From Candidatus Nomurabacteria bacterium (GTDB lineage Bacteria > Patescibacteriota > Minisyncoccia > Phycocordibacterales > UBA918), in assembly GCA_023898585.1 (NCBI GenBank), contig CP060229.1, forward strand, positions 381,912 through 445,911: a DNA stretch of 64,000 bases, in the 5' to 3' direction. The notes under the pieces were generated by a model that was given only the letters and a program-made list of their open reading frames with translations, was not told the origin of the DNA and did no database searches. Positions 1-64,000 of this stretch are shown here, one piece after another (within the stretch, counting starts at the first letter, position 1; the number at the start of each line of letters is the position of its first letter). The translations under genes were made by a program, and so were the position numbers.

Positions 1-1806
1 TTGAGTTTGTGAAATAAATCATGCGCTTCGAGTTTTTTCTCTATAATATTCCAGACATTGTCTCCGGGCATCACCTTATATCCCGGAGTCTGTTTTATCT
101 CTTTAACCAACGCGTTGATTTTTTCGTCAACTGGAGTGCCTACTGTTTCTGCTGATGTTCCCCCTGAATAGGGACTGCTCTCGGGTTGCTCGCCAGCTTT
201 TTCAAATTCTGACTGGTAAACTTCTTGGTTGTTGAATTTTATATCTGATTTTATAGCTTCGGGAGTATCTGGTAGCGCCACTTCAGTATCTGGTGACATC
301 ACCTCCTCGTCAAGTGGGACGTCGAATTTACCTTTTGTAGTATTCATGTCTTCCATTTCTTCAGCCAGTTGTTCTTGTTGTTGGGAACCAAAATAAACCG
401 GAACGGTGTCATTATTTGCAGTCTCTACATTTGTCATCTGGTTAGTGTACTGTTTGTTTCTCTCTGAGCCAAAAAAGACTTGCTTTTTATCATCGTCAGT
501 GTTTACGGTGTTTTCTGTTTGGATTGTAGGGTCGGGTTTTTCTTCAGCTTCCACCGAAAAAGCCTTTTTAAGCACATCCTCCGGAATAGTAGGAGGTTCA
601 TTTTGTGCTTTAGGAATTTCCTCGTTCACCGGCTGGATTTCTTCAGTGGCGGTTTTCAAATTTTCTCCATTGACCTCGGGGACTGTAGAGCCGTTAGCGT
701 AGACAGGTCCTAAGGAAAAGAATGATCCCACGAAACTGCCGATTGACTTTATCCTATTGCCCAACATTTCTAGATTGCCGGTAAATCCGGAAGGCATATT
801 TTCGATACTGAAATCGGACAACTTTTCCAAATCTTCTCCAATTGCGTCCGGATTGAAACCAAGGCTGGCAGTGAGTGCCCCGATCCTGGTAAACTTGGCG
901 GCGGCTCCCGCCCGGTCAATCCATTTTTTGCCTAAACTTTTGTTTTCAACATCCGTCCCTTTTAATTTTTGCCAGTTGTTTTTTACCGCCTCGCCGAATT
1001 TTAAAGCCAGAAGCCCTTCGTCAAATACCAAGCCTTCCTTATGCGCGGTTATTCCCGTCTTTTTGACAAAATCAACACCGTCAAGCGCCAGACTACTAAA
1101 GGCGGAAATTATGTAAGCTTGGCTACCAAGAACCATAACCGAACGCAAGCCTTCTTTGGCAGCCGTCACGCCATCGACTTTCTGCTCGGAGTAATAATCA
1201 AGTAGATTGGTTATATCTTCTTTGACTGCAGACCGATCAACCACTTCTTTTTTTCTATGTTCACGAAGAATACGAGCCATTTCATTACGGGTCTCCGATT
1301 TCTTAATTTCACCTTCTTTAGTGAAGGAAAGTTTTTTATTTATCTCGTTGATCGCTTCTCGGACCGCCGTCGGGTGTTCACTGTCAAGTTGTTCTTGCAA
1401 CACTCTGTATTCTTCATCTTCCGTCTGTCCGGAATTTTCCAGTTCATCAAGACGAGAAAACATTTCACCGCGGGTCATGATACTATTTTCCTTTTTACCT
1501 TCAGCATTACTGTGTAGTGCTGAAAGTTCAGAAAGCAGATCGCTTGTTGATTTGGAAAGCCCGCCTTCTTTGAAGCTTATTCCTCCAATGTCATACCCTC
1601 TCAATTGGTATCTTTCCGTTAGATACACAGGCAGATCATAAAGACCCTTGACACCAGATATAGAAGCGAGCGCTTTAATCCACGGTTTTGACATCTCAAC
1701 CACGTCACTCCCTGTCAGACGATCGGCCGATTTTTCTCGTGTCTCTGCATAAGCCCGCTCTTGTTCAAAGTTGTTGTCTCTTGGGTCTAGTACTCTTTCA
1801 TTCATA
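1..1806 (-). CDS. large hypothetical protein, N-terminal ~600 aa (continues beyond window start)
   Basis: ATG at 1806 on the minus strand opens a frame with no stop to position 1. The three +strand ORFs at 406-1641 lie antisense inside it. Acidic, low-complexity protein with no recognised domain. Confidence 0.45.
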
Positions 1807-1809
1807 GGG

Positions 1810-2178
1810 TTAGTTTAAAGTGGCTGATAAATTGGATAATTCTTTTTGCAATTCTTCATCACGATCGGCTTGGCGTTGGTAAAAGCTGTCAGTTATTTGC
1901 TTCAATTTGGCCTCCATTTCCTCATCGAGCGTTGTCATTTTTGAATTGGCGTACTTGGCTTCCAGTTTGTTTACTAGATTTATGATTTGGGATAATTTTA
2001 GGTGAGGCAGGGCGCTGATGAGTGCTTCTTGTATTTCTTCGTCAAGGTCACTGATTGCCAGAAGCAGAGCAAATTTCTTAGCTAAAAAATCGAGAATCTG
2101 GCTTAGTTCCTCGGTTGTGTAATCGTCATTGGAAGTTTCCATAAATAATGTGTTAATAAGGTTCTTAAATCGGTGCAA
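1810..2178 (-). CDS. hypothetical protein
   Basis: 122-aa ORF immediately upstream of, and co-directional with, the 1..1806 gene. Coiled-coil-like composition. Confidence 0.4.
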   Translation of the reverse strand: MHRFKNLINTLFMETSNDDYTTEELSQILDFLAKKFALLLAISDLDEEIQEALISALPHLKLSQIINLVNKLEAKYANSKMTTLDEEMEAKLKQITDSFYQRQADRDEELQKELSNLSATLN

Positions 2179-2254
2179 AACGCTCGTTATTGTTTGGGCT
2201 GTTTATATTGTATTGTACAGTACAATTTAACATAATCAGTCGTTTATATATACC

Positions 2255-2671
2255 GTGCATAAACCACATGGTATGCTATTTCTCATGAAACGAATGGGAA
2301 TTGATTATGGTGCAAAAAAGATCGGGCTGGCAATCACTGACGATTCAGGGGTGATGGCGTTTCCGTATAAGGTTGTTCCCAACAACGCTGATTTTTTGCG
2401 ATACATCGAGTCGTTGGTGAAAGAGAGAGGGATCAAGGAGATAGTCATCGGTCATTCAATTGATAACAAAGGGGAATCTAACTCCATTCATAAAGCGGTT
2501 GAGTCACTAATCACTGATCTGACATTGTCGCTCGGAATCCCTATTCATTTGGAGCCAGAGCAGTATTCCACGCAACAGGCGGTAAAAATTCAAGGTAAAA
2601 ATGCTCACACCGACGCTTCGGCGGCATCTATCATTCTCGACAGCTTTATTACTAAAAACAAAAAATCATGA
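2255..2671 (+). CDS. ruvX: Holliday-junction resolvase-like RNase H fold protein YqgF/RuvX
   Basis: MGIDYGAKKIGLAITD N-terminal motif typical of YqgF. The more likely start is the internal Met at 2291. Confidence 0.75.
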   Translation: MHKPHGMLFLMKRMGIDYGAKKIGLAITDDSGVMAFPYKVVPNNADFLRYIESLVKERGIKEIVIGHSIDNKGESNSIHKAVESLITDLTLSLGIPIHLEPEQYSTQQAVKIQGKNAHTDASAASIILDSFITKNKKS

Positions 2672-3003
2672 ATACGAACATAAATTACGACGATTTTGCA
2701 AAATTAGAAATACGTGTTGGTACTATCAAAGAAGTTGAGGTGGTGGAAGACGCCGACAAACTACTCAAACTCACCGTAGACCTGGGCGAAGCGGAGCTAC
2801 GCCAGATTGTGTCTGGCATTAGAGAATATTATGAAGACCCAGAAGTGTTGGTAGGGAAACAGTGTCCGTTTGTTGCTAATCTCGAACCCCGGACTATTCG
2901 CGGTTTAGAGAGTCAGGGGATGATTTTGGCCGGTAGTGCCGATGGTGACTTTGCTCTGTTTCATCCTGACAATAAGTTACCGCCGGGTACTCTAGTTTCA
3001 TGA
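2668..3003 (+). CDS. tRNA-binding domain protein (CsaA/Trbp111-like, Myf domain)
   Basis: LKLTVDLGEAELRQIVSGIREYY matches the EMAP/Myf tRNA-binding fold. 4-bp overlap with ruvX. Confidence 0.65.
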   Translation: MNTNINYDDFAKLEIRVGTIKEVEVVEDADKLLKLTVDLGEAELRQIVSGIREYYEDPEVLVGKQCPFVANLEPRTIRGLESQGMILAGSADGDFALFHPDNKLPPGTLVS

Positions 3004-3006
3004 TCT

Positions 3007-3621
3007 ATGACTACTCTGGAGAAAGACCTTGAGGTGCAAGTTGAACAAGTGCTTCATTCGAAAAGTGTTGGGAGGGTACAAAAACTGCTTCGTTCCAAAT
3101 CCGGAGTATTGATGATTTCGATTATTTCTTTTTTAGAATCGGCTCTGCCGATACCTATTATCACCGACCCTTTTTTGATCGCAGTCATTTTAGCCAACAG
3201 AACAAAAACAGCTTTGCTGGTCGCTACAACAGTTGTTTCGTCTGTTGTTGGCGGTCTCTTTGCTTTCGCGGTGGCTTCATTATTTTTTGACACCATGGTC
3301 GGGTATTTGTCGCCCGAAATAATGGCTGAGTTTCAAACTATGGTCTCTTCCAATCAATCAGATACTTTCATGTTGACTCTGGTTGGAGCGATTACTCCCG
3401 TACCGTACACTATCGTTGCCTGGGTGGTGGCGGTAATCGAGGGTGGAGTTATTACTTTTATTCTCGCTTCAGTTATTGGTCGTGGATTAAGGTATTTCAT
3501 AGTAGGCTATTGTACTTATCGTTTCGGACCGCTCGCTATTTCATACGCAAAACGCTACATCGTCCTGACTTCAGTAATTGTACTAGGTTTAACTGTCTTA
3601 TACATTTGGCTTAAGATGTGA
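3007..3621 (+). CDS. DedA/YqaA-family (SNARE-associated-like) membrane protein
   Basis: Multi-TM protein with LESALPIPIITDPFLIAV motif. Confidence 0.5.
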   Translation: MTTLEKDLEVQVEQVLHSKSVGRVQKLLRSKSGVLMISIISFLESALPIPIITDPFLIAVILANRTKTALLVATTVVSSVVGGLFAFAVASLFFDTMVGYLSPEIMAEFQTMVSSNQSDTFMLTLVGAITPVPYTIVAWVVAVIEGGVITFILASVIGRGLRYFIVGYCTYRFGPLAISYAKRYIVLTSVIVLGLTVLYIWLKM

Positions 3622-3622
3622 G

Positions 3623-4765
3623 TTGCTGGTCTCGAAAGTAAGGCTTGAACAGCGTATACTTAAGGCACGTATTATGTCTTCGGTTCTTTCAAGAATTCTT
3701 CCGCCTCCGGCTTACATAACAATGCCGTCTGTTGGAGTTGATATTTCTGACACTTCTTTAAAATACATCGCTTTCGAACCAACCGTTCGAGAGGGGATTG
3801 ATCGTAAGTTGAAGCTGTGGGGAGACATTTCCATACCAAACGGTATCTTGCAAAGAGGGCAACTCGATAAGCCTGAACAGCTAGTTATCGTGCTCAAGGA
3901 ATTCAAATCAATAACAAAAGCGGAATTTGTCACTGTATCTTTACCGGAAGAGAGAGCTTATTTGTTTGAGACAACAATAAAACGTGATGTCCCTCTTAAA
4001 GAAATAAGAAGTTTATTAGAATTTAAGCTGGAGGAGAATGTTCCGATTCCTTCCAAAGATGTAATTTTTGATTATGTAATTATTCCGGGCGATTCCGAGA
4101 CGAGAACGATGCAGATTGCCGTCGCAGCTTATGGTAAAGAAACAGTTTTGAAATATTACGATGCTTGCAAGGAAGCCGGGCTTCGTCCGATCTCCTTTGA
4201 GGTCGAAGCGCAGGCCATGGCTCGCTCAGTCATATCAAATGACATAAGTGGAGCAGTCATGTTGGTGGATTTCGGAAAAACAAGAACCGGCATCGGGATT
4301 GTCTACAAAGGAATTTTACTCTACACTTCCACCATCGATATCGGCGGTGATCAATTATCACAATCGCTACGTAGCATTTTAGGGTCCGATGTGGCTGAAT
4401 CCAGCTTAACTAAAATAAAAAATACGGAAGGTTTGATGCGTGGTGTGGATTCTTCCGATGTTCACGATGCTTTGCTTAGTGTCGTTTCTATCATCAAAGA
4501 CGAACTGATCACCAGAATGCAGTACTGGCATTTGCGCAACGGCAACAGTGAAGAAAGGAGGATAACATCAATTATGATGTGTGGTGGAAGCGCAAATATG
4601 AAGGGTCTGCCTGCATATCTTACCGAAACCATCGGCGTTCCTTGTGTCAGAGGTAATGTCTGGGAGAACACTTTTTCTCTTGATAACAATGTTCCTCCGA
4701 TCGATAAGTGGCATTCTTTCGGGTATGCGACAGCGATCGGTCTAGCGCTTAAAAAATTCGTATGA
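3623..4765 (+). CDS. pilM: type IV pilus assembly protein PilM (actin-like ATPase)
   Basis: Actin-like fold motifs (LVDFGKTRTGIGIV, DIGGDQLSQ). Followed by pilN/pilO-like genes with overlapping stop/start codons. Confidence 0.7.
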   Translation: MLVSKVRLEQRILKARIMSSVLSRILPPPAYITMPSVGVDISDTSLKYIAFEPTVREGIDRKLKLWGDISIPNGILQRGQLDKPEQLVIVLKEFKSITKAEFVTVSLPEERAYLFETTIKRDVPLKEIRSLLEFKLEENVPIPSKDVIFDYVIIPGDSETRTMQIAVAAYGKETVLKYYDACKEAGLRPISFEVEAQAMARSVISNDISGAVMLVDFGKTRTGIGIVYKGILLYTSTIDIGGDQLSQSLRSILGSDVAESSLTKIKNTEGLMRGVDSSDVHDALLSVVSIIKDELITRMQYWHLRNGNSEERRITSIMMCGGSANMKGLPAYLTETIGVPCVRGNVWENTFSLDNNVPPIDKWHSFGYATAIGLALKKFV

Positions 4766-5313
4766 TCAATTTAATTCCTCAGTACGCAAAGAAGAGTCTG
4801 GTTATCGAGTATTGGGTTCGTGTTTGTTCCGCCTGGTTGAGTTTATTGGCGGTCGCTCTTTTTGCCGGAGCTTGTGTTCTTTTGCCTACTTATGTATTGA
4901 TTGGTTCGCAAATTTCCGCTTATGAGACATCCGTGCAAGAAGCATCACAAAAAGTGTCCGATTATGAAAACGTCTCAATGTCGCTACAAGAAGCAAGTCT
5001 GCAAGCCAAAGAAATTGTTGACGAGCTTCAACTGCCGGTTTTTTCAAGTTATATAGATATGTTTGATGATCTGCAGGGCCCCGACCTCTCTATCAGTTCA
5101 ATAAACCTAAGATTGAATGAAAGCGGGAAGGGCATAGCACCGGTTTTGTTGAGCGGAATCGCGTCCAATCGCCAATCTCTCTCAACTTTTCGTGATCGAC
5201 TTCTCAGTAACGAAAATGTAACGACAGTTGATTTACCGATTTCCAATTTGGAGAAAGATAAGGACATCCAGTTTTCCATTACGATAACTTTCAGTAACGA
5301 AACCAAACTATGA
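4762..5313 (+). CDS. pilN: PilN-like pilus assembly protein
   Basis: N-terminal INLIPQY plus a single TM, the typical PilN start. Position after pilM. Confidence 0.55.
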   Translation: MINLIPQYAKKSLVIEYWVRVCSAWLSLLAVALFAGACVLLPTYVLIGSQISAYETSVQEASQKVSDYENVSMSLQEASLQAKEIVDELQLPVFSSYIDMFDDLQGPDLSISSINLRLNESGKGIAPVLLSGIASNRQSLSTFRDRLLSNENVTTVDLPISNLEKDKDIQFSITITFSNETKL

Positions 5314-5837
5314 GTAAAGCGACAATCAGAAATCTTGTCATATCTTTAATTCTCATCGCTTCGGCCCTGACCGTTTTCGGCTTAATGGTTTTTCAGGTAA
5401 GAGATCAGGGTAATCAACTAATTGCGCAAATGGAGTCTTTGAGAGAAGAGCAGTCTCAGGTGGGTTCTTATATCGCACTGCAACGTATTTCTGAGAAGTC
5501 GGCAGATGATAGAAATCTTCTGAAGAGCTATTTCCTTTCACAAGAAAGCGACAGTATTTATTTTTTGAATCAGGTTGAGTCCCTTGCCCCGCAAGTTGGT
5601 GTTGAAATCAGAACCAGTGGGTTGGGAACAGTTCAGAATGAAAAAGAAGAAGTCGAATGGATAAAGGTGACATTTTCTTTCTCGGGATCGCGTGAACGAG
5701 TGGAAAGATTCATTAAAATTCTTGAGAACTATCCCTTGCTATCGAGAATTAATTCAGTCAATTTCCTCTCCCGGTCGGGGGGGGAGTGGGAAGCGAGTGT
5801 TAATATGCAGGTAAGAGTAACGGCTTATGGTAAATAA
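5310..5837 (+). CDS. pilO: PilO-like pilus assembly protein
   Basis: Single N-terminal TM plus coiled coil. Position and overlap in the pilMNO arrangement. Confidence 0.45.
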   Translation: MSKATIRNLVISLILIASALTVFGLMVFQVRDQGNQLIAQMESLREEQSQVGSYIALQRISEKSADDRNLLKSYFLSQESDSIYFLNQVESLAPQVGVEIRTSGLGTVQNEKEEVEWIKVTFSFSGSRERVERFIKILENYPLLSRINSVNFLSRSGGEWEASVNMQVRVTAYGK

Positions 5838-6327
5838 GAAACAATTTTCTCAAATTGCCAAAAGGATAGTCAAGTCTAATAAAGGCTTGCAAAGCCCGAG
5901 GATAATGCACCCAATTCGCGAATGGTTTATTGGCATAACACTGGCCGTTATTGTCTTTGTCGCTTGTGGCGCGTGGAGTGCTTACATACACATGAAGCAC
6001 AAAGACCTTTCTGTAAAGCAATTGAATGAAATAGACTCTGAGGTCGTTGTCTACAAAGAATCTTTGGTAGGAACCGCCATCAAAGAGTTCTCGGAGCGTC
6101 TAGACAAGCATGACGTGCTTTTGCAGGAGATTTCCGCTAACCCAATCATAGAAGATGTTCCTGAAGAAGTCGAAGATACAACGGTGGCCACTGCATCAAG
6201 CTCGGAAGTGATTACAGACGAGGAATTGCCGGTCGTTGTATCTAATGAGGTAGAGGAAGATGCTGTCACTCCCGAAGAAGCAGAAACCGATGGAGAGGTA
6301 TTAGAGGAGAGTATGTTAATTGAGTAG
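5827..6327 (+). CDS. hypothetical membrane-anchored protein with acidic C-terminus (possible pilus accessory protein)
   Basis: Overlaps the pilO-like stop. One TM then an acidic tail. Confidence 0.35.
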   Translation: MVNKKQFSQIAKRIVKSNKGLQSPRIMHPIREWFIGITLAVIVFVACGAWSAYIHMKHKDLSVKQLNEIDSEVVVYKESLVGTAIKEFSERLDKHDVLLQEISANPIIEDVPEEVEDTTVATASSSEVITDEELPVVVSNEVEEDAVTPEEAETDGEVLEESMLIE

Positions 6328-6376
6328 ACAATTGTTGCTACTATTGTCACGAAGCCACGGGGTTTCTTTCCTTTCC

Positions 6377-6397
6377 CCGCGCGCCTGCGGCGCGCGG
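6377..6397 (+). terminator. GC-rich hairpin (9-bp stem ccgcgcgcc/ggcgcgcgg, 3-nt loop) after the pilus cluster
   Basis: Perfect palindrome seen directly. Weak U-tract, so terminator function is only probable. Confidence 0.4.
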
Positions 6398-6533
6398 TTC
6401 TCCCGTCCTTTCGGAACGAGAAGTTTCTGAATCTGCCCCTCGATTTATTTAGATGGAACCAAATTGAGGAAGAATTGAGAGGGTTGTTGGATGTAAAGGA
6501 GGTTGTAAACACCCAATTTGCTATACTTAACTA

Positions 6534-7529
6534 ATGCAATCAAACGAAAAACTAGGTTCTGATGAACATCATAAACCAAATGTTATTTTTCGTAATGAAC
6601 CAAAGTTATCTGAGCACGAGATTGACAACGATTTGAATAAAATGCGAACGGAGTTCATGACGTATATCCAGGACTTTGTAACAGAGCACGATTTATTCAA
6701 GAATGAAACAGAGGTAGGCATTGAATTTGCTCAAAAAGGAGTATCTTCTGTAATTGCCATCATTGACACGCCTGCAGGCAAGTGGGTATTAAAAATACCC
6801 CGAAACAAAAGACATACCGTTGGAGAGGGTGAATTTTTTCAGGTGTGGGAGAAAGCTGGGGTTACTGTTCCACAAGTAATTGAAACTGGTGAATTAAATG
6901 ATTCGCCGTATACACTTATGGAATATATAGACGCCCAGACACTTGATACTTGCTACAGTCATGAGGAGCTTTTAGCTAAAGGTACATTCGTTGAGATGGG
7001 AGAAGCTCTTCGGTGTATGCATTCTGAATCTGCTGATGGTTACGGATTTGTTGTTGATGGTAAACCAGAATTTGAGACAGTAGAAGAATGGCTTGAGGGA
7101 GATGACATGAAAAGACGTTTTGATTACATAGATGAGCATAATTTACTTGAAGGAATTGAGGATGAGCTAGATAAAGCTCTGGAAGTAATTAAGCAACACT
7201 CAGAAAATTCTGATAGTACGTATTGCCACGATGATTTTGGAACAGCGAACATCTTCGCAACTGACCCAATAACAATTTTTGACCCTCAACCAAAATTCAA
7301 CAGTGGGTACTATGATTTAGGTAAAATCAATTTTATTAAAATTGCTATGAGTGGTTCGGACGAATCGTTCAAACAGTTACTCGATGGCTACTTTGATGAC
7401 AATGACTGCAACGATGCAGTACTCAATGCTTATACTTTTCTTGCTTTTTGCATGAAGTGTCCGTACTGGCATCGAACAGGAAGACAGGAGCAATTGGAGA
7501 CTGCGAAGAAATACTTTAGAAATTGTTGA
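6534..7529 (+). CDS. phosphotransferase-family kinase (APH/choline-kinase-like)
   Basis: CHDDFGTANIF (Brenner H-x-D...N motif) and a D-x-G-K/DLG segment typical of aminoglycoside/choline kinase fold. Confidence 0.55.
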   Translation: MQSNEKLGSDEHHKPNVIFRNEPKLSEHEIDNDLNKMRTEFMTYIQDFVTEHDLFKNETEVGIEFAQKGVSSVIAIIDTPAGKWVLKIPRNKRHTVGEGEFFQVWEKAGVTVPQVIETGELNDSPYTLMEYIDAQTLDTCYSHEELLAKGTFVEMGEALRCMHSESADGYGFVVDGKPEFETVEEWLEGDDMKRRFDYIDEHNLLEGIEDELDKALEVIKQHSENSDSTYCHDDFGTANIFATDPITIFDPQPKFNSGYYDLGKINFIKIAMSGSDESFKQLLDGYFDDNDCNDAVLNAYTFLAFCMKCPYWHRTGRQEQLETAKKYFRNC

Positions 7530-7549
7530 TATTTGGTTCCAACACATCA

Positions 7550-8655
7550 AAATTTGGCATAAGGTACACAAACGTAGGGATAAAATACTAAATGTACGTT
7601 ATGTGGTATAGCTATAGTGGCTAATACTTATTTTCATGATTAAAAAAACACCAGAAATGCGGTGTTTGCGGATCACTAAGAACAGTTAAGAATGGTCACC
7701 TAAGAGGTATTCAAACATACAAATGCAAAGACTGTGGCAAGAAATTTAGTACCAAAAGAAGAAGTCAAACCAAGCTGGTCAAACAGCTATGGAAGGACTA
7801 CGTGTTTCATAAGCAAACTTTTCGGGAGTTAGGTCTGACACACAATTTGGACAGACGAACTATCAGAAATCTCATCGATACGTATCAATCGCCACCAAAG
7901 CTACACATGCCACGAAACGTGCACCTCGTAGTGGATGCGACGTACTTTGGTGAACGAAACGAGGAGACCTGCTGGTGTTTGGTTGTGTTTAGGTGTCCTC
8001 GGTCCAAAGAGAATCTGTGGTGGACGTTCTGTGGTACTGAAACCACTAGTGTATACAAAGAGGGACGTGAGTATCTTGAGTCACTGGGTTATACCATTCA
8101 GAGTGTCACCGGAGATGGTTTTGGTGGTATTAGACAAGCTTTTTCTGGTGTTCCGTTCCAAATGTGTCATGTGCATATGGAGCGGTTAGTTATCAAAGGA
8201 ACAACAAGGAAACCACAAACAGAGGCAGGTCAGGTGCTCCTGGCGATGGTGAGGTCACTTCAGTGCATGGATCAAGCCACGTTTAGAAACCGAATGAGAT
8301 TATTCTTCGACAAGTACCACACCTTCATGAATGAATGCACCACCCACCCCTTAACCGGTGACTGGAGTTATACCCACGAAGGGGTACGATCTGCGTATCG
8401 GAGTCTGGTCAACTTTGAACCTTACCTATTCGTCTACCAACATAACAAGAAGATATCCCGAACCACCAACTCACTTGAAGGCCACTTTTCACATATCAAT
8501 CGAGTCACCTCTATCCATAGAGGATTATCAAAATCACAGAAGCAGAAAGTCCTTCATTCCATTTGCCTTGCTTCTTCTGTTTCTCCTACTGAGGATAAAC
8601 TTGCTCATATTCTATGAAAATATCCCTACGTTTGTGTACCTTATGCCTAAAATTT
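7550..8655 (+). mobile_element. IS element (IS1595/IS1-superfamily-like) with ~33-bp imperfect terminal inverted repeats and candidate 5-bp direct repeats 'catca'
   Basis: 27-bp perfect inverted-repeat core ggcataaggtacacaaacgtagggata at 7556-7582, and its reverse complement at 8621-8647. 'catca' at 7545-7549 and 8656-8660. Single transposase gene inside. Confidence 0.7.
7636..8617 (+). CDS. transposase (N-terminal zinc-ribbon CxxC...CxxC plus DDE domain) with apparent +1 frame break in an A7 run at codons 3-5
   Basis: ATG 7636 gives MIKK, then the A7 run 7642-7648 shifts into the frame encoding HQKCGVCGS...YKCKDCGKKF...NSLEGHFSHINR (ORF-track 7802..8617). Removing one A restores a single ~327-aa ORF. 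Confidence 0.6.
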
Positions 8656-8832
8656 CATCAGTGATTTTTCAAAACTTGGAACCACAAAAACACCCTCAAG
8701 AATAATTTAAATATCTCACTCTCTATTTTTGTGCCTCTGAAAGGTACCCCTTCGGGCCGGAGACAAGCTTATAAACTTGCTGTCCCTTCGATTCCTGACG
8801 AGAGCAAAGCAGTTTGCTCTCTGTAGGGGCAC

Positions 8833-8860
8833 GAACAAAAATAGCACACTGATGTGTGCT
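8833..8860 (-). terminator. hairpin agcacac-tgat-gtgtgct plus U-run downstream of tRNA-Arg (minus strand)
   Basis: 7-bp perfect stem followed on the minus strand by UUUUUGUU. Confidence 0.45.
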
Positions 8861-8873
8861 CATTTTGTACTCG

Positions 8874-8945
8874 CGCCCCTACCAGGAATCGAACCCAGAT
8901 CAACGGCTTAGAAGTCCGCAGTTTTATCCATTAAACTATAGGGGC
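8874..8945 (-). tRNA. tRNA-Arg (anticodon TCT)
   Basis: Manual fold. Acceptor GCCCCTA/TAGGGGC, D arm GTTT/AAAC, anticodon loop cTTCTAa, T arm GGTTCGATTCC. One A:G mismatch at 31:39. Confidence 0.65.
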
Positions 8946-9077
8946 TGTTTACCTTACCGTTTTTACGGCAGTGATAACCATACCAGATATTTACCGAACA
9001 GGAAATACTTACTAGCCTATCTTCCTTCTCATCAGTCTGTCTGTCTACGGGTCAGTCTGAAGCAGATAGATGAACTA

Positions 9078-9920
9078 TCACTCAAGCATTCTTGATTGGT
9101 TAGGTGTTCTGAATTTTGTATAAATCAAAACCATGATAAAAATCAGGCCTTGGACGAAAACTATAGTGGCGCCGGTCGCTATGTCGAAATAGTAACTACT
9201 GTAAGCTCCAACCAAAGAGCTGAATATGCTAACACCAACAGCAATTTTAATCATGGTAATAAAACGTTTGGTGAGAAGGAAAGCGGTCGAACCGGGGGTA
9301 ATCAGCATGGCGATTACTAGTATGATACCGACCGTCTGGATTGATCCGGTAATCGCGATAGCTAAGAGTGAAAGAAAAGAATAATGGACCAGACTCATAG
9401 GTAAACCAATCGCTTTTCCGTGAGTGGGATCAAAGCAAAACATAGTAAACATCTTGCGGAACGTGATCACTACTAACGATACTATTCCTAATATGATGCC
9501 GGTATACCAAGCCGAAGTGTTAGATATTCCCAACACCTCACCAAAAAGAACATGGGTCAAATCAACAGAGCTGACCACTTTTGAGATCATCATAATACCC
9601 AAGGCAAAGAACATTGTAAAAACAATTCCCATCACCGCGTCTTCTTTTATACGAGTGTTGCTTTTTATGTATCCAATTAATATGACTGCTAGCATAGCAA
9701 AGACAAAAGCTCCCAAGCCGAAAGGAATACCGATGACATATGCTAGTACCACCCCGGGCAATACGGCGTGCGAAATGGCGTCACCCAAAAGAGCCCAACC
9801 TTTCAGGATAAGAAAACAAGACATGATGGCGAGAGTAGCACCAACAATCGTGGATACAACAACAGCCTTCAACATAAACGAATACTGTAGTGGTTCAATA
9901 AAAAAGTCTAAAGCAAACAT
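9078..9920 (-). CDS. metal (Zn/Mn) ABC transporter permease (ABC-3 family, ZnuB/MntB/TroC-like)
   Basis: Eight-TM protein with ABC-3 family motifs. Downstream of the ATPase gene in an operon. Confidence 0.7.
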   Translation of the reverse strand: MFALDFFIEPLQYSFMLKAVVVSTIVGATLAIMSCFLILKGWALLGDAISHAVLPGVVLAYVIGIPFGLGAFVFAMLAVILIGYIKSNTRIKEDAVMGIVFTMFFALGIMMISKVVSSVDLTHVLFGEVLGISNTSAWYTGIILGIVSLVVITFRKMFTMFCFDPTHGKAIGLPMSLVHYSFLSLLAIAITGSIQTVGIILVIAMLITPGSTAFLLTKRFITMIKIAVGVSIFSSLVGAYSSYYFDIATGATIVFVQGLIFIMVLIYTKFRTPNQSRMLE

Positions 9921-9923
9921 ATA

Positions 9924-10664
9924 TTATTCAAATGATAGGTGATGCAACAGTCCGTCGAAGGTCTTGGCGACTAAGTCCTTGGTGAATACTTCCTTAGTGG
10001 GACCGTTTGCTATTACAGTATGTTTTATAAGAGCCACACGATCACATGTTTCAGGCAGAGACAGCAAATCGTGGGTGGCTAATATTATGGTCTTGCCCTG
10101 TTCTTTTAGATTCATAAATAATGAAATCAGAGATTTTTCACTGGTTGCATCGAGTCCGGCAAAGGGTTCGTCCAAAAGCATGATGTCGGCACCTTGGGCG
10201 AGAGCGCGAGCAACAAAAACTCTCTTTTTTTGTCCTCCCGACAGCTCACCGATCTGATTGTTTTTATACTCCAGCATACTCACTTGTCGCAAAGCATCAA
10301 TAACGTTTTCGTGGTCTTCCTCAGAAGCGGTTTTAATAAAATTCTGTTTTCCATAACGACCCATCATCACTACTTCGTAGACGGAGATAGGGAAGTCCCA
10401 ATCAACGTCTTCCGATTGTGGTACGTAGGCGACGTGGCCGTGCTTCTGAGCAGTTTTGACAGGATCAGAGCAAACCGTCACTGTGCCGGATTGTGGTGCT
10501 ACTAGTCCCATGATGACCTTGAACATGGTGGATTTACCCGCGCCATTCATCCCAATCACACCGGTAAAAGAACGGTAGGGAATATCGATTGATGCACCGG
10601 TAAGAGCTGGCTTGTCGCCGTAGAATACAGTGACGTCTCTCAAAGATATCGCGATGTTTGTCAT
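9924..10664 (-). CDS. metal ABC transporter ATP-binding protein (ZnuC/MntA-like)
   Basis: Walker A GMNGAGKST, signature LSGGQKKR, Walker B LLDEP. Confidence 0.8.
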   Translation of the reverse strand: MTNIAISLRDVTVFYGDKPALTGASIDIPYRSFTGVIGMNGAGKSTMFKVIMGLVAPQSGTVTVCSDPVKTAQKHGHVAYVPQSEDVDWDFPISVYEVVMMGRYGKQNFIKTASEEDHENVIDALRQVSMLEYKNNQIGELSGGQKKRVFVARALAQGADIMLLDEPFAGLDATSEKSLISLFMNLKEQGKTIILATHDLLSLPETCDRVALIKHTVIANGPTKEVFTKDLVAKTFDGLLHHLSFE

Positions 10665-10676
10665 AGTGTTTAATGA

Positions 10677-11597
10677 TTAATTACTCGTCAGACCGGAGAT
10701 TATTGTGTTTGTTGTATGTTCCAAGAGAGCAAGATAGTTTGGTGCCGGACCGTCTTCGGAAGACAAGGAATCAACAAAGAGTATCCCACCGAGTTTTGCA
10801 TTGGTGGCATTGGCCACCTCGTTTTGCAAGCGTGGCTCGACCGTGCTCTCACAGAATACAGCCGGAATTTCCTTCTCGTTCACCGTATCAATTACCGATG
10901 CTACTTGTTGGGGTGTTCCTTGAGACTCGGAGTTGATCGCCCATAAGTAGATTTCTTCCAAACCGTAATCGTTAGTTAGGTAGGAGAAGGCTCCCTCGCA
11001 AGTTACTAATACACGGTTATTCTCCGGCAAACTGTCCATAGCGACCGACAATCTTTCCCCAACGGCTTTTATTTGTTCGGAATATTTCTCGGCTCTGGTT
11101 GCGAAATATTCAGCCTCCTCTGGCAGTAGCTTGGTTAATTCTGATCTTATATTTTCCACGTATACCAAACCTTGTTCAGGCGACATCCAGGCGTGCGGGT
11201 TTGGTTTGCCGGCATAAGCGTCGTCTCTTATGTTGATGACTTTAACACCGGTACTTACCGTCACTATGGGCACAACAGGAATACTGGCTCGCAGTTTTTC
11301 CGTCCACAACTCCAAGTTCATCCCGTTTTCAAAAATAACGTCAGCCTTTGACGCTTGAGTCAGGTCGCTTGGGGTAGGTTCATAACCGTGAATTTCAGCC
11401 CCGGGTTTCGTTAGTGAAATAGCGGTGACTTTATCTCCTCCAACCTCACTCACCATGTCGGAAATGATTGTAAACGTACTTAAGACCACCAAAGAGTCTT
11501 TTTCTGATTCGATTTCTGAACGTTCCGTTTTTGAATTGTAGAACAAAACAACTACAAGGGTGGTTAACAATACTGCTGTAATAGTGATTTTTCTCAT
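10677..11597 (-). CDS. metal ABC transporter substrate-binding protein (TroA/ZnuA/MntC cluster A-I)
   Basis: N-terminal signal/TM anchor. TroA-like fold sequence features. Operon position. Confidence 0.7.
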   Translation of the reverse strand: MRKITITAVLLTTLVVVLFYNSKTERSEIESEKDSLVVLSTFTIISDMVSEVGGDKVTAISLTKPGAEIHGYEPTPSDLTQASKADVIFENGMNLELWTEKLRASIPVVPIVTVSTGVKVINIRDDAYAGKPNPHAWMSPEQGLVYVENIRSELTKLLPEEAEYFATRAEKYSEQIKAVGERLSVAMDSLPENNRVLVTCEGAFSYLTNDYGLEEIYLWAINSESQGTPQQVASVIDTVNEKEIPAVFCESTVEPRLQNEVANATNAKLGGILFVDSLSSEDGPAPNYLALLEHTTNTIISGLTSN

Positions 11598-11615
11598 GTT
11601 TTAAATAATAGTAGT

Positions 11616-12044
11616 TTAATCAAAAGAGGGGATGTTAGAACCGTGAGGGTCTCTCGTCGGGTGGCCTAAAAATTCATCCAGCTTTCTTGCCACTTTGTCA
11701 CTGAGGGCGTGTTCCAGAATGTCGGCTTCAATATGCACTTCGTCACTCGGGATATTTAATTTTTTACTCAAAAATACTTCGATGACTCTGTGTTTGTGAG
11801 TGACTTTTTTACCAACCACCAAACCTTTAGGTGTCGGTGTTACTCTGCCGTATAGCTCTTGTTTGATCAGCTTATCTCTCGCTAATTCTTTTAGGCGCTC
11901 AGAGACGGTTGATTTACTCAAACCGAGCTTTTCCGCTATGTTTGTCACGGAAATTGGCAGGTTCTTTTTCTGAAGCAAGTAAATTGTCCGCAGATAGTCT
12001 TCTTGGGTAGCGCTAATATTCTTCTTTGAAGATTTTGTTCGCAC
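11616..12044 (-). CDS. DtxR/MntR-family metal-dependent transcriptional repressor
   Basis: N-terminal winged HTH (ATQEDYLRTIYLL...ISVTNIAEKLGLSKSTVSERLK) plus metal-binding/dimerisation domain. Heads the importer operon. Confidence 0.75.
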   Translation of the reverse strand: MRTKSSKKNISATQEDYLRTIYLLQKKNLPISVTNIAEKLGLSKSTVSERLKELARDKLIKQELYGRVTPTPKGLVVGKKVTHKHRVIEVFLSKKLNIPSDEVHIEADILEHALSDKVARKLDEFLGHPTRDPHGSNIPSFD

Positions 12045-12057
12045 ACACGAACTTTAG

Positions 12058-12072
12058 CATATTTAAAATATG
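12058..12072. promoter_or_regulatory. 15-bp perfect AT-rich palindrome CATATTTAAAATATG upstream of the DtxR/MntR gene (candidate operator)
   Basis: Perfect dyad 14-28 bp upstream of the regulator start codon. Confidence 0.4.
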
Positions 12073-12192
12073 GTGCAAATTGGTTTGCGTTATGTTCAGG
12101 AAATAACTTAACGATAAATCATGTGAGCCGGTGTCCAGTCATGTGAGGTGACAAAAACCAAGAAATTTACCGGTTTTGGTTTAAACACGTGC

Positions 12193-12223
12193 TGTGCACC
12201 ATGTGGGACGACGTTAGAACTTT
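12193..12223. repeat. 31-bp direct repeat tgtgcaccatgtgggacgacgttagaacttt (copy 1)
   Basis: Identical 31-mer recurs at 12814-12844. The two copies bracket the NUDIX gene. Confidence 0.8.
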
Positions 12224-12249
12224 TTTACAGGAAAAAGCCGAAGCACAAC

Positions 12250-12753
12250 TTACCCAAAATTAAGTGAACTACCACTCATCAACTCAAAAGCACGTTTCAG
12301 TGCTTGTATTTCAGGGTCGTCACCACGTTTGTTTTCAGTCATGACTTTTTCCAGCTCAGCTTCTGTAAACCAACCAAATTCTGAATGGTCATCAGGGTGA
12401 ATCTTAATGTCTTCAATGGGCGACAGGAAGGTGGCAAAGTAAATCACTTCAACAGAATGTGACCCCTTCACATCATTGGTATAGGTGAAAGAAGCGAACG
12501 GTTCACCAACTGCAATATCAACTTCAAATTCTTCTTTGATTTCACGCTTCAGACCTTCCACAAGGTCTTCACCATAATCAATATGCCCACCAGGTATTTC
12601 GTATACCCCCGGCAAGAATTTCTTGGTGCCGGCACGCTTTGGTAGAAATATCTTTTCTACGCCGTCAAAGTTTTTATGAATAAGAGCACAAGCGGTTATT
12701 ACTTGTTGGCCATGGGCCGCAGTTTCACTGTCGTGAGATGTTTTATGTTCCAT
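12250..12753 (-). CDS. NUDIX hydrolase
   Basis: Nudix box GGHIDYGEDLVEGLKREIKEEFEV. Confidence 0.8.
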   Translation of the reverse strand: MEHKTSHDSETAAHGQQVITACALIHKNFDGVEKIFLPKRAGTKKFLPGVYEIPGGHIDYGEDLVEGLKREIKEEFEVDIAVGEPFASFTYTNDVKGSHSVEVIYFATFLSPIEDIKIHPDDHSEFGWFTEAELEKVMTENKRGDDPEIQALKRAFELMSGSSLNFG

Positions 12754-12813
12754 TCAGCGAGTATACCAAAGACTTGAACGGAATGTATATTGCTAATTAA
12801 AGCTAAAACTTGG

Positions 12814-12844
12814 TGTGCACCATGTGGGACGACGTTAGAACTTT
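12814..12844. repeat. 31-bp direct repeat (copy 2) 62 bp upstream of the NUDIX gene
   Basis: Identical to 12193-12223. Confidence 0.8.
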
Positions 12845-12910
12845 CTTGAGTAAGAATTGCATGTCTGTGTAGATTTGATACAACTATTTTGTCAGCCACT
12901 AGTGGAGGAA

Positions 12911-13204
12911 ATGACAATGTTCTCAAAAATTTTCCCATGGGCATTCTTTTTTAGCTGGATGCCGTACCCCCGACGTTTCTCACTGTTTGGTCGTAATTTT
13001 GTACTTCTTTACGGTTCTTACTATGAGCGGTACAAGAAAGCGGTAATTCGTTACCACAAATCTCAACTCAGCAATCTGGATGTGGGTTTCCGGATGGAGG
13101 AGGCCGGTAAGGAGCTGGTTCGTCGTCGTAATGAAGCGAGAGAGAGAGGTGTTGGACCTTTGGATCCTGGATATCCAGATCTTCATGATGTTATGGATCT
13201 GTAA
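12911..13204 (+). CDS. hypothetical protein (97 aa)
   Basis: ATG 12911 is preceded by GGAGGA at the right spacing. ORF-track frame 12857..13204. Confidence 0.4.
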   Translation: MTMFSKIFPWAFFFSWMPYPRRFSLFGRNFVLLYGSYYERYKKAVIRYHKSQLSNLDVGFRMEEAGKELVRRRNEARERGVGPLDPGYPDLHDVMDL

Positions 13205-13256
13205 TTTTAGGGTATAGACCACCACAGCAAAACCATCGCTGTCTGGTGGTTTTTGC

Positions 13257-13604
13257 TTATATAGCACTCAGTATTTGGTTTTTTGTTGTTTGATTAAGTA
13301 AATCTAGTTTTTCATCGTGATTCCAAGATTGAATTTCTTTTTCTCTAACTCGTGCCTCCTTGCGAGTGGGGTAGCGCTCTAGATGTTGGAGAAACACAGG
13401 TCTGTGCATTTTAGTGTGAAAAGCACCACCCCAACGTAAACCATTATGTTGCTCAATTCGCTTACGAACATTTGATGTTACGCCGGTATAGAGTGACCCG
13501 CTAGAACACTGAACGATATACACATAACAATACATATGCGCTAATAATAACAAAGAGAAAGTCCTAGAAAAACATCCCGACACATTTATCATTATTGTGG
13601 TCAC
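13257..13604 (-). CDS. GIY-YIG nuclease-family protein (UPF0213/YhbQ-like)
   Basis: YVYIVQCSSGSLYTGVTSNVRKRIEQHN is a classic GIY-YIG motif. The likely start is the internal Met near 13533. Confidence 0.7.
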   Translation of the reverse strand: MTTIMINVSGCFSRTFSLLLLAHMYCYVYIVQCSSGSLYTGVTSNVRKRIEQHNGLRWGGAFHTKMHRPVFLQHLERYPTRKEARVREKEIQSWNHDEKLDLLNQTTKNQILSAI

Positions 13605-13747
13605 GAATCACTAAGTATATTTCTGCACTTCGTGAGAAATCTACTAAGTGTTCTCGACCCCGGCTCATCTGTTTTCTTCGCTAGGAAAGGCGAAAAAAAC
13701 ATGACTCCGCCTCGCACCAAGGTGCGCAAGCAAAGCAGTTTGCTTGC

Positions 13748-13790
13748 TATAAGAAAAACCACTGGATTGACTCCAGTGATTTTTCTTATA
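13748..13790 (-). terminator. long hairpin (~19-bp stem, loop ttgac) flanked by A-run/U-run, immediately 3' of tRNA-Val
   Basis: tataagaaaaaccactgga / tccagtgatttttcttata. The single mismatch becomes a G:U pair on the minus-strand RNA. U-rich tail. Confidence 0.6.
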
Positions 13791-13796
13791 CCTTTG

Positions 13797-13869
13797 TGCG
13801 CGATGAGAGACTCGAACTCCCGACCTTCGCAGTGTAAATGCGCTGCTCTACCAACTGAGCTAATCGCGC
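13797..13869 (-). tRNA. tRNA-Val (anticodon TAC)
   Basis: Manual fold. Acceptor GCGCGAT/ATCGCGC, D arm TAGCTCAGTTGGTAGAGC, anticodon loop tTTACAc, T arm GGGAGTTCGAGTCTCTC. Confidence 0.8.
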
Positions 13870-14017
13870 GCAGTGTATTTTTTAAAAAATATTCTATATG
13901 TATTTTAGATATACCCAAACACTTACCAAATATTCTTGTAGGCACTATCGTACCTAATTTTTAGAATAATTCAATAGTCGCCGGATTCCATTGGTTGGAA
14001 TTCGGCGACTGGTTTCG

Positions 14018-14209
14018 TCAGAAGTAGAGTGTCACACAACGTTTCCTGGTGGATCTGCGGTGTTTTTCCTTCCTTCTTATTCGCGGTCTATCTTTGTCGG
14101 GATGGTTTTCTTCTCCCGATTTTTCTCCTGATTCGTTCAGAGGATGATAATCTTTATTATCGTTGGCTTTTGGATTGTTCATCATCTCTACCCATTTTTC
14201 ATAATCCAC
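14018..14209 (-). CDS. small basic hypothetical protein (63 aa)
   Basis: ORF only. A weak AGGGGG lies upstream. Could be spurious. Confidence 0.2.
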   Translation of the reverse strand: MDYEKWVEMMNNPKANDNKDYHPLNESGEKSGEENHPDKDRPRIRRKEKHRRSTRKRCVTLYF

Positions 14210-14286
14210 TGCAATTAACCCCCTAGTGACTGGCCCGCTTTCTTTATAATTCGAAAAATTAAATATGGCAAGGTATACTTTCGATT

Positions 14287-14559
14287 ATGATCGAAATCTA
14301 TTGTGTTGTGACAGGTAAAGTACAAGGTGTGGCTTATAGGGTATACGCTCAAGAATCGGCCACCAATTTAGGGTTGGTTGGATACACAAAGAACCTGAGC
14401 GATGGCTCTGTGGTGGTAGTTGCTCAAGGGAGGCCGGAAGTACTGAAGGAATTTATTGAGTACCTACACGAAGGATCGCTCACTTCCAAAGTCGAAGGGG
14501 TAGCTGTTGAGTGGAAGAGTGTTGGTAAAACTTTCGATGAGTTCTCGGTGTTACATTAA
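14287..14559 (+). CDS. acyP: acylphosphatase
   Basis: VTGKVQGVAYRVY signature. ~90 aa. Confidence 0.8.
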   Translation: MIEIYCVVTGKVQGVAYRVYAQESATNLGLVGYTKNLSDGSVVVVAQGRPEVLKEFIEYLHEGSLTSKVEGVAVEWKSVGKTFDEFSVLH

Positions 14560-14564
14560 ACACT

Positions 14565-15245
14565 ATGGGAAAAACTGATATCCAATGTCTCGGATTCATC
14601 ATGGATGGTAATCGGCGTTGGGCTAAGAGCCGGCGTCTACCCACTTTAGCTGGGCATAAGCGCGGACAGGAAGTCTTTCAAGATTGTGTACGATTTGTGC
14701 GGGATAGGAATATACCACACGCTATTTTCTATGCTTTTTCTACCGAGAATTGGCAACGTGAAAAGTATGAGGTTGACTACCTCATGTCATTGTTTGAGGA
14801 TGTTTTGAAAAAGGTACTGAAAGAGACGGAAGAGAATAAAGTAAAAATAAAAATTATCGGTCGAAGATCTGACTTTTCTTTATCACTACAGAAAATAATG
14901 GACCAAGTGGAAGCAAAGAGTAGAAAATATAAATCGACTACTATCTGGGTAGCCTTGTCGTATGGTGGTAGAGCCGAGTTGATAGACGCGGTAAATAAAG
15001 CTGTGGAGTCCGGCAAGAAAGTGTCTGAAGAAAATTTTAAACAGTTGCTTTGGACGGCGAAAATGCCAGACCCCGATATGATAATAAGAACCGGCGGGGA
15101 ACAAAGGCTATCAAATTTTTTACCTTGGCAGTCTACCTACAGCGAGCTTTATTTTATAGATAAGCTCTGGCCGGCTTTGACCAAAGACGATTTTGAGGAC
15201 ATACTCATTGAATATGAAAAGCGAGAAAGACGTCGTGGGAAATAA
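14565..15245 (+). CDS. uppS: undecaprenyl-diphosphate synthase (isoprenyl transferase)
   Basis: MDGNRRWA motif and UPPS fold motifs. Confidence 0.85.
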   Translation: MGKTDIQCLGFIMDGNRRWAKSRRLPTLAGHKRGQEVFQDCVRFVRDRNIPHAIFYAFSTENWQREKYEVDYLMSLFEDVLKKVLKETEENKVKIKIIGRRSDFSLSLQKIMDQVEAKSRKYKSTTIWVALSYGGRAELIDAVNKAVESGKKVSEENFKQLLWTAKMPDPDMIIRTGGEQRLSNFLPWQSTYSELYFIDKLWPALTKDDFEDILIEYEKRERRRGK

Positions 15246-15987
15246 AACCGAGCCGATGGTTTTGTACGAAGACAAAGATGTTTTAATTATCGACAAACCA
15301 TACGGCTGGTTGACGCATGAAGACGGACACTCTCTTGAGAGTCCGATTGTAGTGAAGTGGTTTTGTCAAAAATATCCTTCTGCGGTCGGTGTTGGTGAGG
15401 CAGGGTATTCTCCTAAAGGCCAGGAGTTAAATCGCTCGGGGGTGGTGCACCGATTAGACAGGGAAACTTCCGGTGTGCTTGTCTTGGCTAAAAATCAAGA
15501 AGCATACGAACATCTAAAACAACAATTTAAAGACAGGCAAGTCTATAAAGAATACAGAGCATTTGTTTACGGCAGAATGAATGATAGATGGGGAACAATA
15601 AACCGACCGATTGGGCGTAGCGCGAAAGATAGCCGACGCCGTTCCGCCGAGCGCGGGTCGAAAGGTGTTCGTCGCGAAGCGATTACGGATTTTGAACGTA
15701 TCGGTATGGGTGAATATGAAGACGAGTCGTTTTCTTACGTAAAACTCATCCCTAAGACCGGCCGAACTCACCAGCTTCGAGTGCACTTGCGAGCGATTGA
15801 CCGGCCGATTGTGAAAGACTCTCTGTATGCTGAGCATAAAATATCCGGATCAAATAATTTAAAGATGGACCGACTGGCTCTACATGCCCACGTTTTGGAA
15901 ATCCAGTTACCGAATGGATCCCGAGAAAGGTACATAGCCCCCGTACCACAAGATTTTGAAGAGGCAGCCGAACGCATTGCAGAATAG
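15193..15987 (+). CDS. RluA-family pseudouridine synthase
   Basis: HRLDRETSGVLVLAKN catalytic motif. The true start is probably the Met at 15256 just after the uppS stop. Confidence 0.8.
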   Translation: MRTYSLNMKSEKDVVGNKTEPMVLYEDKDVLIIDKPYGWLTHEDGHSLESPIVVKWFCQKYPSAVGVGEAGYSPKGQELNRSGVVHRLDRETSGVLVLAKNQEAYEHLKQQFKDRQVYKEYRAFVYGRMNDRWGTINRPIGRSAKDSRRRSAERGSKGVRREAITDFERIGMGEYEDESFSYVKLIPKTGRTHQLRVHLRAIDRPIVKDSLYAEHKISGSNNLKMDRLALHAHVLEIQLPNGSRERYIAPVPQDFEEAAERIAE

Positions 15988-16054
15988 ATCTTATCATGTT
16001 AGAGTGTGGCACGTTTTAAACGGCTCGTTTGTTTAATTATTCAATAAGATTATT

Positions 16055-16672
16055 ATGAAAGCAGTAATGGCGGGGGTGGCAGTGTCACCTGTAAATATGG
16101 AAGAACGAAAGGGACTCGGCATCAGACCCGGAGATACCGTTCGTGTTCACCAGAAGATTCAAGATAAGGAGAAAACCAGAATTCAGATTTTTGAAGGATT
16201 GGTTTTAGCAAGAAAGCACGGAGACGAACCGGGAGCGACCTTCACTGTTCGCAAAGTAGCGAGCGGGGTTGGAGTAGAGAAGATATTCCCGTTATACTCA
16301 CCCCTTATCGACAAATTGGAAATTGTGAAGCGTGCCAAAGTTAGAAGAGCGAAACTTTATCACATACGAGAGAAAGTCAATCGAGAAATTAAGCGTCAGA
16401 TGCGTCGCATGAGTTTGGTTTCAATGTCTACTGAGTCTGGGGCTGAGGCAATGGCTCGGGAAGCTGAAGAAACTGCCAAGGCTGAAGCTGAAGCGGTTAA
16501 GCTTGCTGAAGCGACAGTAGAAGCGGATGTAACCAAAGAAGAAGTGGCTCAAGAAGAGGCTACAGAAAAGACTGAAATTCCGGTTGAGGTTGAGGAAGTA
16601 GAGAAAGAAGTAGCTGAAGATTCATCCGAAGAGGTAAAACCAACTGAAGAAACTAAAGGGGAAGTAAAATAG
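16055..16672 (+). CDS. rplS: ribosomal protein L19 with acidic C-terminal extension
   Basis: [29 protein letters not shown]...[25 protein letters not shown] matches L19. The Glu-rich tail is an extension. Confidence 0.85.
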
Positions 16673-16719
16673 GAAGCTGGTTAGACAGAAGAACATAAGA
16701 GGAAAGATTAAAGGCTACA

Positions 16720-16748
16720 AAAAGCGAATCCCCAGGATTCGCTTTTTT
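16720..16748 (+). terminator. intrinsic terminator after rplS (9-bp stem aagcgaatc/gattcgctt plus T6)
   Basis: Perfect stem, loop cccag, then tttttt. Confidence 0.7.
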
Positions 16749-16799
16749 GAATGATGGACAGCTTGAATTGACGGTTTACATAATGCATAATGACGATCT

Positions 16800-16884
16800 G
16801 TCCACGTGGCGAAATTGGTAGACGCGCTACCTTGAGGTGGTAGTGAGAATTATTCTCTTGCTGGTTCAAATCCAGTCGTGGACA
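16800..16884 (+). tRNA. tRNA-Leu (anticodon GAG), long variable arm
   Basis: Strong similarity to canonical bacterial tRNA-Leu (GGCGAAATTGGTAGACGCGCTACCTTGAGGTGGTAG...GGTTCAAATCC). A TTGAAT-17-CATAAT promoter sits just upstream. Confidence 0.85.
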
Positions 16885-17143
16885 CACCTAGAGCATATCC
16901 AAAAACCCTACACAAAAGAATAAATTATTGTCTAATATTTTGTTCCGGCTCGTCGGTTTGCAAAATTTGGTCAAAAAACCGCTATAATTTCTTACCGTAC
17001 ATCAGTATGGCTCGAAATTCTATCAATTTTTTGTCTCAAATTTTGCAAACCTTTGGAGCTCGGAGGGTTTTTGGACATGCTCTAAGCTGAAGTAAAAAGA
17101 GCAACATCCGAAAAACACTGCTCTTTTTGTTATACTAACATTC

Positions 17144-17593
17144 ATGGAAACCAAAAAAGATTCTTCTTACGGGGTAGTGCCGATTAGAAAGAAGGGTGAT
17201 TCCTGGGAGGTTTTCTTAATACACCAGTACAGTCGGATTGGAAACAATTCATACTGGGCTCTCCCTAAAGGGCATCCGGAATCCGATGAAACTGCCATAG
17301 AGACCGCAGAGCGAGAGCTGAAAGAGGAGACAGGTATGGTGGCTGAAAAAATATTAAATGAACCAATCTTTGACCTGCAATATTCATTTGTTTTTGATGG
17401 TGACTTGATAGAGAAGTCGGTTTTTTATTTCATCGGGATTGTCACAGATATGACACAGAAATTGAACGGTACAGAGGTTAAAGAAGCGGGGTGGTACTCG
17501 TTTGATGACGCTTCAGACAAACTTGAATACCAGGGAATGAAAAATCTATTTGAAGAGGCGAGAGAATACATCGAAAAGAACATGATGGATTAG
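17144..17593 (+). CDS. NUDIX hydrolase (second copy in window)
   Basis: Nudix box LPKGHPESDETAIETAERELKEETG. Confidence 0.8.
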   Translation: METKKDSSYGVVPIRKKGDSWEVFLIHQYSRIGNNSYWALPKGHPESDETAIETAERELKEETGMVAEKILNEPIFDLQYSFVFDGDLIEKSVFYFIGIVTDMTQKLNGTEVKEAGWYSFDDASDKLEYQGMKNLFEEAREYIEKNMMD

Positions 17594-17615
17594 GAAGAAG
17601 ACAGGGATTTTTTTT

Positions 17616-17643
17616 TTGCAAAAAAGATTTTTTGTGGTATAAT
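17616..17643 (+). promoter_or_regulatory. sigma70-like promoter TTGCAA-16-TGgTATAAT (extended -10)
   Basis: Seen in sequence. Followed by AAAGGAGG and ATG at 17701. Confidence 0.5.
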
Positions 17644-17700
17644 CTCAGTCAGATGTTTAGGTAGGTGTTTTATCTTGTCAACTTTTGAAAGGAGGACGCC

Positions 17701-18426
17701 ATGCGTCTAGTAATATTTTTTCTGTCAGTATTCTGCGCGTCGACGGTTTACGCAGAATATCCGACAAACAACATTTTCTGCTTTGATGTTTCGAGTACCA
17801 TAAGCAGTGAAAAGGGGCCGAGTGGTCTTCAGAGCTTGTACCGTATCTTGCAGAACGAGGTAGAGAACGAAATGCAAGTATACAACAACGATGAACTGAC
17901 TTGGCATCTAAAGGGGGGATGCACCATCGATGTCGGTAGTCGCGTTCCTATATACGACCAAGAACAAGCTTGCGTGGCGGGAGTGTTCCAGTGCGAGCGG
18001 GTCGGGTTTCGAGGTTGGGTGCAGACCAGAAAGTGGGTGGGCGAGCTATATCTCGCTGGCTTCAAGGGAGGAATGGCCCACGCTTGGACTTTAGGTCGAT
18101 TGTACCGCCGAGAAGACTTTCATTTACCTAAGGTATGTGAGAGTCGTGTTAGGGAGCTTGGTGGCGTACAGATTTACGGCTATCAAGCAAACAATGCCAA
18201 CTGGCAAGACAGGAAGCTCAACAGTATCTGCGCTGATGAGCTTCGGTATAATTTTGACACTCATCGCCAGTCAAATGACTCACGGGCACATGATCGGCGT
18301 GAACCTTACCCCAGACATCGGGGAAATGTCCGTCACGGAGAAATAAATGAAAAATTCTCTCCGGAGGAAAGGAGGAATTTGGAGATAATACTCCGAAACC
18401 AGCAACTTAGACGACAAGGGCAATGA
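17701..18426 (+). CDS. secreted Cys-rich hypothetical protein
   Basis: N-terminal signal peptide (MRLVIFFLSVFCASTVYA). Strong SD. Confidence 0.6.
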   Translation: MRLVIFFLSVFCASTVYAEYPTNNIFCFDVSSTISSEKGPSGLQSLYRILQNEVENEMQVYNNDELTWHLKGGCTIDVGSRVPIYDQEQACVAGVFQCERVGFRGWVQTRKWVGELYLAGFKGGMAHAWTLGRLYRREDFHLPKVCESRVRELGGVQIYGYQANNANWQDRKLNSICADELRYNFDTHRQSNDSRAHDRREPYPRHRGNVRHGEINEKFSPEERRNLEIILRNQQLRRQGQ

Positions 18427-18506
18427 GGAGAAAAACAATCAGCCGGGAGTGCGAACTTCCGGCTGAATTTAATTTGCTCCACAGATAGTCTGTGGTTTCT
18501 AGGTTT

Positions 18507-18878
18507 CTAGGTAAAAATTACTTCTCTCACTTTTTTCACAATCTCATCGAGACTAGAGTGGGCTTTTATGATGTAATCAGTGATCTTTCCTTCGTGAGCA
18601 GAGCCGATGTTGTTGATATCATCCATTGAAGTGAGCATGACCACTTTGACTGATTTCCCCCAAGGGTCTTGGCGTAGTTTTTTGAGCATTTCGTGTCCGT
18701 CCATGATTGGCATGATGATATCAAGCAGGATCAGATCGGGCTTTTCTTTTATCGCCACTCTGAGACCGACCGAACCATTTTCCGCAATCGAGACACGGAA
18801 ACCACTCTCGGTAATGGCTTCTGATATCGCTTCTCTGATATCCGGTTCATCCTCAACAATAAGTATGTGTTTGTCCAT
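18507..18878 (-). CDS. single-domain response regulator (CheY-like receiver)
   Basis: ILIVEDEP...LILLDIIMP...D/K receiver motifs. 123 aa. Confidence 0.8.
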   Translation of the reverse strand: MDKHILIVEDEPDIREAISEAITESGFRVSIAENGSVGLRVAIKEKPDLILLDIIMPIMDGHEMLKKLRQDPWGKSVKVVMLTSMDDINNIGSAHEGKITDYIIKAHSSLDEIVKKVREVIFT

Positions 18879-18962
18879 ATCAACGAGATAATACCACGAC
18901 TCCGAACTTTTTTGACATATTAAACGCTATCATGTTGTGTCATAGCTTGTTAAGATAAAGGA

Positions 18963-20240
18963 ATGACGTCAACGAAACAACAGGACATTCTAAGACTTGT
19001 CTTCAAATTGATTTTCTATTTCTCGGTCGTTTTTGTTTTCTGTTTTGTCGTTCTGTTGGTAGTAGGCAAGTTGGGAACGGTTGGGTACGTTGTCGGTGGT
19101 TTGGTTATTATTGCGATGCTCTCGATTTCGTTTTTCCTGTATAAAAAAATAGACTCGCAACTAGCGGTGACAATCTCTCAAACCAATTACACGGAGGACA
19201 GTGCTTTCACTTCTTTGTATGACAGGAGCCCAGTTGCTTATTTGACCATTAAAACCAGCGGTGAAGTAATCGGCGGTAATCCGGCGTCGGTTAAGCTTTT
19301 TCGTGGTACGACAGATTCAATAAATGAAGTAAATTTCTACAATCTGATCCCTATTGATTCGGAGGTTGAACCTTCCATTCTGAAGAGTAAGGTGGACGCC
19401 GGAGTCACTATCAATGACATTGAGACACCGCTTCAGACCTTTGACGGCGAAATAATCTGGGTTTTATTGTCTGTATACAAGCACGGCAGTTACGAAGAAA
19501 GACTAGTGTCTTTGGTTGATGTTACCGAACAGAAACACATCGATACCGCCAAGTCGGAATTTGTCGCTCTGGCCACTCACCAACTGCGCACACCGATATC
19601 TGCTATCCGCTGGAATGTTGAATTGCTTAGGAATGATATGAAGGATAGTCAGACAGAAAAGCAAACTCGTTACTTAACCAAAATAGAAAGGAATGTTATA
19701 AGAATGATCAATCTGATCAATGACTTTCTCAGTGTCTCCAAGTTGGAGATGGGCACTTTTGCCACTAAGGATGAAGATATTGTTTTGAGCGATTTCTTTT
19801 CCAGTATTGTTGATGAATTCATAGAGAAAATAAACGAAAAGAATATTACAATCAACAGAAGTGAGTCATCTTCGAGTCTTACGATAAGAGCTGACAGTCG
19901 TCTCTTCCATATTATTGTCAGTAATCTTGTATCCAATGCTGTTAAGTATTTAAACCCAGGAGGCAACTTGAATTTGTCTTTTGAGTTAAAGGGTGATCAA
20001 TTGGAACTAGTGGTTGCCGACAACGGAATCGGCATTCCCGAGCCGGAGGTAGAAAAATTGTTTATTAAATTTTATCGGGCAAGTAATGCACAAGCACACC
20101 AAACAGAAGGCACCGGCCTTGGTTTATATATCGTAAAACAGTCAGTTGAAAGACTGGGGGGTGTTATAAGGGTGGAAACCGCGGAAGACAAAGGGGCGCG
20201 ATTTATAGTCAACATTCCCGCACAGGTGGTGTCCAATTGA
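18963..20240 (+). CDS. membrane sensor histidine kinase (TM, PAS-like, HisKA, HATPase_c)
   Basis: H-box ATHQLRTPISAI. N/G boxes DNGIGIPEPE, GTGLGLYIVKQ. Confidence 0.8.
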   Translation: MTSTKQQDILRLVFKLIFYFSVVFVFCFVVLLVVGKLGTVGYVVGGLVIIAMLSISFFLYKKIDSQLAVTISQTNYTEDSAFTSLYDRSPVAYLTIKTSGEVIGGNPASVKLFRGTTDSINEVNFYNLIPIDSEVEPSILKSKVDAGVTINDIETPLQTFDGEIIWVLLSVYKHGSYEERLVSLVDVTEQKHIDTAKSEFVALATHQLRTPISAIRWNVELLRNDMKDSQTEKQTRYLTKIERNVIRMINLINDFLSVSKLEMGTFATKDEDIVLSDFFSSIVDEFIEKINEKNITINRSESSSSLTIRADSRLFHIIVSNLVSNAVKYLNPGGNLNLSFELKGDQLELVVADNGIGIPEPEVEKLFIKFYRASNAQAHQTEGTGLGLYIVKQSVERLGGVIRVETAEDKGARFIVNIPAQVVSN

Positions 20241-20262
20241 TAAATCGGTTAAGATCAAGGTT

Positions 20263-21177
20263 ATGAAAATCCCTGGTAAATTTCAGCTGATAGGCCTTTT
20301 GCTTGTCTTGCTATTTCTTTCCTTTCCCGTGCAAATGTATGCGCAAGTAAAATCGGAAGTAGCAGGTGAAGAAGCGTATCGGGCGGTTTTGTTCCAATTG
20401 ATTGAGACACTGCAAAAACAAATCTTATCTTTACAAAATCAAATTGATCGACAATCTGAAAAAAATGAAGAAGAAGTTAAGGGATTGAAGGGGGTCGTGG
20501 ATATTGAAGCTGTCTACCGGGTTGATGATGTTGAGGACTTGGAAAAAATCAGAACCAAAGAGCATAAGGAATATTTCAAGAGAGTATTCGATATCTTTCC
20601 TGATAATTACGACAACAAGCTTAGAGAGTTGATTGTTTTTGCCGGCGATGGAAACGAGTTTGATGCTTTTGTGGAAACCTTACCGCCCACTCACACTAGC
20701 TGGCTTTATGCTGTAAGTAGTGAGGTGTTTGATATTGAAGATTCTCTTCCTAATACAGAATTGATAGTACACGAATTGGGACACATTGTTTCTTACGAAG
20801 AGGACATCAACATACCTCAATCTCGCTCTTATGAATGTGATCCATATTTTGACATTCGCGGTTGTCCGGCGGAAAATTCATACCTTAACCAATTTGCCGA
20901 AAAGTTCTGGTCTCCATCTGACTTAACCAGAGCCAGCCGATATGCGACCAAAGAAAATACCTCCGAAGAAGTTTTGGTTTACTATAAAAAACACAAAAAC
21001 GAATATGTCAGCGATTATGCCACTTACAATCCGGAAGAAGACTTTGCTGAATCTTTCACCTTTTTTGTTTTAGGAAAAGTGTTGCTAAAAGGATCGGTGG
21101 CCAGAGAAAAGGTGGATTTCTTCTCAGACTACGAGGAGTTAGAAAATATACAAAAAGAAATCGGAACAAGGTTGTAG
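20263..21177 (+). CDS. secreted HExxH-motif protein (putative zinc metallopeptidase)
   Basis: Signal peptide. HELGH motif. Confidence 0.5.
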   Translation: MKIPGKFQLIGLLLVLLFLSFPVQMYAQVKSEVAGEEAYRAVLFQLIETLQKQILSLQNQIDRQSEKNEEEVKGLKGVVDIEAVYRVDDVEDLEKIRTKEHKEYFKRVFDIFPDNYDNKLRELIVFAGDGNEFDAFVETLPPTHTSWLYAVSSEVFDIEDSLPNTELIVHELGHIVSYEEDINIPQSRSYECDPYFDIRGCPAENSYLNQFAEKFWSPSDLTRASRYATKENTSEEVLVYYKKHKNEYVSDYATYNPEEDFAESFTFFVLGKVLLKGSVAREKVDFFSDYEELENIQKEIGTRL

Positions 21178-21390
21178 AAGGTACAGTATTCGTCGACCAT
21201 AAAAGGGGACATCGCTTGCGCATTGCTCCAAACCATTGACAATAATTAAAAACCATGTAGTATATGTTTGCTGGCAAGACCGGCGATTCATTAAAAAATG
21301 AGTCGAAGTACCTAAAAAACATGGACTCCAGGCGGAGTCAAAGGGACATAGTCTCAAAAAGAAAAGGGTCGGAGGACTTCTAAAAAACTC

Positions 21391-21423
21391 AAAGGCCGGA
21401 ATACAATGCAGTACCGGCCTTTT
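21391..21423 (+). terminator. hairpin aaaggccgg/ccggccttt followed by T-run
   Basis: 9-bp perfect stem plus tttt. Confidence 0.55.
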
Positions 21424-21532
21424 ATAATTGTTTTTTCGGTGCTGTATTGAGCAAATAGTTTCAAGAAGCGAAGTTACTGTCAAATTAACAATTCGACTGA
21501 ATCCTTGCAACGACAATGTGGCGGGACGTTTT

Positions 21533-22411
21533 CTAATCAATAGCTTGTGAACACCTCTCTAGTAATTGGACTGGTTTCACCAAGTTAATACCGAAGTGAT
21601 GTCGATCGTTCACATAGTGAGCAAGGTACTTCGGGAGATGCTGATTGATCACTCGATGGTCAACCGGTAGTGCGTCCAGACACTCTTCCCGCAGAGTCCG
21701 GTTAAAGCGTTCAACGTGAGCATTGTCATTGGACTTCCTAACCCGGGTATGTCGATGACGTATTTGTATACGCTCCGTAAAGTGGGTACTGAACTCACTC
21801 CCATTGTCCGTTTGTACACACTGAAACAGAAACGGTGCTGCCACTTGAGCTTGTTTAATGAAGTCTGTGGCGGTACGACAGTTGGCTCTTGTATAGCAAC
21901 GAGCATAGGCCCACCTCGAGTACACATCAATACAGGTGAAGACATACAGTACCGTCTTGCCTTGCACCGCCAGATGTACCGTATCGGCTTGTATTAAGGC
22001 TCCTGGAGCGTTAACTAATGGTCGTGGACTTGGTGGGTGATATCGCTTCCACGGACTCCGTTTCTTGGTATAGCCACCTCGGTCTAGAGTACGCTTCACG
22101 GTACTTAGTGATACATGAATGCCATTCTCTGCCAGTACCCGGTGTACCACTTCCGATGATCGTTTGGTACGCAAACGAACGTCAACAATCTTTTCGACCA
22201 ACCCATTGTCTAACGTCCGATGACTATGTTTAGGTCGACTGCTCTTTGTGGGAATAGGGTGAAGACCAATGACTTTAGCTTTCTTGCGCCACTCCACAAT
22301 CGCTCCTGGTGAGAAACCGAAGTGCCTGGCAGCACACCGTACTCCGTGTTTATTGGCAAACAATACAGCGTCTCTACGAATCTTGGGCATCTTAGGATTG
22401 GTTGTGTACAT
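21533..22411 (-). CDS. IS481-family transposase (HTH plus rve integrase core, DDE)
   Basis: IQADTVHL (D), VQTDNGSEF (D), NDNAHVERFNRTLREE (E) rve motifs. 292 aa. Confidence 0.8.
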   Translation of the reverse strand: MYTTNPKMPKIRRDAVLFANKHGVRCAARHFGFSPGAIVEWRKKAKVIGLHPIPTKSSRPKHSHRTLDNGLVEKIVDVRLRTKRSSEVVHRVLAENGIHVSLSTVKRTLDRGGYTKKRSPWKRYHPPSPRPLVNAPGALIQADTVHLAVQGKTVLYVFTCIDVYSRWAYARCYTRANCRTATDFIKQAQVAAPFLFQCVQTDNGSEFSTHFTERIQIRHRHTRVRKSNDNAHVERFNRTLREECLDALPVDHRVINQHLPKYLAHYVNDRHHFGINLVKPVQLLERCSQAID

Positions 22412-22449
22412 GACACTAGTTTAAGTGACTAGTGTTCACAAGCTATTGA
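21537..22449 (-). mobile_element. IS481-family insertion sequence with 18-bp terminal inverted repeats (tcaatagcttgtgaacac)
   Basis: Inverted repeat at 21537-21554, and its reverse complement at 22432-22449, enclose the transposase. Confidence 0.7.
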
Positions 22450-22526
22450 ACCATTACGCGGGGGTTGACAAATAGAATTTTATGTGCTACCTTGTTGTTT
22501 GAGTCAAACCATTTTGGAGGTAACAA

Positions 22527-22802
22527 ATGTATTTTGGAATCATGCATGGAGCGAAAGCACACCTATTCACTCCAGGAGCCTCAGCAGAAGTTGTGTACAA
22601 AGCACAAAAGCTTCAGGCCACAATCATAGAGCATGACGGTCGTCATAGCGTTATTGTGAAGCTTAATGAACCTATTCTTCGGGTGATCATTACAGTGACC
22701 AAGCGCTTGTTTCGTAGTGACCTCGAGGAGGAAAGTGTCGAATGGATCGAAGAACTCTCCCTTTGGGAGGATGACGTGACGCCACTTAATGATGTTCAAT
22801 AA
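22527..22802 (+). CDS. hypothetical protein (91 aa)
   Basis: GGAGGT SD at good spacing. TTGACA promoter upstream. Confidence 0.45.
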   Translation: MYFGIMHGAKAHLFTPGASAEVVYKAQKLQATIIEHDGRHSVIVKLNEPILRVIITVTKRLFRSDLEEESVEWIEELSLWEDDVTPLNDVQ

Positions 22803-22931
22803 TTAACGTCTTTCATGAAAAACGTGGGAGGCGTTTTTCTGTTTAAAATTTAGTTAAAAAAATCAAATCTTGTTCTCGAACCTTCGAAACTATTAACTTT
22901 CAACCTTGACATTCTTCAAAAATAAAGTATT

Positions 22932-23270
22932 ATGCTGAGACATTTTATGCGCCTTTTTCTTGTTACATTCGGTTTTTTTATCGTTTCACCCACCTTGGCT
23001 TTCGCTAAGGTGCCGGATATTTACACCAACGAAAACTATATAAACAGCACGCATGATGAACCGGCAACGTTTTACCTAGATGGCTGGGGTGGCTTCTACG
23101 GCACCACTATCTCCGGTCGTCTTTTCACTCAGAAACCTGTTACAAATACCGAAGGAGTTCGTTTGCACAAATTCCAAATTGATCAAGCTTACTACTACGT
23201 GAGTGACAAAGGCACTATTTGGGCTGGCTCGGATTTGGAAGCGCTTTCCATATACTGGACCCTTGTTTAG
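22932..23270 (+). CDS. secreted hypothetical protein
   Basis: Signal peptide MLRHFMRLFLVTFGFFIVSPTLAFA. Confidence 0.45.
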   Translation: MLRHFMRLFLVTFGFFIVSPTLAFAKVPDIYTNENYINSTHDEPATFYLDGWGGFYGTTISGRLFTQKPVTNTEGVRLHKFQIDQAYYYVSDKGTIWAGSDLEALSIYWTLV

Positions 23271-23333
23271 AGTGATTTTTTGTCACTGACAACTCGTCAG
23301 TTTAATCGAAGCATGAAAAGACAGGTAAACTGC

Positions 23334-24068
23334 CTACTCACTTCGATATCGATCAACAAATCTTTTTAGTATTTGATTGGCGTATGGAGTGGATTCTTTT
23401 TTTATAACTTCAATCAAATTATTGGCAGTCTCCGCGGGGAAGTAACCGTGGTGTTTATAGGCGTTGATACGAACAATAAACCCTGACGAATCGCCTTCGG
23501 GATGAAACTGGGTGGCGTAAACATTTTGACCGACTCGAAACATCTGTACCGGACAAGTATCACTTGAGGCCAAAAGTACGCTTCCCGGAGGAACGTCATC
23601 GCATGCCTCTTTATGTCCCAACAAGACCCTGATTGTGTTGGGGAAATGAGTAAGTAGAGGATCATCTCTACCTTCTTTAGTTAGTGTAATATCTTTTCCC
23701 CCTACCGCTTCATTGTACTTTCCAGAGATTGATACACCTAGATAACTGCCAAGCAGACCGGCTCCGGAACAGGCACCTAAGAAGGGAAAGTCTTCGCCCA
23801 CCACTTTCTTCAATAGGAGTTTGAAATCGGACTCAACCTTTTTTTGAATAGCGCTTTTTTCTTCGCTTGGTTTGCTGATATCAAACGGACTACCTCCGAC
23901 AATAATTGCAAAATAGTCAGCTAAGTTTAGTTTCGGAATCCCGCTTTTTTCCGCTCTTAATCTCGTCACCTCATTTTCTTTTAGTCCGCTAAACTTGAGT
24001 ATCGACTCGAATTCATTATCAGAAGTATCGTCTTCCGGGCGCAGTTGGATGATAAGACAAGTTTTCAT
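23334..24068 (-). CDS. class I glutamine amidotransferase-like protein
   Basis: GACSGAGLL (nucleophile Cys) and FHPE (His-Pro-Glu) motifs. Confidence 0.65.
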   Translation of the reverse strand: MKTCLIIQLRPEDDTSDNEFESILKFSGLKENEVTRLRAEKSGIPKLNLADYFAIIVGGSPFDISKPSEEKSAIQKKVESDFKLLLKKVVGEDFPFLGACSGAGLLGSYLGVSISGKYNEAVGGKDITLTKEGRDDPLLTHFPNTIRVLLGHKEACDDVPPGSVLLASSDTCPVQMFRVGQNVYATQFHPEGDSSGFIVRINAYKHHGYFPAETANNLIEVIKKESTPYANQILKRFVDRYRSE

Positions 24069-24180
24069 AGAAAATCAGTATAACAAGTAAATCTACAATA
24101 TAAAGATTAAGGAAGAGCGTCCTATAGAGTCCATAACAAGGAATTTTACAATACCCCCTAGGGGGTATATAATATTTTTC

Positions 24181-24450
24181 ATGTCTCACGAAATAAATAA
24201 GAGTAAATTAATAAGAAGACTGAAACTTATCGAAGGCCAGGTGCGAGGTTTACAACGGATGATAGAAAAAGACACGTACTGCATTGATGTTATTACTCAG
24301 ACTTCGTCTGTAAAGCAGGCTCTGTCCAACGTGGAAGATATCTTGCTCAAAGATCACCTTTCTCATTGTTTGGTTAATCAGATTAAGGAAGGGAAGGTGG
24401 AAAAGGCGAGGGACGAAATACTGAAGGTTTACCAATTAAAACGGAAATGA
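24181..24450 (+). CDS. csoR: CsoR/RcnR-family metal-sensing transcriptional repressor
   Basis: ~89 aa with RLKLIEGQVRGLQRMIEKDTYCIDVITQ...HLSHC. Directly upstream of copA with 4-bp overlap. Confidence 0.75.
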   Translation: MSHEINKSKLIRRLKLIEGQVRGLQRMIEKDTYCIDVITQTSSVKQALSNVEDILLKDHLSHCLVNQIKEGKVEKARDEILKVYQLKRK

Positions 24451-26684
24451 GTATGGCCACTTACCGGATTAAAGGCATGCACTGCGCCAGCTGTGCCACA
24501 ATTATCGAAAAGACTCTAAAGAAACAAGATGGAGTCAAGTCGGTTGTTGTCAGTTTTGGTACGGAAACCGCTCAAATAGAACATGATTTAGACTTGGCTC
24601 CTCTAAGTAAATTATCAGATTCATTGTCTAAGTATGGCTATTCTCTAAGTGATGAAGCGCTGAAAAGCAAAGGTGGTGAGGGAGAGTATTCGGAACTAAA
24701 TTCATTAAGAAGAAAAGCGCTAGCAAGTATTCCACTGGTTATATTGTCCGTCCTCATGATGGTCTGGGAGATATTTGGTTCCGACACCGGTCTTATCCCA
24801 TCCGTGCCGGAAGATTACATGCCGACCATCAGGTACTTGATGTTGGTAGTCGCCACCTACATGTTATTTTTTGTCGGTCGACCATATCTGGCGGGAGTGG
24901 TGCGTTTTGTTAAGTATCGAGTAGCCAACATGGATACTTTGGTCGGTCTTGGCACGAGCGTTGCATATTTTTTCAGCCTCGTCGTTGTGCTTTTTAACGA
25001 CCGGCTTTCGCCTTATCTTGATACCGGTGTTGTCTACTTTGACGCGACGATAATTGTGATTGGTCTTATTACGCTCGGAAAATTCCTTGAGGTCCGTGCC
25101 AAGTCACATACCAGTGACGCCTTAAAAAAATTGATTGGCTTGCAAGAAAAAATAGCCGTCGTGATACGTGACGGAAAGGAAGAGGTTGTTCCGGTTGGTG
25201 AAGTTGCGTTAGGAGACGTTGTCCTTATAAAGCCCGGAATGAGATTGCCGGTGGATGGCACTATCATTAAAGGTAGCTCTGACGTGGATGAATCAATGTT
25301 AACCGGCGAACCTCTACCTGTTTTTCGTGAGAGTGGATCAAAAGTTAGTGCCGGGACAGTCAATACGACCGGCTCGTTTACCATGAGAGCCGATAGTATC
25401 GGTTCCGACACTTTGTTGGCGCATATCGTTAAGCTTGTCAGTGACGCCCAAGGATCAAAAGCACCAATTGAGAAATTGGCGGATAAAATTTCCAGCGTTT
25501 TTGTGCCGATAGTTTTGGTCGTTGCTATTGTTTCTTTTCTAGCTTGGTTAACGCTCGGATCTTCCTCTTTAGTACAAGCGTTACCTTTGGCAGTAGTCGC
25601 TTTTGTTTCAGTTTTGGTGATTGCTTGTCCTTGTGCACTTGGTTTGGCTACGCCAACCGCTATCATGGTGGGGGTAGGTAAGGGAGCGGAGAAAGGTGTC
25701 TTGATAAAGAACGCCACTTCACTGGAAACTCTTTCCAAGATTGATACCATCATTCTCGACAAAACAGGAACTCTAACTGAAGGTAAGCCGAAAGTGCTTT
25801 CTTGGAGTGTAAATTCCGACCATGAGGAGAGGGTAGCCAAGGCGGTGTATGTGCTTGAGAAAAGATCGGAACATCCACTGGCGGAAGCCATTGTTACTTA
25901 TTTGAAGGACTATCACTCGGAAGTCGATGTCAAAGATTTCAATACTTCTCCCGGCAAGGGTCTAAGCGGGGTTGTCGATGGAGTTGAATATTATATAGGC
26001 CGAATTGAATACGCAAGAGAACTTAGAATCCGGTTGTCAGAAGACGAAATTGAAAAAGTCACTTCTTTGGGACAAACACCGGTCGTTGTACTAAGTAACA
26101 ACAAACACTTAGCAACTATCGGTCTCGGCGATTCGGTTAAGAAGGGAGCTAAGGATTCCATCTCGCGGTTAAAAGAAATGAACATCAAAGTCGTCCTAGC
26201 GACCGGTGATCATGAAGGTTCGGCAAAGGTTATAGCAAAAGAAGTAGGTATTGAAAACGTGCAGGCCGGACTTTTGCCGGAGGCCAAACTCGATGTAGTA
26301 AATAAAGAGAAATCTAACGGGAAGAAAGTGGCTATGGTTGGGGACGGGGTTAACGATGCTCCCGCCTTAGCCACTTCTGATGTTTCAGTGGCAATGGCGA
26401 CCGGAACAGACGTGTCAATCGAAGCGAGTGATATTACTTTGCTTCATGGCGACATTACTAAGCTTATATCTGCTGTTGTCTTGTCTAGAGTTACCATGAG
26501 AACGGTCAAACAAAATCTTTTTTGGGCTTTTGCGTATAATACTCTAGGTATCCCGCTTGCTACCGGTTTGTTTTATCCGTTTTTCGGTTGGCTTCTTTCT
26601 CCGGCCTTTGCTGGCACTGCCATGGCTTTGTCCAGCGTTTCGGTGGTCGGTAATTCTTTGCGTTTAAAAACTAAAAAAATATGA
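24447..26684 (+). CDS. copA: copper-translocating P1B-type ATPase
   Basis: N-terminal HMA (GMHCASCA), CPC motif, DKTGTLT, GDGVNDAP. Confidence 0.9.
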   Translation: MSMATYRIKGMHCASCATIIEKTLKKQDGVKSVVVSFGTETAQIEHDLDLAPLSKLSDSLSKYGYSLSDEALKSKGGEGEYSELNSLRRKALASIPLVILSVLMMVWEIFGSDTGLIPSVPEDYMPTIRYLMLVVATYMLFFVGRPYLAGVVRFVKYRVANMDTLVGLGTSVAYFFSLVVVLFNDRLSPYLDTGVVYFDATIIVIGLITLGKFLEVRAKSHTSDALKKLIGLQEKIAVVIRDGKEEVVPVGEVALGDVVLIKPGMRLPVDGTIIKGSSDVDESMLTGEPLPVFRESGSKVSAGTVNTTGSFTMRADSIGSDTLLAHIVKLVSDAQGSKAPIEKLADKISSVFVPIVLVVAIVSFLAWLTLGSSSLVQALPLAVVAFVSVLVIACPCALGLATPTAIMVGVGKGAEKGVLIKNATSLETLSKIDTIILDKTGTLTEGKPKVLSWSVNSDHEERVAKAVYVLEKRSEHPLAEAIVTYLKDYHSEVDVKDFNTSPGKGLSGVVDGVEYYIGRIEYARELRIRLSEDEIEKVTSLGQTPVVVLSNNKHLATIGLGDSVKKGAKDSISRLKEMNIKVVLATGDHEGSAKVIAKEVGIENVQAGLLPEAKLDVVNKEKSNGKKVAMVGDGVNDAPALATSDVSVAMATGTDVSIEASDITLLHGDITKLISAVVLSRVTMRTVKQNLFWAFAYNTLGIPLATGLFYPFFGWLLSPAFAGTAMALSSVSVVGNSLRLKTKKI

Positions 26685-27700
26685 GCAATTCAAAAATAAT
26701 CACCCTACACATTGCCGGGACTCACTGCAATGCCTGCAAACATTTAATTGAAGATGTCATGTCAGAAGAAAAGAATCTCAGTGAAGTAAAAGTGTCGCTA
26801 AAAGATGAAACCATTTCGTTTACTACAACATTGGGAAATACTAGGGAAGAACTGGCCGGTATGCTAACTTCTATTCTCAGTAAACATAACTACAGCGTAC
26901 ATGTCGAAAGACAGGAAACAAAAAAACTGAAAGATGAATGGACCTGCGCGATAGTACTTGTGTTTGTCGCGATACTTGGTTTTGTTTTGCTCGAAAAAAC
27001 CGGCCTGGCTTCATCTGTTAGTTTGAACGAAACCACCTTCACAACCGCTTTTGTGGTTGGTTTGGTAGCCTCTGTCTCCACTTGTTTGGCGGTTGTTGGT
27101 GGACTGGTTCTTTCCGTTTCGGCGACTTATGCTCATGAAGGAAAAGGATGGCGACCGCAAGCTTTATTCCACATTGGTCGGTTGGCCGGTTTCTTTTTGC
27201 TTGGTGGGTTGTTGGGAGCGCTTGGTGAAATAATGCATATCGGGATCTATGGCAGTGCAGTACTTGGAGGACTGGTCAGCGTGGTGATGGTTGTGCTCGG
27301 AATCCATTTGCTTGATGTGACAAAAAAAGTAAGGATGTTCACTTTGCCTAAAAGCGTCTCAACATTTTTCACTGAAATTGCACATAAAACAGGCGTCTTC
27401 GCTCCGGTGTTGCTTGGAGTTGCTACTTTTTTTCTCCCTTGCGGTTTTACGCAGTCAATGCAGATAGTTGCGCTTTCGTCCGGAAGTTTCTTCACCGGTT
27501 CTCTCGCAATGCTCATGTTCGCTTTAGGTACTTTGCCGGTGTTAGCGCTATTATCCTTCGGTTCGCTCGATTTGGCTAAAAGTCGATTCAAAGGGGTGTT
27601 TTTCAAAACAGCCGGTCTCTTGGTTATACTTTTCGCTTTGTTCAATCTCCATAACACATTAGTCATTTTTAGTATCATTACACCAATAATTAGTTTTTAG
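26681..27700 (+). CDS. HMA-domain protein fused to polytopic membrane domain (CcdA/DsbD_2- or TauE-like), probable metal handling
   Basis: N-terminal HMA-like GTHCNACK. Six or more TMs with Cys in TM segments (VSTCLAV, FLPCGF). Confidence 0.5.
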   Translation: MSNSKIITLHIAGTHCNACKHLIEDVMSEEKNLSEVKVSLKDETISFTTTLGNTREELAGMLTSILSKHNYSVHVERQETKKLKDEWTCAIVLVFVAILGFVLLEKTGLASSVSLNETTFTTAFVVGLVASVSTCLAVVGGLVLSVSATYAHEGKGWRPQALFHIGRLAGFFLLGGLLGALGEIMHIGIYGSAVLGGLVSVVMVVLGIHLLDVTKKVRMFTLPKSVSTFFTEIAHKTGVFAPVLLGVATFFLPCGFTQSMQIVALSSGSFFTGSLAMLMFALGTLPVLALLSFGSLDLAKSRFKGVFFKTAGLLVILFALFNLHNTLVIFSIITPIISF

Positions 27701-27701
27701 T

Positions 27702-28115
27702 ATGCAAACAAAACATATAGCCGTAATAATCTTGGGAGTTGGTCTGCTGATTGGAATCAGCGCCATGTCAAGGAATAATTCTTTTCCGGCCGATATAGAT
27801 GCTAGTAATACCGGCGGAATAGCCGGTGCTGAGGCGGTTGTGGAAGATGGCGTTCAGTACATCGACATAACCGCAAGAGGTGGATATTTTCCAAGGGTCA
27901 CCAAGGCCAAAGCCGGCGTGGAGACGGTCATTCGCGTGAGAACCGAAGGTACCTATGATTGTTCTAGTGCCTTGGTGATACCTGATATTGGTTATCAGTC
28001 ATATCTTAAACAAACGGGAGTGGAAGAAATCAAGATTCCGCTTGAAAAGACCAAAGGCAAACTTCGAGGTATGTGTTCGATGGCGATGTACCAATTTGAA
28101 GTCGATTTTGAATAA
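27702..28115 (+). CDS. membrane-anchored cupredoxin-like domain protein
   Basis: TM anchor plus a Cupredoxin_1-like sequence (YIDITARGGYFP...). The last gene of the copper operon. Confidence 0.55.
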   Translation: MQTKHIAVIILGVGLLIGISAMSRNNSFPADIDASNTGGIAGAEAVVEDGVQYIDITARGGYFPRVTKAKAGVETVIRVRTEGTYDCSSALVIPDIGYQSYLKQTGVEEIKIPLEKTKGKLRGMCSMAMYQFEVDFE

Positions 28116-28249
28116 ACTGCTCGTTTAAATAAGGCTTAAAACAAAGCCAAAAATATACAACTACGAGAAAATCGTGCCACGTGTACACACTAATATTTTG
28201 TGGTATAATGGTCGTGTCGAGAGAGGTTTTATAAGTTTTGTAATCTTAA

Positions 28250-28678
28250 TTGTTTATGTCACTTATTAAATGGGAACCTTTTGAAGAGTTTGATCGTGTC
28301 TTTAGGGATATGTCAACTTTACCTTCACTCAAGATGTCGAATATGAATTTTGATCTTGCGTGCGATGTTTATGAAGACGGAGATAATCTGGTTGCTGAAA
28401 TGAATTTGCCGGGGTTGGATGCGGATTCGATAGATGTTGAGATAGAAGAAAATCATCTTCGCGTGTCCGGTAAAAGGGAGGAAATTCAAGAAAAGAAAGA
28501 GAAGAACCATTACACCAAAGAAATAAAACGCGGTTCTTTTGAGAGACTTGTCCCGCTTCCAAACCCTGTTAAAAAAGATGCTGTCGAGGCAGAGTATTCC
28601 GAAGGTGTACTTAAAGTCACTATGCCGAAACGAGAAGCCAGTGAAGACAAAAGGATCAAAGTGAAAGTGAAGAAGTGA
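28250..28678 (+). CDS. Hsp20/alpha-crystallin small heat-shock protein
   Basis: Alpha-crystallin-domain signature (DVYEDGDNLVAEMNLPGLDADSIDVEIEENHLRVSGKRE). Confidence 0.8.
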   Translation: MFMSLIKWEPFEEFDRVFRDMSTLPSLKMSNMNFDLACDVYEDGDNLVAEMNLPGLDADSIDVEIEENHLRVSGKREEIQEKKEKNHYTKEIKRGSFERLVPLPNPVKKDAVEAEYSEGVLKVTMPKREASEDKRIKVKVKK

Positions 28679-30033
28679 TAAAGGAAAAAGACCGCTCTAC
28701 GAGCGGTCTTTTGTTGTATACTTTTTCTGTGTATAAAAAGTATCTTTTGATATTGGCGTTGGCGGTAGGGTTTATCCCTTACCAAGTTCATGCACTATTG
28801 CCACCTGATTTGGTCGTCAGTGTTGGATCTCAAATAGTCCAGTTTTTCTCGATAGGCGCGGTTGTGGTGGGAGGAGTTTTTTCCAGTTTGGCGTATTGGA
28901 GTCGCCGGTGGTTTTGCTGGTCCAATAAAAAAGTTTGGAAAGTAATTAGCCTTATAGTTTTTATTGTCGTTTGCGCTATTGTTCTGGTTTACGTGGTTGA
29001 GTTAGAGAAACAAAACAATAATTCGCTTAATCAAATGGAAAAACTACAATCGATAAATGCTGGCTTGGAGGAACGACTAGGAAACAGCGTATCACTTGCT
29101 GATTATCAACGACTGGTAGCCGAGCTAAACAAGCAGTCACCCGACTTCAGGCCTGATATATTTTTGTTTGCTACCGGTACACAAAGTTTGGATAAACAGT
29201 TTCATAGTGACAATATCATATTGTATAGAGGAGGTGGTTCTTCTTTTGCGCTGGAGATTGACTTCAATCGGATCGAAGTCAGCCCCGGAGTGTACACTCA
29301 CTACACCTATCTGAACGGAAATATAAATGGAGAAATTATATCTGACTACGATAGTGTCTTTGCCACCACAACAACACTGCAAAAAAATCGATATGTAACA
29401 GAAATCAGTAGGGTTATGGCCGACGATTTGTCTCCCCGAGATAGCTACAAAGTCACTGTACTGGTGAACGGTGACCCGGTTTCATTTGAGATAAAAAATC
29501 TGCAGGGTGATTTTGTGACCAGAAATCATCCTGATTATACTCAACTGCAAAGCGAAGGAACGGCGGAAGTGATTTATAAAGGAGAGAAGTTCGAAGCTCA
29601 GGCATTGGTTGAAAATACTTATGCTAACAACTATACAACCAAGATATTCTTTCCCGGTTACCAGGAGATAGATTCAACCACTCACCAGTTTGTGTTGTGG
29701 GACGAGAATGAAAATTTTTACCTCATAGACATTTCAGAGGTTAGATCCGATACGCCTGAATACCCATCTCATGTTTGGTTACTATACAAATCAGCTTCCG
29801 GCGAGACTATTAAAAAAAGTTTTTCGGCCAGCGTAAGTTCGGTCTCCGATAAGATTGGCAGAGTTTCGTGGTCAGTTTCAGCTCCTGATTTTGAAGGCGC
29901 GATGATAACAGTATCTCCGGTGGTTCCGTTTAAACAAAGTGGCGAGGACAGGATAAGAACTGAAGTAAGTGGTACGATTTACGATAATAACGGCTCCCGT
30001 TCGATCGGGGGAATTCTGCATTTGGTTAAATGA
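28675..30033 (+). CDS. hypothetical membrane-anchored protein (452 aa)
   Basis: N-terminal TM helices. 4-bp overlaps with both neighbours. Confidence 0.5.
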   Translation: MIKEKDRSTSGLLLYTFSVYKKYLLILALAVGFIPYQVHALLPPDLVVSVGSQIVQFFSIGAVVVGGVFSSLAYWSRRWFCWSNKKVWKVISLIVFIVVCAIVLVYVVELEKQNNNSLNQMEKLQSINAGLEERLGNSVSLADYQRLVAELNKQSPDFRPDIFLFATGTQSLDKQFHSDNIILYRGGGSSFALEIDFNRIEVSPGVYTHYTYLNGNINGEIISDYDSVFATTTTLQKNRYVTEISRVMADDLSPRDSYKVTVLVNGDPVSFEIKNLQGDFVTRNHPDYTQLQSEGTAEVIYKGEKFEAQALVENTYANNYTTKIFFPGYQEIDSTTHQFVLWDENENFYLIDISEVRSDTPEYPSHVWLLYKSASGETIKKSFSASVSSVSDKIGRVSWSVSAPDFEGAMITVSPVVPFKQSGEDRIRTEVSGTIYDNNGSRSIGGILHLVK

Positions 30034-32075
30034 CAGCTAGTATGTTTTTGTTACCGGATAAATTCGTTGGCGAAGAAATTGGAATTGGCGCCAAGGCTTT
30101 GCGATTAAATGAACTTAGACAGGCCGGATTTAAAGTCCCCTCATTTGGAGTGATACCAGCCAGAACGGTGGGTGGCTTAGTGTCCAGTTTAAATGATCGA
30201 AAAGTCACCTTATCAAAGTGGTGTGATGAAATAAAAACTTCCGTGCCGGCGGAAGAATACGCCATCCGCTCAGCGTCTTTAATCGAAGACGGAAAAAAAC
30301 ATTCCCAGGCCGGACAATTCAAAACAGTGCTCAAGGTGACAGAGAATCAACTGGGCGAGGCTATAGACAGCGTGATTAACGATTATGTTAAGAAAACCGG
30401 TGGCAAGCACGGCTTCTCAGTTATTGTTCAGGAGTACGTTACTTCAGATTATGCGGGAGTGATTTTTTCCAGAAACCCCATGGGGGGTAGGGAAATGGTT
30501 ATCGAATATTCACAAGAAGGAGGAGAGGTGGTGGTCCGTGGAGAAAAAACTCAAAGGATTGTATTTTCACCATCACAATCAGCCAAACATCAAAGCGAAC
30601 TACCTTTTCTTGCCTTACTGGCAAAACGAACCCTTGATATTGAGTCAATATATGACTGGCCACAAGATATTGAGTGGCTTGTCTCCAATGGTGAGATTCT
30701 TTTCTTACAAACTAGACCGATCACCAATATAAGTGAAAAAGAATGGCAAGGGATAAAATATCTGGAGAAAAAATTCAACAATAGGAAAAGTTTTTACTAC
30801 GAGCGAACAGCGATTTCGGAAACTTTCTACAAACCGTCTCCGCTGGCTTTTTCCATACTACGGTCTATGTATAAGAAGGATGGTCCGATTGAAAAAGCTT
30901 ACCAAAATATCGGAGTAAAATATCTGGCAACGGAACAGTTCGAATTGATTAACGGGGAGTTGTATGTAGACAAGGAAGCTGAGTTGAAATCCTTGTTTCC
31001 GGCCATGAGTTATTTACAGTTTGACTCATCGTTACCGAGGATCGGTTCTTTTTCAGGTTTGTTAACCTCTGTCAAAAACTTTTTAGCATTGTCATTTGTT
31101 TCTGATAAAAACTATTTGATTCTGAAAGAAAAAATTAATAATTTACTAACCGTTTCTCTGGACGAAGAACTTAATTTAAAAGAAAGGTGGAAGTTTTTAA
31201 ATGATAATTACCCGGTTTTGTTTGAGATTAACTTAAAAGCGCAAAGAGCAATCTCGAAGCTAGAGCAGTTGTTAAAGGGTGACAAAGTGCACCTGCCGGC
31301 ATTATTGGCGAGTGATTGGGATGAAGCGTTGGGGAAAGATTTTCCTGATTCTATCTCAGTTGATGATTGGATTGGCAATTCGTTTTCCATAGATGATATT
31401 TCCGATTTTAAACAGGCGAATGCTAATTTTAGCACTGAAAATTCGGGTTTTAGCCGATGGTATCGGTCGTTACCGAAATGGAAAGTGCAAGGATTACAGC
31501 CCTATATCACAAAGGCGAAGAAATACCAATTTTTACGCGAGAGAGTTCGCCGGACTGAAGTCAGACTTATCAGTTACTTAAGAAGGGAAGTTTCGAGAAT
31601 TGCTGACGAGCATTTTCCCGGTGAAACCGATTTGATCAATTTTTTCACTATCGACGAACTGACTACCGAAAATTTTTCCAAGGAGGTTGGTATGAAGCGT
31701 CGGAATAATAACCCTCTCTCAGAAGATGTATCATTACCGTCTTTAGTAGCAAGTTTTTCAATGGCTGAAAGCAATATTGGGAATGTAGGTTTGTCCGAAG
31801 GGGAGGCGGTGGGCAGGCTTGTTTATGTTGATGATATTGAAAATGGTTCCGAGTCGAAAATTCTTTACACCGACATTTTATCACCGGATCTGACGCAATA
31901 TTTTGACCGGATCGAAGGGATCGTTACTAAGCAGGGAGGAATGTTGTCGCACTTGGCGGTGGTGGCAAGAGAAGCGGGGTTGCCGGTGGTAATGACGACA
32001 GAGCCCTTGTCGGCCGGAATGCAGGTAAGGATTGACGGTTCATCAGGCGCTGTTTTTGTTGAAGGAGGGAAGTGA
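30030..32075 (+). CDS. PEP-utilising enzyme family protein (PPDK-N ATP-grasp plus mobile His domain, no PEP/pyruvate TIM-barrel domain)
   Basis: C-terminal GIVTKQGGMLSHLAVVAREAGLPVV swivel-His motif. N-terminal PPDK_N-like region. Confidence 0.65.
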   Translation: MTASMFLLPDKFVGEEIGIGAKALRLNELRQAGFKVPSFGVIPARTVGGLVSSLNDRKVTLSKWCDEIKTSVPAEEYAIRSASLIEDGKKHSQAGQFKTVLKVTENQLGEAIDSVINDYVKKTGGKHGFSVIVQEYVTSDYAGVIFSRNPMGGREMVIEYSQEGGEVVVRGEKTQRIVFSPSQSAKHQSELPFLALLAKRTLDIESIYDWPQDIEWLVSNGEILFLQTRPITNISEKEWQGIKYLEKKFNNRKSFYYERTAISETFYKPSPLAFSILRSMYKKDGPIEKAYQNIGVKYLATEQFELINGELYVDKEAELKSLFPAMSYLQFDSSLPRIGSFSGLLTSVKNFLALSFVSDKNYLILKEKINNLLTVSLDEELNLKERWKFLNDNYPVLFEINLKAQRAISKLEQLLKGDKVHLPALLASDWDEALGKDFPDSISVDDWIGNSFSIDDISDFKQANANFSTENSGFSRWYRSLPKWKVQGLQPYITKAKKYQFLRERVRRTEVRLISYLRREVSRIADEHFPGETDLINFFTIDELTTENFSKEVGMKRRNNNPLSEDVSLPSLVASFSMAESNIGNVGLSEGEAVGRLVYVDDIENGSESKILYTDILSPDLTQYFDRIEGIVTKQGGMLSHLAVVAREAGLPVVMTTEPLSAGMQVRIDGSSGAVFVEGGK

Positions 32076-32113
32076 TTGAATATCATTACTCTCTAATACT
32101 TAGTTGGCGATAC

Positions 32114-32668
32114 TTATTGTTGATATTCTTCCATAACAACTTCACCAATATTGCTCCAAATAGTAACCACACCTGTTTCATCAAGAAGTCCGTATCTGTA
32201 CCAAAGTCTTTGTGTTCCTAGGGCTACCTGATTGTCGACAAAACTGTTTTCGCACGATTTCAATGACGGCTCGGTGTTTTTAAAAGTATCGAAGGTAACA
32301 GTTGCAACTTCTTCCCATTCTGTTGTGTCATACGAACGTTCAATTGTGTACGTTTTCTCACATTCTCGCGAGGGCAATAATAATGAAACTTCGTTTTCGT
32401 ATGCAATGATTGTGTTCGGTGCCTCTAAGTAATTAGCCTTTTCTGCTAGAAGTTTTTCTGGGTTATAATCTCGAATTTCATCATACCAGAAAGGAACACT
32501 GCATGGGTTGCTAAAGACGACTTCTTTACCTGTTATGCGGTTGGTTGCGCTAACTACAACTTGGATGCAAGAAACACCCGGTAAATAAATATACCTATAA
32601 ACCACGAGACTACTTATTAAAATTAAAAACAGGATAAGTGATATCAAATAAGACTTTTTCATGCCCAA
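32114..32668 (-). CDS. hypothetical membrane-anchored protein
   Basis: N-terminal TM. No recognised domain. Confidence 0.4.
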   Translation of the reverse strand: MGMKKSYLISLILFLILISSLVVYRYIYLPGVSCIQVVVSATNRITGKEVVFSNPCSVPFWYDEIRDYNPEKLLAEKANYLEAPNTIIAYENEVSLLLPSRECEKTYTIERSYDTTEWEEVATVTFDTFKNTEPSLKSCENSFVDNQVALGTQRLWYRYGLLDETGVVTIWSNIGEVVMEEYQQ

Positions 32669-32849
32669 AGTATATCAGTTTACATTTTGTCAGGACAATG
32701 TAAGAAAAAATTATACGAAAGATGATGAAAAGAGGATTGCTGTTTGGTGAACTGACGATGTAATTTTGTGCGTCGTGATCACAGCTTCTCACTAGGGTTA
32801 GGGACTGTGGCCAAGCTGGCTTTATTCTCCACAGTTTGAAACTTGTTGT

Positions 32850-33701
32850 TTAGTGCAGAAAGAGGAGTGATAGTAAGGTTAGGACTATAACAATAAACTT
32901 TTTCAAATTAAAGTGCTCTTTATATATGAAGACAGCCAAGATAATTGGAACCAATATTGAGAAAGAGTTCACTGTGTAGACAATAGCAAGATTGCCCGTA
33001 GTAGATTTTGTAAAGCAGTAGACTGATAAAAATAACAAGACTCCATTAAGAATCCCAATTCTTTTTAATTTTTCTCCAGACTCTGCTACCTGACTTGATG
33101 TGAGCTTATAGTAAGTTAACGAGATAAATCCGCTGATAAGAAAAGAGAGAAAAATATATCCAAATACGTTTAGGTTGTTAACGGTAACAACTTTAGCGGT
33201 CGCGGAAGAAATTACGGCGAAAACGGTCCCTACAACCAAATACAACAACCCTTTTCTTAGGTTGGTTTGTATACTGTTCTCGCTTCTGCTAATAAGCAAA
33301 AGTGGCACCGAGATACCAAGAACGAAACCCACCCATTCGTAGGCGTTTAATGGTTCGGAGAATACAAAAACGCTAACCAACAGCATCAGGATAGGACCAA
33401 GTGTCTTGTAAATAGGGAAGTAGATAGTAGTGTGTATATTTTTTAGACTGGCTATACGCGTAATTATTGCTACTAAATAGAATGTCCCATTTACAACTGC
33501 TGTGAGTATAAATATACAAATGGGAGTGATTTTATCTAGAGAGAGAATAAAAAACACCAAGGCTAGCCCTGATGCTACAAACATCGAATAGGTACTAACC
33601 AGAAAGCCATTGTGCTTTTTTTCTGCAGATACTTTGAGAAAAAAAGAATAAAGACCGGCTGCTAGTCCAGAAAGTAGAGCGTAAATAAACCAAGTTTCCA
33701 T
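32850..33701 (-). CDS. DMT/EamA-like 10-TM transporter
   Basis: ~283 aa with 10 predicted TM helices in two repeats. Confidence 0.5.
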   Translation of the reverse strand: METWFIYALLSGLAAGLYSFFLKVSAEKKHNGFLVSTYSMFVASGLALVFFILSLDKITPICIFILTAVVNGTFYLVAIITRIASLKNIHTTIYFPIYKTLGPILMLLVSVFVFSEPLNAYEWVGFVLGISVPLLLISRSENSIQTNLRKGLLYLVVGTVFAVISSATAKVVTVNNLNVFGYIFLSFLISGFISLTYYKLTSSQVAESGEKLKRIGILNGVLLFLSVYCFTKSTTGNLAIVYTVNSFSILVPIILAVFIYKEHFNLKKFIVIVLTLLSLLFLH

Positions 33702-33794
33702 CGAGAGAGTGTATCACAAGTGTCGTATTCAGAGATACACCATTTAATATTAGATTCCATCTTTACCCGCATGCTTGCATTGGGGCAGTTCATT

Positions 33795-34391
33795 TTAATC
33801 AACGGTAATGGCGCAGACGTTTCCGGCGCAAGCGGGTTTATGCTCCTGTTGTTTTAATATTCCCTTGGCCAATAGAGCACTGTATATTTTACATCCCACG
33901 CAAATACCAAACGCAGTTTCCATAAACATGAAAGCAAGACATATTCCGCAAATAATCATGTTTGGTAATCCCTGGACGCCAAAGACAAACAATAATAACA
34001 ACATCACTCCGGACAGCATGAGCCCAATGCCCCACGCGAAACGCTTTTGAATAGCGCCTACATACTCAGGTTGTTGTTTTCGTACGACCAGGTCAGATAA
34101 GCGGGTTATTGGTGAGAATTTGGTTCCGACTACTACTTTCATCAAGAAATCAAAAAAGAAAATCACCACAACTATTTTAATATATAAAAAGTCCCGTAGG
34201 TAAAAAGCTTGAAAGAACGCAAATATTCCGAGCGCGAACATAATCCCCGCGCCGGCGCGGATTGCTCGTTCATTTAATACCGGATAAGGTGCTGGTTGAC
34301 CGTATATGGTCAGTCCGGGAATGATTTGGCCGTACCGGAAAAAGCCGTATTTTTTTAATTTTTCAATCATAAACGATCTGAATGATACCAC
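33795..34391 (-). CDS. hypothetical membrane protein with Cys-rich C-terminus
   Basis: Four TMs. C-terminal CAGNVCAITVD. Confidence 0.4.
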   Translation of the reverse strand: MVSFRSFMIEKLKKYGFFRYGQIIPGLTIYGQPAPYPVLNERAIRAGAGIMFALGIFAFFQAFYLRDFLYIKIVVVIFFFDFLMKVVVGTKFSPITRLSDLVVRKQQPEYVGAIQKRFAWGIGLMLSGVMLLLLFVFGVQGLPNMIICGICLAFMFMETAFGICVGCKIYSALLAKGILKQQEHKPACAGNVCAITVD

Positions 34392-34677
34392 GTTTCTATA
34401 ATATTTAAGGAAAAACTGAAAAAGGTGGATACACTTCTAAAGAAAGGTTTACTCATGCGGGATGAACGGTACAAAATAAATGAAAGGTTCAACCTATCTT
34501 TGCAGTAACCCGACAAATAGGGACAGGGACAATAGAATCTTAAATCACTTGGCATAATATTTTATACCCCGGCCACTAACACTGTATCCTTGATTGGAGG
34601 AGGAGACAGTTAGGCTGATGATCTCGAGTATACACTGCATGTAATAGGGAGTCCAAAGAACAATCAGAACACACTTT

Positions 34678-34754
34678 TACCTAGAGTATTGTCCCTGTCC
34701 CCATTTCCTTTACCTAGAGTATTGTCCCTGTCCCCATTTCCTGTCCCCATTTCC
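34678..34754. repeat. tandem repeat (2.4 copies of a 32/33-bp unit tacctagagtattgtccctgtccccatttcct)
   Basis: Units at 34678-34709 and 34711-34742 plus the partial gtccccatttcc. An inverted copy of the core (gggacagggacaa) lies at ~34518-34531. Confidence 0.8.
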
Positions 34755-34851
34755 GATTTAAGCCACCGCCTAAGTTGCAGCCGAAGTTGGGGTTTTAGGA
34801 GTTAGTTGGACAGCAGTGGAGTCTGATGTATCGAAAAAAGTAGGACTAATT

Positions 34852-36387
34852 TTAGTTATCCGGCGTGACTTTTTTCTGTAAGTGAATATAGAGCACTGCA
34901 TTTCCAGAATGTACATTATTCAGACCAAGTTCTTCATAAGTAAAGGTTCTATCTTCGATGACATCAAACTTTTCTTTTATTAAATCAGAAAAATATTCTG
35001 CTAGGGTGTGAACTGGATACTCAACGACAAATGTTCCGTACAAGTTAATACGTATGTATTCTTTACCATTACGCTCAAAAACTACCTGATTTTGTTTGTC
35101 GTCAGGATGGGGAACTATTACGAACAAATTGCCCCCAGGCTTAAGTTTTTCGTGAACCTTGCTGAGGGAAGAGTCGATGTCGTTGTTGTAATGTAAAGAA
35201 AATCTACTGACAGCCAAATCGATACCTCCTTCGTTTAAACTATTGTTTTCATAATCACCAATTTGTAAATCAACATTTTCTAGTTCTGGATGGTCCTTTA
35301 ATCTTTCACGGAGTACCTTAAGGATATTTTTTGCGGGGTCAATAAGAGAAATGTGCTTTGCCCCATTAGAAATGTAAAAGTCTAGATTTGGCGCGTCTCC
35401 GCAACCAATATCTGCAACGTCTGCACTTTGTATAAGGGGACGGATTTTTTCTAGCATGTATGTCGTTGGTTTTTCGGCGTCTGGATTCTCTGTAAAAAAT
35501 TTCTTTGCCCCCTCGGTGTAATCTGTAGGTGCCGAGTCATAAGCAGTCTCTTTTTTACATAAAAGAAGAAGGTTGTGGAATCCGCCTATAATAGGACGAG
35601 TAAAAATGTCTACTTCAGGGTTGGGAATTGCTAAATTTGTATCTACTATCTCTAGTCCATTTTCTTCAACCCAGTCTTTAGCCTCGTCGTCAGTTTTCCA
35701 CTCCTTGAAGTGAAAATTTTTAAATGAGTCAATTTTCCCTATAGGGATAGAGAGTATAAAGTACGATCCATATTTTGCATTTGTTACTTGAGTCCTGAGG
35801 TATTTATCTGGGTCAGACGCGTGTTCAATCGAATCAAGAAACACGTAGGCGTCACTGTCGCCAAGATACTCAAAATCGTTCATGTTCTTTACTTCGAAAG
35901 ATATGTCTTGTGTTGGAATATGGTTTATGTCCAAAATTACTCTAGTAACCTTTTCTCCGACACTTGAACCCTCAACTAGATTTATCTTTCTCTCGGTAAC
36001 AAATTGTTCGTCAAGCATGTAATCTGTTGGTGCTGAATAACCACAATCAGTTATAGATTTGGGGTTAATTCGTTTTAGCCACTCGAAAGTGGTCATGTGT
36101 CTCACTCTGTGATAAGAACCATTCACATGCATACAGTGATAATTCGCTAAACTCGTTGCAGTTTCGTTGTATATAGAATTATCAGCGCTATTAGTAAAGA
36201 TCATTGCGTAATTATGTGCAGCCATTCGGAATTCTTCAAAATCAACATCCAGTGCACTACAAGCGTCTGTTATCTGTTTAGTCAGATTGGGTTCTTCAGA
36301 TAATGCCCGAATCAAAAAAGCATCTACATCATCAGACATTTTTTGTTCATCGATTTTGTTTTCATTGTGTAACAAACCCTCGTTCAT
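34852..36387 (-). CDS. tandem double SAM-dependent methyltransferase-fold protein (511 aa)
   Basis: C-terminal half has motif I VADIGCGDAP and LKPGGNLFV. N-terminal half has degenerate ITDCGYSAP...YVFLDSIEH...GSYFILSIP. Confidence 0.6.
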   Translation of the reverse strand: MNEGLLHNENKIDEQKMSDDVDAFLIRALSEEPNLTKQITDACSALDVDFEEFRMAAHNYAMIFTNSADNSIYNETATSLANYHCMHVNGSYHRVRHMTTFEWLKRINPKSITDCGYSAPTDYMLDEQFVTERKINLVEGSSVGEKVTRVILDINHIPTQDISFEVKNMNDFEYLGDSDAYVFLDSIEHASDPDKYLRTQVTNAKYGSYFILSIPIGKIDSFKNFHFKEWKTDDEAKDWVEENGLEIVDTNLAIPNPEVDIFTRPIIGGFHNLLLLCKKETAYDSAPTDYTEGAKKFFTENPDAEKPTTYMLEKIRPLIQSADVADIGCGDAPNLDFYISNGAKHISLIDPAKNILKVLRERLKDHPELENVDLQIGDYENNSLNEGGIDLAVSRFSLHYNNDIDSSLSKVHEKLKPGGNLFVIVPHPDDKQNQVVFERNGKEYIRINLYGTFVVEYPVHTLAEYFSDLIKEKFDVIEDRTFTYEELGLNNVHSGNAVLYIHLQKKVTPDN

Positions 36388-36992
36388 ACGATATCTAAAA
36401 CTAGTAACTCTTTGTAGTAAGAATGATGTCTAAATGTCTCCCTGTGTATCATTTCTAAACCAACGTCACTGAAGAAGTCTTTAACTTCACTTCTTTTTAA
36501 ATAACTCCTCCAAAATACCCTACAAGGAGTTCCAGCCTTTCGGTTTAAGTACCAATCTCTCCAGACGAGATGTGCTTTTTGGAAGAGGTTGTCATATGTT
36601 TCTTCAACAAAGATAATTCTATTCTTGGTTAATGATACGACGTTTTTTAAATATTCCTTATTTTTCGGTATATGATGGAAGGAAAGGTTAAACACAGTGA
36701 CATCGACGCTTTTTTCTGGTAACCGTAAGTATTTACCGTCATACAAGATTACTTCGCTTTTGTTTACTGTATTTTCATACACGGCAATCTCGTAGATTTT
36801 GAGTGACTTAGAGAAACCACGAATCATCTCAGATAAATGACCAAACCCATTGCCAATCTTTAGTATATCCGCGTTCCCATCGAACAGGAATGGCTTTATC
36901 CTTTCGAACCATTGTTGTTCCCTTTTCTTAAAGAGTATTGAGTAATCTGTCATGTGATAATAATAGCAAAAGTACCACCCCACCGTATACAC
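36384..36992 (-). CDS. class I SAM-dependent methyltransferase-like protein
   Basis: ADILKIGNGFGHL (motif I-like) and VDVTVFNLSFHHIP. Confidence 0.5.
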   Translation of the reverse strand: MYTVGWYFCYYYHMTDYSILFKKREQQWFERIKPFLFDGNADILKIGNGFGHLSEMIRGFSKSLKIYEIAVYENTVNKSEVILYDGKYLRLPEKSVDVTVFNLSFHHIPKNKEYLKNVVSLTKNRIIFVEETYDNLFQKAHLVWRDWYLNRKAGTPCRVFWRSYLKRSEVKDFFSDVGLEMIHRETFRHHSYYKELLVLDIV

Positions 36993-37108
36993 TATTTTGT
37001 ACGAGAGGATAGTTCTAAATTCCCATTAGTGTCCATTTGGCTAGAAATGAAATGATTAGGAATTACAAAGCTATTTGGTTTCAATTACCGTTTGGGCACT
37101 TACTGTCC

Positions 37109-37177
37109 ATGGGGTGGAACCAGTTTGAGGAAATTTGTTTGGAGTGGTTGGAGGAGGCGAGGGAGGTGCTTGTATAA
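37109..37177 (+). CDS. candidate conserved small ORF (22 aa, MGWNQFEEICLEWLEEAREVLV); a paralogous copy ends at 38769
   Basis: Two copies differ mostly by synonymous or conservative codon changes, but both lack a clear SD. A cis-element explanation is equally possible. Confidence 0.25.
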   Translation: MGWNQFEEICLEWLEEAREVLV

Positions 37178-37181
37178 AAAA

Positions 37182-37212
37182 CCGCGTCCTTTGCCATAAG
37201 CTAGGGACGCGG
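37182..37212 (-). terminator. hairpin ccgcgtcc/ggacgcgg plus U6 on minus strand, directly after the 449-aa gene
   Basis: 8-bp GC stem, 15-nt loop. The minus-strand RNA is followed by UUUUUU. Confidence 0.55.
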
Positions 37213-37223
37213 CATTTACCTCA

Positions 37224-38573
37224 TTATTCGACGTTAAGGAGTTGCATCATTCGATCATAGTCGTTTTCCAGCACTTTTTCCTTGATGGGTCGGTGCGTTG
37301 GGTCAACTTCCACGCGATAACCTTGTACGAGACATGTCTCTCGACTTCCGACACCGTTGGTAAAGTCGGGTTCGCCCACCAGTGCATACGCATTTGCACT
37401 CTTGGGGAGTACAGCCTCCACTTCCTTGCGATCGTAGCGAAAGATCGGAACAGGGTAGTTCGAATCGGTATAGAATCGTACCGCTTCTCCCACCTGTTGC
37501 ATGGATTTCACCAGGAACTCTGGTTCGTACGTATCAGCCCGAGCACCTTTCTTTGGCACTTGTGTGAACCAGGTCTCATCCGGCAGTTGCATGAGCACCA
37601 TGAGGCCTCCTGGCGCTTGGTCGAGTCCGGTTGGCTCCATGAGTTCACGCCAGTGCTTTAGTAGCAACTTGCGTGCATCAGGACCTTTGCGGATTTCACC
37701 AGCATCACCCTCACGGACGCCAAACATGCGTGTTCCATCACCCCATCCATGGGGTCCAATGTCACACGACCAGGTTGGGAGACGACCATAGTCATTGCCC
37801 TGGACTTGGGAAATCGCGCCGATACTCAACAGGTGGGCAAAGGCAAAACCTTCTTCCACCTCCTGGTATACGTAGCTACAGCTTGCATCACCAGGTTGGA
37901 TGATGTATGGGTTCATCGGACCACTGCTCGGATCATACGCGTGATGCTTCTTGTAGAACTCGATTGCCAGCCTTGCGTGCTCGGTCAAATATTCAGAAGC
38001 CCGAGGACCGAGTCGTGCACGCAGCACCGGATCGACAAATGCTTCCACAGCCGAAAGGATTGAGAGGAAAGGGTACTGGTACCGACGAAGGTATGTCTCC
38101 AGTTCCACCACCTCGACCGGACCATAGTGTCCACTTTCGAGTTTGTGGAACTCGTCGATCGTGATGCGACCACCTTCTCGTCCGCGAGTCTTGTCGCTTG
38201 TTTGCCACTTGTAGGCGTCGACAACACCACGTTCGGTTGCCATCGGGCCAACGCCGTGGGCAACGAGTAGGATCTTGATGCCACCTTTGCTCATCCCTAC
38301 GTACTCGGCAGACATCGTGGTGAAGTACTGATCCCACGGGGTCGGGTTGGAAGGGTCGTAGCCATTCAGGTGTTTCGGCGGAGTTGCAAGCCGTGCATCG
38401 ACCACGTCAAGCATGGTGCCGACATGACCTTTGTCTCCAGCGAATCTGGAAGCTTGCCGGAAGGATGGCACGAAGCCATCCATGTGGAAGAAGCTCATAG
38501 CTTCACCAGTTGCGGTTTTTTCAGACATTAGTAGTCTCCTTGTTTCCGTTTTTGGATTTGAAGGAACGGACAA
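37224..38573 (-). CDS. hypothetical protein (449 aa) in GC-rich island
   Basis: Long ORF in a locally GC-rich stretch, with many spurious antisense ORFs on the + strand. No family recognised by eye. Confidence 0.6.
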   Translation of the reverse strand: MSVPSNPKTETRRLLMSEKTATGEAMSFFHMDGFVPSFRQASRFAGDKGHVGTMLDVVDARLATPPKHLNGYDPSNPTPWDQYFTTMSAEYVGMSKGGIKILLVAHGVGPMATERGVVDAYKWQTSDKTRGREGGRITIDEFHKLESGHYGPVEVVELETYLRRYQYPFLSILSAVEAFVDPVLRARLGPRASEYLTEHARLAIEFYKKHHAYDPSSGPMNPYIIQPGDASCSYVYQEVEEGFAFAHLLSIGAISQVQGNDYGRLPTWSCDIGPHGWGDGTRMFGVREGDAGEIRKGPDARKLLLKHWRELMEPTGLDQAPGGLMVLMQLPDETWFTQVPKKGARADTYEPEFLVKSMQQVGEAVRFYTDSNYPVPIFRYDRKEVEAVLPKSANAYALVGEPDFTNGVGSRETCLVQGYRVEVDPTHRPIKEKVLENDYDRMMQLLNVE

Positions 38574-38773
38574 TGTGTCCGGCGAAACAATACAATATAA
38601 AGATTTATTTGTCTACATTAAAAAAGTCCATAGTGGAACTAAAAAGTCATTATTTTATTCTGTTTCCCAGATATCTAGGACAGTAGGGCACGTACTGTCT
38701 CTCGGGTGGAACCAGTTTGAGGAATTGTGTATTGAATGGCTTGAAGAAGCGAGAGTAATTTTTGTATGAAAAA

Positions 38774-38826
38774 GCCACCCTTCCGCCGAAACGAAAGGGT
38801 CGCTTTCAGTTTCGTGGTTGGGTGGC
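38774..38826 (-). terminator. hairpin gccaccc...gggtggc plus U5 on minus strand, directly after the 116-aa gene
   Basis: 7-bp outer stem with structured loop. The minus-strand RNA is followed by UUUUU. Confidence 0.4.
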
Positions 38827-38827
38827 G

Positions 38828-39178
38828 TCAGTCAGGGCGGCGGCCTTCTTTCCAGCCACCGCATATGGACTTGTAACCAGGCGGGAACGCCTCGTTGAAC
38901 GTGTGACCACCGTGTTCTTCCAGGGCGCGTTGGACTTCCCAGCACACTTCGTCCCGCTGTTCTTCGGTCATGTTGATGAACTGCATGGTGTAGACTCGCG
39001 CCATTGCGTGAATGTCGGGCGACGTTTCGATACTGGGGTCAGTCAGGAAGTTGACGGTAGTGGTGTCGAGTCGCTCGAAGCTCCACCGTTTCTGAAATGC
39101 TGTCTGTACAGCGTGGCGAATGGCTTTCATCTGCGGTACTTCGTCCGCAGTGAAACCGGTCACATCGACAATAGGCAT
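38828..39178 (-). CDS. hypothetical protein (116 aa), possibly tautomerase-superfamily-like (Met-Pro start)
   Basis: MPIVDVTGF... with Pro at position 2, ~116 aa. GC-rich codon usage. Family assignment is weak. Confidence 0.3.
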   Translation of the reverse strand: MPIVDVTGFTADEVPQMKAIRHAVQTAFQKRWSFERLDTTTVNFLTDPSIETSPDIHAMARVYTMQFINMTEEQRDEVCWEVQRALEEHGGHTFNEAFPPGYKSICGGWKEGRRPD

Positions 39179-39189
39179 CGTGTCCTCCT

Positions 39190-39723
39190 TCAGGCCAGGA
39201 AGTTCCGGCCGTCGAGCTTGTCATTGCTGTTTTCGAATGCGTAACGACCGAGCGCCTTGAGTGAGTCAGCGGTCATCCCGGAGATGAGCTGGTCAATACA
39301 CGGTTTTTCGCCCGAGAAGCCGACCACCAGTCCGTGTCGTTTGACGCCGCCCCAGTAGGGCGTGTCGCCCGAGAACAGCAGGTGAGCGTTCGAATCGGTC
39401 TGCCCGTCATCGTTGCGTCCCTGCCAGAGCTGGAGCGCCTTGCAACGGGCGATGTCGTCGAACGGGTACTCCCAGTTATCCTTTTCACCCACGCTCTCTT
39501 CATAGAGCAAGTGCGGGTAAATCGGGTAGTTGGGCCAGTCGGGGTAGTCTTCCGATCGCACGTCGTCCATCGACGGAACGAGGATGACGAGATGACCTTG
39601 GCGACGCTTCATGGCGTCGGCGTAAGGGCCTTCTTCGGCGAATAGTGTGACCGAAAACACCTGCTTGGCCACCTGGGCGGCCAGTTGCGGGGTGAGGTAC
39701 TTGGGGGTGAGCAATTGGCTCAT
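39190..39723 (-). CDS. GlcG/DUF336-family protein
   Basis: GGVKRHGLVVGFSGEKPCIDQLISG resembles the DUF336 core motif. The likely start is the Met at 39723 (the ORF-track frame extends to 39816). Confidence 0.5.
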   Translation of the reverse strand: MSQLLTPKYLTPQLAAQVAKQVFSVTLFAEEGPYADAMKRRQGHLVILVPSMDDVRSEDYPDWPNYPIYPHLLYEESVGEKDNWEYPFDDIARCKALQLWQGRNDDGQTDSNAHLLFSGDTPYWGGVKRHGLVVGFSGEKPCIDQLISGMTADSLKALGRYAFENSNDKLDGRNFLA

Positions 39724-39879
39724 GTCGTTTCTCCACTTGGTTGCGAATTGTGATTGCCGAAATGGCGGGAACTTGTAGATCGTAGTGATCCATAAGCTGG
39801 CAAAAAAGTATAGCAAAAGTCAATTTTTGTAAATACTAACTCGACATTAGTGAAACTAGAATCTTCTGTCTGACCTGGG

Positions 39880-41634
39880 CTATGCAGAGATTTTTTCCTC
39901 TATGATGCTCTTCAAATCAGCAACGTCGTCGCTAACGTATGATTCTGGTAGGTGAGAAGCAGATTCAATTTCGACTTTTGCTTCCTCGTACTTTTTATTG
40001 TCTAAGTAGTGTCGAGCTTTTTCGTAATGCCATATTTGAGAGGCAATATTTTTATTTTTAGTTGATGCAAAGCGTTCTATGGCTTTTGTGTAGTACGCAT
40101 CTCCTTTGTTATTTTTGCCAGTTCGGAAACAAAGCAGTCCTTTTGTTGCTGAAAGTGATGGTGGCAGCTCATCGTCTTTATACTTTTTGAGGATATCCTC
40201 AGCTTTTTTAAAATGTCCGCCTAAAATGTAAGCGTGAGCTAGGTTGTTTTCAATGTAAGGCATGTCAAAACCAAGCTCTAGTGCACCTTCAAGTAGTTTT
40301 ATTGACGCTTCGTAATCCTTGTCTAGTGAAGAAAGTATAAAACTATAGTCAGGGTAAACTTCACGGATGCGAGGTTCTATTTCTAGAGATTTCTCGAAAT
40401 AAGTTTTTGCATTGTCGTATTGCTTCATCCTCCCTAGGTATGCTCCTCTTAGGTAAAAACCAAAAGCATCCTCTGGGTGAATGCGTAATATGAAGTCGGC
40501 TGTTTCTTTTAGTTTATCTAAGTCGTCTCTGTCAACGGCTGATCTCCCTATGTTGTAAGATGATTTTAGGTGATCAATTTTGATATTAAGATTGCGCTTG
40601 CCGGAGATGTGTTTTTTGAATAAAGAGGCAGCTTTTTCGAAACAAGCGTCACCTTGAGTGTTCAGACCAACTGATTTATAGCAAACTCCAAGATTGTTGT
40701 ATAAAAGATCGTTGTTTTTCTCTTCTTGTATCTTCTTTTGGTACCAGGGTATCGCTTCTTCGAAGTTTCTTAGCTCCATTAGTAGCCAACCAATCTTATG
40801 CTCCCAAACGTGGTCGAGTATCAACTGACTATGTTTTGCCTTTACGAGTGTTTCTAAGGCTTCAGCGTATTTTTTTCCGTTCACGTACAGATAGGCCAGG
40901 TTTTGATAACTGTGTATATATCTAGGATCTATTTCAATAACACTCTTGAAAAGACCTTCCGCATCTCCAGGGTTGCCAGACCGTAGATGGGCCACCCCAA
41001 GGTTATTTATCGCGTGTATATAACGGTTATTTATAGATCTTGATCTTTCAAAATACGTTACTGAACCTTCTATGTCTTTCTTAAGGTTTAGGAGTATAAA
41101 CCCATGAGTGTTGATAACTTCGTAGTCTGCTGGATCTTTTTGTTCAGCTTCATTTAAAACGCTGATGGCTTCCTCTACATCACGATTTTTTTCATCTATT
41201 AAAGCTTTAAAAATGGCATACTTATGCAAAATATCTGGGCGACGATTGGTAACTTCTAGTACCTTCCTGAAAAATAGGTTTGCTTGGTCGATGTCCTTGT
41301 GTGATATGCATGCAAAGAGTATTTTTTCGTATGCCGGTAAATGGTCAGGTTTTAAATCTATCGCCATTAGGAAGTAGGTGATAGCACGTTTGTAATTACC
41401 TTTCATTAGGTACAGATCGCCAACCTGCATTAGAGTCTGTGGTGCCTCGCGTTCACTAAGTCTTTTCTTGGCGAACCTCATTTGCTCATTTATGAACTTA
41501 TGTTTAAACTTGTGTCCGAAAGAGTTGACGGGAGAAGCGTCTGTAGAGGAAATAGGAGTATGAGTTGGTCGTGATTTTGCAGCACCAATAACCGGTTCGA
41601 TGTAATCGTTGGTATTTTGGGTCTGAGTAATCAT
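39880..41634 (-). CDS. TPR-repeat protein (584 aa)
   Basis: Multiple 34-residue TPR-like repeats (W/LG/Y...A...F...A...P patterns). 4-bp overlap with the upstream kinase gene. Confidence 0.7.
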   Translation of the reverse strand: MITQTQNTNDYIEPVIGAAKSRPTHTPISSTDASPVNSFGHKFKHKFINEQMRFAKKRLSEREAPQTLMQVGDLYLMKGNYKRAITYFLMAIDLKPDHLPAYEKILFACISHKDIDQANLFFRKVLEVTNRRPDILHKYAIFKALIDEKNRDVEEAISVLNEAEQKDPADYEVINTHGFILLNLKKDIEGSVTYFERSRSINNRYIHAINNLGVAHLRSGNPGDAEGLFKSVIEIDPRYIHSYQNLAYLYVNGKKYAEALETLVKAKHSQLILDHVWEHKIGWLLMELRNFEEAIPWYQKKIQEEKNNDLLYNNLGVCYKSVGLNTQGDACFEKAASLFKKHISGKRNLNIKIDHLKSSYNIGRSAVDRDDLDKLKETADFILRIHPEDAFGFYLRGAYLGRMKQYDNAKTYFEKSLEIEPRIREVYPDYSFILSSLDKDYEASIKLLEGALELGFDMPYIENNLAHAYILGGHFKKAEDILKKYKDDELPPSLSATKGLLCFRTGKNNKGDAYYTKAIERFASTKNKNIASQIWHYEKARHYLDNKKYEEAKVEIESASHLPESYVSDDVADLKSIIEEKISA

Positions 41635-42608
41635 ATGTTGAGTTTGTCTAAATCTGCTTCCAGTTCCTCGATGCTATTGTATCTTCTGGAATGGTCGATA
41701 TCACAGAGCTTTTCAATGATTTTGTTAATCTCCTGGGTTAGTTGGTAATCTACCAGAGATACGTGTAAGTTTGAGTAGTCGAGATTTCTTCTTGTTTCAA
41801 GCCACTTGCTATAAAACTGTTCTCTTTCGGTATAGGTTTTTCCGTTCGTGCTAAACGAGTTTTGTTGCATGTAGGTACCAATATCTCCCACAAGTTGTGA
41901 GTAATGTATTATTGGTGTTCCGTTAAATAGGAAAGATAATAAAATACCGAGAGCATAGTGATCGGTCTTTTTAGAAAGACCGATATTAGTACCGTCTGTT
42001 ATCTCAAAGAAGAGTTCGGGAGGACGTACGTATCTATGACCTACGCAAGGACGATCAAGATAATCAAGAGGCTCAAGGTTGTGATCTTTTGCTCTTCCAA
42101 AATCACACAACTTAACCTGTTGTTCGTCACCGTCAAATACTAAAACATTGTTCCACCAGAGATCTCTGTGTACTACGTCCAGTTGGTGGGCATGCTTTAC
42201 ACCAGTACATATCTTTCTGAATGTAGAGATAAGTTCAGAAGGTGTCTGATTATAGTTTTCTTTTATATGGGCATCAAGATTGCCTTGAGCAAGCTCCATC
42301 AGATAGTAGAAAAATGGACTCTCTTCCTCGTTAACACTCAAAGGAAGTATTATTTGTTCGCAATGCAAAGGTGTGTGTAGTCTGTGGAGGATGGTATTTT
42401 CTTGTTTGAAGCGGTCAATCTCTTCTTTGGGAGCGCCGTCTCTGCAGACTTTTAGAGCAATCGGCGAACCGTATTCTTCATTTTTTACCTCGTAGACAAT
42501 ACCAAAATTGCCGCCACCCAGCTCTCTAATTACAGTATTTTCTCGAATCTTTTGCCCTGTCGTTAGCATGGTAGTCGTTACTATAGGCAACACCTTTTCC
42601 GTTGTCAA
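41631..42608 (-). CDS. Ser/Thr protein kinase (Hanks-type)
   Basis: G-loop LGGGNFGIVY, VAIK-like IALKV, catalytic loop HRDLWWNNVLV, DFG (DFGRAKD). Confidence 0.8.
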   Translation of the reverse strand: MTTEKVLPIVTTTMLTTGQKIRENTVIRELGGGNFGIVYEVKNEEYGSPIALKVCRDGAPKEEIDRFKQENTILHRLHTPLHCEQIILPLSVNEEESPFFYYLMELAQGNLDAHIKENYNQTPSELISTFRKICTGVKHAHQLDVVHRDLWWNNVLVFDGDEQQVKLCDFGRAKDHNLEPLDYLDRPCVGHRYVRPPELFFEITDGTNIGLSKKTDHYALGILLSFLFNGTPIIHYSQLVGDIGTYMQQNSFSTNGKTYTEREQFYSKWLETRRNLDYSNLHVSLVDYQLTQEINKIIEKLCDIDHSRRYNSIEELEADLDKLNI

Positions 42609-42662
42609 AGATGAGTATCGAGACTAGGTTACTATCGTTCGCTCATTTTACTGTCACACCTG

Positions 42663-43034
42663 TCACTTTTCAAAGATGGATGCTACTAGTCGATCAATTC
42701 TTTCTTGATCGATCTGTTTTGCGGGCAGTTCGATTGTTTGCCTAGGAATGTCCCAGCCGTAGTTACACCGTAAATTAAACATTGCCCCAGTAACAGCCCC
42801 GCCTCTAAATAGGTGTTCTTCAGCGAATGTCTCACAGCGCTGTTTTGCTGCCTCTATCGTGTCAAAAAATTCCTCTTTTCGTGAGTAATTCAACAATGTT
42901 TGTCGTGTGACTCCGAGAAAAAGAGATAGTCCGGATATTGTATACGGTCGATCTTGTTGATCGCATAGTTGAAAATAGCCGTCCACAGCGGTCTGTAGAG
43001 CTATTTGGTTGTTGAATTTAAGTGGCCTTGACAC
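42663..43034 (-). CDS. phage terminase small subunit-like protein (HTH DNA-packaging protein)
   Basis: Pattern YTISGLSLFLGVTRQTLLNY...EFFDTIEAAKQRCE...FNLRCNYGW resembles TerS-family N-terminal domains. Confidence 0.5.
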   Translation of the reverse strand: MSRPLKFNNQIALQTAVDGYFQLCDQQDRPYTISGLSLFLGVTRQTLLNYSRKEEFFDTIEAAKQRCETFAEEHLFRGGAVTGAMFNLRCNYGWDIPRQTIELPAKQIDQERIDRLVASIFEK

Positions 43035-43049
43035 CTATGTATTTTACCA

Positions 43050-43529
43050 TCAAATACAGGCTGGGCTGGAGTAATTTATTGTTTTGCAGACATACTCTAT
43101 GCCTGCCCTAAAAGCGTATTCGGTTGTTGAGTCCATAAAATCTTCGTTCAAGTCTAGAGCTTTTTCTAGCGCCTCGCTCTGAGCCGCCTGTTTGCCATGT
43201 ATGAATCCTGCGTTATAGCGTGCTTCTCCAAACTCAGATACTGACATGCTGCCTATGTTTATATCAGTACTAGGTTGATTTTCTTCTTCCGTTTCGTACA
43301 AGGACCAAGCGTCTTCATAACCATCTTCGTAACCCACCTCTATACCTGCATCGTAACCAGACGCATATCGTTCCTTCATCTGCGCTGAAATAAATAGCCA
43401 GACTACAATTAGTGCGATTATCGTCAATATGGATATGATTATCTTTTTCATGGTTACGTCTGTATACAAAAAGCCCACTGCTAAAAGGTAGGATGTGAGT
43501 CCACATGCCCAGTTTCCCAGACATGACAC
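43050..43529 (-). CDS. hypothetical membrane-anchored protein
   Basis: The likely start is the internal Met (MKKIIISILTIIALIVVWLF). Acidic ectodomain. Confidence 0.4.
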   Translation of the reverse strand: MSCLGNWACGLTSYLLAVGFLYTDVTMKKIIISILTIIALIVVWLFISAQMKERYASGYDAGIEVGYEDGYEDAWSLYETEEENQPSTDINIGSMSVSEFGEARYNAGFIHGKQAAQSEALEKALDLNEDFMDSTTEYAFRAGIEYVCKTINYSSPACI

Positions 43530-43673
43530 AGAACGTGACCCCGTTAACAGCGGGTTCTTTATCGTTCTGTGATTAACTTATTCGCACCATGCCGCGCCTC
43601 ACGGCAGCGGGTTAGGTGACTATATTGTCTTTTAATAGTATCAGAAATAAGGGTATGATACGAGGAAATGTAA

Positions 43674-44417
43674 ATGTATATGGATGCAAAAAGGGTAAAA
43701 ACAGTATGGAGATCAGTTGTTAAAAGGATTCCTGCCGAATATGTGACTGAAACTCGGGAAAGATTGAATATTCCACCAAAGGGGTTTTTGACCTTTAAGG
43801 ACCAAGAAAAGTGGTATCAAAACGCATTAAAAGAAGTTACTGCAATGAGTCGTGGTGCCTACAAAGGGAAAAGATTAACTGAGCGGCAACGAATCGTCTT
43901 AAACAAAGCATTGGAAAAGACAGATTATGGGATTTTGCAGCAAGCGATTTCTACCATCGTAGAAAAATTTCCAGTACTAAAAGGATATGAAGATGCCGTA
44001 CGGGAAGGTTTGTTGGGCTTAATGAACGAAAAAAGTATCAATTCGGGCGATTACACTGGTTGTGAATTTGCGTATGTGACCAAAGATTCTGGAGATACAG
44101 ATTTATCTGAAGGTTTGTACATCAGGGTTTCCAGTCACACAACCAAGCAAGACATTGATGATTTTTTAACAAAGAAAAAAACTGCTTTTCAAAAGCTGAA
44201 AAAGCTTCTATATCCAGATGAGCCAATCCGTTATCAGGTTTCACCAGCAGCAGAGAGGAAAGAGATGACGAGAATTTTGCGCGACCATTCATTAGTGGAA
44301 CTTAATAAGTTGTGTAAAAAAGAGTGCGAGGAAAGGGGTGATTATGATCCCATATTGCCGACTCGAAAGGATATGGCTATTGAAAGACTTCTTAAATTTT
44401 GGGGATACAAGAAGTGA
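43674..44417 (+). CDS. hypothetical protein (247 aa), divergently transcribed
   Basis: ORF with plausible start. No domain recognised. Confidence 0.45.
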   Translation: MYMDAKRVKTVWRSVVKRIPAEYVTETRERLNIPPKGFLTFKDQEKWYQNALKEVTAMSRGAYKGKRLTERQRIVLNKALEKTDYGILQQAISTIVEKFPVLKGYEDAVREGLLGLMNEKSINSGDYTGCEFAYVTKDSGDTDLSEGLYIRVSSHTTKQDIDDFLTKKKTAFQKLKKLLYPDEPIRYQVSPAAERKEMTRILRDHSLVELNKLCKKECEERGDYDPILPTRKDMAIERLLKFWGYKK

Positions 44418-44504
44418 TCTAGTGCAGTTAAATGACCGTTTGTTAGTAAAAACTCAACTAGGGTTGGGTTTTTACTAACTCCTAATTCTTTTACGGGGAA
44501 TACT

Positions 44505-44744
44505 TTGGTCACTATGACTAATGTATATAAAACATCAGATTTAAATGAGGCGGTCGTACTTTTATGTTATGACCACAAACTAGAGTACATTGATAAAACA
44601 GAGCGGCGGGCACAATTTTGCTTTACGGAGCAATCTGATACCGCTGAAGTAATTAAGAATTATAGGCTACGTGAAATTCAGATAGAGCCACATTCCTTTT
44701 ACCAACACCAACGCGATCTAAAGGATCGTTTGTATAACGGCTAG
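44505..44744 (+). CDS. hypothetical small protein (79 aa)
   Basis: ORF immediately upstream of the primase gene. Confidence 0.4.
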   Translation: MVTMTNVYKTSDLNEAVVLLCYDHKLEYIDKTERRAQFCFTEQSDTAEVIKNYRLREIQIEPHSFYQHQRDLKDRLYNG

Positions 44745-44748
44745 GCTT

Positions 44749-47007
44749 ATGTCAGGTGTAAGTAAATTGAACAACGACAGTAGTCATTTGAATAAGTTAA
44801 AGGAAGCTGCGCTACAGTACGTAAAAGACGGCCACCCCATTGTACCTATGGGCCTCAATGGTGATACAGGGGACTATAAAAGGCCACTAGTAAGGTGGCG
44901 AGATGTAGACGGTCCGGCTCGGACAGAAAAAGCTGTAGAGAGTTTATTTTCCAAGTTTGGCAAACGAATTTTCGGAATCGCAACAATTGTTGAGCGGCAT
45001 ATCCTGGTCGATTTTGATACAGAGGATTCACACAAGTTATTTAGGCTACAACCAGCCCCAACCATTAAAACTGGCAAAGGTAGACACATGTGGTATGCCA
45101 CAACTTCTGTAGTCAAACAGAATGGGCCACTTGACTTGTCTGAACATGAAAAGAGGGACGGTAAAAAATATCAGGTAGAGATTTACACAGAAAAGCGGCT
45201 TGAAATTCTGCCACCCTCTCTACATCACTCTGGTGTGTTGTACGAATGGGAGCTGGACTATACAGATTTCTTAGATTTGTCACCTTTACCTGAAGATTTG
45301 GTCCAATTGTGTGGAATTAAAAAGGAGAAAGTTGGCCAGAAAAAAAGCGACATATTTCAAATCATCTATGAGGGTGAGCGACACAGCAAATTAAAAGAAG
45401 CTTGTTTTTACTTCTTTAATAAGCATAAAGGGAATGGAAAAAAGATAACCAAATCAGTTCTGGCCTGGAACATCGAATATTGTAATCCTCCAATAGATGA
45501 AGGTGAGGTTGGGAACATGGTCGATTGGACTATCAAAAACTTTGATGCACCTGACGGGAAGAAAGACAAAGAACCGAAACAAAGTCAGGCAGTAATTGAG
45601 TATATTGAAGAAAATAAAGCAATTACGCTATTCCACGACCAAGACAAGATTGGTTTTGCTCGCCTCAATTCACAAAAGGGAGTGAATATTCCAATTCACA
45701 GTCAAGAGTTTACTGAGTTTTTATCCCTACTCGCGTATCAATCTGACAAAAGTGTTTTAACGGATTATGTTTGTAAAGAGATTCAGTCAGTTTTACATGC
45801 CAAAGCATTGTATGAGTCTTCCCAGCACGCTCTACAACACCGAGTGTATCAGTCTGGTGAGTGTGAATTTTACTATGACCTCTGCAACGATGCTGGAGAA
45901 GCAGTAAAGATAACAAAAGACGGGTGGACTATTGAATCGGGAGAGAAAATACAGTTTCTTTTTAAGCGCGGTGCTGCAACAGAACAGCCGAGACCAGTTA
46001 AGGGTGGAAACCTAAGACAGTTTCTCGATTTTGTGAATCTCAAAGACGAAGATGAACAGATGTTGTTTTTGTGCACGCTTCCCGTGCGAATGATTCGAGA
46101 TATCGACCAGCCGATCGTTTACATCTACGGCCCAGCTGGAAGTGCAAAAACCACACTGCTTAAACTGACTAAAGACCTGCTTGACCCGTCTCAAGGTGGA
46201 ATTTCAATGCCGGTAAAAAAGCTTGAACACATCACGCCGCTTTTAAATCAGACGTGGGTGTTTGCTAATGACAACATATCTCATATTGGTGACGAGTTGT
46301 CTGACTTCTTTTGTGTAATGGCCACTGGAGCTGAAAGTGCTCGTCGCACCTTGTATAAAGACTCAGAAGTGACAGTGCATCGTGTTAAGAACCCTGCATA
46401 CATGACGGGCATCAACATTGAAGCTAGTAATAGTGACTCACTTAGCAGGTTGTTGATCTTTAAGACTGAAGCGTTGGGTAAGGGGAATCTCAAGAATAAA
46501 AATGATCTTTTTAGAAAATATCAGCAGATGAAACCACAGCTGCTGGGCTCTATTTTTGACACATTAGTAGCAGCTTCGAATGTAAAGCAGGACTTACCAC
46601 AACAGACCGAGTTCCGTATGACTGAATATGCGCTATGGGGCGCTGCATGTGCCGAGGTGCTCGGGTATGGGGCTGAAAATTTTGAAAAGGCTTTACAGAG
46701 AGCAATGAGAGCTCGGGCTTATGACGCCATCCAGTCTTCTAGCGCAGGTCGAGCGCTTTTGAAACACCTCGAAAGCAACCTTTCTTTTGAAGGGACAATG
46801 ACTCAGCTTCTAAAGACACTAAAGGATCTGTATTTTGAGGATGATTTTCATGAAAGATGGGGTGAGACTGTAGCAAACAATCCTGAATCACTAAGCAAGA
46901 AACTGCGTGAACTTGAAAATAGTCTATCAGAGATAGGCATAACCATAGATTTTAAACGAACAGCCACAGAACGATTGATTGTCATAAGTCGAGTAGAGGG
47001 GTTTTAG
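44749..47007 (+). CDS. primase-helicase replication protein (Prim-Pol N-terminal domain plus D5/P4-type P-loop NTPase)
   Basis: Prim-Pol DxD (HILVDFDTED). Walker A GPAGSAKTT in the C-terminal half. 752 aa. Confidence 0.7.
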   Translation: MSGVSKLNNDSSHLNKLKEAALQYVKDGHPIVPMGLNGDTGDYKRPLVRWRDVDGPARTEKAVESLFSKFGKRIFGIATIVERHILVDFDTEDSHKLFRLQPAPTIKTGKGRHMWYATTSVVKQNGPLDLSEHEKRDGKKYQVEIYTEKRLEILPPSLHHSGVLYEWELDYTDFLDLSPLPEDLVQLCGIKKEKVGQKKSDIFQIIYEGERHSKLKEACFYFFNKHKGNGKKITKSVLAWNIEYCNPPIDEGEVGNMVDWTIKNFDAPDGKKDKEPKQSQAVIEYIEENKAITLFHDQDKIGFARLNSQKGVNIPIHSQEFTEFLSLLAYQSDKSVLTDYVCKEIQSVLHAKALYESSQHALQHRVYQSGECEFYYDLCNDAGEAVKITKDGWTIESGEKIQFLFKRGAATEQPRPVKGGNLRQFLDFVNLKDEDEQMLFLCTLPVRMIRDIDQPIVYIYGPAGSAKTTLLKLTKDLLDPSQGGISMPVKKLEHITPLLNQTWVFANDNISHIGDELSDFFCVMATGAESARRTLYKDSEVTVHRVKNPAYMTGINIEASNSDSLSRLLIFKTEALGKGNLKNKNDLFRKYQQMKPQLLGSIFDTLVAASNVKQDLPQQTEFRMTEYALWGAACAEVLGYGAENFEKALQRAMRARAYDAIQSSSAGRALLKHLESNLSFEGTMTQLLKTLKDLYFEDDFHERWGETVANNPESLSKKLRELENSLSEIGITIDFKRTATERLIVISRVEGF

Positions 47008-47019
47008 CATTTTGGCTTA

Positions 47020-47181
47020 TGACCAGCCTCGAAACATTTAAAGAGATTCTTATAGAATGCGGTGTTTCCGTGCCAGAAGAGCAGATCGAAGTGTTTCGTG
47101 ATTTGATTGATGCGCAAGCCGATTTGATTTTAGACTCATGGCTCAAAAGTAAACATGACGGTTGTGACAGTGTAAAATAAA
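47020..47181 (+). CDS. small hypothetical ORF (53 aa) between primase and recombinase
   Basis: Unlisted ORF MTSLETFKEILIECGVSVPEEQIEVFRDLIDAQADLILDSWLKSKHDGCDSVK. Fills the intergenic gap. Confidence 0.3.
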
Positions 47182-47184
47182 CGT

Positions 47185-48933
47185 ATGCAGAAAGAACGGC
47201 CCAGGACATGTCTAGCTAGTGCACGAATCAGTAGCCAACAACAAATGGCTGGTGAGAGTCTTGATGATCAGGTGCGAGTTCTCAAAACTACCGCTGAACA
47301 TAAAGGACTTAAGATACTACCTGACGGTGAGGTAGCCGTTGAGATATTCACTGGTACAAAACGTCGTCCTGTGTACGAACAGCACATTCAGTACATCAAA
47401 GACAATCCGGGCAAGGTTGGTTACTATCTAATTCGATACATTGATCGCTTTACTCGTGGTGGTGCCTCTGTCTATCACGACATGAAAAAAGAACTTTCCG
47501 ATTTGGGAGTGATGCTCATTGATACAAACGGAATCATCCAAGAATCACGGAACATGCCGGAATTGGCTGAGATGGGTTTTGAATATGAGTGGAGTGTCGA
47601 ATCACCAAGTGACATGACTGAGGTGATGATGGCAACAACAGCCAAACAGGAACGCGACACAATTCTAAAAAGAACAATTCCTAAGCAGATTGCTTATACT
47701 CAAAAAGGATTTCAGATAGGTCGCCCTGACGATGGAATGATGAACTATCGTACTCAAGTGGGGACACAGATACGATTTGTGCAGGTCCCCGATCCAGAGC
47801 GCGCTCACTTCATAAGAAAAATATTTGAGCTACGGGCAGAGAATAAACACTCTGATCAAGAGATACTTCATATTGTGAATGAAGACATGGGGTTTCGTAC
47901 TAAAAAATTCCATCGCTGGAATAAAACCCACACAGAGATTATCGGTGAAGGAGGTGGCCACAAGCTTCATATCAAGCAGCTACAGCGCATTTATCAGCGT
48001 TTAGCGTATGCAGGTGTACTTTGCGAGAAATGGACGCACCACAAGCCAATTAAGGCGCAATGGGACGGCTTAGTATCAATTGAGCTATGGAACAAAGCAA
48101 ACCGTGGCAAGATTTTCATTAAGGAGTACGACAATGACCTGTTGGAGATTCTGTACGACTATAAAACCGAGAAGCCCGTCTATCAACGACTTCGATACAA
48201 CCCAGAGTATCCTTTCAAGTGTGTAAGTTGTCCGCAGTGCAACAAGCCACTTAAAGGCAGTGCACCACGCGGGCGCGGCGGAACATACCCACGCTATCAC
48301 TGTGAACGTGGCCACACTTCATTTACGGTCAGTCGGCAACAAATGAATCAGACTGTCGAAGCATTTTTGGACAGTGTCGATTATGACGATGATTATCTGA
48401 AAGTTTTAGAAGAAGTGCTGGTCCGTAAACTACGACAGCGACAGAAAGATATTGTGCAGGAATCAGAGAAGCTAAACGAACGAGTCACTTTATTAAAGAG
48501 CCAACAGAAGCAGGTTCTAGGTACTTTAATCTCAACTGAGAGTCCGACGGTCAAAGTCATGCTTGAGAAAGAATTGGAGACCATTGTTGCTGACATCAAA
48601 AAGGCTGAATCAATTCGTTTCTCTGTCGATCTCACTGAAGGCAATATTACTGAGTTGGTGAGCTACGCACGAAAGATAGTGGAATCACCGAAAAAAGCCT
48701 TGATAGATAAAGACAATCCACTCCGACAGAAGCAGTTATTCAAGCTTTTCTTCGAGGACCTACCAACCTATACAGAATTGGATAGTGGAACCGCTAAAAA
48801 ACGCTTTCTTTTCAATAGGAAATGTATTGTCGAGACCCCTGAAAACAGGGTGTCTAGACAGAAGGGGCGACTACTGGGAATCGAACCCAGATTTCCGGTA
48901 CCACAAACCGGCGTAATAGCCGTTATACAATAG
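47185..48933 (+). CDS. large serine recombinase (resolvase catalytic domain, recombinase domain, zinc ribbon, coiled coil)
   Basis: Catalytic ARISSQQQ (cf. YARVS..Q) and IDRFTRG. Zn-ribbon CVSCPQC...HCERGH. The last ~23 codons overlap tRNA-His on the opposite strand. Confidence 0.75.
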   Translation: MQKERPRTCLASARISSQQQMAGESLDDQVRVLKTTAEHKGLKILPDGEVAVEIFTGTKRRPVYEQHIQYIKDNPGKVGYYLIRYIDRFTRGGASVYHDMKKELSDLGVMLIDTNGIIQESRNMPELAEMGFEYEWSVESPSDMTEVMMATTAKQERDTILKRTIPKQIAYTQKGFQIGRPDDGMMNYRTQVGTQIRFVQVPDPERAHFIRKIFELRAENKHSDQEILHIVNEDMGFRTKKFHRWNKTHTEIIGEGGGHKLHIKQLQRIYQRLAYAGVLCEKWTHHKPIKAQWDGLVSIELWNKANRGKIFIKEYDNDLLEILYDYKTEKPVYQRLRYNPEYPFKCVSCPQCNKPLKGSAPRGRGGTYPRYHCERGHTSFTVSRQQMNQTVEAFLDSVDYDDDYLKVLEEVLVRKLRQRQKDIVQESEKLNERVTLLKSQQKQVLGTLISTESPTVKVMLEKELETIVADIKKAESIRFSVDLTEGNITELVSYARKIVESPKKALIDKDNPLRQKQLFKLFFEDLPTYTELDSGTAKKRFLFNRKCIVETPENRVSRQKGRLLGIEPRFPVPQTGVIAVIQ

Positions 48934-48938
48934 TCGCC
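48866..48938 (-). tRNA. tRNA-His (anticodon GTG) with encoded G-1
   Basis: Manual fold. Extra 5' G pairs with discriminator C. Anticodon loop tTGTGgt. T arm GGGTTCGATTCCC. Confidence 0.75.
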
Positions 48939-49417
48939 ATAAATCGTTCTTTTTCTTTCGAGTAATGATGAACGAGATGGTGGCAATTGTGGCACAACCA
49001 AGCCAAATTTTCAATGCTATTGTTGGAGTGGTTCTCATCAATGTGGTGAACTGCTAATACTCTAGTATCTCCAGAGTTGCATAGTTTACATTTTTTAGGA
49101 GTTTTACCTCGTGAAAGTAAGCTCCGATACGAATGATTACCCGACTTCCAATTAGGGTGCTTTTCTTGAGAGAATTCCCGATTCCTCCACTTTGTTTGGC
49201 AAGACTTGCCACAAAAGAATTTTCCACTTTTTGATCCTTTGAGAGCTTTGGGTGATTTGTATATTTCTTTGTTGCAATAAGAACAGTTTACATATTTACC
49301 AGTTCGAGATGCTTCATGTTGACAGGAGGAAGAACAGTACTTGCCCCAACCTCTCTTTAACCAAGAGGGCTTAGCGTAAAAATCAACCTTACACTTTTCG
49401 CATTGTTTTATAGGCAT
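48923..49417 (-). CDS. HNH endonuclease with N-terminal zinc-finger repeats
   Basis: C-terminal LAVHHIDENHSNNSIENLAWLCHNCH HNH motif. Multiple CxxC pairs. The 3' end overlaps the tRNA-His 5' end by 16 nt. Confidence 0.65.
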   Translation of the reverse strand: MPIKQCEKCKVDFYAKPSWLKRGWGKYCSSSCQHEASRTGKYVNCSYCNKEIYKSPKALKGSKSGKFFCGKSCQTKWRNREFSQEKHPNWKSGNHSYRSLLSRGKTPKKCKLCNSGDTRVLAVHHIDENHSNNSIENLAWLCHNCHHLVHHYSKEKERFMATIV

Positions 49418-49567
49418 AATTCAAGTATAGCAGGTAAGCAAGGCGATTTGCGGTTTAGTTTACAAACCAATGCTCTAACCATTGTTGTAAAACTTGGTTT
49501 TCATTTATTTTCGATAGATGTCGAGTAAGCATTTTTTATACTGGTTTTATAGAGTATAATTATCTCA

Positions 49568-49657
49568 ATGGATCAGACATCATTGTTAGTGGTTTTGTTC
49601 TTTACGCTTATTCTAGGGGCCGGTATCGGTTTTTACGTGGCGAAACTCATTATCTAA
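49568..49657 (+). CDS. candidate small hydrophobic peptide (29 aa)
   Basis: Unlisted ORF MDQTSLLVVLFFTLILGAGIGFYVAKLII, single TM, upstream of mscL. Confidence 0.2.
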   Translation: MDQTSLLVVLFFTLILGAGIGFYVAKLII

Positions 49658-49687
49658 ATAATTTAATTTCATTTAAAATCATTACTT

Positions 49688-50080
49688 ATGAAAGGTTTTA
49701 TTGAGGAATTCAAAGCTTTTGCCGTTAAAGGCAATGTTATAGATTTGGCGGTGGCGGTTGTAATAGGGGCGGCTTTTGGAAAGATCGTCTCTTCCTTAGT
49801 GACTAACATTATTACGCCGTTTATCGGTTTGTTAATGGGGGGGATAGATTTTACCGGATTGGAATACACCATTGGAGATGAAGCGATCACTTATGGTGTC
49901 TTCATTCAGTCAATAGTCGATTTTATAATTGTTGCCATGGTCATTTTCTTGGTTGTTAAAGCGATCAATAAGGCGCAAAATCTTGGTAAGGAAGAGGAAG
50001 AGGAGAAGGAAAAGAAGCCGACTGAACCGGCGGAAGATATTAAATTACTGCGCGAGATTCGCGATATTCTGAAAAAGTAA
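49688..50080 (+). CDS. mscL: large-conductance mechanosensitive channel
   Basis: [27 protein letters not shown]...[12 protein letters not shown] is the canonical MscL. Confidence 0.9.
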
Positions 50081-50102
50081 CTACGGTAGATGAATTAGAA
50101 AA

Positions 50103-50137
50103 ACAGTCGCCGGCCTTTGGCCGGCGACTGTTTTTCC
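50103..50137 (+). terminator. intrinsic terminator after mscL (13-bp stem acagtcgccggcc/ggccggcgactgt plus T5)
   Basis: Perfect stem, loop tttg, ttttt tail. Confidence 0.8.
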
Positions 50138-50324
50138 TTGTCATCCAGAATCTAGATTGGAATAGAAAAATAACCATTTGTATATATTGGCAGGAGTGGA
50201 TTAATGATACGTATTTTGTCATCGTATAAGTTTATCCACAGACTCCGGTTCATAAATTTCAAAAAATCCTTATTCCGGTACCAAAGTGCGATTTGGAAGA
50301 AGTCTTCTTAATGGTAAGATGGAG

Positions 50325-50385
50325 CTATCACACGAGGTTGTCGTGTGTCGGAGGTTAAGACACACGTATTCTTAATTTAAGAATC
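50325..50385 (+). promoter_or_regulatory. nrdBA leader with mutually exclusive hairpins and AT-rich dyad (candidate attenuator / operator)
   Basis: cacacgag(50329-36)/gtcgtgtg(50340-47) versus cgtgtgtc(50342-49)/gacacacg(50359-66). 17-bp perfect palindrome attcttaaTttaagaat at 50368-50384. Confidence 0.35.
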
Positions 50386-50544
50386 AAGTCATAAAGGAGT
50401 TTTCAACGACCGTGTGTTGTCGCTCTTTGATTGCCTTTGGACATAAACGACCATCTCCACCAGAGATGGCAAGTTTTTCCACCGATTATGTTTGAAGGCA
50501 ATAAGCCCTTATAGTTTATTCGTTGACCAAATGTATAGATTGAT

Positions 50545-51858
50545 ATGAAAATCGAGAGTATTCGCAAACGTGATGGATCGATCCAGCCCTTTGACATTAA
50601 AAAGATTGTTAATGCCATCACCAAGGCCCTCAATGAGACAAGGGAAGGTGGTCAGAAAGAGGCGGAAGATGTCGCGGAATTGGCCTATGAAAAAGTTGTC
50701 TCCATGTGTGTTGAGGCAACGGAAGCCGACCCGGAAGATCCGATGGCGCAGAAGTGTATAGATGGCAGTCCTTCAGTGGAAGAAATTCAAGACTTGGTAG
50801 AGCAAGCCTTGATGGAAAAGGACTACTACAATACAGCCAAGGCCTACATCATTTATCGTAATGCGCGTAAGAAAATGCGTGAGCGAGATATCTTTGCAAA
50901 GCGTCAAAATCTCAAACCATACGAATATCCAGAACTGTACGAATATACCGATTCAATTCGCCATTCATATTGGGTACATACTGAGTTTAATTACACTTCC
51001 GACGTACAAGATTTTCACGTTAATGTCACGGAAGCGGAAAGAACCGCTATCAAGCACTCGATGTTGGCGATTGCTCAAATTGAAGTGGCGGTAAAGACAT
51101 TCTGGGGAGACATCTATAAAAAAATGCCCAAGCCTGAGATCGGAGCGGTAGGGGCCACTTTTGCCGAAAGTGAAGTGCGCCACACTGACGCTTATTCACA
51201 TTTGTTGGAGATACTGGGGCTCAATGATGAGTTTACCGATATTAAAGATATCCCGGTCATTCAAAAACGAATGGATTATCTCGAAAAGGTCATTGATTTG
51301 TCACGCACGGAGGAAGATAAGCAGTATGCTCACTCAATGCTACTTTTTTCGCTTTTCATCGAACATGTTTCTTTGTTTTCACAATTCCTGATTATGATGT
51401 CGTTTAATAAGCATAAAAACTTGTTCAAAGGCATCAGCAACGCGGTTGAAGCCACTTCGAAGGAGGAACAAATTCACGGCATGTTTGGCATTGATGTCAT
51501 CAACATCATAAAAGAAGAGCACCCTGAGTGGTTTGACGATGAATGCAAAGAACTGATTGTGAAGTCCTGCGAAGAAGCCTACGAAGCCGAGTGTAAGATC
51601 GTGGACTGGATTTTTGAAGATGGGGAATTGGACTTCTTACCGGCTACTAACGTGAAAGAGTTTATAAAAAATCGCTTGAATAACTCACTCGCTTCGATCG
51701 GTCTGCCTCGAATATTTGAAGTTAGTGAAGCCTTGCTTGAAGAAACCGACTGGTTTGACAACGAAGTGATAGCGACAAAGCACGTAGACTTCTTCAACAA
51801 GCGATCAATAAACTACAACAAACGGTCGTCAAGTGTCACCAGTGACGATTTGTTTTAA
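50545..51858 (+). CDS. nrdB: class I ribonucleotide reductase beta subunit with N-terminal ATP-cone
   Basis: N-terminal ATP-cone (IRKRDGSIQPFDIKKIVNAITKA). Ferritin-like di-iron motifs EVRHTDAYS and EEQIHGMF. Confidence 0.8.
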   Translation: MKIESIRKRDGSIQPFDIKKIVNAITKALNETREGGQKEAEDVAELAYEKVVSMCVEATEADPEDPMAQKCIDGSPSVEEIQDLVEQALMEKDYYNTAKAYIIYRNARKKMRERDIFAKRQNLKPYEYPELYEYTDSIRHSYWVHTEFNYTSDVQDFHVNVTEAERTAIKHSMLAIAQIEVAVKTFWGDIYKKMPKPEIGAVGATFAESEVRHTDAYSHLLEILGLNDEFTDIKDIPVIQKRMDYLEKVIDLSRTEEDKQYAHSMLLFSLFIEHVSLFSQFLIMMSFNKHKNLFKGISNAVEATSKEEQIHGMFGIDVINIIKEEHPEWFDDECKELIVKSCEEAYEAECKIVDWIFEDGELDFLPATNVKEFIKNRLNNSLASIGLPRIFEVSEALLEETDWFDNEVIATKHVDFFNKRSINYNKRSSSVTSDDLF

Positions 51859-51910
51859 ACTATGGGCAAGAGGCAATCATTTTTATAAATTAATCACGAA
51901 TAAAATACTT

Positions 51911-53605
51911 ATGGAACCCTGGTACTGGTTGAACGAAAATAGTCGCGCTTTTCTAGCAAGAGGCTATCTGTCCGAGGGGCAGACCGCCGAAGAACGCATT
52001 CGAGTGATAGCCGACAGAGCCGAACAAATCTTAAACAAAAAAGGTTTTTCGGATAAATTCTACGAGTACATGTCGAAGGGTTGGATCTCGCTCGCTTCAC
52101 CGGTGTGGTCTAATTTCGGTTTGAAAAGAGGTCTGCCTATAAGTTGCTTCGGTTCCTATCTCGACGACAATATGGGAAGCATACTCTTCACCAATGCGGA
52201 AGTGGGGATGATGAGCAAGTACGGAGGCGGTTGCTCCGGCTACTTTGGGGCATTGCGACCGCGCGGAGCGGAAATAGCGGGCGACAATGGTCATTCTTCC
52301 GGTTCCGTGCATTTTATGCAATTGTTCGAAACTTTGATAAATGTTGTTAGCCAGGGTTCGGTGCGACGCGGACATCTGTCCCCCTACTTACCGGCTGAGC
52401 ATCCTGACATCATGGAATTCCTTGATATCGGCACCGAAGGAAATCCGATTCAAATGTTGACACACGGGGTGACAGTAGGGGACGACTGGATGGAAAGCAT
52501 GATAGATGGCGATGAGGCAAAGCGAAAAATTTGGGCGCGAATAATCCAAAGACGGGGCGAAATGGGCTATCCGTATATTATGTTCAGTGATACGGCCAAC
52601 AAGAATACGGTTGATGTCTACAAAGAGAAAAAATTGAAGATCTACGCCAGCAACATGTGTAGCGAGATCATGTTGCCAAGTAAGGAGGATTGGTCGTTTG
52701 TTTGTTGTCTTTCCTCGATCAACTTGCTTCATTACGGTGCTTGGAAAGATACCGATTTGGTTGAGACGATGATTGCTTTTCTCGACTCGGTGATGGAAGA
52801 TTTTATTTTGAAATTGGAAGATTTGCGTGACTCGGGCGACGATGAAAAGAAGAGGGCTTTTGAATTCATGCAAAGAGCGTATAGTTTTGCTAAAGCGAAC
52901 CGCGCTCTCGGGCTCGGTGTTCTTGGCTACCACTCTCTTCTACAATCCAAAAAATTACCGTTTGAAAGTGAGGAGGCGGCCAAGCTAAACGAAGAAGTGT
53001 TCAAACATATTAGGCTCAAAGCTGACATCTCAACTCAGCAGTTGGCGAAAGATTTTGGCGAACCGGAAGTTTTGAAAGGTTACGGCCGTCGTAACACTAC
53101 TCTAATGGCTATTGCCCCGACTACCTCTTCAGCTTTTATTCTCGGTCAGGTCTCGCAGGGAATCGAGCCGATTTGGTCAAATTGCTACATTAAAGACGTG
53201 GCTAAAATGAAGGTGACGATAAAGAATCCGACTTTGAAAATTTTGCTCAAGGAGAAGAAAAAAGACACCAAAGCGACGTGGGACAGCATCCGTGACAATG
53301 ACGGTTCGGTTCAACATCTTGATTTTCTCAGTGATGAAGAAAAAGCGATCTTCCGCACTTTCGGTGAAATCGACCAAGCTAAAATCATCGAACAAGCGGG
53401 AATCAGACAGAAATATATCGATCAAGGCCAGTCACTTAATGTGATGGTACCACCAAACACTCCCGCCAAAGAGATCAATCAACTTTATATCAAAGCCTGG
53501 AAGGAGGGAATCAAGTCGCTTTATTACCAACATAGCCAAAACGCAGCTCAACAAATGGCTCGTAAAAAATTGGCTGAAAAGGACGCCAAGGAAAACGGAA
53601 AGTAG
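51911..53605 (+). CDS. nrdA: class I ribonucleotide reductase alpha subunit lacking ATP-cone
   Basis: Catalytic NMCSEIMLP (cf. NLCxEI) and the C-terminal tail. The start is taken at Met 51911 after the nrdB stop. Confidence 0.8.
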   Translation: MEPWYWLNENSRAFLARGYLSEGQTAEERIRVIADRAEQILNKKGFSDKFYEYMSKGWISLASPVWSNFGLKRGLPISCFGSYLDDNMGSILFTNAEVGMMSKYGGGCSGYFGALRPRGAEIAGDNGHSSGSVHFMQLFETLINVVSQGSVRRGHLSPYLPAEHPDIMEFLDIGTEGNPIQMLTHGVTVGDDWMESMIDGDEAKRKIWARIIQRRGEMGYPYIMFSDTANKNTVDVYKEKKLKIYASNMCSEIMLPSKEDWSFVCCLSSINLLHYGAWKDTDLVETMIAFLDSVMEDFILKLEDLRDSGDDEKKRAFEFMQRAYSFAKANRALGLGVLGYHSLLQSKKLPFESEEAAKLNEEVFKHIRLKADISTQQLAKDFGEPEVLKGYGRRNTTLMAIAPTTSSAFILGQVSQGIEPIWSNCYIKDVAKMKVTIKNPTLKILLKEKKKDTKATWDSIRDNDGSVQHLDFLSDEEKAIFRTFGEIDQAKIIEQAGIRQKYIDQGQSLNVMVPPNTPAKEINQLYIKAWKEGIKSLYYQHSQNAAQQMARKKLAEKDAKENGK

Positions 53606-53619
53606 GCGAGGAGGATGTT

Positions 53620-53685
53620 ATGACAATTTTGAATGTTTGTCATTGTAGAGCACATCTGAAAACACCATACAACCGAGAAGTATGA
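53620..53685 (+). CDS. candidate small ORF (21 aa, MTILNVCHCRAHLKTPYNREV) with strong SD
   Basis: AGGCGAGGAGG lies 5-8 nt upstream of the ATG. CHC..H residues. Confidence 0.3.
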   Translation: MTILNVCHCRAHLKTPYNREV

Positions 53686-53843
53686 TTGTGTGACACTGCA
53701 ACAAAACAAGAGCATGTCTTCAAAAACCACAATTTCAAGGCGTCAAATCGAGGTACGTGAGACGTGTATGGATATACTGTGAACATATCTAGATGCAGAC
53801 AACGCAGAAATTGAGGGTTTTGGAACATGCTCTAGAGTTAGGG

Positions 53844-53870
53844 ACGGGCACGACCGTAGGTCGTGCCCGT
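53844..53870 (+). terminator. hairpin acgggcacgacc/ggtcgtgcccgt (12-bp stem) plus T-rich tail after the nrd operon
   Basis: Perfect 12-bp stem, loop gta, then tgcttttcc. Confidence 0.65.
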
Positions 53871-53905
53871 TGCTTTTCCAGGCAAGAAGACTAAAATAAA
53901 ATTCT

Positions 53906-54292
53906 ATGAAACAAGACATACAAAAGATCATAAAAGACTTTAAATCAGCCACATTAGCAACCACCGGTCCCAATGGATTGAATGTGGTGCCGATCTCGGT
54001 GGTCGAAGTGTGTGGGGAAGAAATACATCTTTACGATTTCTTTATGAGAAAAACGGCTGAGAATGTAAAGGCGGAGCCGAGGGTCGCTTTTGCTTGTTGG
54101 CATGATTTTGTCGGTTTGCAGATAAAGGCTGACGCTGTTTATGAGACTGAAGGAGAGGATTTTGAGAGAGCTGTCGCGGAGATGAAAAAACGTTTTCCGG
54201 ACAGGACTCTTAGTGGCCTTATTAAACTTACTCCGGTTGAGATCTATGACGTAGCGCCTGAGGCTAGCGCTGATAATATTTTGAGCGCTTGA
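53906..54292 (+). CDS. pyridoxamine 5'-phosphate oxidase-like FMN-binding split-barrel protein
   Basis: ~128 aa with SATLATTGPNGLNVVPISVV, typical of the PNPOx-like family. Confidence 0.6.
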   Translation: MKQDIQKIIKDFKSATLATTGPNGLNVVPISVVEVCGEEIHLYDFFMRKTAENVKAEPRVAFACWHDFVGLQIKADAVYETEGEDFERAVAEMKKRFPDRTLSGLIKLTPVEIYDVAPEASADNILSA

Positions 54293-54307
54293 GTAATCGA
54301 GCTAATC

Positions 54308-54346
54308 GTCCTATCGGGTAGGTGCGAAGCACCTACCCGATAGGAC
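54308..54346 (+). terminator. 18-bp perfect-stem hairpin (gtcctatcgggtaggtgc / gcacctacccgataggac, loop gaa) plus ttt
   Basis: Seen directly. Follows the PNPOx-like gene. Confidence 0.75.
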
Positions 54347-54544
54347 TTTACCTAGCGGTTTTTTGTACAATCAAAGTGCTAATTTTTTATAACCTTAACT
54401 TGTCGCATCAAAAGTGCCCTTTCTAACCCAAATTTTAGAAACTGTTGAAATCTTTTCTTGCGTAAGTGTCAGATAGGGTATAGTAAAAGCACGTAGGGGC
54501 ACCATGCCCTTGCGGACATGTTTCTATTATGAGCTTCGGCTCTG

Positions 54545-54599
54545 ACGGCGCCCGGCAGGGACTACGTATCGCGACTACGCAGTCCCCGCCGGGCGCCGT
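54545..54599. repeat. ~55-bp GC-rich near-perfect palindrome (acggcgcccggc...gccgggcgccgt) in AT-rich intergenic DNA
   Basis: 24-25-bp arms with two G:U-compatible mismatches. Preceded by small UUCG-loop hairpins (54487-54500, 54531-54542). Confidence 0.6.
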
Positions 54600-54641
54600 T
54601 TGTAATGATAATGTTCACTCTGCTATGATTACTATAGTCTT

Positions 54642-55577
54642 ATGGGAAAGACTTACCTCATTTCGCTGTTGTTAACACTCGCCATCGCCGGGGCGTATTG
54701 GTACCAGTCAAACTCTGCAGTTTGTCCTGTTCCCTTAACCTACCGTATAGGCAATATTGATGGTTCGTTTAATATCGAAAAGGAGGAAGCTAAACAGTAT
54801 GCTAAAGTCGCTGAAGATCTTTGGGAGTCTAGGGTAGACCGTGATCTCTTCGTATATGACGAAACGGCTGAGTTTGTAATTGATTTTGTTTTCGACGAAA
54901 GACAACAGACGGCAGATTCACAAGTGGCTCTAAATAATACTCTTGACCAACAAAGGGCGGAAAACGAAAAAGTCATGGAAACGGTTAAAAAACTACAGGC
55001 CGAATACGAATCACTCTTAGCAAATCACCAAGCCAAAGTTAAAGCCTATGAGGCTGATCTTTACGAGTATAATACTACTGTAAATAAATATAATGATCAG
55101 GGCGGGGCCCCTCCGGCTGTTTTTGAAAAGCTTCAATCTGATCTAAAGTCTTTGGATAGAGAAGCGAAAAAGATTGCCGATACTGCGAAGGAACTAAATG
55201 ATCTGGTTTCAGAAATCAATCGCTTAGCCGATCGTGGTAATGAGTTGGTGGAACAGTACAATCAAGAAGTGAGAGAATATAATAAAGAATTTGGATTTAT
55301 CGGAGAATTTACCCAAGGTGATTATCAAGGGGACAGTATCCATGTTTACAAATTTTCGTCTGGCAACGAACTTTCTACCGTCGTAGCTCACGAACTTGGT
55401 CATGCTCTTGGTATTGATCATGTTGAAGGTAGCTCGTCACTCATGTACTATTTATTACAGGATACCGGTGCCACACCGACACTGACAACCAATGACCTTA
55501 AAGCCTATTACGAAGTGTGTGGAGCAAGAGAAACATTCGGTCAAAAAGTAAGAAGAGTGATTCGAGAGTTTTATTAA
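54642..55577 (+). CDS. matrixin/metzincin-like zinc metalloprotease with coiled-coil region
   Basis: HELGHALGIDH (HExxHxxGxxH) plus Met-turn SLMYY. N-terminal TM anchor. Confidence 0.7.
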   Translation: MGKTYLISLLLTLAIAGAYWYQSNSAVCPVPLTYRIGNIDGSFNIEKEEAKQYAKVAEDLWESRVDRDLFVYDETAEFVIDFVFDERQQTADSQVALNNTLDQQRAENEKVMETVKKLQAEYESLLANHQAKVKAYEADLYEYNTTVNKYNDQGGAPPAVFEKLQSDLKSLDREAKKIADTAKELNDLVSEINRLADRGNELVEQYNQEVREYNKEFGFIGEFTQGDYQGDSIHVYKFSSGNELSTVVAHELGHALGIDHVEGSSSLMYYLLQDTGATPTLTTNDLKAYYEVCGARETFGQKVRRVIREFY

Positions 55578-55598
55578 AATAAAATTAATTCAATTAAC

Positions 55599-56393
55599 AT
55601 GAACAACGGATTTTTTAATACTATACAGATGCGTATTTTTGGTGGTTTGGCGATATTAATGTGTATGATCGCCTTAGCTTCGTATGCCTCTTTAAATTTC
55701 GAGAAGATAGGATTTCTAAACCCCTCTCCCGCTACCATTTCGGTGTCAGGCGAAGGGGAAGTTTTGGCCATTCCGGACATTGGAGAATTTTCATTTTCAG
55801 TAAACGCTAAAGGGGAAACTGCGGTCGTGGCCCAAGAAGAATCGGGGACTAAAATAAACGCTATTTTGACATATCTTAAAGAACAAGGAATTGAAGACAA
55901 AGACATCAAAAATCAAAACTACAACCTGTATCCAAAGTGGCGTTATGAAGAGAGGATTTGCCCCATCGGTTCTTACTGTCCGGGTGGGGAAAGGGTACAA
56001 GACGGTTTTGAAGTGACCCAGACCGTGTCGGTAAAACTGCGAGACACAGACAAAGCAGGGTCAATAGTTTCTGGAGTGGGGGAACTGGGGGCTACTAATA
56101 TCGGCAGTCTTTATTTCACAGTTGATGATACTGAAGGACTGCGTGCTGAAGCCAGAGAGAAAGCTATCAAAGACGCTCAAGAAAAAGCGAAGGTGTTAGC
56201 CGAGCAACTTAGTGTCCGGGTAGTTCGTCTTGTTGCCTACAACGAAGGTGAAGGTTATTACGAACCACAGTATATGAAGACCAGAGTTGCCTCTTATGAC
56301 ATGGCTGAAGAAGAGGGTTTTGGCGGAGCGGAAATGCCGGTTGGGGAAGAGAGCACAAAAGTGGTGGTTAATTTGGTTTACGAAGTACGGTAG
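55599..56393 (+). CDS. SIMPL/DUF541-family protein
   Basis: N-terminal TM. Sequence features of the DUF541 (26-kDa periplasmic immunogenic protein) family. Confidence 0.55.
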   Translation: MNNGFFNTIQMRIFGGLAILMCMIALASYASLNFEKIGFLNPSPATISVSGEGEVLAIPDIGEFSFSVNAKGETAVVAQEESGTKINAILTYLKEQGIEDKDIKNQNYNLYPKWRYEERICPIGSYCPGGERVQDGFEVTQTVSVKLRDTDKAGSIVSGVGELGATNIGSLYFTVDDTEGLRAEAREKAIKDAQEKAKVLAEQLSVRVVRLVAYNEGEGYYEPQYMKTRVASYDMAEEEGFGGAEMPVGEESTKVVVNLVYEVR

Positions 56394-56407
56394 GTGGTTG
56401 GGGTAGA

Positions 56408-56470
56408 GTGGGAATTGTAAAGGGGACGACGCCGTAGGCGTCGACACCTTTACAATTCTCCCAACAAGCG
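56408..56470 (+). terminator. long nested hairpin (gggaattgtaaagg...cctttacaattctccc with inner gacgcc-gtag-ggcgtc)
   Basis: Seen directly. Immediately after the 55599-56393 gene. Confidence 0.55.
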
Positions 56471-56568
56471 TATAATCACTGTAAACAAGCCCCCCGAAGG
56501 GGTTTTAAAAATGAGTAAATAAAAGAAGCTTAAGTAACAAATTTTATCACCCTTTCACCCTTATAAAT

Positions 56569-56760
56569 ATGGATAAACTTACAAAATATTTCCGTGATAC
56601 AGCCATTGAATTAAAGCAAGTATCGTGGCCGACTCAGCACCAGGCGATGCTCTACACCGCTCTCGTCATTGGTATTTCCGCGGTTGTGGCACTGTTTGTA
56701 GCGGCTTTTGACTTCGGTTTTTCTCGAATTATCAGCCTATTCGTTAGTTCAATAGAATAA
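56569..56760 (+). CDS. secE: preprotein translocase subunit SecE
   Basis: 63 aa with single C-terminal TM. ELKQVSWPT motif. Followed by nusG. Confidence 0.8.
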   Translation: MDKLTKYFRDTAIELKQVSWPTQHQAMLYTALVIGISAVVALFVAAFDFGFSRIISLFVSSIE

Positions 56761-56761
56761 T

Positions 56762-57307
56762 ATGGCCAAGCAACACAGCACAGGTGAAAGACATTGGTAC
56801 GCTATTCATACCTACTCTGGTTATGAAAACGCTGTTACTCGAAATCTAAAGCAACGCATCGACTCGCTAAACATGCATGACAAAATCTTCAATGTGGTTG
56901 TACCGACTGAGAAGAAGATTCGCGTCAAGGGTGGCAAAAGGGTAACTGAAGAAGAAAGAATATATCCCGGATACGTCTTGGTGGAAATGATCGTTGATGA
57001 TGAGTCTTGGTTTGTGGTTCGAAATACGCCACGAGTGACCGGATTTGTCGGTAGCGGAACCCAGCCAGTTCCTTTGACCGAGTCTGAATACAACGCTTTG
57101 ATGAAGCAAATGACCAGCGAAACGGTAAAGCACAAAGTCGATTTGAGTGTCGGAGACATGGTCATTATTGCCGATGGTCCGTTCAAGGACTTGGAAGGAA
57201 AGGTAGGTGGGGTAGATGAAGAGAGCGGAAAGGTGAAGGTGCTGGTGTCCATGTTTGGTCGCGACACGCCGGTTGAGCTTGATTTTCTTCAGATCAAGAA
57301 GGTGTAA
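56762..57307 (+). CDS. nusG: transcription termination/antitermination factor NusG
   Basis: NGN domain (WYAIHTYSGYENAV) plus KOW (VGDMVIIADGPFKDLEGKV). Confidence 0.9.
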   Translation: MAKQHSTGERHWYAIHTYSGYENAVTRNLKQRIDSLNMHDKIFNVVVPTEKKIRVKGGKRVTEEERIYPGYVLVEMIVDDESWFVVRNTPRVTGFVGSGTQPVPLTESEYNALMKQMTSETVKHKVDLSVGDMVIIADGPFKDLEGKVGGVDEESGKVKVLVSMFGRDTPVELDFLQIKKV

Positions 57308-57420
57308 TTCCGGGGGCTAAAAACTTGCAAAACGAACATTTCTTTTGTACTCTAACCGGGCTTCTAAAAGTGGCCGTAGTTATGGAATATGGTCGCTATC
57401 ACAACATTAAAATTTAAAAA

Positions 57421-57846
57421 ATGGCAAAAAAACTATTAAAACAAGTAAAAGTGCAAGCGGTTGGTGGAAAGGCTACACCCGCTCCACCGCTTGGTCCGGT
57501 TCTGGGTCAAGCCGGTATCAACATCGGCGAGTTTGTTAATCAGTTTAACGAACAAACGCGTGAACGAATGGGCGAAGTCGTGCCTACCGTCATTAATGTT
57601 TACGACGATCGCAGTTTTGATTTTGTGGTCAAGGTTTCACCGATGTCACGTTTGATTCTGAAGAAGATCGGTAAAGACAAAGGTTCTAGTAAAAATCTAG
57701 TCTCCAGCATCGGTACTATCACTAAAGCTCAGGTAAGAGAAGTGGCCGAACAAAAAATGCCTGATCTCAACGCCGCTTCAATCGAAGCAGCCATGAAGAT
57801 CGTCGAAGGTTCTTGCTACACCATGGGTGTAAAAGTGGTCGACTAG
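57421..57846 (+). CDS. rplK: ribosomal protein L11
   Basis: KVQAVGGKATPAPPLGPVLGQAGINI is canonical L11. Confidence 0.9.
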   Translation: MAKKLLKQVKVQAVGGKATPAPPLGPVLGQAGINIGEFVNQFNEQTRERMGEVVPTVINVYDDRSFDFVVKVSPMSRLILKKIGKDKGSSKNLVSSIGTITKAQVREVAEQKMPDLNAASIEAAMKIVEGSCYTMGVKVVD

Positions 57847-57881
57847 TAACGAGATCACCGCAATCAGCTTTGTCAGGCTGT

Positions 57882-57926
57882 AGAAAAAGACTCGACCGGA
57901 TAACTTTCCCCTTCGGGTCTTTTTCT
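57882..57926 (+). terminator. hairpin agaaaaagac...gtctttttct (10-bp outer stem) after rplK, bidirectional A/U-rich arms
   Basis: Arms are exact reverse complements. Inner GC hairpin with ttcg loop. Confidence 0.55.
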
Positions 57927-57957
57927 TTCTCAAAAACTCGCTATACTTTCTCAAATT

Positions 57958-58665
57958 ATGCAATATATTCCGGTAAAAACTCGTATCCTCAAACCTCCCA
58001 AAGACGATCTTTTTTCGGTTTTAGATGAGTATCTGCCTGTGATAAAAGAAAGAGATGTGGTAGTGATCTCATCCAAAGTAGTGGCAATTGGTGAGGGTAG
58101 ATGTGTCAAAGAATCCGATTTTAATAAAAAAGAACACATCGAAAAAGAAGCGGAAGTCATCATTCCTCGTCCGTATTGGAAAGCGCCACTTACTATAACC
58201 AACCATGTTATGGTTTCGAGTTCCGGAGTTGACCGCAGTAACAGTAATGGCTACTACACTTTACTCCCAGCCGATCCTTTTGCCAGTGCTGAAAAAATAT
58301 GCGCTTATCTAAAAAATCGCTTTAAAATCAGGGATTTGGGAATCATCATTACCGACAGTGTATCTAGCCCTTGTCGTTTTGGAGCGACCGGCCGGGCTAT
58401 CGGTTTCTGGGGCTTTGTTCCACTCAAGAATCACATCGGAGAAAAAGATTTATTTGGAAGGAAAATCAAATATGAGAGAGCCAATCTTGTCGATGGAATC
58501 GCTTCTGGGGCCAACGTACTAATGGGGGAGGTGGCCGAGTGCACTCCAATAGTAATAGCGCGCGGACTTGATAACCTGGAATTCAAAGATGGTAATTTCA
58601 AGAACATACTCTTTTGTTCTTTTGCCGAAGATACTTTTCGGATTTTGTACGAGCGATTTTTGTAG
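57958..58665 (+). CDS. CofE-like (F420-0:gamma-glutamyl ligase family) protein
   Basis: VVVISSKVVAIGEGRCV and TPIVIARG resemble the CofE/FbiB-N family. Assignment is tentative. Confidence 0.4.
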   Translation: MQYIPVKTRILKPPKDDLFSVLDEYLPVIKERDVVVISSKVVAIGEGRCVKESDFNKKEHIEKEAEVIIPRPYWKAPLTITNHVMVSSSGVDRSNSNGYYTLLPADPFASAEKICAYLKNRFKIRDLGIIITDSVSSPCRFGATGRAIGFWGFVPLKNHIGEKDLFGRKIKYERANLVDGIASGANVLMGEVAECTPIVIARGLDNLEFKDGNFKNILFCSFAEDTFRILYERFL

Positions 58666-58839
58666 CAATCCACCCTGTTTATAACCTGTTTATAACTCGC
58701 TTGACAACATCTTAATAAGCGGATCTTTTCTTTATTTTAAGCCATATTTATCCCCACGGAAACGAGTTTTTCGATTGCACAAACTATATAATATAACTAA
58801 CCTCGTCATAATAGACAGGGAGAGGTTAAGAAAATTATT

Positions 58840-61800
58840 TTGTTTACTAAAACGACCGAGTCGTATTTCTTTTCGGTAGCCGTTTCGACAGCGGTTGTTT
58901 GCTGTGTTGCTTTTCTGCTACTTACAATCGGAATAGGCTCCCAATTTGTTCCAACCGCCCACGCCGAACCCACCCCCACCATCAACTACCAAGGTAAGCT
59001 AACCGACACCAATGGCCTCGCAGTCCCTGACGGCACATACAACATGCGCTTTTGGCTACTACAAAGCGAAGCGCAAGCGACCACGAGTGCTCTTTGGACA
59101 GAATCTCTCACCGGTAGCAATAAGGTGCAAGTTACCGATGGTCTATTCTCCATCATGCTTGGTTCCACGAGCGCTCTCACTTCCGTTGACTTCAATCAAA
59201 CCCTCTACCTGGGAGTGGAGATAGGTGGTTCCACCACACCCGCTTGGGACGGTGAAATGTCACCTCGTAAACCACTCGGTACCGTCCCGGCTTCTTTCGA
59301 ATCATACAAACTAGGAGGAGTAGCTTCTTCTTCTTTCGTACGATCAGATGTAGCCGATCTAGTATCCGGTCTACTCACATTCGCTGGAGGTTTTGTCAGC
59401 TCCGCTTCGAGCACAATTACAGATTTATTGTTTAGTAGAGCTACCGGCACAACTTTGGTTGTGACAACGTTGGATGTCGGAGGTGAATCGTTCACTAGTT
59501 TAACCGGTACCGGATTACAAAATGACTCAGGTGTATTAACTATAGCCACTAGTTCTCTAAATATCGCTATTGATGAAACCACCGGAACTTTGGCGGTGGC
59601 GCGAGGGGGTACCGGTAGTACCACCCCAACAGGTTTTCTTTTTGGTAATGGAGCAGGTCTTTTAGATTCAGTCAACTTGATAACAAACAGTTACATTGAA
59701 GACGTCTATCTTAGAAATGACGGTGATGATACTACCAGTGGAAAGCTCACGATTGGTGGAGACACCAACGTATCAGATCCTAACTCCAACCTCGGTGGCT
59801 ACTTCATCAACTCCATGCCGGCCGTTACCGGTTCGACCACTCTCAATAACTTTTTCTTTGCGGGGGCGTCAAGCACCAGCTTTTCCTCTGGCGCAAATAA
59901 CTACGCTTTCGGTGAAGGTGCCCTTACCAATCTGTTGTGGGGAAGTAACAACGTTGCAATTGGTAAAAATGCTCTTTATGCCTCCAGTACGGCAGCCACC
60001 TTCTTTTCAGATAACAATGCCTTCGGTGAAGGTGCGCTTTATGCCATAACAGCTGGTGTCAACAATAACGCTTTAGGAAAAGAAACTCTGACCGCAAACA
60101 CCACTGGTTCAGGTAATAATGCCTTAGGTTATCAAGCGTTAAACTACAACATTACTGGTGGTGGTAACAACGCTTTTGGTACTTGGTCTATGGCTTTTAA
60201 CACTTCCGGTTCTGACAATAATGCTATGGGTGTTCAGTCTCTGTATAACAACACAACAGGCACATACAACAACGCCTTTGGTTACGAAGCGATGAACAAT
60301 AACACCACCGGTTCAAATAACAACGCCTTTGGACAACGAGCCCTTCGTAACGGAAACTACAGCACATACAACAACGCTTTTGGTTATCAAACCATGTTGT
60401 TTAACAGTGTCGGTGCTCACAACAACGCTCTTGGCTACGAAGCTTTGTATAGCAATACTACCGGATCACGTAACAACGCCCTCGGTTACCATACTCTATA
60501 CAACAACAACGGCACCGGCACTATCGCCATCGGCTACCAGACAGCCGACAACGCCACCGGCGTCGACCGCGGTATCTTCATCGGTTACGACATCGACGCC
60601 TTCAGTACCACCGCCGACGATCAGCTCAACATCGGTAACCTTATCTTCGGTAACAACGTCAACGGTACTGGTCAAACCATCAGCTCCGGTAACATCGGTA
60701 TCGCCACTACTTCATCTACTGCTCGCCTCACCGTCCAGTCTACCGGCACCTCCGATATCTTTAATCTCTTTGAAACGGGAGGCAGTGAAGTGTTCACGGT
60801 GTTGGAGAGTGGTAACGTTGGCATCGGCACCTCTTCACCCTTACGCCAAACTCGGCGTAGCCGGTAACCTGGTAGCAACCGGTGTCATCAACACGCAGAC
60901 TAACTCAGCCAACACTTTCGCCGGTCACCTTGACATCAACGGCACCGCCACCTCCACCTTCGCAAACGGCATCGAACTCGAAGGTGGTTGCTTCCGCGAC
61001 CAAAGTGGTACCTGCATCAGCGCTCAAGGTGACACGCAGATAGTAGTCTGCAGCAAACGACACCGACGTCAATCTCAAAGCCTACGCCGACTATGTTGCG
61101 GATGGTACGAACGACCAAGATGAAATCCAGTCTGCTATCGACTACGTCTACGCTAACGGTGGGGGAACCGTTCATCTTCTAGCCGGTACTTTCACCGTTG
61201 GTACCACTACCTACACCGACTCCGCTATCAGACTCGCTACTTTACTCAACTCATTGGACAAGGAGATGCGACCGTCATCAAACTCCGTAACAGCTTCAAC
61301 GCCAACATCTCCATCGTGCACGCGAAAAACGTCCAAGATGTTTACGTTGGACATTTGGCGGTGGATGGAAACAAGGGGAATCAGAGTGGGGGGACGAACT
61401 ATGGTGTACACCTGTACGTCACGGGTTCTAGCACGATCGAAGGAGTCTACTCCTACAACATGCACTCAGTCGGTATTAGGGCTGAAAGTTCATACTATAA
61501 CACAATTACAAATAATATCGTCCGTAACAACATTGACTCCGGTATCACCTCAGATGGAAGTAATACTATTATCAATAACTTCTCTTCAGATAACGGTACC
61601 GGTATTAGGGTTGTTGTTGGTGGACGCGAATTAGTCACCAACAATAGAATTTATGATAACACCACTGGTATTTCTGTGACTGGTTCCGCAAATACTATTT
61701 CTAACAACTACGTATACAGTAACACTGATGGCTTGAAGATAGGAACGCTAGCTGACTGGAACACTGTATCAGGCAATAAATTTGAACTGAACAGCAATTA

Positions 61801-64000
61801 TGGTATTTACATAGACCCCAGTTATTACAACAAACTAACAGATAATCTTTTACTTGGTAACGGATATGGTATTTATACGTCAACCGCTCTTGAACTCGTT
61901 GTTGCCTCAAATGAAATCAGGGGCAACACGACTGCTATTTATTTGAGTAATGGAGGTATAACTGGTGCCGGTAGTAAAGTTACAAACAATTATATCTCTG
62001 ACAACGGTGGCACTGGCGCTACCAGTAGCATTAAATTGGTAAACGAAGACAACGCTCTCATTTCCGGCAACCGCATCTACGACACCGCCGGTTCCGGCTA
62101 CGCTATCGATATAGACGCTGCTTCAAGCAATGTCACCTTGGCCGACAACGTCTACTCCGGCACGGGAGCGACCGCCATCCGCGACCTAAGCTCCAATACC
62201 GAGTACACGGAGCACAACCGCATCACGGTAAACGCCACCGACTCTGACTTTGCTTCTGGCGCATACACCGCGCTTAAAATAACCCAATCCGGTACTGGAG
62301 ACATTGCCAACTTCTTTGATGGCTCCAATGAGGTGCTTACCATCCTTGATGGGGGTAATGTAGGTATTGGCACAACTTCTCCTTCCAGTAAGTTAGAAGT
62401 AAACGGCAACATAACACTTTCTTCCGCTGGCGGAAAAAAAATCACTACTCCGGGAGACGAACTGATACTAGAAAATACTGGAGACACGTTTGGTACGGTC
62501 CAGCTCCTACTTCGTAATCGTAACGGTGCAAATGGAGCTCTGTTTAATAACTTATCACTTGATCTTGTTGATTTTGGGTTCAAAGGTAATTCTGGGTATC
62601 AAAGCAATATTCGTTACGAACACAGATCCGGATATATTCTAGGTGGTTCAGATAATTCAGTGGGCGAATTTCAGCTTATTGATGACGTGGCAGGTACGCC
62701 AAATTACATGTTTACCGTTAACAAAAACGCCTCAGTGTTCCATTCCGGCAACATCGGCATCGGCACCTCCTCACCAAACAGCAAACTAACCATCGCCGGC
62801 AACACCAACGTCTCCAGCTACACCAACCTCCCCGGCTACTTCATCAACAGCATGCCGGCAGTTACCGGTTCTACCACTCTCAACAACTTCTTCTTTGCGG
62901 GGGCGACTTCCAGTAGTTTCTACCTCGGAAGTCATAACTACGCGATGGGAAATGGCGCTCTTACCAACCTCGGTCAAGGAAGCTACAACTTCGCAGTTGG
63001 TGGAAACGCTCTTGCTGGTTCGAGTACGGCTGGTATGCACGGTTCCAGTAACATCGCCCTTGGCTATAGCACTCTTTTTAGTAACGTCTGGGGCGAACAC
63101 AACAACGCTCTTGGTAACGAAGCATTGTATAGCAACACAAACGGTGGAGGTAATAATGCTCTCGGTTACCAAGCTCTTCGCTACAGTACAACCGGTGGAG
63201 CTAACAATGCTCTCGGTTATCAAGCACTCTTCAGTAACGTAACTGGTCACCGTAACAACGCTCTTGGTTACCAAACTCTCTTCTATAACACCACCGGAGC
63301 AGACAATAACGCCATTGGTGACAGCGCACTGTTTGTTAACAGTATCGGTTCACGTAACAATGCTCTTGGTTATAACACCATCTTTAACAACACTGTTGGT
63401 TCCGACAATAACGCAATCGGACATAATGCTTTGTATAGCAATACTACCGGATCACGTAACAACGCCCTCGGTTACCACACTCTATACAGCAACAACGGCA
63501 CCGGCACTATCGCCATCGGCTACCAAACCGCCGACAACGCCCTCTCCGTCGATCGCAGTATCTTCATCGGCTACAACATCGACGCCTTCAGTACCACCGC
63601 CGACGATCAGCTCAACATCGGTAACCTTATCTTCGGTAACAACGTCAACGGTACTGGTCAAACCATCAGCTCCGGTAACATCGGTATCGCCACTACTTCA
63701 TCTACTGCTCGCCTCACCGTCCAGTCTACCGGCACCTCCGATATCCTCAATCTCTTTGAAACGGGAGGCAGTGAAGTGTTCACGGTGTTGGAGAGTGGTA
63801 ATGTTGGGATTGGTGCAAATAATCCTGATGCACGGTTTGTTATAAAAGGGGAAGATGGGGGTGGCCAACCATCCTTCTTAAAGATTCTCGATGAAACCGA
63901 CAGTATAAAATTTCAGATAAACCAATACGGTAATTTCATTGCTAATGCAGGTGGATATTTTTCAGGTTCTGCTGGAACAGCACCACATTCTGCAGCGGTA
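58840..64000 (+). pseudogene. giant surface/tail-fibre-like protein gene, interrupted by three frame breaks. Signal/TM anchor, YadA-head-like 'NNALGYxAL' beta-roll repeats, pectate-lyase-like right-handed beta-helix. Continues past window end.
   Basis: Frame 1 (58840-~60845), frame 2 (~60845-61045), frame 0 (~61047-61250), frame 2 (61220 to window end, open for >900 codons). ~1-kb module duplicated, with a 350-bp ~95% identical core (60481-60830 vs 63461-63810). The frame breaks may be assembly errors. Confidence 0.6.

Follow-up and report, generated by a model that had tools for sequence, protein, structure and literature searches.

Related Systems

In the accessible text of Di Nocera et al. 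2013 (PMC3733652), RAYT-like genes that lie between long terminal inverted repeats (TIRs) of a non-REP kind are named TIRtrons, and the proteins that they encode are called TIRYTs. Many of these TIRs share the sequence GGGGWSAS, and some of them form moderately abundant singles, dimers and clusters. As far as the accessible text of two later papers goes, most TIRYTs belong to TnpA-Y1 subclass 2.1 (Quentin et al. 2018, PMC6006769), which corresponds to the Group 1 RAYTs of Bertels et al. 2017 (PMC5581495). In the literature searched, just two papers use the names TIRYT or TIRtron, and there was no report linking TIRYT or RAYT to Patescibacteria and no biochemical work on any TIRYT.

The repeat tract described here, located in a stretch of 64,000 nucleotides that was analysed as a whole (the window), is very probably a gene-deleted TIRtron relic, in which a RAYT-like Y1 (HUH) transposase gene has been deleted nearly entirely and its repeated ends were left. 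The likeness to TIRtrons and TIRYTs comprises the transposase of ~220-240 aa with a Y1/HUH domain and a tail ending in ..GRPRK, as seen in the intact relatives of the window element; the long non-hairpin inverted repeats around the gene, which abut or overlap its ends in a layout shared by the window and 11 intact loci; the GGGGWSAS sequence within the TIR (here GGGGACAG); and the moderate copy number of the TIRs, which are also dispersed as singles, dimers and clusters. Besides these similarities, the window copy differs in having no functional gene and in its host, a CPR bacterium annotated as Candidatus Kaiserbacteria. Moreover, neither the core made of two half-sites (TGTCCC TGTCCCC) nor the half-copy stutter found systematically at the outer ends is mentioned in the accessible text of the TIRtron and TIRYT papers.

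Comparing with REPtrons and REPIN-RAYT systems (E. coli TnpA_REP, 4ER8; Pseudomonas REPINs), the Y1 fold is related, and inverted repeat copies also flank the gene and are dispersed intergenically; however, the unit of the present family forms no palindromic hairpin, has no GT[AG]G at a hairpin foot and is apparently at low copy number, and the family protein is only distantly similar to TnpA_REP, with an extra C-terminal tail. REP-type elements count tens to hundreds of copies per genome; here, one cluster was seen in the 64 kb of the window, and in other genomes the exact core was seen on one to three contigs. A hairpin REP was also ruled out by folding, as six units taken as single-stranded DNA give z-scores of -1.25 to +1.1, and the unit consensus has no GTAG/GTGG foot. 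The window element resembles a MITE in being short (240 bp), gene-less and bounded by inverted ends that come from a transposase-bearing parent by internal deletion, but no target-site duplication is evident at its flanks, it is a single copy in 64 kb and its parent is of the Y1/HUH and not the DDE type. Regarding IS200/IS605, these elements share the HUH/Y1 catalytic superfamily, although their ends are subterminal hairpins in direct orientation instead of long inverted repeats.

Structure of the Repeat Tract

The tract is flanked on one side by a DUF4395 gene (33795-34370, minus strand) and on the other by a methyltransferase gene of 511 aa (34852-36387, minus strand). The initial annotation gave it 460 bp, which holds when counting from an upstream GTG of the DUF4395 gene; public assemblies start this gene at the ATG at 34370, and with that start the intergenic tract spans 34371-34851 and measures 481 bp. 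The inverted and tandem repeat structure claimed for it is real, as confirmed by repeat finding and by shuffles. A perfect 33-bp tandem of 2.0 copies occupies 34676-34741 (Tandem Repeats Finder gives the end as 34742), the same program finds a 13-bp tandem of 2.2 copies at 34727-34754, and the 20-nt arm at 34515-34534 is inverted with respect to those at 34687-34706 and 34720-34739, each pair being 95% complementary (19/20). With up to three mismatches, the 20-mer TATTGTCCCTGTCCCYATTT occurs three times in the 64-kb window against 0.01 expected, a number reached by 0 of 100 shuffles; all three occurrences are confined to the repeat tract, the motif being absent from the rest of the 64 kb. A weaker test with a 13-mer and two mismatches was not significant by itself. 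The core belongs to the GTCCCTGTCCC-type cores, and its presence had been recognized correctly, with coordinates that were 2-3 nt off, as gggacagggacaat is actually located at 34520-34533.

From left to right, the left TIR has one core copy on the minus strand (34515-34534; AAATAGGGACAGGGACAATA on the plus and TATTGTCCCTGTCCCTATTT on the minus strand), which aligns with the left TIR of the intact loci L024 and L030. This core contains GGGACAGG, whose form in the intact family is GGGGACAG, that is, GGGGWSAS; the left copy differs by one change in the motif (AGGGACAG), and the complementary strand of the right-hand cores has GGGGACAG. The linker and head of the left TIR (34535-34563, minus strand, GAATCTTAAATCACTTGGCATAATATTTT) are the counterpart of ..TGTGTCATAAT.. 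found directly 5' of the transposase start in intact elements. The part was set side by side with the 11 intact loci, and the alignment to L024 is 36/46 identical here; the plus-strand reading is ..TTGGCATAATATTTT in the window versus ..TGTGTCATAATTT.. in the intact elements.

The alignment to intact loci then places a pseudo-gene at 34564-34667 (plus strand), a 104-nt remnant of a TIRYT (Y1/HUH transposase) gene of ~669 nt. It is followed by the right TIR, also on the plus strand, which begins with the head AACACAC and the linker TTTTACCTAGAG (34668-34686, assigned by comparison with intact loci) and continues with core copy 1 and its tail (34687-34708, TATTGTCCCTGTCCCCATTT CC). A second 33-bp unit of linker, core copy 2 (34720-34739) and tail (34709-34741) is a perfect duplicate of 34676-34708, and a partial third copy of half-core and tail (34742-34754, TGTCCCCATTTCC) closes the element, forming an outer-end stutter as at many array ends of the family. 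Concerning the 2.4 tandem copies counted in the initial annotation, there are indeed two full units, and the third piece repeats the final 13 nt of a unit instead of the initial 13. The surviving TIRs are then one unit at the left and two full units plus a half unit at the right, in a gene-less element of ~240 bp with inverted ends.

Probable Remnant of a Transposase Gene

The window aligns position for position with an intact element, through the left TIR, the start, the last ~16 codons, the stop and the right TIR array, and the distances from core to start and from core to stop equal those of the intact loci. At the 5' end, the intact ATGCCACG.. has become ATACCCCG.. in the window, with a degenerate start ATA at 34564-66; from 34564, the window reads ATACCCCGG against ATGCCACGN in intact elements, a short match of 10/13. 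The 3' remnant (34621-34667) encodes ..GSPKNNQ where intact genes encode ..GRPRKN and a stop. Its last ~16 codons, ending at 34667, read GGGAGTCCAAAGAACAATCAG compared to the intact GGGAGACCNAGAAAAAATTAG (encoding GRPRKN and the stop), and the stop itself has degenerated to CAG (34665-67) from the TAG of intact genes. Over the last 45 nt, aligned without gaps and with the register fixed by the stop codon, 25-26/45 positions are identical to L024, L030 and L035, and the score of the anchored 3' stub is reached at just 2-3 of 127,912 window positions (empirical P ~2e-5). No homology is detectable for the 44 nt in the centre of the pseudo-gene (34577-34620), a protein-profile search with the stub alone was not significant, and tblastn of the 64-kb window found no TIRYT. 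A reading of the pseudo-gene on the minus strand (..GRGIKYYAK and a stop) was also considered and ruled out, as the profile and anchored comparisons place the gene on the plus strand.

The comparisons with intact elements show how the tract is built and that its two gene stubs and two TIRs are homologous to theirs; the protein family to which the gene belonged is also established. The gene has shrunk from 669 to 104 nt (~565 nt gone), with the loss of both start and stop, and the stub lacks the HUH and Y regions, represented in intact relatives by PNHWH and RYxEQNP. Since start, stop, HUH and Y regions are all missing from the stub, the window element is a relic and not a functional member of the family. 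With no transposase gene anywhere in the 64 kb, it is most likely inert, but it could still serve as a substrate should the ~1-Mb genome encode an intact TIRYT at another place. As a TIRtron relic, the locus would be an ordinary dead mobile-element remnant, not to be read as an island boundary, an operator or an RNA.

Transposase Family

The 222-223-aa ORF of the intact loci matches Pfam Y1_Tnp (E 1e-19 to 1e-20), reaches 70-74 bits with the NCBIfam model of REP-associated tyrosine transposase, under the model cutoff of 80, and just 22-28 bits with that of IS200. Using the TIRYT reference sequences of Additional file 5 of Di Nocera et al. 2013 (PMC3733652), the CPR protein is 44% identical over its full length to RB2408 from Rhodopirellula baltica (E 3e-70) and 43% identical to Gbem_2474 from Geobacter bemidjiensis (E 8e-66), both TIRYTs, with an alignment that covers the C-terminal tail ending in GRPRK. 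The identity with E. coli TnpA_REP is 22% (E 5e-08). Among solved structures, this protein (4ER8) is the closest both in sequence and in the comparison with the predicted fold (pLDDT 85), with the ISDra2 and IS608 transposases next.

With a cutoff of E<=1e-30, the family numbers at least 6,627 homologues, and it is abundant in Patescibacteria. Among the best 120 of these at least 6,627 proteins, all have 221-225 aa, bar two shorter and four longer ones (198-242 aa), and the named members come from Parcubacteria or Patescibacteria. The TIRYT/TIRtron family is little studied, yet common in these ultra-small CPR bacteria, and with ends that carry a well-defined two-half-site core and a frequent, stereotyped stutter, it provides a concrete substrate for studies of non-hairpin DNA recognition by this branch of HUH enzymes. 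In L024, L030, L035, L057 and others, the TIRYT C-terminus is GRPRK(N/Y), an AT-hook-like motif. The last TIRYT codons and the stop lie inside the TIR head (AAATATTAG AACACA), so that the gene end and the element end overlap.

Distribution of the Repeat Unit

The initial annotation had named a core found nowhere else as what would speak against it; the exact 20-mer TATTGTCCCTGTCCCYATTT was instead recovered from 80 further stretches of DNA, which are nearly all patescibacterial (CPR). An exact-match scan of GTDB, with a single genome for each species, gave 23 of these stretches where chance would give ~2, and a scan of JGI metagenomes gave the other 57; viral contigs gave zero exact matches of the 20-mer, and the tract has no plasmid similarity. 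With few exceptions, the named hosts belong to Patescibacteria (Saccharibacteria, Paceibacterota, and Kaiser-, Taylor- and Azambacteria). The matches in the Roseivirgaceae and Methylovulum bins lack the extended unit and resemble the expected chance matches.

The 20-mer is the core of a unit of ~47 nt (consensus aaaattanancacanntttnnnaataaTATTGTCCCTGTCCCCATTTnc), in which the head AWAYTAnnnCACA is followed by a linker of ~9 nt, the core TATTGTCCCTGTCCCCATTT and the tail, and at 11 loci inverted cores or arrays ~740 bp apart flank the 222-223-aa ORF. As these loci were found with the 20-mer itself, the conservation of the exact core across lineages is partly an ascertainment effect. Four TIRYT loci found by protein alone (L110-L113; 62-68% identity to L030) have the same architecture, including the outer-end stutter, with a related but diverged core (e.g., TATTGTACTTATCCCCGTTT); from such divergence within a preserved architecture it follows that the TIR co-evolves with its protein, as reported for REP/RAYT pairs.

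Elsewhere, the exact core is present on one to three contigs per genome, several genomes having two or three. Solo units are intergenic in 91% of cases and have no orientation bias toward neighbouring gene starts, and the idea that they are portable promoters was ruled out by this lack of bias. Among the intergenic solo cores, a contig end is found on the head side in 25/69 and on the tail side in 8, an excess indicating that many solo units may be TIRtron ends severed by assembly breaks. TIRtron repeats also account for recurrent assembly breaks in CPR metagenome bins.

At the window locus, Logan short-read contigs from several samples (L004-L007, L011-L017) end within 34622-34713. With k=31, the 33-bp repeat accounts for the break at 34713, and the breaks at 34650-34655 are not fully accounted for; the sole single-nucleotide polymorphism seen in 32-37.5 kb is at 34625, in the pseudo-gene.

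Relics, Arrays and Stutter

Other loci have lost the gene to different extents. The C-terminal remnant alone lies between the TIR pairs of L029, L035, L027, L073, L082 and L091; the gene is frameshifted and internally deleted in L068 and L081; L101 retains the stubs of start and end, as in the window; and almost nothing is left between the TIRs of L096 and L040. The deletion end-points vary from relic to relic, which speaks for separate decay of each rather than for a single derivative that spread. The relic of L029 (JBLHGD010000008.1, an Azotimanducaceae MAG; 4270-4610), with four cores and a gene remnant of 59 codons, lies in a bin labelled as Gammaproteobacteria, a placement due either to horizontal transfer or to a mis-binned CPR contig.

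A total of 114 arrays contain one core in 90 cases, two in 15, three in six and four in three, with periods of 20-78 bp. An extra half-core with tail, like that of the window, is present at 15/98 distinct array ends, and the internal units are mostly headless, beginning at variable points of the linker and finishing at the same tail. In addition, L026 has an independent 33-bp duplication with the same boundaries as that of the window. Either replication slippage or an enzyme that repeatedly cleaves and rejoins the DNA at the tail could account for both arrays and stutter; likewise, the perfect 33-bp and 13-bp duplications of the window would be either recent replication slippage or footprints of transposase activity.

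The outer-end stutter is seen in L110-L113 and in L024, L029, L033, L047, L053 and L062, always ending at the same boundary. In L035 (3815-3946), L073 (2362-2448) and L082 (3210-3794), the 3' end of the transposase gene and the TIR are reiterated beside another copy, from which it follows that the duplication units can extend into the gene.

Proposed Mechanism and Mobility in trans

In the mechanism proposed for intact elements, the transposase would recognise the repeated TGTCCC/TGTCCCC half-sites and would nick and rejoin the DNA close to the outer CATTTCC boundary; such nicking and rejoining could spread solo units and generate the arrays of variable period and the half-copy stutter. A wider proposal, for which the chances appear rather low, is that CPR bacteria host a large and long-lived TIRYT-TIR system analogous to REPIN-RAYT, in which a strongly conserved, probably domesticated Y1 transposase would still act on two-half-site units. 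The arrays and stutter at CATTTCC would then be footprints of cleavage and rejoining, and gene-less pairs of the window type would be live non-autonomous substrates in a ~1-Mb genome.

Regarding the window element in particular, it is unlikely to be a live non-autonomous MITE- or REPIN-like element, that is, a gene-less TIR pair mobilised in trans by an intact TIRYT elsewhere in the genome, with the perfect tandem duplications as products of that enzyme. Such a reading would agree with the recurrence of short gene-less inverted TIR pairs (L040, L096, L101 and L029), with the several genomes whose cores lie on two or three contigs, with the same-boundary duplication that arose independently in L026 and with the 100% identity of the window's 33-bp duplication next to a heavily decayed gene stub. 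However, there is one copy in 64 kb, the varying deletion end-points fit independent decay and not the spread of a single derivative, and slippage explains the array periods of 20-78 bp equally well. Moreover, the DUF4395 protein of this locus is on a contig of 994,774 bp, and the records of the 120 closest TIRYT proteins place not one of them there, which is a weak test.

Two suggestions of the initial annotation touch on this point. The proposal of a miniature inverted-repeat element comes close, as the relic has no gene and derives by internal deletion from an element that had a transposase and inverted ends; however, one copy is seen in 64 kb, and its mobility in trans is putative. Meanwhile, an iterated binding site is plausible if understood as putative repeated recognition cores of the transposase, and not as an operator for the neighbouring genes.

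Genomic Context of the Probable Relic

It is very improbable that the tract is the left boundary or attachment site of the island that carries a serine recombinase beside tRNA-His, as had been considered from its position, with membrane-protein genes of conserved appearance on one side and, on the other, a block of mosaic composition that extends as far as this recombinase. No tract sequence recurs near tRNA-His or the recombinase gene, and blastn-short of 48750-49100 and of the tract, each against the window, found no sequence linking the two. In 11 contexts unrelated to one another, the motif instead accompanies Y1 transposase genes, belonging to the ends of a Y1 tyrosine transposase element, which is another element type. 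In addition, no empty-site strain was found on either side, and a search of viral contigs with the island's primase-polymerase gave no relative. Look-ups from the MscL side and from the methyltransferase side gave just near-identical strains (>=99.97%), all with the island and in the same arrangement. The next relatives have DUF4395 homologues at most 78% identical and no conserved synteny, being uninformative on the junction.

In relatives at ~72-78% identity (L041-L044), DUF4395 lies directly after a csoR-type repressor gene, the two forming an operon, and beside ftsZ/ftsA. In the window, csoR is found ~10 kb away, next to a copper ATPase, and DUF4395 is by itself behind the relic. At the end of the mosaic block, the large serine recombinase ORF (47185-48933, plus strand) runs ~70 nt into tRNA-His (48864-48937, minus strand), whose other end is overlapped by an HNH/TRASH ORF (48923-49417, minus strand). 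The att site is possibly inside tRNA-His, and the region 47185-49417 has no repeat elsewhere in the window.

The probability is close to nil that the tract is an array of operator or activator sites or an RNA element controlling the downstream DUF4395, as could be imagined from its location 5' of this gene and from a weak sigma-70-like match between the arms on the minus strand, since Rfam gives no match at 34300-34900 even at E<=1 (at the gathering score, tRNAs alone are matched in the whole window), single units fold no better than shuffles, DUF4395 of relatives is expressed behind csoR in the absence of such repeats, and solo units elsewhere are not biased in orientation toward gene starts.

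Other features of the window lie at some distance from the relic. A block of ~3 kb (37000-40000) has a GC content of 0.51-0.53 within a region of ~0.38-0.43, and its ORFs at 37224-38573 and 39190-39816, both on the minus strand, have no Pfam match. Further along, a gene for the small subunit of ribonucleotide reductase (50545-51858) carries an N-terminal ATP-cone domain.

Follow-up and report, generated by a model that had tools for sequence, protein, structure and literature searches.

Intergenic blocks beside a Patescibacteria tRNA-His gene are probably detached 3′ ends of large serine recombinase genes

Organization of the locus

The window analyzed here is a 64,000-nucleotide stretch of contig CP060229.1 from Candidatus Nomurabacteria bacterium. 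It contains two copies, A and B, of an intergenic block, each followed by a hairpin:

37094–37177, forward strand: copy A, comprising a putative GGGC crossover region, a putative P′ half-site and the probable last 27 codons of a recombinase gene with the stop codon TAA (37175–37177)
38686–38769, forward strand: copy B, comprising a putative P′ half-site and 27 codons with the stop codon TGA (38767–38769)
37181–37215, reverse strand: intrinsic terminator of the gene at 37224–38531, with the stem CCGCGUCC/GGACGCGG followed by UUUUUU
38775–38827, reverse strand: intrinsic terminator of the gene at 38828–39178, identified by folding energy and a consensus scan

Both blocks described in the original prediction are present and share 64 of 84 nucleotides (76%) from GGGCAC to the stop codon. 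The perfect core was given as 24 nt, but the longest exact run common to the two copies is GGGTGGAACCAGTTTGAGGAA, which measures 21 nt (37112–37132 and 38704–38724, forward strand). No other match to this core with up to three mismatches is found in the window, and none is expected from shuffled sequences. Copies A and B are detected by nhmmer with E-values of 2e-21 and 3e-22 respectively. The similarity was said to run from the GH residues onwards, and it indeed starts at GGG CAC; upstream of that point none is seen for A.

Both copies are located inside a 2.8-kb stretch with a G+C content of approximately 52–56%, while the rest of the window averages approximately 37–41%. The GC hairpin after each copy had been assigned as the terminator of a minus-strand gene, which is confirmed by the location of the U run on the minus strand and by the folding energies of −21.6 kcal/mol (z −3.5) for 37181–37215 and −28.6 kcal/mol (z −5.0) for 38775–38827. 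The latter terminator is also recovered by the consensus scan. A distance of 100–113 nt between each block and the next minus-strand gene start is obtained only with the longest-ORF starts (GTG 36992 and TTG 38573); with the likelier ATG starts at 36956 and 38531, the distances become approximately 138 and 155 nt. The ATG at 38531 is preceded by GGAG, and the choice of ATG 36956 as a start is our own reading.

Approximately 10 kb to the right of the blocks, a large serine recombinase (LSR) gene abuts and overlaps a tRNA-His gene:

47185–48933, forward strand: LSR gene of the present element (E3), with Pfam Resolvase and Recombinase domains; the final 22 codons (starting with GGG at 48865) are antisense to tRNA-His (putative attR)
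48864–48937, reverse strand: tRNA-His (GTG), the proposed integration target, with its 3′ end toward the array

Distribution of the block in Patescibacteria

A profile built from the two translated blocks was searched against 5.8 billion proteins and retrieved only three short ORFs (P0001–P0003, 33–47 aa) from metagenome contigs. Back-translated patterns, in which all synonymous codons were allowed, were scanned against one genome per species and identified 13 loci, mostly in metagenome-assembled genomes (MAGs) of Patescibacteria (Saccharibacteria, Nomurabacteria, Kaiserbacteria and Paceibacteria). A scan of metagenomes for the exact core added 27 contigs, and a scan of viral contigs gave no match to the core, a result that counts against the mechanism proposed below. 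The search of related genomes for further copies, which had been proposed with the original prediction, was successful: approximately 75 block copies are detected by nhmmer (E<1e-4) in the window and 43 other contigs, which come from Saccharibacteria, Nomurabacteria, Kaiserbacteria, Paceibacteria and other MAGs.

Many loci carry 2–6 copies with a spacing of 0.7–3.5 kb. The copies are in a single orientation throughout and all are intergenic, in arrays between accessory genes, in agreement with the proposal that the block punctuates the genes of the island. RelB/ParE cassettes are recurrent in these arrays. The gene next to a block is often convergent, and the block is usually located 3′ of the convergent gene. 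The genes flanking the block in related loci are found on either strand, which argues against the suggestion that the block is a cis-regulatory leader of its minus-strand neighbours. A tRNA-His gene was recovered from the DNA retrieved for seven of these loci that carry arrays and were searched (L001, L003, L005, L008, L011, L022 and L024).

Coding signature and invariant core

The block displays two distinct constraints. In the degenerate search, GGGTGGAACCAGTTTGAGGA was unchanged in every recovered copy with a readable core, although synonymous codons were allowed, and column entropies show that GGGTGGAACCAGTTTGAGGAA is nearly invariant at the nucleotide level across the family. These observations point to nucleotide-level constraint on the first half of the block.

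Protein-coding constraint in the forward frame first noted for A and B is clearly seen across the family. In 51 intact distinct copies, pN/pS in this frame (forward frame 0) is 0.46, compared to 1.15 and 1.47 in the other forward frames, and no column shuffle out of 200 reached 0.46. Approximately 47 of the 51 copies retain an intact frame, a few copies contain frameshifts or internal stops, and codon 28 is a stop in 41 (TGA in 21, TAA in 15 and TAG in 5). Leu19 is encoded by all of TTA, TTG, CTG, CTA, CTC and CTT, and Arg23 by AGG, AGA and CGG. The differences between A and B, which had been described as mostly synonymous or conservative, are distributed 7:2:11 over codon positions 1:2:3 (counted from the codon table), with a pairwise dN/dS of 0.23. 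Coding on the opposite strand (frame −1) was rejected, as its pN/pS of 0.48 results from common third positions and it contains no conserved stop or start.

Relationship to the C-terminus of large serine recombinases

The LSR in the window matches PF00239 (7.8e-08) and PF07508 (4.9e-05), and is thus a protein with Resolvase and Recombinase domains, not Phage_integrase. The antisense tRNA-His end of its gene reads AAG GGG CGA CTA CTG GGA ATC GAA CCC (KGRLLGIEP). The LSR genes of loci L024 and L033, whose products are 77–81% identical to the window LSR, likewise run into antisense tRNA-His, with the ends GGG CGG CTA CCG/TCG GGA ATC. Block copies read GGG CGG CTA CCG ACC CTC GGG TGG AAC (GRLPTLGWN) in the LSR frame, and the first 12 nt of the copies that start with GGG CGG CTA CCG are the reverse complement of the tRNA-His 3′ end. 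The block starts with GGGCACGTACTG in A and B, and with GGGCG(A/G)CTACCG in other copies.

The C-terminal tails were surveyed in the best 120 of approximately 326 LSR homologues. Among these 120, 60 have a tRNA-antisense tail (G-I/F/V-E-P...) and 33 a native-tail pattern, which is nearly always [LF][GS]WN.[IF]E.....W. Homologues P0004–P0030 mostly have a tRNA-antisense end like that of the window LSR. P0031 has the tail ...SHQ-GHVLSLGWNQLQNFCLGWLSAVR and P0047 the tail ...LGLEWNQFEDNIISWTEQARLLF; these two are the clearly close unsplit genes among the homologues examined. In L044, the contig of P0031, the end of the LSR gene, ...GAATCCCATCAA, continues directly and in frame into GGGCACGTACTGTCCCTCGGGTGGAATCA, an arrangement that could be a tandem junction instead of a free attP. 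The recombinases homologous to the block peptide are 580–620 aa in length. The presence of two C-terminal classes, together with the continuity in L044, therefore indicates that the block peptide corresponds to the native C-terminal tail of the LSR family.

Four features can be read directly from the sequences: the frame common to the block and the LSR, the coding signature seen across the family, the two C-terminal classes among the homologues and the unsplit LSR gene. On this basis, the block is most probably the detached 3′ end of an LSR gene, with an inherited coding signature: the codon-like divergence among the copies would derive from recombinase genes that had diverged under selection before each insertion. 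A dN/dS-type signature can thus be present without translation in situ, since the block peptide shows homology to a recombinase C-terminus and, in L044, directly continues one. This calls for caution in small-ORF discovery, as dead gene fragments can inherit signatures of purifying selection. The nucleotide-invariant core is best read as the P′ half-site of the recombinase, with GGGTGGAACCAGTTTGAGGAA as its presumed outer part.

Proposed mechanism of block formation

Copies A and B are very likely attL junction scars of LSR-driven elements that target the 3′ end of tRNA-His. In this mechanism, attP would be located inside the 3′ end of the recombinase gene, so that the reading frame would cross first the P half-site, then a crossover located at GGGC or beside it, and finally the P′ half-site for approximately 27 more codons, which would encode the native tail G-H/R-V/L-L-S-L-G-W-N-Q-F-E-E-x-C-x-x-W-L-E-E-A-R-x-x-F-x-stop. 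On the forward strand, the reverse-complemented 3′ end of tRNA-His starts at GGGC. Upon integration, the recombinase gene on the attR side would gain a tail from the antisense tRNA (G-R-L-x-G-I-E-P...), and the attL side would receive the P′ half-site followed by 27 orphan codons and a stop, with neither a promoter nor a start codon. Each new integration at the regenerated tRNA would displace the older elements and add a scar in the same orientation, and the older elements would erode until only some cargo genes were left. In some loci an inverted partner of the block is found (see below), and this would be the P half-site.

The junctions compared are those of L044 (attP-like), L033 (attR), L033_1380 (attL) and L003 (attB-like), and only GGGC is common to all four. 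They are arranged as hybrids: P–GGGC–P′ in L044, the same P followed by GGGC and tRNA in L033, varied left flanks followed by GGGC and P′ in the attL copies, and native flank–GGGC–tRNA in L003 and L001. An overlap limited to GGGC fits the very short crossover of serine recombinases. We infer from these comparisons recombination at GGGC, conservation of the core through recombinase binding, the order of the insertions and the activity of the elements. Neither an excised circle nor an empty integration site was recovered.

The P half-sites at the LSR gene ends differ between close homologues (L033 and L044 compared to the window and L024). A good dyad is formed at copy B of the window (GACAGTA-GGGCACG-TACTGTC), in L024 (GGACAGCAG / CTACTGTCC) and in the two-arm units described below; it is absent between the L033 or L044 gene end and the block. 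When the attL sites of the LSR elements in L024 and L033 were sought with P-left/P-right sequences, only 10-mers at chance level were returned.

Three putative insertions in the window

The segments to the left of E3 can be assigned as follows:

36993–37093, forward strand: probable relic of native DNA from downstream of tRNA-His (B-left side), directly adjacent to A and identified by flank alignment; low-G+C, host-like DNA starts here
37224–38531, reverse strand: putative cargo remnant of element E1, encoding 435 aa, with a G+C of 0.52
38620–38685, forward strand: probable decayed relic of the last ~20–40 codons of the E1 recombinase gene (P side), contiguous and in frame with B
38828–39726, reverse strand: putative cargo remnant of element E2, two genes encoding 116 aa and 178 aa, with a G+C of 0.56
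39863–39874, forward strand: weak candidate for the E3 P′ half-site, at the right edge of the GC-rich island

Two blocks within 36993–37093, agttctaaattcccatta-gtg and tagaaatgaaatgatt, can be aligned with the flank next to the real tRNA-His genes of L001 and L005, as well as with the left flanks of L008_223, L001_443 and L036_2080. The identity of this flank is 40–53% for the window, compared to approximately 70% among most of the others, and the G+C left of A is 0.37. Copy A is therefore probably the oldest scar, as it abuts a degenerate relative of the tRNA-His-adjoining flank. The 435-aa protein encoded between A and B has no match in Pfam, NCBIfam or PADLOC.

The region 38620–38685 shows weak collinear matches to the C-terminus of the window LSR (YKDLFVYIKKVHSGTKKSLF to FEDLPTY-TELDSGTAKKRF, and ISRTV-GHVL to RVSRQK-GRLL), and has the 10-mer ATAGTGGAAC in common with it. 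At B, CTAGGACAGTAG abuts GGGCAC on the left side, and TCTAGGACAGTAG followed by GGGC resembles the GTCTAGACAGAAG and GTCTGGACAGCAG that precede GGGC at LSR gene ends. Copy B and 38620–38685 would together reconstitute an attP-like, unsplit gene end, as would result from the insertion of a new element next to an older one. This configuration is also found in L005, L042, L008_2430 and L044. The 116-aa and 178-aa proteins of E2 have no family match.

For E3, CTTCTGTCT-GAC at 39863–39874 is the inverted partner of GTCTAGACAGAAG (12 of 13 nt, with one gap), and represents the best match within 14 kb left of the tRNA. No block is detected there by nhmmer. The site coincides with a drop in G+C, and the tail predicted for E3 from this candidate attL has only a loose resemblance to the tail of A and B. 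The present element extends over approximately 9 kb to the tRNA, and contains kinase/TPR, gp3-like small terminase, Prim-Pol/helicase-like and LSR genes, with the TPR and kinase genes matching the PADLOC candidate system PDC-M71.

The probable order along the window is thus native flank, A, E1 cargo, recombinase relic, B, E2 cargo, E3 and tRNA-His. What had appeared as a micro-ORF would become a map of three successive insertions beside tRNA-His, which would also explain the GC-rich island and its edges.

Two-arm units and the upstream spacer

Approximately 21 copies are followed, at a fixed distance, by TGGTTCCACT(G/A)GGTYGGTAG, the inverted partner of the first 30 nt of the block. These ‘complete’ units are 117–120 nt long and contain both arms, with cargo between units; in other loci, the inverted partner is located on the far side of the cargo. 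No adjacent second arm was found at A or B. The inverted-repeat partner matches the two half-sites expected of an attP. The inner helix that can be drawn between the arms (P2) is 97.8% paired, invariant and never covaries. The outer helix (P1) has six pairs with changes on both sides; its covariation is modestly above that of shuffles, in which the observed values were reached in 16–23 of 500. In a slid-partner control, 84% of cells are paired, compared to 31–46% when the partner is slid. Additionally, a conserved, A/T-rich spacer of 46 nt, which ends with TTAAAAT just before GGGCG, precedes some copies, but neither A nor B. A unit of approximately 200–250 nt was also observed, the first 20 nt of which are reverse-complementary to the 3′ end of tRNA-His.

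The 117–120-nt units and the conserved 46-nt spacer count against simple serial integration, since neither is predicted by it, and the ~200–250-nt unit is not accounted for by it either. An extended explanation is that the tRNA-His locus serves as a serine-recombinase cassette platform, in which the 117–120-nt units are miniature elements mobilised in trans (an integrative counterpart of MITEs) and the stored tails can be rejoined to a recombinase gene, as at B of the window and in L044. We consider this extension rather unlikely. If it were true, the arrays would be a functional system for gene capture and tail switching instead of passive scars, and a switch of the C-terminus might alter the direction or specificity of the enzyme, as reported for Mx8 Int.

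Alternative explanations

The first of the two explanations offered at the outset, a free-standing selected micro-protein of 22–33 aa with its own start codon between the island genes, would account for the coding-type substitutions and the conserved stop. Moreover, gene callers predicted the three small ORFs P0001–P0003, an in-frame ATG is present at codon 6 of copy A, and codon 14 is ATG, TTG, GTG, CTG, ATT or ATA in 41 of 51 copies, with GAGGA before it. However, GAGGA is only 2 nt from codon 14, and no start codon or ribosome-binding site is conserved across the 51 intact distinct copies; in copy B, none of ATG, GTG and TTG occurs close to the block. The ATGs of P0001–P0003 are upstream of the conserved block, and the one in L001 is inside the hairpin of a flank class that is also seen next to real tRNA-His genes. 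Where the common 46-nt spacer precedes the block, an in-frame TAA is present two codons upstream of GGG. These features and the homology of the peptide to the recombinase tail make a selected micro-protein most improbable.

The inverted arms can alternatively be interpreted in structural terms. As a boundary of integron-like cassettes, the block would be a folded single-stranded hairpin resembling attC and recognized by a dedicated, non-LSR recombinase. The arrays in one orientation, which separate one or two genes each and have the block mostly 3′ of a convergent gene, are compatible with this, as are the RelB/ParE cassettes, which also recur in chromosomal integrons, and the ~21 imperfect inverted-repeat units with their two paired boxes, asymmetric internal loop and modest covariation. 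Yet the R″/R′ consensus (RYYYAAC / GTTRRRY) is absent and no GTT is conserved, the outer box reading CTACCGACCC / GGGTYGGTAG or CTACTGTCC / GGACAGTAG. An adjacent second arm is missing from most copies (A and B among them), no tyrosine recombinase is present among the selected proteins scanned, and the coding signature and the in-frame continuity with the LSR gene would be left unexplained; we consider an integron-like boundary highly unlikely. If the block were instead a small structured RNA, or a cis-regulatory leader, with transcription from the conserved spacer and with the arms folded into a long helix, this would agree with the position of TTAAAAT directly before GGGCG, with the slid-partner control and with the many G-U pairs in the helices, which become C-A mismatches if read on the other strand. 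Against it, P2 does not covary and the covariation of P1 is just modestly above shuffles, copies such as A and B, which lack both the spacer and the second arm, do not retain the central hairpin, and neighbouring genes occupy either strand. Three-base periodicity with a conserved stop would also be unexpected, and no Rfam family matches: at the gathering score of Rfam 15, the window and 17 loci yielded tRNAs (plus LOOT elsewhere) and no other family, with nothing at E≤1 around a copy. Such an RNA has very little chance of being the correct explanation.

Several other candidates were rejected. Restoration of the 3′ end of a host-protein gene was dismissed as no gene body is found upstream of any array and the search of 5.8 billion proteins returned only the three short ORFs. 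A template or variable repeat of a diversity-generating retroelement was dismissed as, by inspection, the A/B differences are not adenine-specific. Neither the block nor the ~200–250-nt unit matched a tmRNA or tRNA-like RNA gene with ARAGORN and Rfam. The uniform array orientation and the 46-nt spacing speak against a transposon or MITE with terminal inverted repeats and against a shufflon or invertible promoter, and a sigma-54 promoter noted by eye has a spacing that is off by one and is on the wrong strand.

Comparison with known systems

The interpretation of the blocks as attL scars has several implications. A large clade of serine integrases, mostly from candidate-phyla bacteria, would target tRNA genes, carry attP in their own gene and exist in two C-terminal forms, so that the tail type provides a simple sequence rule for separating integrated from free copies. 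The junctions provide candidate attP/attB pairs for potential genome-engineering enzymes, and a handle on how the tiny, recombination-poor genomes of Patescibacteria gain accessory and defence genes. Literature searches on Patescibacteria with integron or attC, or with large serine recombinase and tRNA, found nothing relevant.

LSR attachment sites consist of imperfect-dyad half-sites around a very short crossover, with the recombinase located at the end of the element and with attL and attR as hybrids that lack a long direct repeat. The junctions described here are consistent with this general layout. Serine integrases at tRNA genes were called ‘not known’ (PMC4383910), and a survey found them to be rare, with 14 of 297 at tRNA genes, a use ‘not reported previously’ (PMC7192596). 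In contrast, tRNA targeting seems to be the rule in the clade of the window LSR, given the 60 antisense tails among the best 120 homologues.

The arrays resemble integron attC arrays in that repeats of ~60–140 nt with an imperfect dyad are located in the same orientation between accessory cassettes, but differ from them in the missing R″/R′ consensus, the mostly missing second arm and the gene fragment carried by the repeat, and no integron integrase was seen among the selected proteins scanned. The islands formed by tycheposons, in which serial integration at island tRNAs leaves scattered remnants (10.1101/2020.12.28.424599), are comparable in organization: an integrase is located beside a tRNA, newer elements displace older ones and att fragments are scattered. 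The present element likewise contains Prim-Pol/helicase-like, gp3-like small terminase and defence-like cargo genes. Tycheposon-like islands, however, mostly use tyrosine integrases and their repeat is a partial tRNA, whereas the repeat here is a recombinase 3′ end plus approximately 12 nt of tRNA, and the hosts are Patescibacteria.

A further parallel is provided by the integrases of Mx8 and SSV, which ‘extend across attP’ (PMC4383910); the attP of Mx8 is within the integrase coding sequence, which acquires a new 3′ end upon integration (PMC6070905). As proposed here, the recombinase ORF of these systems spans the attachment site, and integration replaces its C-terminus. The Mx8 and SSV enzymes are tyrosine recombinases, while the window LSR contains Resolvase and Recombinase domains and so shares the principle without being a member of the same group; additionally, only ~4 nt (GGGC) are common to the four junction types here, and the family is known solely from its sequences. 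The finding is thus a serine-recombinase variant of the principle known from Mx8 and SSV, in a poorly studied phylum.

Integrated element adjoining tRNA-His

An integrated element of about 9 kb (39880–48937) adjoins tRNA-His and resembles a PICI- or tycheposon-like satellite. The large serine recombinase (LSR) gene is also among its genes, and three GC-rich cargo genes (52–56% G+C) are encoded in the window on the minus strand; searches of Pfam, NCBIfam and PADLOC gave no matches for these three.

Genes of the element and GC-rich cargo genes (window coordinates)
37224–38531 (-), GC-rich cargo gene
38828–39178 (-), GC-rich cargo gene
39190–39726 (-), GC-rich cargo gene
39880–41634, TPR protein; matches B of the PADLOC candidate defence system PDC-M71 (E 9e-28)
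41631–42608, Ser/Thr kinase; matches A of PDC-M71 (E 3e-24)
42663–43034, gp3-like small terminase
44749–47007, Prim-Pol/helicase-like protein

More distant LSR homologues (P0058, P0068, P0076, P0083, P0115, P0116 and others) end in other tRNA-antisense tails, such as VGIEPTLEVLETPVLPLY, and these differing C-terminal sequences suggest that subclades within this serine recombinase family target other tRNA species. Within the LSR coding region itself, antisense to the codons for ...PTYTELDSGTA..., lies a close likeness to the inverted partner of the repeat, GCGGTTCCACT...(15 nt)...GGTTGGTAGG (48750–48794, -), which may be a functional site or a chance resemblance.

A second conserved unit

Among the related loci, mostly on Patescibacteria contigs, there is also a second conserved unit, which is noncoding and about 200–250 nt long (e.g. 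locus L008 5774–6006 and locus L011 5797–6005). Its 5' end in these loci is the reverse complement of the last 20 nt (3') of tRNA-His, and its 3' end combines a T-arm-like GTTCGATTCC with the conserved hairpin GAGCAAAGCAGTTTGCTC, an end that looks acceptor-like, and a terminator. The window has partial relatives at 13600–13750 (+) and 8785–8848 (+), convergent with the adjoining tRNA-Val and tRNA-Arg. Neither Rfam nor ARAGORN returned a match for the unit. A second integrase family could have left it as a scar; alternatively, it could represent an unknown RNA gene. Separately, Rfam LOOT RNA matches occur in two related Patescibacteria loci, L007 (10877–10992, -; 75 bits) and L024 (5941–6055, -; 64 bits), and bear no relation to the repeat.

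Two-arm units and their cargo

The repeat and its inverted partner, held at constant spacing, form units of 117–120 nt, with accessory genes, such as RelB/ParE pairs, in between.

Two-arm units in related loci
L040: 1727–1844, 2454–2570, 3238–3353
L008: 228–346, 2432–2550, 3972–4090
L033: 1385–1502

A RelB-antitoxin/ParE-YafQ-toxin pair recurs as cargo between repeats in several arrays (L040 1856–2399, L019 816–1431 and L006 3608–4186; also L018, L020 and L029) with about 77% nucleotide identity, and the homology stops at most a few nucleotides from the flanking repeats. This arrangement of two-arm units with accessory genes between them is similar to the layout of integrons, and is beyond what simple serial integration predicts.

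Follow-up and report, generated by a model that had tools for sequence, protein, structure and literature searches.

A repeated block in a tRNA-His island is probably the severed 3' end of a large serine recombinase gene

An 88-nt block repeated in the window (the whole 64,000-nt stretch of DNA analyzed here) is most probably the tail of a large serine recombinase (LSR) gene that was severed by integration into tRNA-His and left at the far end of the integrated element; we assign this reading a probability of roughly 85%. The block belongs to a repeat family that forms arrays, is linked to tRNA-His, and continues the reading frame of the recombinase. As judged by alignment, the peptide encoded by the block is homologous to native LSR tails, and the switch to a tail antisense to the tRNA falls at the same codon; an LSR of this family would catalyze the integration events. 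The window contains a composite mobile island at tRNA-His (37094-48864; Table 1), for which a previously unexplained start-less open reading frame (ORF) serves as a precise delimiting landmark, and the enzyme that probably built the island is the LSR encoded at 47185-48930.

Table 1. Features of the tRNA-His island and the evidence on which each assignment is based.
Feature	Position	Strand	Basis or remark
Unit A: att core (GGGC...), P' arm, and putative orphan LSR tail	37094-37177	+	Repeat, frame, core match
Intrinsic terminator of the 435-aa cargo gene	37182-37214	-	Hairpin ccgcgtcc...ggacgcgg, U6 at 37176-37181
435-aa cargo gene of older decayed element	37224-38531	-	449 aa if counted from TTG 38573
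Putative 3'-end remnant of older LSR gene (P arm)	38626-38685	+	Comparison with intact LSR tail
Unit B: att core, P' arm, and putative orphan LSR tail (GHVLSLGWNQFEELCIEWLEEARVIFV, then stop)	38686-38769	+	Repeat, frame, LSR-tail homology
Intrinsic terminator of the 116-aa cargo gene	38769-38826	-	Hairpin 38774-38826, U5 at 38769-38773
116-aa cargo gene	38828-39178	-	ORF, 55% GC segment
177-aa cargo gene	39190-39723	-	ORF, 55% GC segment
Mobile-element genes between unit B and LSR	42663-47007	mixed	Domain matches
gp3-like DNA-packaging protein gene	42663-43034	-	Domain match
Prim-Pol protein gene	44749-47007	+	Domain match
LSR gene (582 aa; Resolvase and Recombinase domains)	47185-48930	+	Domain matches
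tRNA-His(GTG), intact, integration target	48864-48937	-	tRNA detection, core match

The Repeated Block and Adjacent Terminators

The block occurs in the window as two copies only, copy A (37094-37181) and copy B (38686-38773), which share 77% identity over 88 nt without gaps. A 21-mer common to both (GGGTGGAACCAGTTTGAGGAA) has exactly two occurrences in 64 kb when up to three mismatches are tolerated, against an expectation of 0.00 from shuffling. An earlier note on this DNA had described a duplicated module of block plus terminator; the + strand block is indeed repeated, whereas the - strand hairpins of A and B are unrelated in sequence. The placement of a hairpin with U5 directly 3' of the gene for the 116-aa protein was borne out: the hairpin at 38774-38826 starts 2 nt past that ORF on the minus strand, folds stably (-28.6 kcal/mol, z = -4.8, none of 200 shuffled sequences being as stable), and is followed by UUUUU. 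It serves as the rho-independent terminator for the 116-aa cargo gene, which runs convergently, and lies outside the repeat. The hairpin beside copy A (37182-37214) has a folding energy of -19.7 kcal/mol (z = -3.4) and is followed by UUUUUU.

Distribution of the Unit Family

Matches to the unit number 80 (66 unique) in 47 loci, mostly from Patescibacteria. Units of one locus always share a strand and form arrays, with six members at most, situated 3' of tRNA-His. Conservation starts abruptly at the tRNA-derived GGGC, and the sequences upstream of the copies are unrelated. Upstream of copy B, and likewise upstream of the unit in locus L022, the flank is a remnant of an LSR tail that shares the frame of the block, and the flank type of copy B recurs in L003, L032, L043, and L045. 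Small, highly diverse cassettes, toxin-antitoxin pairs among them, are located between units. Two loci (L024 and L033) share 99.6% identity as far as a unit and part within that unit, the breakpoint being in its conserved first ~53 nt.

Arrays in a single orientation that divide diverse small cassettes, cassette content that changes at the units, and a two-box, imperfectly palindromic unit architecture are also what integron-like or Xer/dif-module-like sites of a tyrosine recombinase would present, in which case the association with an LSR would be coincidental. We consider this very unlikely: the R''/R' consensus RYYYAAC/GTTRRRY is absent; no tyrosine recombinase (IntI-like or Xer-like protein) was detected in any locus by phmmer with IntI1 and XerD seeds across ~320 kb; and the arrays are anchored at tRNA-His rather than at an attI site or promoter platform. 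Moreover, the unit demonstrably belongs to an LSR ORF (see section "The Recombinase and Its Relatives"). Integron attC sites and dif modules were dropped on the lack of tyrosine recombinases, the link to tRNA-His and LSR, and the failed outer-helix test described below. Derivation from a host target gene, of which the repeat would be the 3' end in the manner of SCCmec/rlmH direct repeats, was also rejected, there being no full-length gene upstream of any first unit.

Reading Frame and Coding Signal of the Block

The + strand frame that runs from 38686 through unit B to a TGA stop (38767-38769) is part of an ORF of 112 codons (38431-38769), which extends antisense over the start of the 435-aa gene (or 449-aa, depending on its start), as had been read from the sequence alone. 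The length of this ORF is real in part, comprising 20 codons of an LSR remnant and 27 tail codons; the remainder is a chance extension antisense to a gene of 52% GC. The tail in unit A likewise has 27 codons, ending at TAA (37175-37177). The observation that copy B lacks a start at the position of the ATG in copy A was correct (codon 6 is CTC versus ATG).

The coding-like character previously ascribed to the block was upheld. Copies A and B differ at codon positions 3, 1, and 2 in a ratio of 11:7:2; seven are synonymous (the stop codon counted), a further seven are replacements, mostly conservative, and both copies have their stop at the same codon. Across copies of the unit, pN/pS in the block frame (frame 0) is 0.43, compared with 1.10 and 1.58 in the other two frames, and frame 0 is interrupted by a premature stop in 5 of 52 copies, versus 45 and 41 of 52 for the others. 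Synonymous divergence is halved across the 13 core-proximal codons, as expected of a protein-binding half-site that overlies coding sequence.

An open frame under purifying-type constraint, with an ATG at codon 6 of copy A, could denote an independent small protein gene of ~22-46 aa that uses a non-canonical start in copy B, for which CUG had been suggested; gene finders called three tiny ORFs of 33-47 aa at units. Nevertheless, most of the 66 non-redundant copies likewise lack an in-frame start. The importance attached to the missing start in copy B was justified; the proposed peptide gene is not supported. The MK(I/L)F starts of two of the called ORFs (P0002 and P0003) derive from the flank downstream of tRNA-His, and the sequences that would have to supply a start in other copies are unrelated. 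In place of the conserved start and ribosome-binding site at a fixed position that a micropeptide gene would have, conservation begins at the core. Furthermore, 32 full-length LSRs have C-terminal tails homologous to the peptide, and in L047 the peptide is contiguous with an LSR; this accounts for the coding signal without independent translation. An independent gene is exceedingly improbable on this evidence; the block frame appears, from homology, to be the detached 3' end of an LSR gene, and the block needs no expression at its present location. When the copy B frame was compared with 5.8 billion proteins, only the three tiny ORFs matched; this search missed the LSR tails because they have too few exact 5-residue words in common with the query.

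The Recombinase and Its Relatives

The window LSR matches the Resolvase (E = 7.8e-8) and Recombinase (E = 4.9e-5) domains; a Zn_ribbon domain was not detected in it but was detected in the L025 and L031 relatives. The final 22 codons of the window LSR gene (48865-48930) lie antisense to tRNA-His. The LSR gene crosses the core in frame 0, the frame of the block, as do the LSR genes in L045 and L047, and in L047 the LSR ORF continues unbroken through a unit. A more distant LSR in L025 enters the unit in frame +1, not frame 0.

A total of 327 relatives were found at E <= 1e-10, almost all from uncultured bacteria, and tails were classed in the best 120 of these. A tRNA-antisense tail is present in 60 of the 120, and 32 have a native tail (W-N-x-x-E..W) that aligns with the block peptide; the change from native to tRNA-antisense tail occurs at the same alignment column. 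Another seven stop exactly at the core; the unit explains the breaking of assemblies at this point. There is also a third tail class (...GRRRRGCSNCV). These comparisons point to a widespread LSR family that would carry its att core within its own coding sequence and target the 3' ends of tRNAs. The closest relative of the window LSR with a native tail (P0031) has only 62% identity, and the best annotated matches are Bacillus phage integrases with ~25% identity. Close relatives were absent from phage, plasmid, IMG/VR, and PDB collections, and in PDB there was no sequence-level match to the window LSR; free (attP) forms were not found in viral contigs using two DNA patterns and one protein scan.

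The tRNA-His Target and the Attachment Core

The core GGGC at 48865-48868 (+ strand) is the extreme 3' end of the window tRNA-His, and the 5' ends of the units are the reverse complement of the tRNA-His 3' end. In loci L008 and L009 the identity between unit and tRNA-His spans 12 nt (GGGCGACTACCG; tRNA reverse complement GGGCGACTACCGGG versus units GGGCGACTACCGACC). It is shorter in the window, namely GGGC plus TACTG (tRNA reverse complement GGGGCGACTACTGGG versus units GGGCAC(T/G)TACTG), and both motifs are present at 37094, 38686, and 48865. A short core is present at both ends of the element, one copy being inside the target tRNA gene; the layout is that of a tRNA island, with the intact tRNA at one end and its 3'-terminal sequence at the distal junctions 37094 and 38686. 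In related genomes the island is at a constant chromosomal position with variable content: tRNA-His(GTG) was identified in nine loci in addition to the window, always on the strand opposite to the units and between the units and mscL-RNR, and the order units, tRNA-His, mscL, RNR is conserved, with cargo unrelated between genomes.

At copy B, candidate dyad-symmetric half-sites flank the core (GGACAGTA-GGGCACG-TACTGTCC), with the boxes GTGGAACC/GGTTCCAC farther out. These boxes and the pair TACTGTC/GACAGTA could instead form the helices of a structured RNA or cis-regulatory element, for example an sRNA, a leader, or a regulator antisense to the minus-strand neighbors. For 130-nt 'complete' units, RNAalifold predicts a 10-bp helix between GTGGAACC and GGTTCCAC, with one compensatory change and with G-U pairs tolerated on the + strand only. 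However, the pairing of the outer-helix strands within a unit is not better than that of strands combined across units (p = 0.19), copies A and B have no 3' partner strands, and the variation is codon-phased; the inner helix alone was supported. Rfam was blank both at the gathering threshold and at E <= 10, and the reading of the block as a regulatory module in the earlier note was abandoned. We regard an RNA element as scarcely credible, the box pairs being better read as putative dyad-symmetric recombinase half-sites around the core.

Several other element types were considered from the sequence features and rejected: a tmRNA tag, a template/variable repeat pair of a diversity-generating retroelement, an IS200/IS605 omega-RNA, and group II intron domains. 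There were no tRNA-like or T-arm parts, no adenine-specific mismatches, no reverse transcriptase, no TnpB, and no Rfam match.

Composition of the Island

The left flank of unit A is non-unit chromosomal sequence with no LSR remnant upstream. The sequence to the left of unit A is probably native chromosome, and unit A is the outermost junction of the tRNA-His island. The 435-aa cargo protein had no match in Pfam or NCBIfam and no record in an exact-sequence lookup; a homologue with 39% identity is encoded in the tRNA-His island of L021, which is the exception to the finding that the three island proteins of the window have no relatives beside units elsewhere. The 116-aa and 177-aa cargo proteins matched no family. 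Next to unit B, the putative LSR remnant (38626-38685) reads VHSGTKKSLFYSVSQISRTV, in frame with the unit, and its end is formed by the half-site motif CTAGGACAGTA; it was recognized by comparison with ELDSGTAKKRFLFNRKCIVETPENRVSRQK, the intact LSR tail. The segment between unit B and the LSR gene also encodes two ORFs of unknown function beside the gp3-like and Prim-Pol genes.

The current element may comprise 10.2 kb (38686-48864), with unit B as its left end. Its GC content is uneven, at 55% in 38686-39879 and ~40% beyond, and a further degenerate junction may be located near 39876; owing to this heterogeneity and the possible junction, it is not certain where the currently active element has its left end.

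Rather than marking successive integrations at tRNA-His, the copies could be leftover LSR 3' ends dispersed within the island through homologous recombination or segmental duplication. Units are nearly identical over at least 40 nt, a length sufficient for homologous exchange; the breakpoint between L024 and L033 falls in the conserved part of the unit; and the two units of L045 have their flank types in the reverse of the order predicted by the simplest sequential insertion. Yet the window copies are only 77% identical, with divergence of a synonymous type, which fits independent arrival better than local duplication. The 5' boundary of conservation is sharp and coincides with the tRNA-derived GGGC, and the cargo on either side is unrelated and unlike in GC content. 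Spread by recombination or duplication is very improbable, and we favor successive integrations.

Proposed Mechanism of Tail Exchange

Under successive integrations at tRNA-His, the attachment core GGGC would sit within the recombinase's own ORF, ~27 codons ahead of the stop, such that in the free circular form the ORF would consist of the LSR body, the core, and the native tail (G-H-V-L-S-L-G-W-N-Q-F-E-E...stop). With a native tail the window LSR would have 587 aa (residues 1-560 followed by GHVLSLGWNQFEELCIEWLEEARVIFV). Integration would split this ORF: the LSR body beside tRNA-His would gain a 22-residue tail antisense to the tRNA (48865-48930), and the other end of the element (38686-38769) would receive the core together with the P' half-site and the codons of the native tail. 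Copy A (37094) would be the matching left end of an older element, which would have decayed to one cargo gene and a 20-codon remnant of the LSR 3' end (38626-38685). The present 10.2-kb element would then have integrated at tRNA-His, probably after the older one, with its left end abutting the older LSR remnant; landing against this remnant would make copy B look like a long start-less ORF. The predicted circle (attP) junction of the element is GTCTAGACAGAAG joined to GGGCACGTACTGTCTCTCGG, given also as GGGTGTCTAGACAGAAG joined to GGGCACGTACTGTCTCTCGGGTGGAACC, and the predicted restored chromosomal junction is ATCTAGGACAGTA joined to GGGCGACTACTGGGAATCGAACCC. Neither a circle or other excised state of this element nor a vacant tRNA-His site was seen.

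The tail swap may alter the activity or directionality of the LSR. A native tail that exists in the episome only, and a tail dictated by the tRNA in the integrated state, could together constitute a built-in sensor of integration state and the first bacterial serine-recombinase counterpart of self-splitting; we advance this tentatively, as a proposal with the odds somewhat against it. If it is true, activity, stability, or directionality would be adjusted by the tail swap, which might lock the element in or restrict excision to cases with a second, intact copy, and the orphan tails in tRNA-His islands would be a fossil record of the mechanism. The corresponding hypothesis is that the directionality or activity of a serine integrase is tied to integration state without a separate factor.

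Comparison with Known Integration Systems

The 'suicidal' integrases of the SSV type (SSV1/SSV2, pTN3, pT26-2) have their att site within their own ORF, and integration into a tRNA gene partitions the integrase gene, leaving orphan fragments that mark the ends of integrated or captured elements (PMC8371274). Self-splitting integrases have been reviewed as exclusively archaeal and of the tyrosine type (PMC8371274). The window LSR family resembles these integrases in that its recombination site would lie inside its own ORF and its gene would be partitioned on integration. However, SSV-type integrases are tyrosine recombinases (Phage_integr_3) of hyperthermophilic archaea, whereas the window enzyme is a serine recombinase (Resolvase and Recombinase) of Patescibacteria. 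SSV-type integrases are also split into large inactive N- and C-terminal halves, whereas the window LSR would shed only ~27 codons and gain the tRNA-antisense tail, with the catalytic and DNA-binding domains intact. The window LSR would work like SSV-type integrases and is not a member of that group.

Islander-type islands and the tycheposons of Prochlorococcus integrate at the 3' end of tRNAs, with older elements displaced outward by newcomers; the result is a hypervariable island at a conserved position that gathers degenerate remnants, fragments of integrases, and partial att repeats, and the elements bear primase/replication and cargo modules (10.1101/2020.12.28.424599; PMC4383910). The window island resembles these arrays in its tRNA anchoring, remnants, and primase-type and cargo genes. 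It differs in the extent of the tRNA-derived identity, which is ~4-12 nt in the window family compared with partial tRNA copies of tens of nt in those arrays, where the recombinases are mostly of the tyrosine type; the main repeat of the window family is the P' arm with putative integrase tail codons.

The enzyme itself, with Resolvase and Recombinase domains, is like those of phiC31, Bxb1, A118, TP901-1, and TP21-L, and the candidate att sites, as drawn from sequence, are short and dyad-symmetric about a small core, as in the LSRs of phages and ICEs. The attP of phage and ICE LSRs is not known to lie within the int ORF, and their targets are usually protein-coding genes. The window family, by contrast, would target tRNA genes at their acceptor/T-arm end, and its core would lie within the ORF. 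A further likeness concerns cluster G and related mycobacteriophages, for which Broussard et al. in 2013 reportedly described integration-dependent immunity: attP is said to lie in the 3' end of a phage gene, and integration to alter the C-terminus and behavior of its product. The gene affected is said to be that of the repressor, from which a degradation tag is removed, and the enzyme to be a tyrosine recombinase. The position of attP in the 3' end of a gene would be shared, the gene being the repressor there and the integrase here.

Within the literature consulted, coverage of which was incomplete, there was no prior account of integrons, attC sites, or gene cassettes in CPR bacteria, nor of serine recombinases splitting their own gene. 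Serine integrases that are naturally directed to tRNA genes, with candidate attP and attB sequences, are of interest for genome engineering. In addition, hypervariable islands in the genomes of Patescibacteria can be mapped with the unit as a simple sequence signature.

Copies A and B in the window

Exactly two copies of the repeat, A and B, are present in the window (see the table below); they are 77% identical without gaps, and the 21-mer common to both has no other match in the window with up to three mismatches (expected number, 0). Read from the first base (frame 0), both blocks encode a 27-residue peptide with the same stop codon (GHLLSMGWNQFEEICLEWLEEAREVLV in copy A, GHVLSLGWNQFEELCIEWLEEARVIFV in copy B), and the 20 nucleotide differences between them are split 11:7:2 over codon positions 3, 1 and 2. 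At the codon that is ATG in copy A, copy B has CTC, and its frame lies within a 112-codon ORF antisense over the start of the neighboring gene; everything that an earlier note described for copy B (repeat, open frame, missing ATG, and hairpin with U5) was found in the window. The two readings offered, a peptide gene or a regulatory element, are both rejected: we consider copy B to be, with a probability of roughly 0.85, an attachment junction bearing the detached tail of a serine integrase gene, beside an ordinary cargo-gene terminator. The block was also considered as the end of a host gene, which was rejected as no full-length ORF precedes the units (copies of the repeat family); a protein search with the copy B frame gave only three tiny ORFs.

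Features of the window, with proposed elements marked as such
Feature	Position	Strand	Description
Copy A	37094-37181	+	88-nt direct repeat
Copy B	38686-38773	+	88-nt direct repeat
Large serine recombinase (LSR)	47185-48930	+	Resolvase and Recombinase domains; adjoins Prim-Pol protein and gp3-like packaging protein
Core GGG	48865		Codon in the LSR ORF
Older element (proposed)	37094-38685		435-aa cargo gene and 20-codon LSR-tail remnant
Present element (proposed)	38686-48864		10.2 kb
Start of copy B hairpin	38774-38797		24 nt, gccacccttccgccgaaacgaaag
Possible third junction	39843-39879		TTAGTGAAACTAG..TGTCTGACCTGGGC
164-aa ORF	48926-49417	-	HNH_3 and TRASH-domain matches
Unit-like remnant	6410-6500	+	nhmmer E = 0.006; frame ...FRWNQIEEELRGLLDVKEVV...
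tRNA-Arg(TCT)	8873-8945	-	
Palindromic motif	8803-8825; 13729-13751		AGCAAAGCAGTTTGCT
Tandem duplication	34676-34741		Perfect, 33 nt (TTTACCTAGAGTATTGTCCCTGTCCCCATTTCC, x2)
Repeat-protein genes	59780-63700		51-nt (17-residue) tandem repeat arrays

A repeat family associated with tRNA-His

The first search used a codon-degenerate pattern for G-W-N-Q-F-E-E-x-C and matched seven genomes, six of them Patescibacteria (Kaiser-, Nomura-, Sacchari- and Paceibacteria, and Elulimicrobium); the codons were identical in all seven, although synonymous variants were permitted. A nucleotide pattern recovered 34 metagenome loci, and a profile derived from the block recovered 80 copies (66 unique) in 45 sources. 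Loci carry up to six units, on one strand within any locus and spaced ~0.5-2.5 kb apart, and the genes between them are extremely diverse and mostly singletons, including RelE/RelB pairs, NUDIX, glyoxalase, and a restriction-modification pair. Conservation has a sharp onset at the GGGC that begins each unit (the core), upstream of which the sequence belongs to a few recurrent flank types. The arrays of loci L024 and L033 are 99.6% identical as far as a unit, and diverge within that unit. These islands also contain another family of repeats, ~160 nt long (L024 2581-2736, 4630-4785, and 10541-10710; L012 9419-9583; L013 3302-3477 and 5371-5526), and L024/L012 homology likewise breaks at a copy of it.

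Across 52 alignable units, pN/pS is 0.43 in frame 0 versus 1.10 and 1.58 in the other frames, premature stops number 5 versus 45 and 41, and in 30 copies frame 0 ends with a stop at codon 28. Over the 13 core-adjacent codons, synonymous divergence is half that of the next 13 (0.355 vs. 0.732), a sequence pattern in keeping with a recombinase half-site that overlies coding sequence.

The window, L045, and eight of the first loci have a tRNA-His(GTG) gene, which is always on the opposite strand to the units and between these and a conserved mscL-ribonucleotide reductase (RNR) pair. The unit start is the reverse complement of the tRNA-His 3' end: the latter reads GGGCGACTACCGGG... in L008 and L009 (units, GGGCGACTACCGACC...) and GGGGCGACTACTGGG... 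in the window (units, GGGCAC(T/G)TACTG...). Two unit flank types correspond to sequence directly downstream of tRNA-His in other loci. Between tRNA-His and mscL, the window also has a 164-aa ORF that overlaps the final few bases of the LSR ORF.

In many units, the sequence goes on to GGTTCCAC-nnn-GACAGTA, which repeats the 5' boxes TACTGTC-n6-GTGGAACC in inverted form; copies A and B are without any 3' boxes. Given the inverted boxes and cassette arrays, integron-like sites or a structured RNA had been suspected. RNAalifold recovered an inner helix; for the outer helix, the halves of a unit pair no better than halves from different units (p = 0.19), the block has no Rfam match even at E <= 10, and no IntI/Xer-like protein was detected in the unit-bearing loci examined. 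We favor reading the box pairs as half-site motifs with dyad symmetry, such as GGACAGTA-GGGCACG-TACTGTCC at copy B, in which case the 130-nt "complete" units would be elements with the interior deleted. Long unit variants of ~138 nt in L003 (3277-3412, 4002-4139, and 4777-4914), in which a 45-nt insert with TATAAAAATGGAAGTG separates two copies of the core-proximal part, flank two RelE/RelB-like toxin-antitoxin cassettes.

The LSR gene and its tails

An LSR gene was found near units in four sources. The window LSR ORF enters tRNA-His by 66 nt on the opposite strand, and its last codons, on the antisense strand, also form a hairpin downstream of tRNA-His. The core GGG is a codon in this ORF, and the LSR therefore crosses the core in the block frame. 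Upstream of copy B, a 60-nt stretch encodes VHSGTKKSLFYSVSQISRTV, followed by GHVLSLGW..., a shortened form of the intact LSR (...LDSGTAKKRFLFNRKCIVETPENRVSRQK followed by G...), and a unit in L022 is preceded by ...FLFNRNCIVETLQNEEESQD, again followed by GHVLSLGW.... In L047, the LSR ORF (3006-4838) runs in frame through the unit (4686), which is the undivided configuration.

There are 327 LSR relatives at E <= 1e-10, the best 120 of which were classified by tail. Among these 120, 60 have a tail antisense to a tRNA T-arm/acceptor (e.g., ...SRQK followed by GRLPGIEPEFPVPQTGVITVIQ), with the tRNA-His pattern in 23 of the 60; 32 have a W-N-x-x-E...W tail alignable with the block peptide (e.g., P0031 GHVLSLGWNQLQNFCLGWLS, P0047 LGLEWNQFEDNIISWTEQARLLF, and P0042 TPGWNPFEQEMEKWLSNAEQFL); and seven, located at contig ends, stop right at the core G. 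A single alignment column marks the change from one tail type to another. A third tail class departs from the same split codon (...G followed by RRRRGCSNCV or PGSRGCSNCV; P0022, P0023, P0024, P0028, and P0036), which implies integration into a different target. No close relatives of the LSR were found among sequenced phages, plasmids, IMG/VR contigs, or solved structures.

Proposed mechanism and comparison with known systems

We consider it very likely, judging from sequence, that the attachment core sits within the LSR gene; LSR catalysis, excision, and the effect of the tail swap are putative. Integration at the extreme 3' end of tRNA-His would keep the LSR body beside the tRNA, and the integrated LSR would gain a tail encoded by the tRNA antisense strand, while the core, the P' half-site (the att arm within the unit), and the native tail codons would end up at the opposite end of the element. 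The left ends of the older and the present element would be copy A and copy B, respectively; as the present element would have inserted at the tRNA, copy B would abut the older LSR-tail remnant. In L045 (a 151-kb contig), the ORF of an LSR 85% identical to that of the window extends into tRNA-His, after which come mscL and RNR; upstream, at 7 and 9 kb, are two units, with cargo wholly unlike that of the window, and the order of flank types is the opposite of that predicted by simple sequential insertion. A distant LSR in L025 enters the unit in frame +1, which fits poorly with the model.

Tandem tRNA-gene islands that contain degenerate remnants and fragments of integrases have been well documented, as in the case of tycheposons (10.1101/2020.12.28.424599), and the window island is ordinary in these respects. 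What is unusual is that the core lies within the ORF of the recombinase. The closest precedent, with similar working, is the SSV-type "suicidal" integrases, which are tyrosine recombinases and exclusively archaeal according to a 2021 review (PMC8371274); the LSR family differs in being serine recombinases of bacterial hosts in which only the C-terminal 27 residues are exchanged. We found no description of this arrangement for serine recombinases or Patescibacteria in the literature, coverage of which was incomplete, and the claim of novelty is therefore provisional. The significance of copy B rests on what it reveals about the LSR family, and less on the block itself.

Terminators and base composition

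The copy B hairpin (-28.6 kcal/mol, z = -4.8, then U5) directly follows the 116-aa ORF, and the copy A hairpin (-19.7 kcal/mol, then U6) follows the 435-aa ORF; both are predicted minus-strand terminators situated just past the block stop codons, with no sequence kinship to each other. The start of the copy B hairpin is identical in L018 (unit at oriented position 201), where the adjoining cargo genes are unrelated, and the element may have a conserved stretch immediately following the LSR stop.

Both blocks lie in a segment of 52-55% GC (37.1-39.9 kb; genome, 39-42%), the three genes of which have no Pfam or NCBIfam family match. GC falls from 55% to 40% at 39880, another point that agrees poorly with the model. 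Exactly at this drop (55% to 39.5%) is a sequence with weak likeness to an LSR-tail remnant followed by a core; this may be a third, very degenerate junction, with 38686-39879 then a separate decayed element.

Other repeats in the window

A third remnant, weak and unit-like, is found 2.4 kb from tRNA-Arg(TCT), and its arrangement relative to this tRNA is that of the units relative to tRNA-His; it may be what is left of a related LSR element that used another tRNA. A palindromic motif 50-70 nt downstream of tRNA-Arg and tRNA-Val, also present in the tRNA-His-adjacent flank of other loci, looks like a tRNA trailer or terminator element common to these genomes. The tandem duplication is intergenic, upstream of a 511-aa methyltransferase gene, and the large repeat-protein genes also include a ~3 kb segment duplicated at 76-88% identity.

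Follow-up and report, generated by a model that had tools for sequence, protein, structure and literature searches.

The closest described counterparts of the gene pair reported here are a handful of defense kinases and one computational defense candidate. Stk2 of Staphylococcus epidermidis acts through abortive infection (Depardieu et al. 2016); it is a single protein with no TPR partner, its trigger and targets are known, and stk2 is located in an SCCmec cassette, a carrier that large serine recombinases move. PD-T4-6 (Vassallo et al. 2022) is a single-gene system, and mad6 belongs to MADS, a multigene, methylation-associated system. PDC-M71, made up of the kinase PDC-M71A and a second protein, PDC-M71B, is a PADLOC candidate (Payne et al. 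2024, bioRxiv 10.1101/2024.01.29.577857), one of 145 listed candidates and itself put forward computationally through guilt-by-embedding, from its embedding in, or adjacency to, BREX, DISARM, or type I restriction-modification (RM) loci. In the literature we found no experimental report on PDC-M71 and no validated defense system that combines a Hanks-type kinase with a TPR protein. Phage satellites and related P4- and PICI-type elements are known to bear defense hotspots (Rousset et al. 2022, PMC9122126).

The Patescibacteria (CPR) account for a large share of bacterial diversity, and the number of defense systems recognized in them is very small; functional screens are beginning to reveal CPR-restricted defense genes (PMC12366544, PMC12259885). 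Here we analyzed a 64,000-nt stretch of a “Ca. Nomurabacteria” genome, referred to as the window, in which a gene for a Hanks-type protein kinase (41631..42569, minus strand, 312 aa) is followed by one for a TPR protein (39880..41634, minus strand, 584 aa in the open reading frame list). With a probability that we put at roughly 45%, this pair is a TPR-sensor/kinase-effector module of the abortive-infection type, carried as cargo by a satellite-like element. With just two genes and a length of about 2.7 kb, it is a concrete candidate for testing in a surrogate host.

The kinase and its TPR partner

The kinase matched the Pfam family Pkinase (1.9e-34), and an alignment of 10 kinase sequences held the Hanks motif set invariant: the Gly-rich loop (G31/G33), the VAIK Lys (K53), the alpha-C Glu (E70), the HRD Asp (H147-R148-D149), the catalytic Asn (N154), the DFG motif (D169-F170-G171), an APE-like motif (P196-P197-E198), the subdomain IX Asp (D216), and the subdomain XI Arg (R309). 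The catalytic loop is atypical. It reads HRDLWWNN in the window protein and so departs from the HRDLKxxN pattern of Ser/Thr kinases, in which a Lys stands two positions past the HRD Asp; across 22 sequences of the family, this position is occupied by Trp (13 sequences) or His (9 sequences) and never by Lys. Because the catalytic-loop Lys is replaced in every one of the 22, kinase activity and substrate class are uncertain, and the Trp/His replacement is an oddity that lends itself to biochemical testing. The nearest solved structures were Staphylococcus aureus PknB/Stk1 and StkP, with HRDIKPQN aligned to HRDlwwnN. A literature search for the motif HRDLHWGN found no paper. A Haspin-like catalytic loop was considered and not relied on; matches to Pfam Haspin_kinase at this loop were weak, local, and below threshold.

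The partner exceeded the cut-offs of many Pfam TPR families (TPR_2, 1.7e-33). AlphaFold2 modeled it with a pLDDT of 89 as an all-alpha protein in which about 15 hairpins (some 30 paired helices) span residues 38-583 behind a disordered N terminus of 37 aa, which is the architecture of a TPR protein: tandem 34-residue helix-turn-helix repeats wound into a superhelix. As modeled, it consists of a TPR solenoid and nothing else, with no enzymatic domain, which leaves the kinase as the sole candidate effector. A Foldseek search with the model returned generic TPR superhelices alone (OGT-TPR, Ctr9, and Ski3 at the top) and gave no functional lead.

Relationship to PDC-M71 and other defense kinases

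The initial annotation had likened the pair to kinase-based anti-phage or abortive-infection modules and had proposed a PADLOC-style scan as a check. That scan returned a paired match, the kinase to PDC-M71A (PDLC04780; 2.8e-24, profile positions 118-317 of 352, or about 57%) and the partner specifically to PDC-M71B (residues 431-579; 9.4e-28, profile positions 355-506 of 515, or about 30%). Three other members of the partner family gave the same C-terminal match to PDC-M71B (1e-15 to 1e-19). Profile alignment with hhalign agreed, at 98.2% for the kinase against PDC-M71A and 96.7% for the partner against true PDC-M71B, the latter over 172 columns at the C terminus only. An authentic PDC-M71 from Chitinophaga sp. 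S165 (L028) matched its models almost end to end (A, 1.2e-123 over 6-349; B, 8.6e-160 over 1-507), whereas the partner in the window did not match PDLC04781/04782 over most of their length.

Both systems consist of adjacent, co-directional genes in which the kinase comes first and an all-alpha, TPR-like protein second; the C-terminal 150 to 170 aa of the partner are homologous, as are the kinase C-lobe and C-terminal extension; and the Chitinophaga example also lies in a mobile or defense-type region, together with E1-like, dcm, and RadC genes. The differences are also substantial. Over its N-terminal 420 aa or so, the partner shows no sequence relationship to PDC-M71B; PDC-M71A keeps the canonical catalytic-loop Lys (HQDIKCSN), replaced by Trp or His in the CPR family; and in Chitinophaga an HTH gene precedes the pair, whose genes do not overlap. 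Judged from these profile matches, the pair appears to be a relative of the candidate PDC-M71, with partial homology. If so, PDC-M71 gains a second, divergent branch, and comparison of the two branches suggests that the shared C-terminal module binds the kinase while the divergent TPR array does the sensing.

The kinase also matched the PADLOC models of the defense kinases mad6, PD-T4-6, MkoA, and Stk2, and the first two scored higher than PDC-M71A. The mad6 (5.6e-37) and PD-T4-6 (PDLC04047; 1.7e-28, positions 13-209 of 327) models were the best scoring of all, but the likeness does not extend beyond the generic kinase core. The window kinase has an obligatory partner gene, unlike PD-T4-6, and the other genes of MADS are absent from the window. 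The match to Stk2 (8.7e-18) covered positions 124-338 of 500 and thus fell short of the full, single-protein model; the two share a homologous kinase domain and a carrier of the kind moved by serine recombinases.

Distribution and gene neighborhoods

In all 19 distinct loci for which upstream sequence was available, drawn from at least five CPR lineages, the kinase gene immediately precedes the TPR gene. As the initial annotation had noted, the two genes overlap by 4 nt; the kinase stop and TPR start share ATGA, and this overlap couples translation of the TPR gene to that of the kinase gene. The ATGA arrangement is present in 8 of the 12 loci examined; in the remaining four, the spacing varies between an overlap of 1 nt and a gap of 11 nt. 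Distances among the kinases co-vary with those among the partners (r = 0.72; Mantel p = 0.0002).

The flanks of the pair are nonsyntenic, with a different context in every lineage. A conserved syntenic chromosomal site was sought among lineages and not found, and linkage to integrases, which the initial annotation had put forward for survey, was borne out: no more than 10 kb separates the pair from a gene for a large serine recombinase in 9 of 19 loci (the window, L002, L015, L017, L033, L050, L054, L055, and L058). Two of these, L015 and L033, repeat the layout of the window, with recombinase, primase-helicase, and kinase-TPR genes, and in L015 a homologous helicase half adjoins the pair. In two others of the nine (L055 and L058), compact islands of about 6 kb have the pair as their main cargo. 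RM systems adjoin it in 2 of 19 loci. In L001 a complete type III RM system stands 3 nt upstream and is co-oriented with the pair; in L002 the neighbors are a Dcm/REase-like pair, a type I RM system, and PemK. A search of plasmids with the TPR partner gave no match. These comparisons point to a self-contained, horizontally mobile two-gene cassette that appears to be restricted to Patescibacteria.

Such a distribution bears on what the pair does. Ordinary cellular signaling, in which a housekeeping Hanks kinase and a TPR adaptor would have come to lie in a variable region by chance, draws on the housekeeping nature of the PknB/StkP-type kinases with the nearest solved structures and on 3 of the 19 loci, where the flanks are solely housekeeping genes and no mobile gene is nearby. 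It would, however, have to accommodate an extremely patchy occurrence (5 of 185,579 species representatives, all five of them CPR), the absence of synteny between lineages, and frequent linkage to recombinase or RM genes; moreover, domain searches of the window found neither a PASTA or other sensor domain nor a partner phosphatase nearby. We consider this explanation highly improbable.

The same neighborhoods could be read in terms of addiction, with the kinase as a growth-arresting toxin and the TPR protein as its neutralizer, so that the pair protects serine-recombinase islands and satellite-like elements from being lost and phage sensing is not its primary role. The tight two-gene layout with its ATGA overlap resembles that of a toxin-antitoxin operon, the recombinase is present at about half the loci, a backbone of recombinase and primase-helicase is common to the window, L015, and L033, the pair is the chief cargo of the small islands, and the DefensePredictor paper reads a HipA-like kinase with its partner as toxin-antitoxin-like. 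A partner of 584 aa and some 15 TPRs is far larger than an antitoxin requires, though, the toxin would be the upstream gene, which is the rarer order, and the pair also occurs with no mobile gene nearby and directly behind an RM operon. A role of this kind, which is in any case compatible with defense, seems to us unlikely.

An anti-defense or host-takeover role is a further alternative. T7 protein kinase broadly counters bacterial defenses by pervasive phosphorylation (PMC13645617), and the present kinase, which mobile elements carry at about half the loci, might in the same way disarm host immunity or redirect host machinery. No relative of the pair was found among 50,697 phage records and 2.9 million viral contigs, which sets it apart from T7 kinase, a phage gene; in L001 it keeps company with a host-type RM system, and its dedicated TPR partner and link to PDC-M71B point to a sensor-coupled system. 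Host takeover is a very unlikely function.

The carrier element

In agreement with the initial annotation, the pair lies inside an element, between a recombinase/tRNA-His end (47185-48937) and a left flank near 37100. The element measures about 11.8 kb (approximately 37100 to 48863) and has two divergent arms. Its plus-strand arm (43674..47007) encodes a 247-aa protein without assignment, a DUF5659 protein (44505-44744; Pfam DUF5659, 2.3e-09), and a 752-aa replication protein with PrimPol and ATPase/helicase-like parts (44749-47007; Prim-Pol, 3.5e-09; phrog_1156 DNA primase, 7.4e-13). At the right end is the gene for the large serine recombinase (47185..48933, plus strand; Resolvase, 7.8e-08; Recombinase, 4.9e-05; phrog_95 integrase, 1.2e-24), whose last 70 nt or so overlap tRNA-His(GTG) on the opposite strand (48864..48937, minus strand; ARAGORN; Rfam tRNA, 58 bits). 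This tRNA gene probably marks the site of integration at the right border.

The minus-strand arm begins with a gene for a small protein (43050..43529) with a single transmembrane-like segment near its N terminus, which matched no family in Pfam, PADLOC, or PHROG. It continues with a homologue of phage small terminases, TerS (42663..43034, 123 aa; Pfam GP3_package, 4.4e-20; PHROG 606, phrog_606 “terminase small subunit,” 1.8e-22), which shares 39 to 42% identity with small terminases annotated in real phages, and then with the kinase and TPR genes. Downstream of the TPR gene are three cargo genes of 208, 116, and 449 aa with a high GC content (37224..39816, minus strand; GC 0.51-0.60), which are not conserved with the pair. 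No RM genes were found in the element by Pfam and PADLOC searches. An 88-nt repeat is also present in the window; as a DGR TR/VR pair it was rejected, its mismatches falling at all four bases and the window containing no reverse transcriptase.

The borders are no more than suggested by contig breaks at 37101/37105 and 48864: contig L038 begins exactly at 48864, and L012 spans 37105-48893. They are approximate, because the break at 48864 may reflect tRNA sequence shared between species. No att-type direct repeats were found at the junctions, as expected for a serine recombinase. A search for an empty site by way of an identical MscL gene found none, each contig either carrying the element or ending near it. 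Apparent variants lacking TerS or the recombinase (L008-L012) proved to be gene-calling artefacts, the DNA being 100% identical.

Judged from its gene content, the element is possibly a satellite-like integrative element at tRNA-His. It combines an integrase, a PrimPol-ATPase, and a TerS homologue within the 10- to 15-kb size range of satellites, and Pfam and PHROG searches matched no capsid, tail, or lysis gene, with five open reading frames left without assignment. Like P4 and PICI satellites, it is small, has a primase-type replication protein and defense-like cargo, and shows no recognizable structural or lysis genes. Unlike them, it has a large serine recombinase in place of a tyrosine integrase and resides in a CPR bacterium. 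It may be an example of a phage-satellite-like element in the CPR.

The initial annotation had described TerS, kinase, and TPR genes as a minus-strand operon. The three open reading frames, their domains, and their common direction are real, but at the 11 further loci tested no TerS homologue stands by the pair, and the three-gene unit was dropped; the TerS homologue belongs to the carrier element and lies outside the conserved pair.

Another alternative is that the pair regulates the element itself: the TPR protein would sense a signal from a helper phage or the host, and the kinase would set off excision, replication, or packaging by phosphorylating factors of the element or the host. The pair occupies the arm divergent from the replication and recombinase genes in the window, L015, and L033, and in the window it follows TerS with no terminator between. 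The prophage kinase-kinase-phosphatase (KKP) module controls virion production and also defense (PMC11341870); KKP and T7 kinase are mobile-element kinases that reprogram infection outcomes, as the present kinase might, but they are phage or prophage genes, whereas our pair has no relative in the phage and viral collections searched and has a dedicated TPR partner. Against a regulatory role, some loci have the pair but lack recombinase, primase, and TerS, in another it lies behind a type III RM system, TerS is linked to it nowhere else, and the backbone primases vary between elements (PrimPol, D5_N, and DnaG-type). Since the backbone genes differ, the pair is suggested to be cargo and not core. 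We regard element regulation as decidedly unlikely.

A possible abortive-infection module

The preferred reading is an abortive-infection-type module. Gene structure, domain identities, pair conservation, mobility, and neighbors are observed; activity of the kinase, the choice of sensor, the identity of any targets, and a defense phenotype are inferred. The TPR solenoid, with about 15 repeats, would be the sensor or regulator; its C-terminal module, the sole part shared with PDC-M71B, would hold the kinase, and the long N-terminal array would bind a phage or foreign-element protein. Ligand binding would free or activate the kinase, which would then phosphorylate host and/or phage proteins and stall the infected cell, as with Stk2. 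TerS would serve the packaging-hijack lifestyle of the element and not the kinase system.

For the likeness to anti-phage kinases drawn by the initial annotation, the paired PADLOC match, the recombinase and RM linkage, and the lack of synteny speak in favor; TerS falls outside the module, and the link to PDC-M71 is partial, amounting to about 30% of the B profile plus a kinase C-lobe match. Linkage to serine recombinases and primases fits element maintenance or regulation equally well, and the three loci flanked by housekeeping genes alone also weigh against defense.

A bolder version is somewhat doubtful: that the pair is a CPR-specific immune, or immune/addiction, system, the signature cargo of small serine-recombinase/primase elements, some of them satellite-like with TerS, in which a kinase with a Lys-less (Trp/His) loop is switched by the TPR protein. 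If true, no kinase immunity borne by an element would have been described in Patescibacteria before, and kinase-based defense would gain a branch with a distinct mechanism.

Start and probable promoter of the kinase gene

The longest open reading frame of the kinase (325 aa) extends to TTG 42608, which the initial annotation took as the start, 54 bp past the TerS stop. The arithmetic is right, but the start is not: in all nine homologues aligned, the N terminus falls at Met14 of the longest frame, encoded by ATG 42569, whereas TTG 42608 opens TTGACA, the -35 hexamer of a putative near-consensus promoter. Because the gene starts at ATG 42569, the gap between TerS and the kinase is really about 93 nt. 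Inspection of its sequence found no terminator-like site, and since the genes are co-directional, read-through from TerS into the kinase gene is possible. The promoter-like site, TTGACA-17 nt-TATAGT (42580..42608, minus strand), agrees with the sigma-70 consensus at 11 of 12 positions and ends 10 nt before ATG 42569. It is likely an internal promoter, so the pair probably has a promoter of its own, and its position predicts a very short 5' UTR or a leaderless transcript. Hexamers resembling the -10 element also occur 6 to 15 nt upstream of the kinase start in L003, L016, L032, and L033.

Gene Structure and Conservation of the Kinase-TPR Pair

The initial annotation described a minus-strand operon of three co-directional genes, and ORF calls and Pfam searches recovered all three with the domains claimed for them: a 584-aa TPR protein encoded at positions 39880 to 41634 (TPR_2, 1.7e-33), a kinase whose longest ORF, at 41631 to 42608, encodes 325 aa (Pkinase, 1.9e-34), and a 123-aa protein encoded at 42663 to 43034 (GP3_package, 4.4e-20). 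The 123-aa protein also matched phrog_606 (1.8e-22) and was 39 to 42% identical to the annotated small terminases (TerS) of Pseudoalteromonas phage H6/1 and Clostridium perfringens phages; judged by sequence, it is a genuine small-terminase homolog. The overlap reported between the kinase and TPR genes was present as well: the tetranucleotide ATGA contains both the stop codon of the kinase gene and the start codon of the TPR gene.

The kinase start, previously placed at 42608, proved to be wrong. In all nine homologous kinases, the start corresponds to Met14 of the window protein, the ATG at 42569, which leaves approximately 93 nt between the TerS and kinase genes. The TTG at 42608 supplies the first base of a TTGACA-17 nt-TATAGT site (42608 to 42580) that agrees with the sigma-70 consensus at 11 of 12 positions and ends 10 nt before this ATG. 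The spacer probably houses a promoter belonging to the pair itself, and the promoter-like site would predict a very short or leaderless transcript. Hexamers resembling the -10 element, which are consensus matches only, lie 6 to 15 nt before the kinase start in four other loci (L003, L016, L032, and L033). No terminator-like site was seen between TerS and the kinase, so transcription could also read through from upstream.

Word-indexed searches retrieved 16 full-length TPR relatives (27 to 47% identity) and 10 kinase relatives; in an exhaustive HMMER scan, approximately 65 to 70 of the best 150 representatives were single-stretch, full-length TPR matches of 570 to 600 aa. Among 185,579 species representatives, a full-length TPR relative was found in five, all members of the Patescibacteria (CPR): two Paceibacterota and one each from Doudnabacteria, Gracilibacteria, and Saccharimonadia. 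A homologous kinase lay directly upstream of the TPR gene in all 19 distinct loci that had upstream sequence. The ATGA overlap was present in 8 of the 12 loci examined; in the other four, the junction varied between a 1-nt overlap and an 11-nt gap. Pairwise distances among kinases and among TPR proteins were correlated (r = 0.72; Mantel p = 0.0002), a relationship to which shared phylogeny contributes. None of the other loci tested had homologs of the window TerS or of the high-GC genes beside the pair. Kinase and TPR partner alone make up the conserved unit, and the membership of TerS in its operon was not borne out.

Genomic Context of the Pair

The flanks of the pair were non-syntenic among loci, and the conserved syntenic chromosomal locus that the initial annotation had set against a mobile module was not found. 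A large serine recombinase was encoded within 10 kb of the pair in 9 of 19 loci (the window, L002, L015, L017, L033, L050, L054, L055, and L058), consistent with the link to integrases that the initial annotation had suggested surveying, and L031 carried a recombinase fragment. Loci L015 and L033 share the layout of the window, in which a recombinase is followed by a primase/helicase, small genes, and a divergent arm with the kinase-TPR pair at its end. The two loci carry primases of different types (DnaG zinc-ribbon plus helicase, and D5_N). At L055 and L058, compact islands of approximately 6 to 8 kb, holding the pair, a bPH_2 protein, and a recombinase, are set amid housekeeping genes. At L001, a complete type III restriction-modification system (Mod, 4.5e-155; Res, 2.1e-83) ends 3 nt before the pair, and at L002 the pair has Dcm/REase-like genes, themselves a pair, on one side and a type I restriction-modification system with PemK on the other. 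Flanks composed of housekeeping genes only were seen in three loci. No relatives turned up in 50,697 phage records, in 2.9 million viral contigs, or, with the C-terminal domain as the query, in 72,556 plasmids. The pair behaves as a horizontally mobile accessory cassette.

Three explanations compete with the reading proposed below. That the pair is a toxin-antitoxin-like addiction module stabilizing the islands is unlikely: its two genes are coupled and recombinase islands carry it as their main cargo, but the partner is very large and the pair is also found without mobile genes. A role as regulator of the life cycle of its own element, to which its place on the arm that diverges from the replication arm might point, is decidedly unlikely, since the pair occurs without any element genes. 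It is highly improbable that the kinase acts in anti-defense or host takeover, as in T7; mobile elements carry the pair in about half of the loci, but it is absent from phage and viral collections.

The small bPH_2 protein lies between the pair and the recombinase in two unrelated islands (L055, 5238 to 5633; L058, 5196 to 5579) and may be a further component or an accessory of the recombination-directionality type.

Relationship to PDC-M71

The PADLOC-style scan suggested in the initial annotation matched both genes to defense models. The window kinase matched several (mad6, 5.6e-37; PD-T4-6, 1.7e-28; MkoA; PDC-M71A, 2.8e-24; and Stk2, 8.7e-18), and the TPR protein matched essentially only PDC-M71B (9.4e-28; residues 431 to 579 against positions 355 to 506 of the 515 in the profile). 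The same C-terminal match was present in three further family members tested. PDC-M71 is among 145 untested "guilt-by-embedding" candidates (Payne et al. 2024; cassette CAS_00219, 31 instances), and our literature search found no paper naming it.

A true PDC-M71 system is present in Chitinophaga sp. S165 (L028), where an HTH gene is joined by genes for a kinase of 359 aa (A, 1.2e-123) and a partner of 506 aa (B, 8.6e-160), with E1-like, dcm, and RadC genes as neighbors. In profile comparisons, homology of the CPR partner to this PDC-M71B was limited to the last ~170 columns (96.7%; E, 3.5e-10), and that of the CPR kinase to its PDC-M71A was limited to the C-lobe and C-terminal extension (98.2%). 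The architecture and the C-terminal module are common to both systems, whereas the TPR array differs. Because homology is confined to these two places, the CPR family is best described, on these profiles, as a distant variant of PDC-M71 and not a plain member. Confined to the CPR, the pair represents a new variant of a kind that is known only as an untested candidate.

At 4898 to 7095 of the Chitinophaga locus, an E1/ThiF-like protein (PADLOC E1-E2 models, 1e-09) is accompanied by a 227-aa protein whose halves repeat in tandem, which suggests a defense neighbor of the ubiquitin-like conjugation type.

Protein Features and Proposed Mechanism

Alignment with homologs showed that the kinase retains the Gly-loop, Lys53, Glu70, HRD, Asn154, DFG, PPE, Asp216, and Arg309. 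It lacks the catalytic-loop lysine (compare HRDIKPQN in PknB), its own loop reading HRDLWWNN (residues 147 to 154 of the 325-aa ORF). Of 22 family sequences, 13 have Trp at the lysine position, 9 have His, and none has Lys. The true PDC-M71A of Chitinophaga differs from the CPR family in keeping the lysine (HQDIKCSN). In about half of the 22 sequences a Lys or Arg occurs two positions after the Trp/His (e.g., HRDLWWKN). The Pfam Haspin_kinase model gave weak, local, subthreshold matches at the catalytic loop in 4 of 10 members. The nearest solved relatives are Staphylococcus aureus PknB/Stk1 and StkP; that these are housekeeping enzymes might favor an ordinary signaling pair, an explanation to which we give hardly any credence in view of the extremely patchy, non-syntenic distribution.

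The TPR partner was confidently predicted (pLDDT, 89; pTM, 0.73) to form an uninterrupted alpha-solenoid of ~15 TPR hairpins (residues 38 to 583) preceded by a disordered 37-residue tail, and Foldseek matched the model to generic TPR superhelices only (OGT-TPR, Ctr9, and Ski3). Since the partner has no catalytic domain, the kinase is the sole candidate effector.

Gene structure, domain identity, coupling of the two genes, mobility, and neighbors are demonstrated. We tentatively read the pair as a TPR sensor and kinase effector of the abortive-infection type, with a probability of about 0.45. The C-terminal module common with PDC-M71B would dock the kinase, with an interface expected at TPR residues ~426 to 584, and the divergent N-terminal TPR array would bind a protein of the invading phage or element. 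Recognition would switch the kinase on, and phosphorylation of host or phage proteins would arrest the infected cell, by analogy with Stk2, the Staphylococcus epidermidis kinase that acts by abortive infection and whose gene is carried by a cassette that large serine recombinases mobilize. The defense reading made initially gains partial support from the PADLOC matches, the mobile context, and the lack of a syntenic locus, but TerS falls outside the pair.

Carrier Element and Flanking Sequences

The window TPR protein is identical to KC865_01375, a hypothetical protein of Candidatus Kaiserbacteria bacterium, which places the host among the CPR. The island also encodes a membrane protein (43050 to 43529), a 247-aa protein with no assigned function, a DUF5659 protein, a 752-aa PrimPol-ATPase (44749 to 47007), and a large serine recombinase (47185 to 48933) that abuts tRNA-His (48864 to 48937) on the opposite strand. 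An integrase, a primase/helicase, and TerS, with no structural or lysis genes, would amount to a phage-satellite-like make-up. To the left of the pair are three high-GC genes (37224 to 39816) and then host methyltransferases; beyond tRNA-His are an HNH protein, MscL, and ribonucleotide reductase.

More than 10 assemblies carry the island sequence at this site with 100% identity. One contig (L012) covers exactly 37105 to 48893, and another from the same sample (L038) begins at 48864, where tRNA-His has its 3' end; these limits suggest element borders near 37100 and 48863, approximately 11.8 kb apart. The contig break at tRNA-His could instead reflect sequence common to several species. No empty site was found among contigs with the identical MscL gene, nor any att repeat at the element junctions.

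The recombinase ORF runs ~70 nt into tRNA-His, so ~23 codons at its C-terminal end lie antisense to the tRNA, and excision would alter them; the NCBI annotation of an identical contig (GCA_020428745.1) lists no protein at 47185 to 48937. Just outside the element, between tRNA-His and MscL, a 164-aa HNH_3 endonuclease that also gave a TRASH-like zinc-finger match (48923 to 49417, minus strand) may be a separate homing-type insertion, and several assemblies break inside or beside its gene.

On the left, an 88-nt direct repeat (37094 to 37181 and 38686 to 38773, plus strand; 77% identity; spacing, 1592 nt) brackets a lectin-fold gene. A diversity-generating TR/VR pair was ruled out, since mismatches involve all four bases and the window encodes no reverse transcriptase. 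Both copies encode the same C-terminal peptide in the plus frame (...GH[LV]LS[ML]GWNQFEE[IL]C[LI]EWLEEAR...stop), copy 1 being the end of a 46-aa ORF (37037 to 37177, plus strand), and the repeat looks like a gene 3' end that was duplicated when a 1.6-kb cassette inserted. Within copy 1, at 37101 and 37105, lie the breaks of two independent assemblies. The flanking repeat is absent at the Moranbacteria homolog (L044).

The 434-aa high-GC gene that the repeat flanks (37224 to 38573) belongs to a large CPR-only family without a Pfam domain. Directly downstream of the TPR gene, where GC steps from 0.37 to 0.56 at ~39800, minus-strand ORFs of 116 and 208 aa (38828 to 39178 and 39190 to 39816; GC, 0.56 to 0.60) matched nothing in Pfam, PADLOC, or PHROGs, and homologs were not found beside the pair in other loci tested. 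Farther left (34515 to 34754), a perfect 33-nt tandem duplication (34676 to 34741) and its 20-nt inverted partner (34515 to 34534) are intergenic, between a DUF4395 gene and a methyltransferase gene.
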